NCBI GenBank assembly: GCA_030619825.1
Contig: JAUXAS010000016.1
Coordinates: forward strand, 1 to 15,147
Reading direction: 5' to 3'
Length of the DNA stretch: 15,147 nucleotides
DNA from: Hadesarchaea archaeon
GTDB taxonomy: Archaea; Hadarchaeota; Hadarchaeia; Hadarchaeales; Hadarchaeaceae
The position numbers were made by a program, and so were the translations under genes. Positions within the stretch are counted from its first letter, which is position 1; each line of letters begins with the position of its first letter. A model generated the notes under the pieces. That model saw nothing but the letters and a program-made list of their open reading frames with translations. It ran no database searches and had not been told where the DNA came from. Below are positions 1 to 15,147 of the stretch, piece after piece.

Positions 1-1
1 G

Positions 2-172
2 ACGGAGATGGAATGCTCCACGATCTACACGCTCTGCGGCATCAACGGCTGGCGAGGCGGCGGAGTACTAGCAATCATAGGCCCTATCGGAAAAATAGTC
101 GACCCGCACGCGGGCATCGATAAAGCAATTGACGTCGCGATCGAAGCGGTCAAAATTTTGGCGAAACGTTAA
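2..172 (+). CDS. Nucleoside phosphorylase (PNP/UDP family), 3' end only, running in from the window edge
   Basis: Not in the ORF track. Frame 2 reads TEMECSTIYTLCGINGWRGGGVLAIIGPIGKIVDPHAGIDKAIDVAIEAVKILAKR* (TAA at 170-172). The EME motif followed by a helix/strand and a final AIEAV helix is typical of hexameric uridine/purine nucleoside phosphorylases. Confidence 0.8.
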   Translation, partial: TEMECSTIYTLCGINGWRGGGVLAIIGPIGKIVDPHAGIDKAIDVAIEAVKILAKR

Positions 173-180
173 GGCAATCA

Positions 181-612
181 ATGTTAGGGTCTTGGATGAA
201 TCTCAAGCTCAAACGCGATGGTTTAAAGGCAATTGATGGGCACGTGCTGAAAAGTTTCCCCCGCGAGTGTTGTGGGTTACTCCTCGGCAAGTTCGGGGAA
301 AACGTCATCGAGGTTGAGGAGGTCGTCGGGGCTGATAACGTACTCGGCTCACCCGTCGCATTCGAGGCCGACGCGGAGCTGGTGTTCAAGACGATCAAGC
401 GGGCCGAGAAAAGTGGGCTAGAGCTGGTCGGCATTTACCACTCCCACCCCAAAATCGCGGCCTACGTGAGCGCTCGTGACTCGGAAATGATGAAGCTTTG
501 GCAGGGGTTCGCTTGGCTGATTGTCAGCGCGGCGAAGGAGCGAGTCGTCGAGCGAAAAGCGTATATGCCGAAGGATGGCGAGATCGGAGAGTTAGAAATC
601 GCTGTTATGTAA
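181..612 (+). CDS. JAMM/MPN+ (Mov34/JAB) zinc metalloprotease, desampylase/Mec-like
   Basis: PRECCGLLLG carries the catalytic Glu; GIYHSHPKIAAYVSARD fits the JAMM H-x-H-x7-S-x2-D motif. An alternative start is ATG at 196. Confidence 0.92.
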   Translation: MLGSWMNLKLKRDGLKAIDGHVLKSFPRECCGLLLGKFGENVIEVEEVVGADNVLGSPVAFEADAELVFKTIKRAEKSGLELVGIYHSHPKIAAYVSARDSEMMKLWQGFAWLIVSAAKERVVERKAYMPKDGEIGELEIAVM

Positions 613-615
613 GGT

Positions 616-1824
616 TCACTCGATGGTTAGGCCTTGATCCTTAGCTATTTCTAGAAACGCCTTCGCAACGTGCTCCACCTTTGCTTTGGTCAGCCCATAA
701 GTGTTGAGCTTAAAGTGCTTTGTCAGCCCAGGCTGGATCCCAACGATGTTTCTGCGCTTGAGCTCGTCGTACAAGAAGAACCCGCGGCGCTTGTGGGCCT
801 GCGACGCTTTGTAGAGCCCCTCCGACTCCATGTGGGTAAGGGTGTGTTGTTTGGGCTTGACCCCCAGCTGTCGTGTCCCTTCGATTCGCTCGAGCTGCTC
901 GATGAGATACCTAGCTTTTTCCACCTCTTCACCCCAATGCTCTACCCGATCAACCACGTGAGGGAAGGAAGCCATCAGCGAGATAAGCGGGCCACCCATG
1001 ACCGTGCAGCCCAGCAGAGCGTACTCCTTGAGCCCGAATTTGCGCTCGCTCCAGTCGCCCACCATCTTCGACCTCGCCAGCACCCGGTCGACCAGCTCCT
1101 CCTTGAGTGCCAAGATGCCGGTCGGGGCGCTCGCCGCCCATGACTTGTGCCCGCTCGAGACGAGGATGTCCACGTCAAGCTTTTTTCCATCGATAGGCAT
1201 GACGCCACCCGTGTAAGCCGCGTTCAGAATGAAAGGTATTTCATATTTTTTACATATTTTTCCCACTACTGCAGCGTCATTCAGGTTGCCGTATAGATAA
1301 TCGACGTGGGTGAGCAGCACCGCAGCGGGGAGTTTCCCGGTCTCCCGCTTGACCTCCTCTATTTTGTCGGCATATGCATCCAAGTCGAGCTTGAACTCCG
1401 GGTGGCCGCTGTGGGGCACCTCCTTTACTTTAAGTCTGGCGAGTTCTGCGGCTATGTAGGTTGAGTAGTGAGCTAGGCCATCGACGACCACGTAGTCGCC
1501 GGGTTCCCCGAGCGTCGCGAAGGCTATGAATTGTGCTTCCCTGCAGCGCGTCACCACTCGGGCGACGTCCATGCTTAGGAACTCCGCTAGGTCCTGCATG
1601 AACTGGGCTATGGGGGGACGCTCGATGGCGTCGAGCCTCGCAGCCTTCGGCGGGCACCAGTCACAGGTTGAGTACCCGTCGCCGAACTCCAGCAGCGCCT
1701 TCCGCGCGGCATCGGTGAGTACTCCCCCTCGCTGAATGGGGTGGAGGTTGATGTATCGCTCCTCCTTGAATTCGCGCTGGAGGTTGAGATATTTCCCAAG
1801 CCTTTCTTTCGGTATTTTGGTCAT
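616..1824 (-). CDS. pscS: O-phospho-L-seryl-tRNA:Cys-tRNA synthase (SepCysS)
   Basis: INLHPIQRGG and EFGDGYSTCDWC (CxxC), PLP-lysine motif SGHKSWAASAPTGIL, LLGCT third conserved Cys, RGFFLYDELK and FKLNTYGL C-terminal motifs; 402 aa. Confidence 0.96.
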   Translation of the reverse strand: MTKIPKERLGKYLNLQREFKEERYINLHPIQRGGVLTDAARKALLEFGDGYSTCDWCPPKAARLDAIERPPIAQFMQDLAEFLSMDVARVVTRCREAQFIAFATLGEPGDYVVVDGLAHYSTYIAAELARLKVKEVPHSGHPEFKLDLDAYADKIEEVKRETGKLPAAVLLTHVDYLYGNLNDAAVVGKICKKYEIPFILNAAYTGGVMPIDGKKLDVDILVSSGHKSWAASAPTGILALKEELVDRVLARSKMVGDWSERKFGLKEYALLGCTVMGGPLISLMASFPHVVDRVEHWGEEVEKARYLIEQLERIEGTRQLGVKPKQHTLTHMESEGLYKASQAHKRRGFFLYDELKRRNIVGIQPGLTKHFKLNTYGLTKAKVEHVAKAFLEIAKDQGLTIE

Positions 1825-1831
1825 GTGTCAC

Positions 1832-2842
1832 CTACTTGCTACAGACCGGGCAATTTGGGTTCTGTTCGACCCTGAATTCATTAAATGTCATGTTTCTTCC
1901 ATTGAATATCAGCATTCGCCCGACGAGTGGCTCGCCCACTCCCGTGATGAGCTTAATCGCCTCCATCGCCTGCAGGCAGCCGATGACTCCGGGCGTGGCC
2001 CCCAGCACGGGAAAGACGGGCTTTTTTGGGGGCTCTTTGGGTATGGCGCATTTTAAGCATGGGCCCTCGCCCGGTAAAATAGTCATCATTTGACCAACAA
2101 ACCCCTCAACGGCACCATGAACGAAGGGGATGTGGTTGTGCACACAGGTCTCGTTAAGCAGGTAGCGCATGGGATAGTTGTCCATACCATCGACGACGAC
2201 ATCCGCCCCTTTGATGAGTTTATTCACGTTCTTGGGGGTTATTCGCTTGAGCTGGCTATCCACCTTAACGTTGGGATTAATCGCGAGCAACTTTTTGACC
2301 GCTGACTCCGCCTTCGACCGCCCCACATCGAGTTCCCAGTGCAACACTTGGCGGTTGAGATTCGTTAGGTCAACTTGCTGCGCATCGATAATCGTCAAGT
2401 GTCCGACCCCCGCGACGACGAGATAAATCGAAGATGGGCTACCTAACCCCCCCAATCCAGCGACGAATACGTGGGCCCGCTTCAGCTTGAGCTGTCCCCG
2501 CTTGCCGAGACCTGGGATGATGATTTGACGGCTGTAGCGCTTGAGTTCGTCGGACGTGAGCTTGCCCCCAGCTACGGGTGGAAAGATCGCCACCACGTCT
2601 TCGTCTTTTAGTGGAGTGTTCAGCTCTTGTAGGAGACGTATCGGCTTACCGTTCACCAAAATATTCACCGTTCCGCGGAGTTTCCGCGTGCCCGGCGAGT
2701 AAAGTTGTTCGGCCAACCTCTCTTCAAACCTGCGAACGAGCTCATCCAGCAGGGAAGCAACGTTTTTTGCCCCTTCAATCCTTTCCTGTTCCCTCCCCGT
2801 CAGCTCGCGGAAGTTCGCGAAGAACTTCACGGTAATTGCCAT
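1832..2842 (-). CDS. Fusion of a MoaD/ThiS/SAMP ubiquitin-like domain (aa 1-93, ending PPVAGG) and a ThiF/MoeB/UbaA E1-like adenylyltransferase
   Basis: N-terminal VKFFANFRE...ILVNG...VAIFPPVAGG (2842-2564), then LTSDELKRYSRQI, GLGGLG nucleotide-binding loop, TNLNRQ, DGMDN, and Zn-binding CLKC and CPVC. There is no stop codon at the junction. Confidence 0.93.
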   Translation of the reverse strand: MAITVKFFANFRELTGREQERIEGAKNVASLLDELVRRFEERLAEQLYSPGTRKLRGTVNILVNGKPIRLLQELNTPLKDEDVVAIFPPVAGGKLTSDELKRYSRQIIIPGLGKRGQLKLKRAHVFVAGLGGLGSPSSIYLVVAGVGHLTIIDAQQVDLTNLNRQVLHWELDVGRSKAESAVKKLLAINPNVKVDSQLKRITPKNVNKLIKGADVVVDGMDNYPMRYLLNETCVHNHIPFVHGAVEGFVGQMMTILPGEGPCLKCAIPKEPPKKPVFPVLGATPGVIGCLQAMEAIKLITGVGEPLVGRMLIFNGRNMTFNEFRVEQNPNCPVCSK

Positions 2843-2964
2843 CAGTTTCCCCTCTCAAGTTGATAGCTGGGTTTAGTATCCCTAAAAATCTGTCTTAAGT
2901 CTGTTAATGCAAATAGTGCTTCGAAAGTTTGTCCTACCTCTTTTTCCCTCATGAAACCATCACC

Positions 2965-3040
2965 TGGAGCCGGGGGCCGGATTTGAACCGGCGAATAGCG
3001 GGTCTGCAGCCCACCGCCTTAACCACTAGGCTACCCCGGC
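2965..3040 (-). tRNA. tRNA-Cys: tRNA-Cys (anticodon GCA), 76 nt, CCA encoded, no intron
   Basis: The reverse complement folds as GCCGGGG TA GCCT AGTGGTTA AGGC G GTGGG CT-GCA-GA CCCGC TATTC GCCGG TTCAAAT CCGGC CCCCGGC T CCA: 7-bp acceptor stem, G1-C72, U73 discriminator, G37. Confidence 0.98.
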
Positions 3041-3058
3041 ATGTTTTACAGAATCTTC

Positions 3059-3340
3059 TTATCCCCCCGATACAGGTGGAAAAATTGCCACTCCATCACC
3101 GTCTTTCAGGAATGTGTTTAATCCACAGAGAAGGCGTATGCCCTTGCAATTCACCAAAATGTTGACAGTTTCGAGTAATTCCCGTGTCCCCGGCGAGTAC
3201 AGCTGCTTGGCTAGCTTGTCCCCGAACCTACGAACGAGCTCGTCTAACAGAGAGGAGACATTTCCCACTCCTTCAACACTCTCCTGCTCTTTTCCAGTTA
3301 TCTCACGAAAATTCGCGAAGAATTTTACTATGATTGCCAT
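3059..3340 (-). CDS. Free MoaD/ThiS/SAMP1-family ubiquitin-like sulfur carrier (93 aa, C-terminal GG)
   Basis: MAIIVKFFANFREITG...VAIFPPVSGG*. ATG at 3340 has GGTGA upstream and aligns with the paralog start, so it is preferred over the ORF-track start at 3358. Confidence 0.93.
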   Translation of the reverse strand: MAIIVKFFANFREITGKEQESVEGVGNVSSLLDELVRRFGDKLAKQLYSPGTRELLETVNILVNCKGIRLLCGLNTFLKDGDGVAIFPPVSGG

Positions 3341-4134
3341 CGATCTCTCACCACGCATTGGGGTTCTAAAATGGAAAGTAAATCTGTATCATATGCTCGA
3401 TATTTTCTTGAAGTGGTTGAGAGCTCTCCTTCAGATGAGACTTGGATTAGCTTTGGTAATTTACCAGAAGTGCCGATGTAGTCCTCTTTCATGACCAAAC
3501 AGCCTCGAATTTTCGGGGTAGCGTCAGCTCGGTCTAAGCCTCGTTTGATCGACGCTTCAACATCCGTTCCCTCCACTGCATTTGCTACGGATGTTGCCGC
3601 GGCGTCAGCAATCGATGCCTCACGTGCGATTACGACGACAGCGTCCGCATCACCAAAACTTACAGAATGCCCCACCGTGCCTGAACTCGTGCAAATGCCT
3701 ATTGGCAGCTCCTTTCCTTGAACGAGAAAACCTATTTTCCCAGAAATTTTTGCTTTCCCCGCATAGATCCCCACGCGAAATTCCTGATTCCCAATGATGG
3801 AGATGTCGCCACCGTTTTCGACCAAAACATTCTTGGCACCCACACTGATCGCTGCCTCAGTCGCGACCTGCGAGATCGCCCCAGCAACGGCCGCAAATGG
3901 GCCAACATCCGCAAGCAGTGCGGCTCTAAGCATCAATCCTATTATCCTCGGATACCCCTCCGCGTTCAGGCGCAGCGGCTCGAGTGAGTATCTAAATTCC
4001 GGATGCCTAACTATGAATCTCTCAATGCAACGCCTAGCTTCAAGAGCTGCGCTCACGGCCGCGTTTATTGCCTGCTCGGTGCCCGATTTGACTACTAGGT
4101 TTGTTTCCTTGAATGACCATGCACGAGTGTACAT
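3328..4134 (-). CDS. UPF0280 / COG2122 ApbE-like protein (MA1715-type sulfide-assimilation protein)
   Basis: VGPFAAVAGAIS, VENGGDI, GICTSSGTVGHSVSFGDADAVVV and ADAAATSVAN motifs; adjacent to the COG1900 and NIL-ferredoxin genes. Confidence 0.93.
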   Translation of the reverse strand: MYTRAWSFKETNLVVKSGTEQAINAAVSAALEARRCIERFIVRHPEFRYSLEPLRLNAEGYPRIIGLMLRAALLADVGPFAAVAGAISQVATEAAISVGAKNVLVENGGDISIIGNQEFRVGIYAGKAKISGKIGFLVQGKELPIGICTSSGTVGHSVSFGDADAVVVIAREASIADAAATSVANAVEGTDVEASIKRGLDRADATPKIRGCLVMKEDYIGTSGKLPKLIQVSSEGELSTTSRKYRAYDTDLLSILEPQCVVRDRWQS

Positions 4135-4150
4135 TCATTTCTGCCCCCCA

Positions 4151-4552
4151 TCAAAATTTTGATATCTCGAGCGCTCTCACCGGACAAGACGGTACACAGA
4201 TTTCGCAGTAAATGCACTTGTCCTCGTCGAGTTCGATTGAATAATCATCGGTCAACCGGAGTGCCCCGGTGGGACAGAGCGAGAGGCACGCACCGCAGTC
4301 GAAACATTTTTCCTCATCGAGCTGAATTGCACGTTTGAGTTCCTTGGTCTCGATTCCATTTTGTTCGAAAAGTTCGATGGCCCGCTTCGCTTCTGCATCG
4401 GGAGCGTCGATTGCGAGCAGGATCTCCCCACCCTCTGCGTCGAACTTCGCATGTAGGATGTTCATAAGCGTACCCGTCTCCTTGATGATCAAGGCCAGTA
4501 TCGGTTTCTTTGCCTTTTCAGCCGAATATTTTAATAGTACTTTCTTCGTCAC
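4151..4552 (-). CDS. NIL-domain 2[4Fe-4S] ferredoxin, Fe-S subunit of L-aspartate semialdehyde sulfurtransferase (MA1822/MJ0099-like)
   Basis: PILA...NILHA NIL domain, then CFDCGACLSLCP and CIYCEICVPSCP. The GTG start overlaps the upstream TGA (GTGA at 4549-4552). Confidence 0.93.
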   Translation of the reverse strand: MTKKVLLKYSAEKAKKPILALIIKETGTLMNILHAKFDAEGGEILLAIDAPDAEAKRAIELFEQNGIETKELKRAIQLDEEKCFDCGACLSLCPTGALRLTDDYSIELDEDKCIYCEICVPSCPVRALEISKF

Positions 4553-6063
4553 CTTCTTCGCCTCCCGATCAGCTTTGATATGTCTTCGCTCGTGAGGATA
4601 CCTCTCAACTCCCCCCCTGTACTCACCACCGGGACTCCCGAAATCCCGTGCGTTTCAAGCTTCCTCGCAATCGCGTCGATGGGTTCATTCTCGGACGCCA
4701 CGATGACCTTGGAAGTCAATATCTCCGATAGTCTCCTCTTGCCAGTTCCGACCGCTACTGCAATGTCCCATGAGGTCACGATGCCCACGAGCTTCCCTTT
4801 TTCATCGACGATTGGCAGGTGGTCAAAGTTTTGTTTCGAGAATATCTTCGCCGCGCTGGTGATCGAATCGCTTGGTTTGGCGGTTACTACCTCCCTTGTC
4901 ATCAAGTCTTTGGCAACAGGGGCAGCGGTAATTTGTCTCATCGGCTGGAACACTTGGTCCGTCGATAGCCCTTCAACTGTTTGGGTGAGGAAAAACTTTT
5001 TGTCTTCGATCCACTTTTTCAGGGTGCCAGCAATTTCTCTTGCCTGCTTCAAGCTGCTAAGAGGACTGACTGGTATCTCCTTTCCCCCAACTTCAACTCT
5101 CCCCGATTTCAGCTCGGCGTACGTGACTTCCCTTAGGATCGGGCGCTCCCTCCTCGGAACCCCATAATCAGTGAGATTGGTCCTTATCTCCTCATCGCTG
5201 ATGCCAGTCGTCTTAGCAACGCGCTCGTTTATGATCGGGATGGGAATACCCAAGCCGACGTATAGCGAGGTCCCGTATCCTTCGATCGTCGCCCCCCTGA
5301 TGTAGCGCGCGTCCATCTCCTTGAGGTCTCCGATGGTCATGATGGTCCCCATTGCTTTGGTCGGCGCGTGCTGGGTGCCCTCCCAGAAGATGTAGCCTTG
5401 GGCACCACCTAGGAAGATTCGCGTCCCGACGCCAATTGTTTCGTAATTTGGGTCGTTGTGCAGCGGGCTAAGAGCACCGGAGCCGGAGTAGGTCACGTTG
5501 CCGTAGTTCGGCAGCAGGGTGCCCATGTAAGTGTAGATCGTTTCATCGCGCGAGTTTGTGGCCGCGACGTATCGCTGGTAAGCATTGCGCGGGTTACAGA
5601 GCACCGCCTGATTTAAATCATCCTTGGTCACGGTGGTTTCGAGCTCCTTGCGTGGATAGCAGTCGGTACCGTACGCTATCGCCTTGACCTCGATTTCCTG
5701 CCCTCGGACCAAATCTTCGATGACATGCCCGCCGCCGTACTCAAAGCCGCGGGTCTCGCTTAGCTGGGTGGCGCCTATGTATGCATCGACGGCAGCGACG
5801 CCGCTGTAAGCTTCGACATCGTTGAGCCAGAGGCGCTGCATTTTAATCGGCGGGTCAGCATGCCCGAAGTTCAACCAGGCTCCCGAGCTGCACATCGCCC
5901 CGAAGGTACCGGTGGCGACGACATCTACTTCTTTGGCAGCCTCGACTTCACCCCTTTCCCTCACGATTTCTACCATTTCCTCCGCTGTCACGACCACCGC
6001 ATCGCCGCGCTTGATTCGGTCGTTTATCGCGGCTACCGACTTGTTCACCTTTGTTTTGGTCAA
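4549..6063 (-). CDS. L-aspartate semialdehyde sulfurtransferase (homocysteine biosynthesis, COG1900/DUF39 + CBS pair; MA1821/MJ0100-like)
   Basis: VVVTAEE, VDVVATGTFGAMCSSGA, YGGGHVIEDLV, YGTDCYPRK, NPRNAYQ, YTYMGTLLP and two C-terminal CBS repeats. TTG start preceded by GGGGTG. Confidence 0.95.
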   Translation of the reverse strand: MTKTKVNKSVAAINDRIKRGDAVVVTAEEMVEIVRERGEVEAAKEVDVVATGTFGAMCSSGAWLNFGHADPPIKMQRLWLNDVEAYSGVAAVDAYIGATQLSETRGFEYGGGHVIEDLVRGQEIEVKAIAYGTDCYPRKELETTVTKDDLNQAVLCNPRNAYQRYVAATNSRDETIYTYMGTLLPNYGNVTYSGSGALSPLHNDPNYETIGVGTRIFLGGAQGYIFWEGTQHAPTKAMGTIMTIGDLKEMDARYIRGATIEGYGTSLYVGLGIPIPIINERVAKTTGISDEEIRTNLTDYGVPRRERPILREVTYAELKSGRVEVGGKEIPVSPLSSLKQAREIAGTLKKWIEDKKFFLTQTVEGLSTDQVFQPMRQITAAPVAKDLMTREVVTAKPSDSITSAAKIFSKQNFDHLPIVDEKGKLVGIVTSWDIAVAVGTGKRRLSEILTSKVIVASENEPIDAIARKLETHGISGVPVVSTGGELRGILTSEDISKLIGRRRR

Positions 6064-6101
6064 CCTAACACCCCGGTTTGAAAAAATGTTGCAAATACTG
6101 A

Positions 6102-6116
6102 TATTTATATTTTTCC
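6102..6116 (-). promoter_or_regulatory. Archaeal BRE-TATA promoter of the sulfur-assimilation operon
   Basis: The minus strand reads GGAAAAA-TATAAATA about 40 nt upstream of the TTG at 6063, leaving room for a short leader with an RBS. Confidence 0.65.
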
Positions 6117-6144
6117 ATTTAAAAAATTACTCACAGGAATATTG

Positions 6145-6170
6145 AAAAATTGGGTTTTTTGCACCAATTT
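6145..6170 (-). terminator. Possible copA terminator (short hairpin + T run)
   Basis: Directly after the copA stop the minus strand reads AAATTGG-TGCAAAAAAC-CCAATTT-TT: a 7-bp inverted repeat ending in a T tract, in AT-rich DNA. Confidence 0.35.
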
Positions 6171-6172
6171 AT

Positions 6173-8641
6173 TTATTCTGAAGAGTATGAGGGCGCAATA
6201 GTAACCCGCTTTAGTAGGTTGGCATTGCTCACCACGGATATCGAACTCGTCGCCATCGCCAGCTCCGCTATGACCGGATGAAGTAGCCCGAAGATCGCAA
6301 GGGGTATCACGGCGGTGTTGTAACCGAATGCCCAGAAGAGGTTCTGTTTAATCTTTCGGAACGTCGCCCGCGACAGCTTTATAGCGCTAACCACACTTGA
6401 GAGGTCACCCCGCACTAGGATGATGTCGCCAGCCTCGATTGCGATATCCGTGCCAGTACCGATTGCAATGCCAACGTTTGCTTGGGTAAGCGCAGGAGCA
6501 TCATTGATTCCATCACCCACCATCGCCACCATCCCGACCTCCCCCTGTAGATGCTTGATCTCCGCTACCTTTTGGTCAGGTAACACTTCTGCCAGCACGC
6601 GGTCGATGCCCACCTGTCGCGCGATGGCGTTGGCGGTGCGCGGGTTATCACCCGTAATCATGACGGTTTTGAGCCCCATTTTATGTAGCTCCTTAATCGC
6701 CTGCACAGAGTCCTCCTTCAGCGTGTCGGCCACCGCGCAGACCCCAGCGAGCTTCCTGCCCGAAGCGACGAGCACAGCGGTCTTGCCCTCATCTTCGAGG
6801 TGCTTCAGCTCATTCTCGAGTGGTGCGACGTTTATGCCAGCTTCTTTCAGGAAGAGACGATTTCCCACTAAGATTTGCTTTCCATTGATGGTGCCTCGAA
6901 TGCCCTTCCCTCGCACCGCTTTGAATCCCCTAAGCTTCGCGAGCTTGAGCTTCTTGGCATGTGCTCCCTCGACTATGGCCTTAGCGAGGGGGTGCTCGGA
7001 GCCTGCTTCAACGCTCGCTGCCAGCCCCAGGACCTCGCGCTGGGCGAAATCCCTCGTCGCAACGACGTCGGTCAGTGCTGGCTTTCCCTGGGTGATGGTG
7101 CCGGTTTTATCGAAGACTATCGTGTGCACGTCCTTGAGCGTCTGGATGGCCTCGCCCTTTCGGATGATGATGCCGTTCTCGGCGCCCAAGCCGCTCCCGA
7201 CCATCAGCGCGGTAGGTGTCGCCAGGCCAAGAGCGCAGGGACAGGCGATGACGAGTACGGCGACCGTGGCGAAGATTGCGAGGGTGAACACACCTAACGT
7301 TGGGTCGACCCAAGGTAGGAATGATTGTGCCCAGTTGGCGATGACCCCTATGAAACCCGGCACGACCATCCAGAGGATGAAAGTTGTCGTGGCGATGAGC
7401 AGCACAGCAGGCACGAAGTAGCTAGTGACCTTGTCCGCAAACTCTTGGATTGGAACCTTGGTCCCTTGGCACTCTTCGACCATTTTGATTACTTGCGAGA
7501 GGAAGGTGTCTTTTCCGACCTTCGTGGCCTTGATTTTGAGCAGGCCCTCTTGGTTTACCGTGGCCCCAATGGCCTCGCTCCCCTTCTTTTTACGAACAGG
7601 CATCGACTCACCCGTTGCCATCGACTCATCGACCGAGCTCTCTCCCTCGATTACTACTCCATCAGTTGGGATTTTCTCCCCGGGTCGAACGACCATCACA
7701 TCACCCACTTTCACCTCCTCGATCGGGACTTCCTTCTCCTTCCCCTTGACGAGAATACGGGCAGATTTGGCTTCAAGCATCAGGAGGCGCTTGATAGCCT
7801 GCGATGCCCGTCCCTTGGCCTTGGCCTCCACATACCTCCCGGTTAGGTGGAAGGACATGATCATCGCGGCGACTCCCGCGTAGTTCAGGATAGGAACTCC
7901 GAAGAAAATGGGTGGACCAGTGAGGAATGCTATCGAGGTTCCCATCATGATAAGGACATCCATGTTCGCGGTCTTGTGAGCAATAGATTTCACAGCAGAA
8001 CGAAGTGTCGACAAGCCGGCCCAAAACAGGACAGGCACAGCAAGCAGTATCAATCCGAGGTCGTATATCTCCCGACTCGGCCAGACCACGCCGAAGATCA
8101 TTTCGGCGATCATCCAGATGACGATGGGGATTGTGAAACCCCATCCCACGAACATGCGCACGCGAGCCTTCTGCATCTCCACCAGTGACTTGTCTACTTC
8201 CTCTTCCTCGCTCACGCCGTATCCCGCGTCCTGGACCGCCGTTCGGAGATCCATCAGCGTCGCGATTTTTGGGATATATTCGACCGTTGCCTTTTCGGTC
8301 GCCAAGTTGACGCTAGCACGCTTTACCCCCTTGAGGCTCGAAAGGGCTTTTTCGACCTTTGCAGCGCAGGCAGCGCATGTCATCCCCGTAATCTTCAAAC
8401 TGATTTCGCGCGTTCGTTCCTCCCCGATGCCGACAGGAGTGTAACCAGTCGCTCTGATTGTTTTTCCAAGTTGATCAAGATTCACTTTTGTCTCGTCGTA
8501 GTCGACCGTGGCCTTTTCGGTGGCAAAGTTAACGTTAGCATTGATTACCCCTTTCTGACCTTTGAGGGCTTTCTCGATACTTTGGGCGCAGCTCACACAG
8601 TGCATCCCGCTGATGCGGATGGTGGTCTTCTTTTTTGCCAT
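6173..8641 (-). CDS. copA: Cu(I)-translocating P1B-1 type ATPase
   Basis: Two HMA domains (GMHCVSC, GMTCAAC), [35 protein letters not shown] and MATSS transmembrane ligands. Confidence 0.97.
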
Positions 8642-8662
8642 GTTTACTAACTTTCTTTTTAC

Positions 8663-8680
8663 GATATATAATATTTAACA
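8663..8680. promoter_or_regulatory. AT-rich TATA region, probably the promoter of a leaderless copA transcript (possibly bidirectional)
   Basis: GATATATAATATTTAACA lies about 22-39 nt upstream of the copA ATG; copA has no evident RBS. Confidence 0.5.
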
Positions 8681-9000
8681 AATGGCACGGATCCGAGGCT
8701 GTTGCTGAACTCGTCAAGTTGGAAGGACCATCGATTGTTGTCGAGCTAAGCGGCCCATTTTGTAGGACTTGCGGCCTTTATGATTACTTCGACGACCTAA
8801 AGCTCGAGCTCGAAAAGGTGCTCGGAAAGCCGTTGGAGATTGCACAAGCCGATAGCGGCGGTGACGAGCGTTACGTGATTACCTACAAGATTGGGGGTGA
8901 GCATTTGAAATCAAGGGGTCACCGAGAAAAGCTGATTTTTAGCAGGCAGCCGGGGTCGAGCAAAACCGTCGCGCAAAAAATAAAAGGGGTTAATCGGTAA
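8674..9000 (+). CDS. Conserved archaeal hypothetical CxxC protein (NifU-C-like GPFCRTCG motif); start unclear, possibly 5'-truncated
   Basis: [46 protein letters not shown] looks like real protein. The only upstream start (TTG 8635) overlaps the copA start and runs through its promoter; the next in-frame start is TTG 8719. Confidence 0.6.
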
Positions 9001-9019
9001 ATCAAATGGATGGATATAG

Positions 9020-9268
9020 ATGGCCCAACCTCAATCGAACGTAAAAATCTACACAACTCCTACGTGTCCCTACTGTGTAATGGCCAAGGCGTTTCTAAAG
9101 GAGCATGGAGTCCCATTCGTTGAAAAGAACGTTGGGGCAGATAGGGCCGCGGCAACTGAAATGATGGAGAAATCCGGCCAAATGGGCGTGCCGGTACTTG
9201 ATATCAACGGCGAGATAATCGTCGGCTTCGATCGAGATGCCATAAAAAAAGCGCTCAAACTGCCATAA
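9020..9268 (+). CDS. Glutaredoxin-like protein (NrdH/YruB type)
   Basis: VKIYTTPTCPYC, SGQMGVPV cis-Pro motif, IVGFD; 82 aa. Confidence 0.95.
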   Translation: MAQPQSNVKIYTTPTCPYCVMAKAFLKEHGVPFVEKNVGADRAAATEMMEKSGQMGVPVLDINGEIIVGFDRDAIKKALKLP

Positions 9269-9277
9269 GGGGCACCC

Positions 9278-9463
9278 ATGCTAGTAACGAAAATTCGCTG
9301 CCCGATGTGCGGACACGTGCAGGAGATAGAAGTGCCAGAAAATGCGTGCCTGCCGTTTTACAAGTGCAATGGATGTGGCGAATTGATTCAAACGCCTACC
9401 GACACTTGTTGTGTAATATGTGCATACTCAGAAACGAAGTGCCCCGCCTCAAGTTTGAGGTGA
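9278..9463 (+). CDS. Small Cys-rich metal-binding protein, GDCCVxC-family-like
   Basis: CPMCG...PENACLPFYKCNGCG...DTCCVICAYS..KCP has 9 Cys in 61 aa and matches the CPxCG/ACxxFYxCxxC/DCCVxCxY/CP pattern. Confidence 0.8.
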   Translation: MLVTKIRCPMCGHVQEIEVPENACLPFYKCNGCGELIQTPTDTCCVICAYSETKCPASSLR

Positions 9464-9467
9464 GGAA

Positions 9468-10382
9468 ATGTATGAGTTGATAATAGTTGGCGCGGGGCCA
9501 GCCGGGATAACGGCTTCGATCTATGCAGCCAGAAAGCGGATGAATTTCCTCGTGATAGCGAAGGACATCGGTGGGCAGGCAGCGCTCAGCTCTGATATCG
9601 AAAACTACACCGGTTATCAGTACATCACGGGACCCGAACTGACTAAGAAGTTCGAGCAACACATGCATGAATTTCAGATCGAGTTGAAGTACGAGGAGGT
9701 CATGGGGATCGAGAAGGCGGATGAAGGATTCAAAGTGAAAACTGATAAGGGCATCCATGAGTCAATGGCGCTGATCATCGCTTCCGGCGCGAAACCTAGG
9801 AAACTGAACGTGCCGGGTGAACAAGAGTTTAAGAACCGTGGCGTCACTTACTGCGCGACTTGCGATGCCCCGTTATTCCCCGATAAGGATGTGGTAGTTA
9901 TCGGTAGTGGCAACTCTGGACTCGATGCGACTTTGCAGCTCATGAAAATCGCGAACAAGATCTACTTGATCGAACGCGGGTCAAGGCTGACAGGTGACGA
10001 GGTGACGATGCGTGAAAAAGTCGAGCGCAGCGATAAGGTGACTGTTCTTACCAACACTAAGGTGCTCGAAATATCAGGCGACAAATTTGTCACAGGTGTA
10101 ACGGTGGAGCGGGAGGGGAAGCAGGAAATGCTCGGGGTGCAGGGAGTTTTCATCGAAGTAGGCTACATCCCAAACTCGGAGTTCGCGGCCGAAGTGGTTA
10201 AGCTGAACGAGCGAAAGGAGATCGTCGTTGATGACCGCTGCCGAACGAGCGTCGATGGAATCTTTGCCGCTGGCGATGTCACGGACGTGCCGCAAAAGCA
10301 GATCATCGTGGCTGCAGGGGAAGGGGCAAAAGCGGCCTTGTGTGCACACGAATATATGCAGAAGCAGAAGAAGCGCCCATAG
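9468..10382 (+). CDS. trxB: Thioredoxin/disulfide reductase (TrxB/AhpF C-terminal-like)
   Basis: GAGPAG, GGQ...IENYTG, GVTYCATCDAP, GSGNSG, GIFAAGD, KQIIVAAGEG; RBS GAGGTGA upstream. Confidence 0.93.
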   Translation: MYELIIVGAGPAGITASIYAARKRMNFLVIAKDIGGQAALSSDIENYTGYQYITGPELTKKFEQHMHEFQIELKYEEVMGIEKADEGFKVKTDKGIHESMALIIASGAKPRKLNVPGEQEFKNRGVTYCATCDAPLFPDKDVVVIGSGNSGLDATLQLMKIANKIYLIERGSRLTGDEVTMREKVERSDKVTVLTNTKVLEISGDKFVTGVTVEREGKQEMLGVQGVFIEVGYIPNSEFAAEVVKLNERKEIVVDDRCRTSVDGIFAAGDVTDVPQKQIIVAAGEGAKAALCAHEYMQKQKKRP

Positions 10383-10423
10383 GTTTTCACCCCCGGAGTT
10401 TAGGTTATAAGTGGGGAAACAAA

Positions 10424-11200
10424 ATGGGAAAAGTCGTTGTTATTACTGGTTCTGGGAGAGGGATAGGCAAAGCAACGGCATTAGCTTTTGCCAAAGAGGG
10501 ATACTCTGTGGTGACTAACGACAAGTACGCAAAGCCTGCAGAGGATGTTGCAAAAGAAATAATCGAGAAAGGGGGGACGGCCTATCCGATACGTGCCGAT
10601 ATATCTAATCCTGCTGAGGTAGATCAACTCATCACCGGTGCGGTTGAGAAGTTTGGCAGGATAGACGTTTTGGTCAATAATGCGGGAATACAAAATCCCA
10701 AAGAATTTCTAGAAATGTCGGTGGAGGAATGGAAATCGGTAATCGATGTCAACCTTACTGGCACGTTTCTCTGCAGTCAACGCGCAGCCAGATGCATGGC
10801 TAAGCAAGGAGGCGGATTGATAATAAATATTTCATCAGTCCATCAAGTCATCCCCCGACCACTATACGCCCATTATGCCGCCTCAAAGGGCGGAGTAAAT
10901 CTTTTGACTGAAACGATGGCGTTAGAACTCTCCGATAAGAACATCAGAGTAAACGCAATTGCACCCGGAGCGATAGAGACCGACATGAACAAAGACATTA
11001 TGGCGGATATCAAGAAAAAACGGGAGCTTCTGTCGATGATACCCATGCACAGGATGGGCAAACCCGAGGAGATCGCTGACATGGCCGTCTTTCTAGCTTC
11101 AGACAAGGCCAAATACGTCACTGGAGCTACTTTCTTCGTGGACGGCGGATTGACGCTATACCCAAGTTTTTGCATCCACTGTAAACAAGCAATGATTTGA
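10424..11200 (+). CDS. SDR-family oxidoreductase, glucose 1-dehydrogenase-like
   Basis: TGSGRGIG, LVNNAG, SSVHQVIPRPLYAHYAASKGG (Gdh-type YxxxK context), VDGGLTLYPSF. The true start is probably ATG 10424 rather than 10340. Confidence 0.85.
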   Translation: MGKVVVITGSGRGIGKATALAFAKEGYSVVTNDKYAKPAEDVAKEIIEKGGTAYPIRADISNPAEVDQLITGAVEKFGRIDVLVNNAGIQNPKEFLEMSVEEWKSVIDVNLTGTFLCSQRAARCMAKQGGGLIINISSVHQVIPRPLYAHYAASKGGVNLLTETMALELSDKNIRVNAIAPGAIETDMNKDIMADIKKKRELLSMIPMHRMGKPEEIADMAVFLASDKAKYVTGATFFVDGGLTLYPSFCIHCKQAMI

Positions 11201-11208
11201 GTGTTAGA

Positions 11209-12984
11209 ATGGCTTTAGATTATGGGATTATCGGGAATCGTCAGACCGCGGCGCTGATTTCCAGCAAGGGCAGCATAGACTGGTGTTGCTTTCCAAGGTT
11301 TGACTCGCCTTCTGTGTTTGCTAAATTATTGGATAACCAAAAAGGAGGATCCTTTGAAATAATACCGACAGGCCAATACGTAACTGAACAGACTTACGTT
11401 AAAAATACCAACGTGTTATCTACCTCGTTCAAATCCCAGCATGGCGAATTTGAGGTGTTAGATTTCTTTTCATGCCATGTTGGACAGCAAAGGGAGTTTG
11501 AGAGCTTCCAGGAAATACACCGGATAATTAAGGTGCGCAAAGGCAACCCGAAGGTCAAATTCAAATTCGATCCGAGATTTAATTATGCAAGGGACAAGCC
11601 CGATTTGTACGAGAAAAATGGCGCCATAGTTGCTGAAGGTGAAAAGGAAAAATTGTTTCTGAACACGGACTTGGCCCCAGAGGGCATAATTAAGAGAAAA
11701 GCGACAGGGCTTGAAGGAGAAGCATTTTTCATTTTATCTTACAATGATGTCTTCCATACTCGCTTGGCAGAGTCGAAAAAGTTGTTGAAACGGACGATTG
11801 ACTTTTGGCGTAGCATTATCAAGAGGACAAGTCTCCCAAGTAAGTATAAAGAGCACGTTATTAGATCCGTTCTCGTTTTAGAGCTGTTGAGGTATGAAAA
11901 ATCCGGAGCAATCATCGCCGCCGCCACCACTTCCCTTCCAGAAATAATCGGGGAGGGAAGGAATTGGGATTATAGATACTGTTGGCTCAGGGATGCCGCA
12001 CTCACTGTAGATGCGTTTACAAAAGTATGCCACTTTGATGAAGCTAGAAAGTTTATGAAGTGGTTGGTGAGGTGTTGCGAACAATTACAAACCGTGCGCG
12101 GTGTAGAAGGAGGAATGGAACTCCCAGAAAAAATACTGGGCCACCTTGATGGATATAGGAAATCTAGGCCCGTAAGGATAGGCAACGACGCTTACAAACA
12201 AATACAAAATGATGTATATGGTGAGGTCTTGGAAAGTATCTACAGGTTCTTTGTTGAATACAAATACATGCGAGAAATGACGCCTAAGCAGTGGACAAGT
12301 ATGGTTCAGTGGGTAAATGCAGCGGCCGAGTTGTGGAAGAAAAAGGATCACGGCATATGGGAGTTTAGGAAGAAGGAAGGCCACTATACATTTTCCAAGT
12401 TGTTGTGCTGGGTTGCTCTAGATAGGGGAGTAAAACTAGCCTTAAAACTCAGAGCTCCGGAGCAGGCAGCAAAGTGGAAAAAGATAGCGAAGGAGATAAG
12501 GGAGGACATTCTGCAAAACGGTTGGAACGAGAAGATAAAGTCGTTTACTCAAAAGTATGGCTCGGATGATTTAGATGCGAGCCTTCTTTTAATCCCCCAT
12601 TTCGGGTTTTTACCTCCAAAGCATCCAAAGGTTTTGTCAACTATGGATAAAATAGATGAAAAGCTTAGAGAAGAATGTTTTGTTTATCGGTACAAGGCTG
12701 AGGACGATTTCGGCAAACCCAAAAATGCATTTATTCCATGTACGCTGTGGTTTGTGGAAGCGATGTATCTTACGGGTAGAAAAAAGCGTGCGAGAAAAAT
12801 GTTTGAAGATTTATTAAATTATTCCAACCACCTAGGGTTGTTTTCAGAAGACATTGACCCCTCTACAAAGGAATTACTGGGCAACTTCCCTCAAGCATAT
12901 ACTCATTTAGCTTTGATCAACGATGCGATTATGCTAAGTGAAGGGGCCGTTAAAAAACCTCTGTGTGAAATAAGACTCGAATAA
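11209..12984 (+). CDS. Glycoside hydrolase family 15 (trehalase/glucoamylase-like)
   Basis: YGIIGN, GSIDWCCFPRFDSPSVF, AAATTSLPE, RNWDYRYCWLRD, GIWE, LFSEDID...LGNFPQAYTH. ATG at 11209; alternative TTG at 11197. Confidence 0.95.
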   Translation: MALDYGIIGNRQTAALISSKGSIDWCCFPRFDSPSVFAKLLDNQKGGSFEIIPTGQYVTEQTYVKNTNVLSTSFKSQHGEFEVLDFFSCHVGQQREFESFQEIHRIIKVRKGNPKVKFKFDPRFNYARDKPDLYEKNGAIVAEGEKEKLFLNTDLAPEGIIKRKATGLEGEAFFILSYNDVFHTRLAESKKLLKRTIDFWRSIIKRTSLPSKYKEHVIRSVLVLELLRYEKSGAIIAAATTSLPEIIGEGRNWDYRYCWLRDAALTVDAFTKVCHFDEARKFMKWLVRCCEQLQTVRGVEGGMELPEKILGHLDGYRKSRPVRIGNDAYKQIQNDVYGEVLESIYRFFVEYKYMREMTPKQWTSMVQWVNAAAELWKKKDHGIWEFRKKEGHYTFSKLLCWVALDRGVKLALKLRAPEQAAKWKKIAKEIREDILQNGWNEKIKSFTQKYGSDDLDASLLLIPHFGFLPPKHPKVLSTMDKIDEKLREECFVYRYKAEDDFGKPKNAFIPCTLWFVEAMYLTGRKKRARKMFEDLLNYSNHLGLFSEDIDPSTKELLGNFPQAYTHLALINDAIMLSEGAVKKPLCEIRLE

Positions 12985-13149
12985 AAAATAATTGTTGAAT
13001 TGATTGGGCCGGTCAATTATCATGCCTTTTCTTAACTTCTCGGGGTACCTCAGAACCCACCTCATTTTTAACACCCTTTCCAGCTGATTAAAGGCTAAAA
13101 TAAAGAGGTACCGGACCTTCCCTAGCAGGAATCATTGTATACAAAGAAG

Positions 13150-13167
13150 GGAAGTCACTTATATGAA
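13150..13167 (+). promoter_or_regulatory. Putative TATA promoter for the second trxB
   Basis: TTATATGAA at 13159-13167, about 30 nt before ATG 13195, with RBS AGGTGA at 13184-13189. Confidence 0.45.
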
Positions 13168-13194
13168 TAAAAACTCCATTTCAAGGTGAGAAAA

Positions 13195-14127
13195 ATGGCA
13201 CAATGGGATTTAATCGTCATCGGAGCGGGGCCAGCTGGACTCACCGCCAGTATATACGGTGTTAGAAGCGGACTCAAAACCCTAATCCTCGAGGAGAAAA
13301 TTCCTGGAGGGGCCGCTGCTGAATCCCCCCTGATTGAAAACTATCCAGGCTTTCTCTCCATCAGCGGTCATGAGTTGGTCAGCAAGATGGTGGAACATTG
13401 CAAAAAATTCGAGGTGCCGATTAACCAACTCGAGAAGGTCGTTGAACTGGACATCAGAGGTGAGAAAAAGGTGGTGAAAACCGAAAGAACCTCATACACG
13501 GCTTCCGCCATCATCATCGCTTCCGGCTGTCATCACCAGGAGCTCAGGGTGCCAGGCGAAAGCGAGTTTCGCGGCAGGAAGGTCAGTTATTGCGCGGTTT
13601 GCGATGGAGCTTTCTTCAAAGGTAAGAGGGTGATCGTTGTGGGCGGAGGAAATTCGGCAGCTGGTTCTGCTATATTCATATCGAACCTAGCGTCTGACGT
13701 TAAGTTGGCTCACCGAAAGGATCGACTGAGGGCGGAGGAAGCTCTCGCTAAAGATTTGCGGGAGCGAAAGGTGGAGATACTGTGGAACACGGAGCTCAAG
13801 GAAATTAAGGGCGACACCAAGGTTAAGAGCGTCCGCCTATTTGACAACAAAAATGGCGAGACCAAAGAAGTAAAAATCGACGGTGTATTCATCCAGGCGG
13901 GGGAAATCCCCAACAGCCAAATCGCAAAGGAAGCCGGAGTAAAGGTAGACAATAGCGGCTACATCATCGTGGACGAGCAACAGAGAACTAACGTCAGAGG
14001 CGTGTACGCCGCAGGTGACGTGACTGCAGGTCGCGTGAAACAGATTGGAGCGGCTGTTGGGCAAGCAATCGAGGCGGCTATCGATGCTTTTGGTTACATT
14101 AAGAAGCCCTATTACTACAAGGGCTGA
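13195..14127 (+). CDS. trxB: Thioredoxin reductase (NADPH-type)
   Basis: GAGPAG, IENYPG, VSYCAVCDG, GGGNSA, HRKDRLRA, GVYAAGD. ATG 13195 follows the RBS; the ORF-track GTG at 13186 lies inside the RBS. Confidence 0.94.
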   Translation: MAQWDLIVIGAGPAGLTASIYGVRSGLKTLILEEKIPGGAAAESPLIENYPGFLSISGHELVSKMVEHCKKFEVPINQLEKVVELDIRGEKKVVKTERTSYTASAIIIASGCHHQELRVPGESEFRGRKVSYCAVCDGAFFKGKRVIVVGGGNSAAGSAIFISNLASDVKLAHRKDRLRAEEALAKDLRERKVEILWNTELKEIKGDTKVKSVRLFDNKNGETKEVKIDGVFIQAGEIPNSQIAKEAGVKVDNSGYIIVDEQQRTNVRGVYAAGDVTAGRVKQIGAAVGQAIEAAIDAFGYIKKPYYYKG

Positions 14128-14148
14128 CCACACTCGTTTAACGGCAAA

Positions 14149-14562
14149 CTAGAGATGCTGCGTTATCTTCGGTTCTAATATCTTTTTTGGCATCGCCCCT
14201 ATGATCCGGTCTACGAGTTTCCCATTTTTGAACACCAACAGCGTGGGGATACTCATTATTTGGTGCTCCAAGGCGACCGATTTGTTCTCATCCACGTTCA
14301 GTTTCCCGAATGATATTCTTCCAGCGTACTCTCGCGCCAGCTCCTCTAAGATAGGAGCAACCATGTGGCATGGGGCACACCAAGGTGCCCAGCAGTCAAC
14401 CACTACTAGGGGATGGTTATGGATCATCTCTCTAAACTTCGTGTCGGTTAGCTCTATGGGTTTATTCGGGGCTGATTTCTCTTCCTTGGTTTCGCCGGCT
14501 TTTTTCATTAGTTCCCTCAATTTCTTTTCTCGTATCCTTTTGAGCTCTTCGTTCTGTTCCAT
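14149..14562 (-). CDS. trxA: Thioredoxin with a charged N-terminal helical extension
   Basis: VVDCWAPWCAPCHM, KLNVDEN, SIPTLLVFKNG, IIGAMP; N-terminus ELKRIREKKLRELM. Confidence 0.95.
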   Translation of the reverse strand: MEQNEELKRIREKKLRELMKKAGETKEEKSAPNKPIELTDTKFREMIHNHPLVVVDCWAPWCAPCHMVAPILEELAREYAGRISFGKLNVDENKSVALEHQIMSIPTLLVFKNGKLVDRIIGAMPKKILEPKITQHL

Positions 14563-14590
14563 AAGTACCCTAAACCATTCCGTTACGTCG

Positions 14591-14606
14591 CATTTTATAT
14601 TTTGTT
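14591..14606. promoter_or_regulatory. Candidate shared TATA element between the divergent trxA and aor genes
   Basis: CATTTTATATTTTGTT reads TTTTATAT on + and CAAAA-TATAAAA on -, about 31-38 nt from both start codons in a 75-bp gap. Confidence 0.5.
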
Positions 14607-14637
14607 AAGGCTCCAGAAGAACTCTGAGGTTGATGAC

Positions 14638-15147
14638 TTGTTTGGTTATACCGGCAAGCTCCTATGCGCCGACCTGACTGGTAGTAAAATCGAAGAAACC
14701 AAAACGCCCGAAAAGCTTGCTCGCGCTTTCCTCGGTGGGCGTGGATTTGGGGCGGCTTTGCTTTACAAGGAACTTAAACCGAATGTCAACCCGCTCTCGC
14801 CCGATAACGTCTTAATCCTCATGACCGGTCCTGCTACCGGCACCCCCTTGCCGGCGTGTCCGCGTTGGGAAGCGACTACGAAATCCCCGCTGACGAACAT
14901 GTACCTCTGCTGTTCGGTGGGTGGCTTCTTTGGCGCGGAGCTGAGGTCCGCCGGCTACGACGGCATCATCGTGCGAGGCAAGGCCGAGAGCCCAACCTGG
15001 CTAAGCATCCTAGACGGCAAAGCCGAGCTTCACGATGCAGGCGAACTCTGGGGGCTGACGACCGAGGAGACCGAGGTCGCGGTCCGAAAGGAGCTCAAGG
15101 ACAAACGCGCGCGCGTCGCCAGCATAGGGCAGGCAGGCGAAAATCTC
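14638..15147 (+). CDS. aor: Tungsten/molybdopterin aldehyde:ferredoxin oxidoreductase family protein, 5' part (runs off the window)
   Basis: Not in the ORF track. TTG at 14638 after GAGGT gives MFGYTGKLLCADLT...FLGGRGFG...PLSPDN...TGPATG...KSPLT...GGFFGAELRSAGYDGIIVRGKA...LWG...SIGQAGENL, open to the end of the window. Confidence 0.93.
   Translation, partial: MFGYTGKLLCADLTGSKIEETKTPEKLARAFLGGRGFGAALLYKELKPNVNPLSPDNVLILMTGPATGTPLPACPRWEATTKSPLTNMYLCCSVGGFFGAELRSAGYDGIIVRGKAESPTWLSILDGKAELHDAGELWGLTTEETEVAVRKELKDKRARVASIGQAGENL

Follow-up and report, generated by a model that had tools for sequence, protein, structure and literature searches.

The window analysed here, a 15,147-nt stretch beginning at the first position of contig JAUXAS010000016.1 of a Hadesarchaea archaeon (genome G000, compared with relatives from the Hadarchaeota), carries at one end a set of sulfur-related genes together with a ubiquitin-like protein (Ubl) and its activating E1.

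2..172, plus strand: 3' end fragment of a uridine-phosphorylase-like gene (TIGR01718, E 2.8e-7 for the fragment).
181..612, plus strand: JAMM/MPN+ protease of a desampylase-like family (PF14464, 71.1 bits).
616..1824, minus strand: SepCysS, the Sep-tRNA:Cys-tRNA synthase (TIGR02539, 503.7 against a cut-off of 365.25; NF006810 above cut-off).
1832..2842, minus strand: Ubl-E1 fusion (PF02597 and PF00899), with the Ubl as residues 1-93, Gly92-Gly93 internal and a MoeB/UbaA-type E1.
2965..3040, minus strand: tRNA-Cys(GCA), the genome's second copy (ARAGORN).
3059..3340, minus strand: free MoaD/SAMP1-type Ubl with a Ser-Gly-Gly end (TIGR01687, 82.3 against a cut-off of 49.5; NF041918 above cut-off).
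3328..4134, minus strand: UPF0280/COG2122 protein, MA1715-like (NF003321, 255.3 bits, E 6e-76, just below the cut-off of 262).
4151..4552, minus strand: NIL-ferredoxin, MA1822-like (PF09383 and two Fer4 motifs).
4549..6063, minus strand: COG1900/HcyBio-CBS protein (COG1900a/DUF39-CBS), MA1821-like large subunit of L-ASST (L-aspartate-semialdehyde sulfurtransferase; PF01837, 502.6 bits, and two CBS domains).
6101..6142, minus strand: putative operon promoter, comprising a TATA/BRE-like element at 6101-6116 and a palindrome at 6126-6140.

The seven minus-strand elements that an earlier note on this DNA had listed are all present in the order it gave, as profile matches or, for the tRNA, by ARAGORN. 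From COG1900 to SepCysS in the direction of transcription, they are separated by -4, 16, -13, 18, 122, and 7 nt, which agrees with the tight packing described there: 7 nt between E1 and SepCysS, the largest gap of 122 nt after the tRNA, and all other gaps or overlaps under 20 nt. The order COG1900-NIL-COG2122-Ubl-E1-SepCysS recurs across family f1 and is thus more than chance. The arrangement with two Ubls and a tRNA is found again in G013, one contig of G011, L228, and L229, and a single 3857-nt contig from run X4 covers positions 459-4315 without gaps; it is therefore not an assembly artefact. Upstream, the palindrome ATTMCY-N3-RGKAAT is matched exactly at 6126-6140. This match is not significant alone, but by eye the site was recognized upstream of COG1900 in related loci, in 32 of the 34 distinct regions, and it is the sole site in G000 scoring at least 15 bits with a matrix trained on the relatives. 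It is a probable regulator site. Besides COG1900 operons, the palindrome precedes a threonine-synthase-like/Ubl operon in G136. We tentatively regard the minus-strand unit as a sulfur amino-acid operon that also houses a Ubl carrier and its activating E1.

Part of this unit differs in its history. The COG2122 gene has a GC3 of 0.48 and shares 67-68% identity with its counterparts in close kin, against 92-94% for COG1900 and SepCysS; judged by these values, it is a predicted xenologous replacement copy. The free Ubl (GC3 0.50, 75% identical to the fused Ubl) would have arrived with the COG2122 block, both being replaced together in G000. A single nucleotide separates the window tRNA-Cys from the C95 copy, and both this tRNA and the second Ubl were imported recently. 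Both Ubl domains score above the TIGR01687 and NF041918 cut-offs, with the Gly-Gly terminal in one and internal in the other, and the operon Ubls group in a sub-clade of weak support (82). The L-ASST features are in place, namely the HcyBio domain, the CBS pair, and the adjoining NIL-ferredoxin. Cys58 and Cys135 of COG1900 resemble the reference cysteines of MA1821, Cys54 and Cys131 (PMC12068725), in position and spacing, a match by position only.

The E1 (PF00899, 248 bits) retains the arginine finger, P-loop, and two CxxC motifs in alignment to 1zfn and 1jw9. The crossover-loop cysteine that forms the thioester is absent from it and its clade when aligned to ThiF/MoeB structures, and is present in the relatives' other Ubl-E1 clade. 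The fusion comprises only ThiS and ThiF domains, with no rhodanese domain on the E1. Having neither a thioester cysteine nor a rhodanese domain, this E1 would need an outside sulfur donor. A cysteine desulfurase adjoins the E1 in L064, L065, and L296.

Several observations favor an E1 that would serve more than one pathway. No second E1 was found in G000, where a single PF00899 match exceeds the cut-off; the genome has five matches of Ubl type, with MoaE and an Ncs6/TtuA-like thiolase located elsewhere, which counts for a general-purpose E1. A separate small Ubl lies beside its own Ncs6-like gene in G000. The lone E1 of Thermococcus kodakarensis, in an operon with one Ubl, is likewise taken to act on every Ubl of that species (PMC11323500). 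Orthologues of the window E1 in G015, G019, and G024 belong to its clade (support 88-91) and are part of Ubl-E1-MoaE operons, and MoaE adjoins E1 in 9 of 41 genomes. Five genomes (G001, G002, G006, G020, and G022) have MoaE without an adjacent MoaD, with the Ubl of the operon apparently their sole carrier of MoaD type. On the other side, a separate MoaD stands beside MoaE in G000, G010, G011, G012, and G013, so that G000, G010, G011, and G013 do not depend on their operon Ubls for pterin; this and the sub-clade of operon Ubls count against a general carrier. The MoaD on C6 also carries two residues after its Gly-Gly. The earlier note had named a Ubl working only with MoaE as something that would refute its proposal. 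With the orthologous MoaE operons and the MoaE genes without adjacent MoaD, this holds in part, as service to at least MoaE. The reading we favor, with less than even confidence, is that of a general-purpose carrier of thiocarboxylate sulfur encoded within an operon for sulfur amino acids, mainly a co-regulated customer of that operon and not the dedicated supplier of SepCysS.

The JAMM protease bears on how the carrier would be matured. It does abut SepCysS, as previously described, at a distance of 3 nt, yet it lies tail-to-tail on the opposite strand, a point left out of that description. Being on the plus strand, 8 nt behind the uridine-phosphorylase-like fragment, it forms a separate transcription unit outside the operon. 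It likely starts at Met6, and it has the motif E-x(n)-HxH-x7-S-x2-D (Glu29, His87, His89, Ser97, and Asp100); against the haloarchaeal desampylase equivalog NF041370 it scores 61.8 and does not reach the cut-off of 130. The family is present in 14 of 15 genomes with a Ubl-E1 fusion and in 3 of 26 without (table 14/1/3/23), and the same table reads 6/0/1/11 among the 18 relatives that are at least 90% complete. The JAMM family tracks the Ubl-E1 fusion, not SepCysS. No member turned up in G005, G006, G007, G009, G020, and G022, which are 66-95% complete and have a SepCysS operon with a free Ubl, or in any of five Methanomethylicia-type genomes tested. The absences refer to this family alone; another JAMM family, distant from it, occurs widely in the same genomes. 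The proposal that JAMM matures the carrier fits these data: the carrier needs a free Gly-Gly end, the protease co-occurs with the fusions, and HvJAMM1 opens a linear fusion of SAMP1 and MoaE behind the Gly-Gly (PMC4443979). JAMM is most likely what frees this end, as the probable maturase of the Ubl-E1 fusion.

The PLP enzyme CysM takes thiocarboxylate carriers, and the earlier note had also raised a strict CysO analogy, in which JAMM would cleave a Ubl-GG-Cys-tRNA intermediate. In its CysO/CysM/Mec form, Ubl-COSH and dehydroalanyl-tRNA would yield this adduct and JAMM would hydrolyze it. JAMM adjoins SepCysS in the window and in five close relatives (G001, G003, G010, G011, and G016), and the PLP enzyme MetM accepts such carriers as well (bioRxiv 10.1101/2024.10.14.618325). 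The analogy is undercut by a protease that tracks the fusion, most likely to free the Gly-Gly end, that is convergent and not co-transcribed, and that was not found in the six free-Ubl genomes and the five Methanomethylicia-type genomes above; SepCysS also retains its own three-cysteine site. We consider this scheme very improbable.

SepCysS matches PDB 3wkr and 2e7i, and its Cys54, Cys57, Cys273, and Lys227 are invariant among 52 aligned homologues. SepRS is encoded at C14:42865-44439, above cut-off, and occurs in 41 of 41 genomes; CysRS was not found in G000 and is present in 4 of the 41 genomes searched. SepCysS is thus the sole route to Cys-tRNA-Cys found in G000. Its conserved cysteines have been linked to persulfide and Fe-S formation (PMC5424206), it is active in vitro with sulfide (PMC5424206 supplement), and COG2122 has been proposed as a persulfide donor (PMC5764234). 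In Fig. S2 of Mukai et al. 2017 (PMC5424206), two "thiF" labels stand near SepCysS and carry no comment; they fall in the clade VII column of SepCysS loci, which includes one Hadesarchaea and one MSBL1 genome, a placement that is uncertain in the machine-read layout.

The neighborhood survey at SepCysS loci that had been suggested found the link to E1 conserved and recurrent: among genomes having both genes, 25 of 35 Hadarchaeota and 26 of 44 Thermoproteota have an E1 no more than 5 kb from SepCysS, and these cases span about five lineages of E1 and several arrangements of genes. For 41 SepCysS genes, the surroundings within 5 kb contained E1 23 times, COG2122 24, COG1900 20, and Ubl 18, and never MoaE or Ncs6. 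All six Hadarchaeota with two E1s have one within 6.5 kb of a SepCysS. SepCysS attracts E1 more than expected for a housekeeping gene, which counts against a carrier that is only a customer. Ubl-COSH could instead be the physiological sulfur donor of SepCysS, loading its three-cysteine (Fe-S or persulfide) site and departing as Ubl-COOH with no catalytic JAMM step, as the [4Fe-4S] cluster of TtuA receives sulfur directly from TtuB-COSH (PMC7138817). The E1 would then act as an ATP-driven sulfide trap on Ubl-GG at low sulfide, where Ubl routes are most important (PMC11323500), and the carrier need not be exclusive. We rate this as doubtful, though a serious contender. In a block of 23 Thermoproteota genomes, E1 stays beside SepCysS; COG2122 was not found in 19 of the 23, so it cannot be what holds the two together there, and COG1900 is present in none of five tested. 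However, this block is one clade, so that its linkage is one event; the five block genomes tested also have CysRS; and the neighbor there, as in family f4, is an E1 and not a Ubl. Of 30 SepCysS loci from Asgard archaea, viewed with 1.5 kb on either side, just 2 show an E1, and several Ubl-E1 loci have a threonine-synthase-like neighbor and may be MetM-type instead. Methanocaldococcus jannaschii, which has SepCysS and SepRS, no CysRS, and no PF00899 match, manages without an E1 and without Ubls (PMC2948915), and this too counts for a customer role, as do the COG1900-NIL-COG2122-SepCysS operons without Ubl or E1 in G004, G018, and G019. So does G002, where E1 and SepCysS lie apart from the Ubl. 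Sulfide sufficing in vitro and COG2122 as proposed donor weigh against Ubl-COSH in the donor role. Some relatives carry a separate threonine-synthase-like/Ubl-E1 locus. If SepCysS is indeed supplied in this manner, a Ubl thiocarboxylate feeds tRNA-dependent cysteine synthesis, archaea in at least two phyla moved different E1 genes beside SepCysS for it, and the Ubl route replaces the missing COG2122 in the Methanomethylicia-type clade.

The gene order also offers the homocysteine enzymes as clients, with Ubl-COSH supplying L-ASST (COG1900) or COG2122 and SepCysS a bystander. In family f1, the Ubl comes right after COG2122, and in G000 it was replaced jointly with that gene; in G002, it remained with COG1900-NIL-COG2122 while E1 and SepCysS lie elsewhere; and the palindrome is shared by the COG1900 operons and the Ubl operon of G136. 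We nevertheless find this unlikely: E1 keeps with SepCysS even where a genome has no COG1900, some COG1900 operons have neither Ubl nor E1, and the Desulfovibrio and Methanosarcina genetics cited for this pathway name just DUF39, NIL-ferredoxin, and COG2122. Less likely still is reversible conjugation (sampylation) of SepCysS or L-ASST by E1 and Ubl, with JAMM detaching the tag. SAMP1 and HvJAMM1 control molybdopterin synthase in that way (PMC4443979), T. kodakarensis Ubls make conjugates (PMC11323500), and such control would account for E1, not a given Ubl, as the neighbor of SepCysS. Yet this E1 lineage lacks the crossover-loop cysteine used for the thioester, and the JAMM family goes with fusions: outside the fusion group, most genomes with E1 next to SepCysS gave no match to it.

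For the general-purpose carrier that we favor, gene identities, residues, linkage, and co-occurrence suggest the following course. L-ASST (COG1900 and NIL-ferredoxin) would make homocysteine and SepCysS Cys-tRNA-Cys, with COG2122 handling sulfide. JAMM would cut the Ubl-E1 fusion after Gly93, as its co-occurrence and the Haloferax volcanii precedent suggest, and the cell's single E1 would adenylate the free Ubl-GG, the reaction known for its family. Sulfur would then be supplied from outside by a donor of sulfide or persulfide, for which the likeliest candidates are the sulfide-handling proteins of the operon or the C95 cysteine desulfurase, and the resulting Ubl-COSH would serve molybdo/tungstopterin synthesis and other clients. 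Carrier and SepCysS would share a sulfur pool and a promoter. A carrier and E1 within an operon for homocysteine and tRNA-bound cysteine make the sulfur supply of the cysteine pathway testable.

Among known systems, the four protein families of Methanosarcina acetivorans (MA1821/MA1822, MA1715, and SepCysS) and the DUF39/NIL-ferredoxin/COG2122 set of Desulfovibrio are the same as here, with CBS/NIL domains and with cysteines at L-ASST-like positions; the difference is that here they form one operon including a Ubl and the cell's E1, neither of which is named in the accounts of that pathway drawn on here. Mycobacterial CysO/MoeZ/CysM/Mec places a Ubl, an E1, and a JAMM protease near a PLP enzyme using an O-phospho amino acid, with a rhodanese domain on MoeZ and a CysM/MetM-fold (PF00291) synthase in the cluster, and Streptomyces MetO/MoeZ/MetM/Mec is built likewise. 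Unlike in these, the window E1 has no rhodanese domain and JAMM is not tied to a synthase; no PF00291 match occurs among the 18 window proteins scanned. In Wolinella HcyS/HcyF/HcyD, the carrier is synthesized with its Gly-Gly end blocked, so that JAMM has to open it, and the cluster includes O-acetylhomoserine sulfhydrylase and sulfite reductase, neither found among the 18 window proteins. The masking of Gly-Gly by a C-terminal extension and a JAMM in the genome are shared features, the block here being the whole E1 fused after Gly93. H. volcanii SAMP1/UbaA/HvJAMM1 and T. kodakarensis UblB/TK2117 are alike in a SAMP1/MoaD-type Gly-Gly Ubl, one E1 for several Ubls, and a fusion-opening JAMM, and differ from the present locus, where the Ubl is fused to E1, the crossover-loop cysteine is missing, and the pair sits between COG2122 and SepCysS. 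Lastly, in Thermus TtuA/TtuB/TtuC and archaeal NcsA/SAMP2, a Ubl thiocarboxylate donates to a three-cysteine Fe-S enzyme, SepCysS likewise having three invariant cysteines; SepCysS is a PLP enzyme whereas TtuA and NcsA are tRNA thiolases of the PP-loop type, yet by analogy TtuA/TtuB would be the best model for the putative transfer from Ubl to SepCysS.

The window corresponds to contig C67 in a genome (G000) of 991 kb and 89% completeness, and gene calls, a tRNA search, and profile matches bear out the earlier note's description of seven minus-strand elements and of all the gaps between them. The window is laid out as follows:

181-612, plus strand: JAMM protease gene, convergent with SepCysS and downstream of a uridine-phosphorylase-like gene
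Minus strand, in operon order: COG1900-CBS, NIL-ferredoxin, COG2122 (UPF0280), free Ubl, tRNA-Cys, Ubl-E1 fusion, SepCysS
6124-6142: palindromic sequence, immediately 5' of a TATA-like box
6173-14562: copper P-type ATPase, glutaredoxin, GDCCVxC protein, two thioredoxin reductases, SDR, GH15 trehalase-like protein, thioredoxin
From 14602: N-terminus of AOR, a pterin client

Because of its strand, its tail-to-tail orientation, and its position behind the uridine-phosphorylase-like gene, we assign the JAMM gene to a unit separate from the operon. SepCysS is canonical, with Cys54, Cys57, Cys273, and Lys227 invariant across 52 aligned homologues. The E1 retains the motifs for adenylation and zinc; in alignment it shows no counterpart to the ThiF/MoeB crossover-loop cysteine, and a domain scan found no rhodanese domain in it. 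Among ten runs listed, two are RNA runs with small shares, whose contigs span portions of the COG1900 and NIL-ferredoxin genes plus a single 251-nt stretch of Ubl-E1, and are silent on strand, level, and co-transcription. A complex prediction for the SepCysS dimer with two PLP and Ubl returned a score of 0.00, which, with controls not folded, is neutral on binding.

The palindrome, read by eye, stands ahead of COG1900 in 32 of 34 upstream regions from related loci, and its conservation upstream of COG1900 operons is seen in the window and in related loci L144, L034, L044, L045, L052, and L225. No other site in G000 scores strongly, a result informative only for absence elsewhere, since the matrix was trained on relatives. 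In another genome, G136, the palindrome lies upstream of a threonine-synthase-like/Ubl/SepCysS operon.

Third-position GC is 0.48-0.50 in COG2122 and the free Ubl, compared with 0.62-0.72 in the fused Ubl, E1, SepCysS, and COG1900, and 0.58 in NIL-ferredoxin. The window COG2122 also groups apart from that of close kin. The COG2122-Ubl-tRNA-Cys block was most likely imported from another Hadarchaeota lineage, and it illustrates joint movement of COG2122 with a Ubl. The arrangement with two Ubls and the tRNA is not unique to G000, as it recurs in genome G013, on one contig of G011, and at loci L228 and L229; the second Ubl and tRNA do not belong to the conserved system. In G011, contigs C21 and C76 bring two operon versions into one bin, one having and one lacking the additional Ubl and tRNA, so the bin may be mixed or the operon duplicated.

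Elsewhere in G000, SepRS lies on contig C14, and a genome search found no CysRS. A single E1 passes the cut-off, and there are five Ubl-type matches, two of them in the window operon and the others as follows:

C6: MoaD, directly upstream of MoaE, with two residues beyond its Gly-Gly
C33: small Ubl, upstream of an Ncs6/TtuA-like gene
C96, 1853-2140: beta-grasp protein without Gly-Gly

Pterin and thiouridine synthesis thus have carriers of their own alongside one E1; therefore, all would use the operon E1, unless another is unassembled. The C96-type beta-grasp family is conserved (L036, L039, L047, L058, L084, and L145), with the terminal Gly-Gly mostly lost, and its genes are often near arginine-biosynthesis genes. 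A second sulfur locus (G000:C95:1-5185) holds Thi4-like, DUF6775, and short ThiI-like genes, a second tRNA-Cys, a cysteine desulfurase, and a gene that we take to be IscU-like. It also contains a probable ThrRS-editing-domain gene, a label drawn partly from PMC5424206.

The linkage between E1 and SepCysS is conserved beyond the window, the two genes lying within 5 kb of each other in 25 of 35 Hadarchaeota and 26 of 44 Thermoproteota genomes that have both; these and the following linkage figures are counts, not tests, because kin genomes are not independent. SepCysS was found in 40 of 41 Hadarchaeota genomes, 35 of which also have an E1, and in 21 of these the distance is at most 1 kb; in 7 of the 10 beyond 5 kb, the genes are on different contigs. 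In all six Hadarchaeota with two E1 genes, a SepCysS lies no more than 6.5 kb from one of them. Within 5 kb of the 41 SepCysS genes are NIL-ferredoxin (26), COG2122 (24), E1 (23), COG1900 (20), Ubl (18), JAMM (11), Thi4 (9), tRNA-Cys (7), desulfurase (6), and ThiI (6), with neither MoaE nor Ncs6 found (0 each). Asgard archaea have SepCysS in 45 of 201 genomes, with an E1 at 2 of the 30 loci listed (1.5 kb each side). Beyond these groups the survey takes in two control genomes, the only ones that bear on Methanobacteriota, Halobacteriota, and Chloroflexota, and the metagenome scan covers the best 80 of 576 matches (64-100% identical to the query), reaching neither methanogens nor bacteria. The association is real, conserved, testable, and built from known parts. 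About five E1 lineages are found beside SepCysS in a quick tree (the remaining trees were made with FastTree):

Lineage 1: window type, cysteine-less
Lineage 2: f4 type (a locus family), also cysteine-less
Lineage 3: cysteine-bearing, often fused to a different Ubl
Lineage 4: long, PRK12475-like
Lineage 5: distant, PRK08223-like; replaces COG2122-Ubl-E1 in G028, L306, and L307

In family f5, the COG1900 operon includes a PRK08223-like ThiF-family protein without Ubl (L056:6872-7795, L066:12655-13506, L306, and L307), which in G028 directly precedes SepCysS.

In Thermoproteota, SepCysS is present in 48 of 301 sampled genomes, 44 of which have an E1, and 23 of the 26 linked cases share a single divergent E1/tRNA-Cys/SepCysS block from one clade, Methanomethylicia records included. 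Of these 23 genomes, 19 gave no COG2122 match and two more have a COG2122 with internal stops (G146:C12:45566-46246 and G162:C20:61855-62544); both of the latter keep E1 beside SepCysS. Among five divergent-block genomes tested, COG1900 was found in none, CysRS in all, and the Ubls are distant from SepCysS. In four of five Methanomethylicia-type genomes tested (G041, G042, G044, and G045), cysS adjoins moaE, and E1 adjoins SepCysS. The main rival explanation, in which Ubl-COSH would pass sulfur to SepCysS much as TtuB does to TtuA, best accounts for E1 staying with SepCysS in the absence of COG1900 and COG2122; we consider this reverse flow possible, if somewhat unlikely.

We tentatively favor another reading, in which the carrier is a general one and a co-regulated customer of the operon's sulfur pool: JAMM would open the Ubl-E1 fusion, E1 would adenylate Ubl-GG, and an outside donor would supply the sulfur. 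Orthologues of the window E1 occur in Ubl-E1-MoaE operons of G015, G019, and G024, an E1 lies beside MoaE in 9 of 41 Hadarchaeota genomes, and the operon Ubls fall inside a MoaD-like group; no MoaD adjoins MoaE in G001, G002, G006, G020, and G022. The carrier is not universally needed, since a Methanocaldococcus control, M. jannaschii, has SepRS and SepCysS, gave no match for CysRS or PF00899, and is described as lacking Ubls (PMC2948915). The operon itself occurs without Ubl or E1 in G004, G018, and G019. Supply of L-ASST (COG1900 plus NIL-ferredoxin) by Ubl-COSH, the other target named in the earlier note, is unlikely, and conjugation by Ubl and E1 is very improbable.

Threonine-synthase-like genes neighbor cysteine-bearing E1 loci in G002, G008, G012, G014, G017, G136, and L119, and apply to 3 of the 23 SepCysS genes with an E1 nearby. 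By analogy with bioRxiv 10.1101/2024.10.14.618325, these may be MetM-type homocysteine loci, and their presence weakens the idea that every extra E1 near SepCysS serves it. A second SepCysS clade (~57% identical), followed by DUF169, occurs at L058, L059, L034/L145, L062, L063, and L225, and its flanks often contain a threonine-synthase-like gene accompanied by a Ubl-E1 fusion. G008 has both SepCysS types 7 kb apart, and DUF169 has no match in G000.

PF14464 matches split into the window's JAMM family and a distant, widespread second family. The window family is present in 14 of 15 genomes with the Ubl-E1 fusion versus 3 of 26 without it; the sole exception, G013, is 56% complete, with a contig ending within E1. 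Among 18 relatives at least 90% complete, fusion and JAMM co-occur in six, fusion occurs alone in none, JAMM alone in one, and neither in 11, a tabulation of kin genomes for the window's JAMM family only. Carrier maturation largely explains the role of JAMM. The Ubl-Cys-tRNA step proposed earlier is not supported: no window-family JAMM was found in genomes that have this operon together with a free Ubl, which argues against an intermediate needing this JAMM. The strict CysO scheme is exceedingly improbable.

Split relatives have TAG directly after Gly-Gly, and two codons later G019 has ATG, while the other eight rows of the same junction type (8/8) have ACG; the 22 fused rows all show a sense codon where the stop would be, and just 11 of them carry ACG. 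From these junctions, the most plausible origin of the fusion is loss of the stop codon, tolerated where window-family JAMM is present. At eight loci (L075, L076, L078, L093, L094, L095, L103, and L238), E1 is in frame after the TAG of the Ubl, and no ATG, GTG, or TTG was found ahead of the E1 arginine finger. ACG occupies the position of G019's ATG in eight loci, preceded by Gly-Gly codons resembling a ribosome-binding site, and is the probable E1 start codon in TAG-junction relatives. Pyrrolysine read-through was set aside in favor of an ACG start, as PylS is absent in all five genomes tested.

CysRS was not found in 37 of the 41 Hadarchaeota genomes searched; therefore, all their protein cysteine would pass via SepCysS. 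The initial archaeal sulfur donor is counted as open (PMC5372739), and COG2122 is a proposed persulfide donor to DUF39 and SepCysS (Price 2018; PMC5764234); the locus offers a small, purifiable candidate set and two well-defined options for which way the sulfur moves. Either, if true, would tie sulfur relays of the ubiquitin-like kind to the indirect pathway by which cysteine is encoded. A Methanosuratincola that has been cultured (PMC12244365) also carries the E1-tRNA-Cys-SepCysS block, so the question is not confined to uncultured organisms. Sulfur genes have been reported near clade VII SepCysS (Mukai 2017; PMC5424206), where the text layer of Fig. S2 has thiF twice, apparently among such loci and not bacterial ones, with no carrier proposed in the passages covered. 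Ubiquitin, SAMP, ThiF, and MoaD appear nowhere in the main text of Mukai 2022 (PMC8762117) in term searches, and no Ubl-to-SepCysS link was found among the papers listed in literature searches that covered few subscription journals (further sources: PMC12068725, PMC9499178, and PMC5688128).

HvJAMM1 cuts a linear SAMP1-MoaE fusion after Gly-Gly (PMC4443979), and the present lineage would exemplify a carrier-E1 fusion born by one stop-codon loss and kept almost only with JAMM present. Thiocarboxylate transfer from TtuB to TtuA (PMC7138817) is the model for reverse flow. The general carrier that we favor has its parallel in T. kodakarensis, which, like G000, has a single E1 (PMC11323500).

Follow-up and report, generated by a model that had tools for sequence, protein, structure and literature searches.

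A ubiquitin-like carrier joined through Gly-Gly to its own E1 in Hadarchaeota: a candidate JAMM-processed precursor

The fused gene and its operon

Why does a ubiquitin-like (Ubl) protein run, through a complete C-terminal Gly-Gly, directly into its own activating enzyme? The question is raised by a 336-aa open reading frame (ORF) at 2842-1832 on the minus strand of the window, that is, of the whole 15,147-nt stretch of Hadesarchaea DNA analysed here, in which a MoaD/SAMP-type Ubl is joined without a linker to a MoeB/ThiF-type E1 adenylyltransferase (Pfam ThiS at aa 5-93, ThiF at aa 103-333). The Ubl part (2564..2842, minus strand; aa 1-93, ending AIFPPVAGG) matches Pfam ThiS at 3.8e-18 and exceeds the cut-offs of TIGR01687 (moaD_arch) and NF041918 (SAMP1). 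The E1 part (1832..2563, minus strand; aa 94-336) matches Pfam ThiF at 7e-74. The adenylation motifs of MoeB/ThiF E1s, namely the RYxRQ helix, the GxGGxG loop, an SNLNRQ-like motif and two CxxC pairs, are all intact, as judged by invariant columns and alignment to ThiF and MoeB. These two enzymes are also the best PDB matches of the domain, and a fold search with the model of the fusion returned only ThiF/MoeB/Uba4-type folds. In the AlphaFold2 monomer (mean pLDDT 71), values fall below 50 at the junction (residues 90-106) and in the crossover loop.

The Cys in the crossover loop of an E1 is the residue that forms the thioester. Such a Cys is present in the aligned ThiF and MoeB sequences, but it is absent from the E1 in all 46 aligned fused rows. 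Nor was a rhodanese domain detected, either in the fused ORF (Pfam) or in the 89%-complete genome of the window. The E1 scores 248 bits against the UbaA model (NF047750; cut-off 450), and this shortfall, together with the missing crossover-loop Cys, means that a role in protein conjugation of the UbaA/SAMP type is not supported.

The fusion lies in a minus-strand gene series. It opens with HcyBio, the homocysteine-biosynthesis sulfur-incorporating enzyme, which carries a CBS pair (4549..6063; Pfam HcyBio 6e-151, CBS), and continues with a 4Fe-4S ferredoxin with a NIL domain (4151..4552; Pfam NIL, Fer4) and a PRK04334-family protein (3328..4134; NF003321 255 bits, just below the cut-off of 262), which we take to be UPF0280/COG2122. 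A free Ubl paralog (3059..3340) and a tRNA-Cys(GCA) (2965..3040; ARAGORN) then precede the fusion, and SepCysS (616..1824; TIGR02539 and PRK09331 over cut-off) follows it; a JAMM gene on the opposite strand converges on SepCysS. In 13 fetched regions of relatives the core genes keep the order HcyBio, NIL-ferredoxin, PRK04334, Ubl, E1, SepCysS, and SepRS/SepCysS have been placed in Hadesarchaea before (PMC5424206). The free paralog, by contrast with this conserved core, occurs as an insert together with tRNA-Cys at the operon position only in the window's genome (G000) and one relative (G019), with a similar pair on a short contig of G025. It is identical to the fused Ubl at 70 of 93 aa and ends in a Gly-Gly followed by a stop codon; the earlier note had read this end as GGG GGA TAA G, correctly. 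At conserved sites it carries Cys for the invariant Gly65 and Gly for Val83, and it may be drifting after a duplication that accompanied the tRNA-Cys insertion. The remainder of the window (6173-15147) encodes a copper-type P-ATPase, a glutaredoxin, two thioredoxin reductases, a thioredoxin, an SDR protein, a GH15 glycosidase of lower GC content (41-45%) and the first part of an aldehyde ferredoxin oxidoreductase, an enzyme likely to be served by the pterin cofactor pathway.

Is the joint real? The reading of the earlier note, that the Ubl runs directly into the E1 as GGG GGC AAG CTC at 2569-2558, is borne out by the sequence: the junction (2555..2569, minus strand) encodes Gly92-Gly93|Lys94-Leu95-Thr96 (GGG GGC AAG CTC ACG), with the predicted scissile bond directly behind Gly93. 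Contigs from four runs of four studies (X2, X3, X4 and X9) bridge position 2564 with 0 other letters, a count that leaves out X1 as the possible source data. A contig from an RNA library (X20, 2493-2743) spans the junction with 5 other letters, its presence in such a library not amounting to transcription. No junction-bridging piece was found among the matches listed for X6, and the RNA runs X21 and X24 gave no matching piece at the locus. Full ThiS+ThiF fusions at 64-95% identity make up 45 of the 120 best homologue clusters, some of them with the source name Hadesarchaea. Across the 46 aligned fused rows the tail AIFPPVxGG is invariant (A85-V90, G92 and G93 identical in 46/46), while the residue after Gly-Gly is free to vary (G in 19, K in 10, R in 6, A in 5, Q in 3, V in 2, S in 1) and the junction tolerates one extra residue. 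An assembly error or a private stop-loss mutation, an explanation to which same-genus relatives with TAG at the junction codon lend some colour, is thus rejected as virtually inconceivable, given contigs from four studies that bridge the junction unchanged and 45 fused clusters that reach down to 64% identity with seven different residues behind the Gly-Gly. The fusion is real, conserved and of known architecture.

Such an architecture had been called not unprecedented, which holds but understates how common it is. Hadarchaeota contain a second type of Ubl-GG-E1 fusion (367 aa), whose E1 is 43-49% identical and has the crossover-loop Cys. It adjoins a JAMM gene in five genomes, and its loci (L084:2014-3117 in G017; L085-L092) usually lie beside one. 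The contig scan with this type covered 20 loci, none from Thaumarchaeota, so that its JAMM linkage was assessed within Hadarchaeota. In this second type and its bacterial relatives, Gly-Gly is kept in 89/89 fused proteins, of which 86 were scored by pattern and 3 by eye, and it precedes RYxR by 8-38 residues; in the window's type it precedes RYxRQ by 8-9. Three further observations concern single genomes. In G017, the second type sits behind a putative threonine-synthase homologue. G031 carries the second type split by a stop (L098). In G025, an extra copy of the junction (G025:C43:3304-3342) has one additional G in its Gly-Gly run, which puts the E1 out of frame and may be an error or mark a slippage site.

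A stop/sense switch after Gly-Gly

The codon behind the Gly-Gly is a natural switch, described here for the first time: it is a sense codon in the fused lineages and TAG in sister lineages. Across 66 genomes of the phylum, the 30 top-ranking loci comprise 12 fused and 7 amber loci, 4 that are split and start the E1 with ATG, and 7 stand-alone E1s. All 7 amber loci share the sequence Gly-Gly-TAG-CTT/CTC-ACG; the E1 follows in the same frame, and a canonical start codon is missing ahead of RYxRQ. A pattern scan of metagenomes, which captures 8-codon spacers only, found 53 loci; after the 24 without an E1 match had been dropped, the remaining 29 divided into 19 fused and 10 amber.

What, then, does AAG replace? 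It had been proposed to stand where a stand-alone ThiF has its ATG. This is incorrect: in the split relatives TAG sits at the Lys94 codon, so AAG takes the place of the Ubl stop and not of the E1 start. The E1 start position of split relatives corresponds to the Thr96 codon, two codons past the stop, and is either ATG or probably ACG; stop and ATG are directly adjacent only in the distant genomes of family f4. In the fusion, the internal Gly-Gly marks the precise end of the Ubl, where the split orthologues have their stop; the fused Ubl and the free Ubl of the split lineages are orthologues (67-75% identical). A stop at the junction in relatives had been named in advance as a finding that would point to an error or a private mutation. 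Such stops were indeed found, yet they represent an alternative state shared by a whole lineage and standing next to 45 fused clusters, which supports the reading of two products rather than that of an error.

How is the E1 of the amber lineages made? The codon after TAG varies (L, I or P), but the next one is ACG in 17/17 amber loci. This invariance does not by itself prove a start codon, since 8 of 36 four-fold sites are likewise invariant in the 13 amber sequences and the pattern is not significant alone. Other observations make initiation at ACG likelier than readthrough. First, no machinery for decoding the amber codon was found: PylS is over cut-off in none of the 8 genomes with a TAG-CTx junction (66-95% complete), arguing against pyrrolysine, and a pattern search for an amber suppressor tRNA in five amber genomes gave 7 matches, none with a CTA anticodon (ARAGORN called one of them tRNA-Sec and two unassigned tRNAs, and made no call on four). 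Second, TAG is an ordinary stop in these genomes: it ends the NIL-ferredoxin, PRK04334 and SepCysS genes at homologous ends, and genome-wide recoding is thereby rejected. Third, one genome (G012) has ATG at the Thr96-equivalent position, and some database proteins of the amber clade have a canonical start codon at this place, while more than 20 others have been called truncated. Fourth, a GGAGGT/GGGGGT run made up by the Gly codons lies six bases ahead of ACG. Finally, near-cognate starts seem to be tolerated in this lineage, as suggested by the HcyBio start position, which lies behind a G-rich run and is CTG in five relatives (L134, L139, L140, L143 and L146) and TTG in the window (6063) and others. 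Translational coupling across very short gaps is documented in archaea (PMC10666635); the accessible part of a review of archaeal initiation mentions neither ACG nor CUG (PMC7531240).

The probable conserved ACG start (or amber readthrough) extends over two genera (L008:1777-1788; L009, L010, L012, L013, L014, L016, L043, L050, L055, L071, L074, L076 and L077). It would have been missed by gene callers, so that database entries of these E1s lose the RYxRQ helix. Two side observations bear on unusual decoding elsewhere in the phylum. PylS is over cut-off in 2 of the 66 genomes, both of genus g8 (G037:C6:24676-25341, G038:C22:3355-4071), and tRNA-Sec or Sec-like tRNAs occur in three Hadarchaeota genomes (L156:1452-1543 in G016; L154; L155), with two pattern matches lying 1.6 kb apart in G016.

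Could the fused alleles, too, yield free E1 if ribosomes began internally at the Thr96 codon, the Gly-Gly codons serving as their binding site and the full-length protein being secondary? The window has ACG at this codon, which is also the apparent start in the amber lineage. In a set of 26 distinct fused DNA sequences, however, the codon is ACG in just 12 (ACA in 11, ACC, ATA and GCA in one each), the second Gly is encoded by GGC in 21 of the 26 as against GGT in 12 of 13 amber sequences, and a free Ubl would not be supplied in this way. We regard this route as very improbable.

A precursor for the neighbouring JAMM?

The candidate maturase is encoded at 181..612 on the plus strand, convergent on SepCysS: a JAMM/MPN+ metalloprotease (Pfam Prok-JAB) whose best PDB match is JAMM1 (5ld9/5lda). 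Its motif, E...HSHx7Sx2D, is intact under the published definition E-xn-HSH-x7-S-x2-D (PMC5925218), and the catalytic columns are invariant in 26 orthologues. A JAMM of the window's type occurs in 30 of the 66 genomes: in 18 of the 22 with any Ubl-GG-E1 fusion, in 0 of the 11 with a split adjacent pair only, and in 12 without a detected fusion. All four fusion genomes that lack it have a contig end within or next to the cluster. None of the seven amber loci, all assembled past SepCysS, has a JAMM gene downstream of SepCysS; one genome (G021) does have the protease, there adjoining a second, fused E1. A more distant JAMM is retained by 4 of the 11 split-only genomes (split genomes being 66-95% complete).

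These counts should not be read as independent observations: the genomes are kin, which invalidates a Fisher p computed on them. In a 26-row Ubl+E1 tree rooted on family f4, split forms are basal and the amber clade (100/100) is nested inside the fused clade (96/95). JAMM and fusion thus compare over two state changes, that is, two independent pairs, for which a sign test gives p 0.5. The tree was also considered for the direction of the second switch, but was set aside for this purpose as monophyly of the fused forms is not rejected (AU p 0.07).

Together, the data favour the reading that the fusion is a polyprotein from which a JAMM releases a 93-aa carrier and a 243-aa E1 within a homocysteine/SepCysS/tRNA-Cys operon, to which we assign a probability of about 70%. 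The precursor role was part of the earlier note's proposal. Four indirect lines now speak for it, with cleavage itself predicted from sequence: the Gly-Gly is invariant next to a free P1' residue; sister lineages have a natural stop at the predicted scissile position; the JAMM of the operon co-distributes with fusions; and the MoaD of the same genome ends in GG-TS. In the sister lineages the stop lies exactly at the joint, and no copy of that JAMM gene was found. In addition, the operons of five fused relatives (G018, G020, G041, G027 and G028) lack a free Ubl, and the only MoaD-type Ubl found in G015 and G018 is the fused one. A complex prediction of the JAMM with two fusion chains lends weak support: it scored 0.35 against 0.13 for the best control, with a run agreement of 66% or more and a partner pLDDT of 79 or more. 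A score at this level is rated more often wrong than right unless the complex is likely beforehand: 116 of 157 solved pairs and 2 of 215 mismatched pairs attained the mark, whereas scores up to 0.60 were given to 18 of these solved pairs and to both mismatches. The score may reflect mere likeness to solved JAMM-SAMP structures (5lda).

How might the system work? The JAMM would cleave the linear GG|K bond after Gly93 and thereby free a carrier of 10.5 kDa and an E1 of 26.5 kDa (computed masses). The genome of the window (89% complete) yielded in profile searches one E1, one JAMM and five Ubl domains, and the fused E1 is its only ThiF match over cut-off. Once free, this E1 would probably adenylate its own Ubl as well as others of the genome, among them the MoaD beside MoaE (G000:C6:2890-3171) and a ThiS-type Ubl on contig C33, which lies beside a TIGR00269/TtuA-type gene and ends in a free Gly-Gly. 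Another Ubl (G000:C95:5291-5485) continues for about 17 residues past GGG, and both this protein and the MoaD would need trimming; the GG-TS end of the latter implies that linear processing behind Gly-Gly is needed in this cell anyway. The adenylate would be converted to a thiocarboxylate with no E1 thioester, as suggested by the missing crossover-loop Cys and rhodanese. Its sulfur may go to molybdopterin, to thio-tRNA and perhaps to the homocysteine and Cys-tRNA enzymes of the operon, with conserved synteny as the sole link of Ubl-COSH sulfur to SepCysS and HcyBio. Fusion and stop codon would then be two routes to the same two products, one via a protease and the other via translational coupling.

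Does the JAMM instead serve other purposes, such as trimming of GG-extended Ubls, removal of sampylation or release of Ubl-amino-acid adducts, with the fusion being cut partly or by another protease and the co-distribution incidental? Its presence in 12 genomes without a detected fusion implies that it does have other jobs, free Ubls with an extension past Gly-Gly are common in the phylum (one genome with them, G022, is without the window-type JAMM), and just two independent events underlie the association. The amber lineage, on the other hand, keeps Ubl, E1, HcyBio and SepCysS in unchanged order with no JAMM after SepCysS, so that adduct release for the operon cannot be the essential job of the protease, and we hold this account to be rather improbable. 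GG-extended free Ubls were also tried as a marker for the window-type JAMM and dropped, being mixed among the matches listed.

Alternatively, the fusion may stay uncut, its N-terminal Ubl acting as a docking, autoinhibitory or passenger domain and its E1 serving free Ubls. A free paralog is encoded 220 bases upstream, the ThiS-type Ubl on C33 offers a free Gly-Gly, and Ub-like domains on certain ThiF proteins have been argued to differ in role from stand-alone ThiS (PMC1779556). Moreover, Ubl and E1 have no linker between them, so that the bond abuts helix 1 of the E1 and may be hard to reach; conservation of the Gly-Gly is also expected if an uncleaved tail binds an E1; and should the amber E1 arise by readthrough, an uncut fusion would work without the window-type JAMM. 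Against this stand the nature of the operon's free paralog, an extra copy in few genomes, the orthology of the fused Ubl to the free Ubl of split lineages with a complete GG tail in 46/46 rows, and an adjacent JAMM that tracks the fusion. Overall, a permanently uncut protein appears unlikely.

The preferred precursor reading can be taken one step further, to a zymogen. The tethered Ubl would block the cell's only E1 until the JAMM cuts, gating all thiocarboxylate sulfur flux including the sulfur for SepCysS-made Cys-tRNA. A sister lineage would have dropped the protease through a stop at the scissile codon and a restart of the E1 at the conserved ACG (or amber readthrough), a one-codon swap of proteolytic for translational control. 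We put this forward as a doubtful, speculative extension.

Relation to known systems

Ubl-E1 fusions occur widely. In Hadarchaeota they come with a control supplied by nature: orthologous operons in which a single codon, at the predicted cut, is either sense or stop and a JAMM is either present or not found. This one-codon pair of fused and split alleles, tracking a neighbouring protease, makes a long-predicted processing step directly testable. It also supplies defined reagents with which to examine whether a Ubl thiocarboxylate is a source of sulfur for SepCysS or for homocysteine synthesis. If true, our proposal would extend the logic of ubiquitin precursors to a carrier fused to its own activator. 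A literature search conducted largely outside subscription journals found neither a test of Ubl-E1 fusion cleavage nor an account of a stop/sense switch at such a joint, and the accessible parts of PMC4569737 and PMC11354881 add nothing on Ubl-E1 fusions. A general prediction made in 2006 was that fused ThiS/MoaD is set free by JAB proteins (PMC1779556).

The closest architectural relatives are the MoaD-MoeB fusions, known from 67 archaeal assemblies (cluster 356.1: Thaumarchaeota, Rokubacteria, NC10; among the rows listed in the supplement, Hadesarchaea appear with one fused and two split genomes; PMC11237513). Thaumarchaeota carry Ubl-E1-TBP fusions, with both JAB arCOGs present in both genomes (PMC2948915). 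Like these MoaD-MoeB proteins, the Hadarchaeota fusion has an N-terminal MoaD-type Ubl that retains its Gly-Gly and is followed by a MoeB/ThiF domain. Unlike them, its clade lacks a C-terminal extra domain and the crossover-loop Cys, shows the shortest spacing seen (8-9 residues against 8-38), resides in a HcyBio/SepCysS operon and has split sister alleles with a stop at the corresponding codon. Bacterial MoaD-MoeB-rhodanese fusions are further kin, from which the clade differs, as it does from E1-rhodanese enzymes of the MoeZ/MOCS3 type, in having no rhodanese. With Haloferax UbaA/SAMP the window's genome shares one E1 for several Ubls, a SAMP1-like Ubl over the NCBIfam cut-off and a JAMM; the E1 itself departs from UbaA in the score and loop Cys described above.

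For the proposed cut, two kinds of precedent exist. HcyS/HcyD are a sulfur-carrier precursor and the JAMM of its cluster that trims it. Likewise, QbsE/QbsD and CxnE/CxnF exemplify JAMM trimming of carrier extensions (PMC5925218). In systems of the QbsE/QbsD type the cluster JAMM exposes the Gly-Gly of a carrier for sulfur incorporation; the MoaD-GG-TS of the window's genome fits this kind, whereas the 'extension' in the fusion is a whole 243-aa enzyme instead of 1-10 residues. The other precedent is MoaD-MoaE, whose carrier is inactive until a JAMM cuts after the last Gly: HvJAMM1 cleaves a linear engineered SAMP1-MoaE at exactly this point, in vivo and in vitro (PMC4443979), and Deinococcus DRJAMM is a further processor of MoaD-MoaE (PMC8832034; cited in PMC11237513). 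The window shares with it the linear Ubl-GG-enzyme arrangement and a JAMM with the same motif in the genome. Here, however, cleavage is predicted, and the partner is not MoaE but the Ubl's activating E1.
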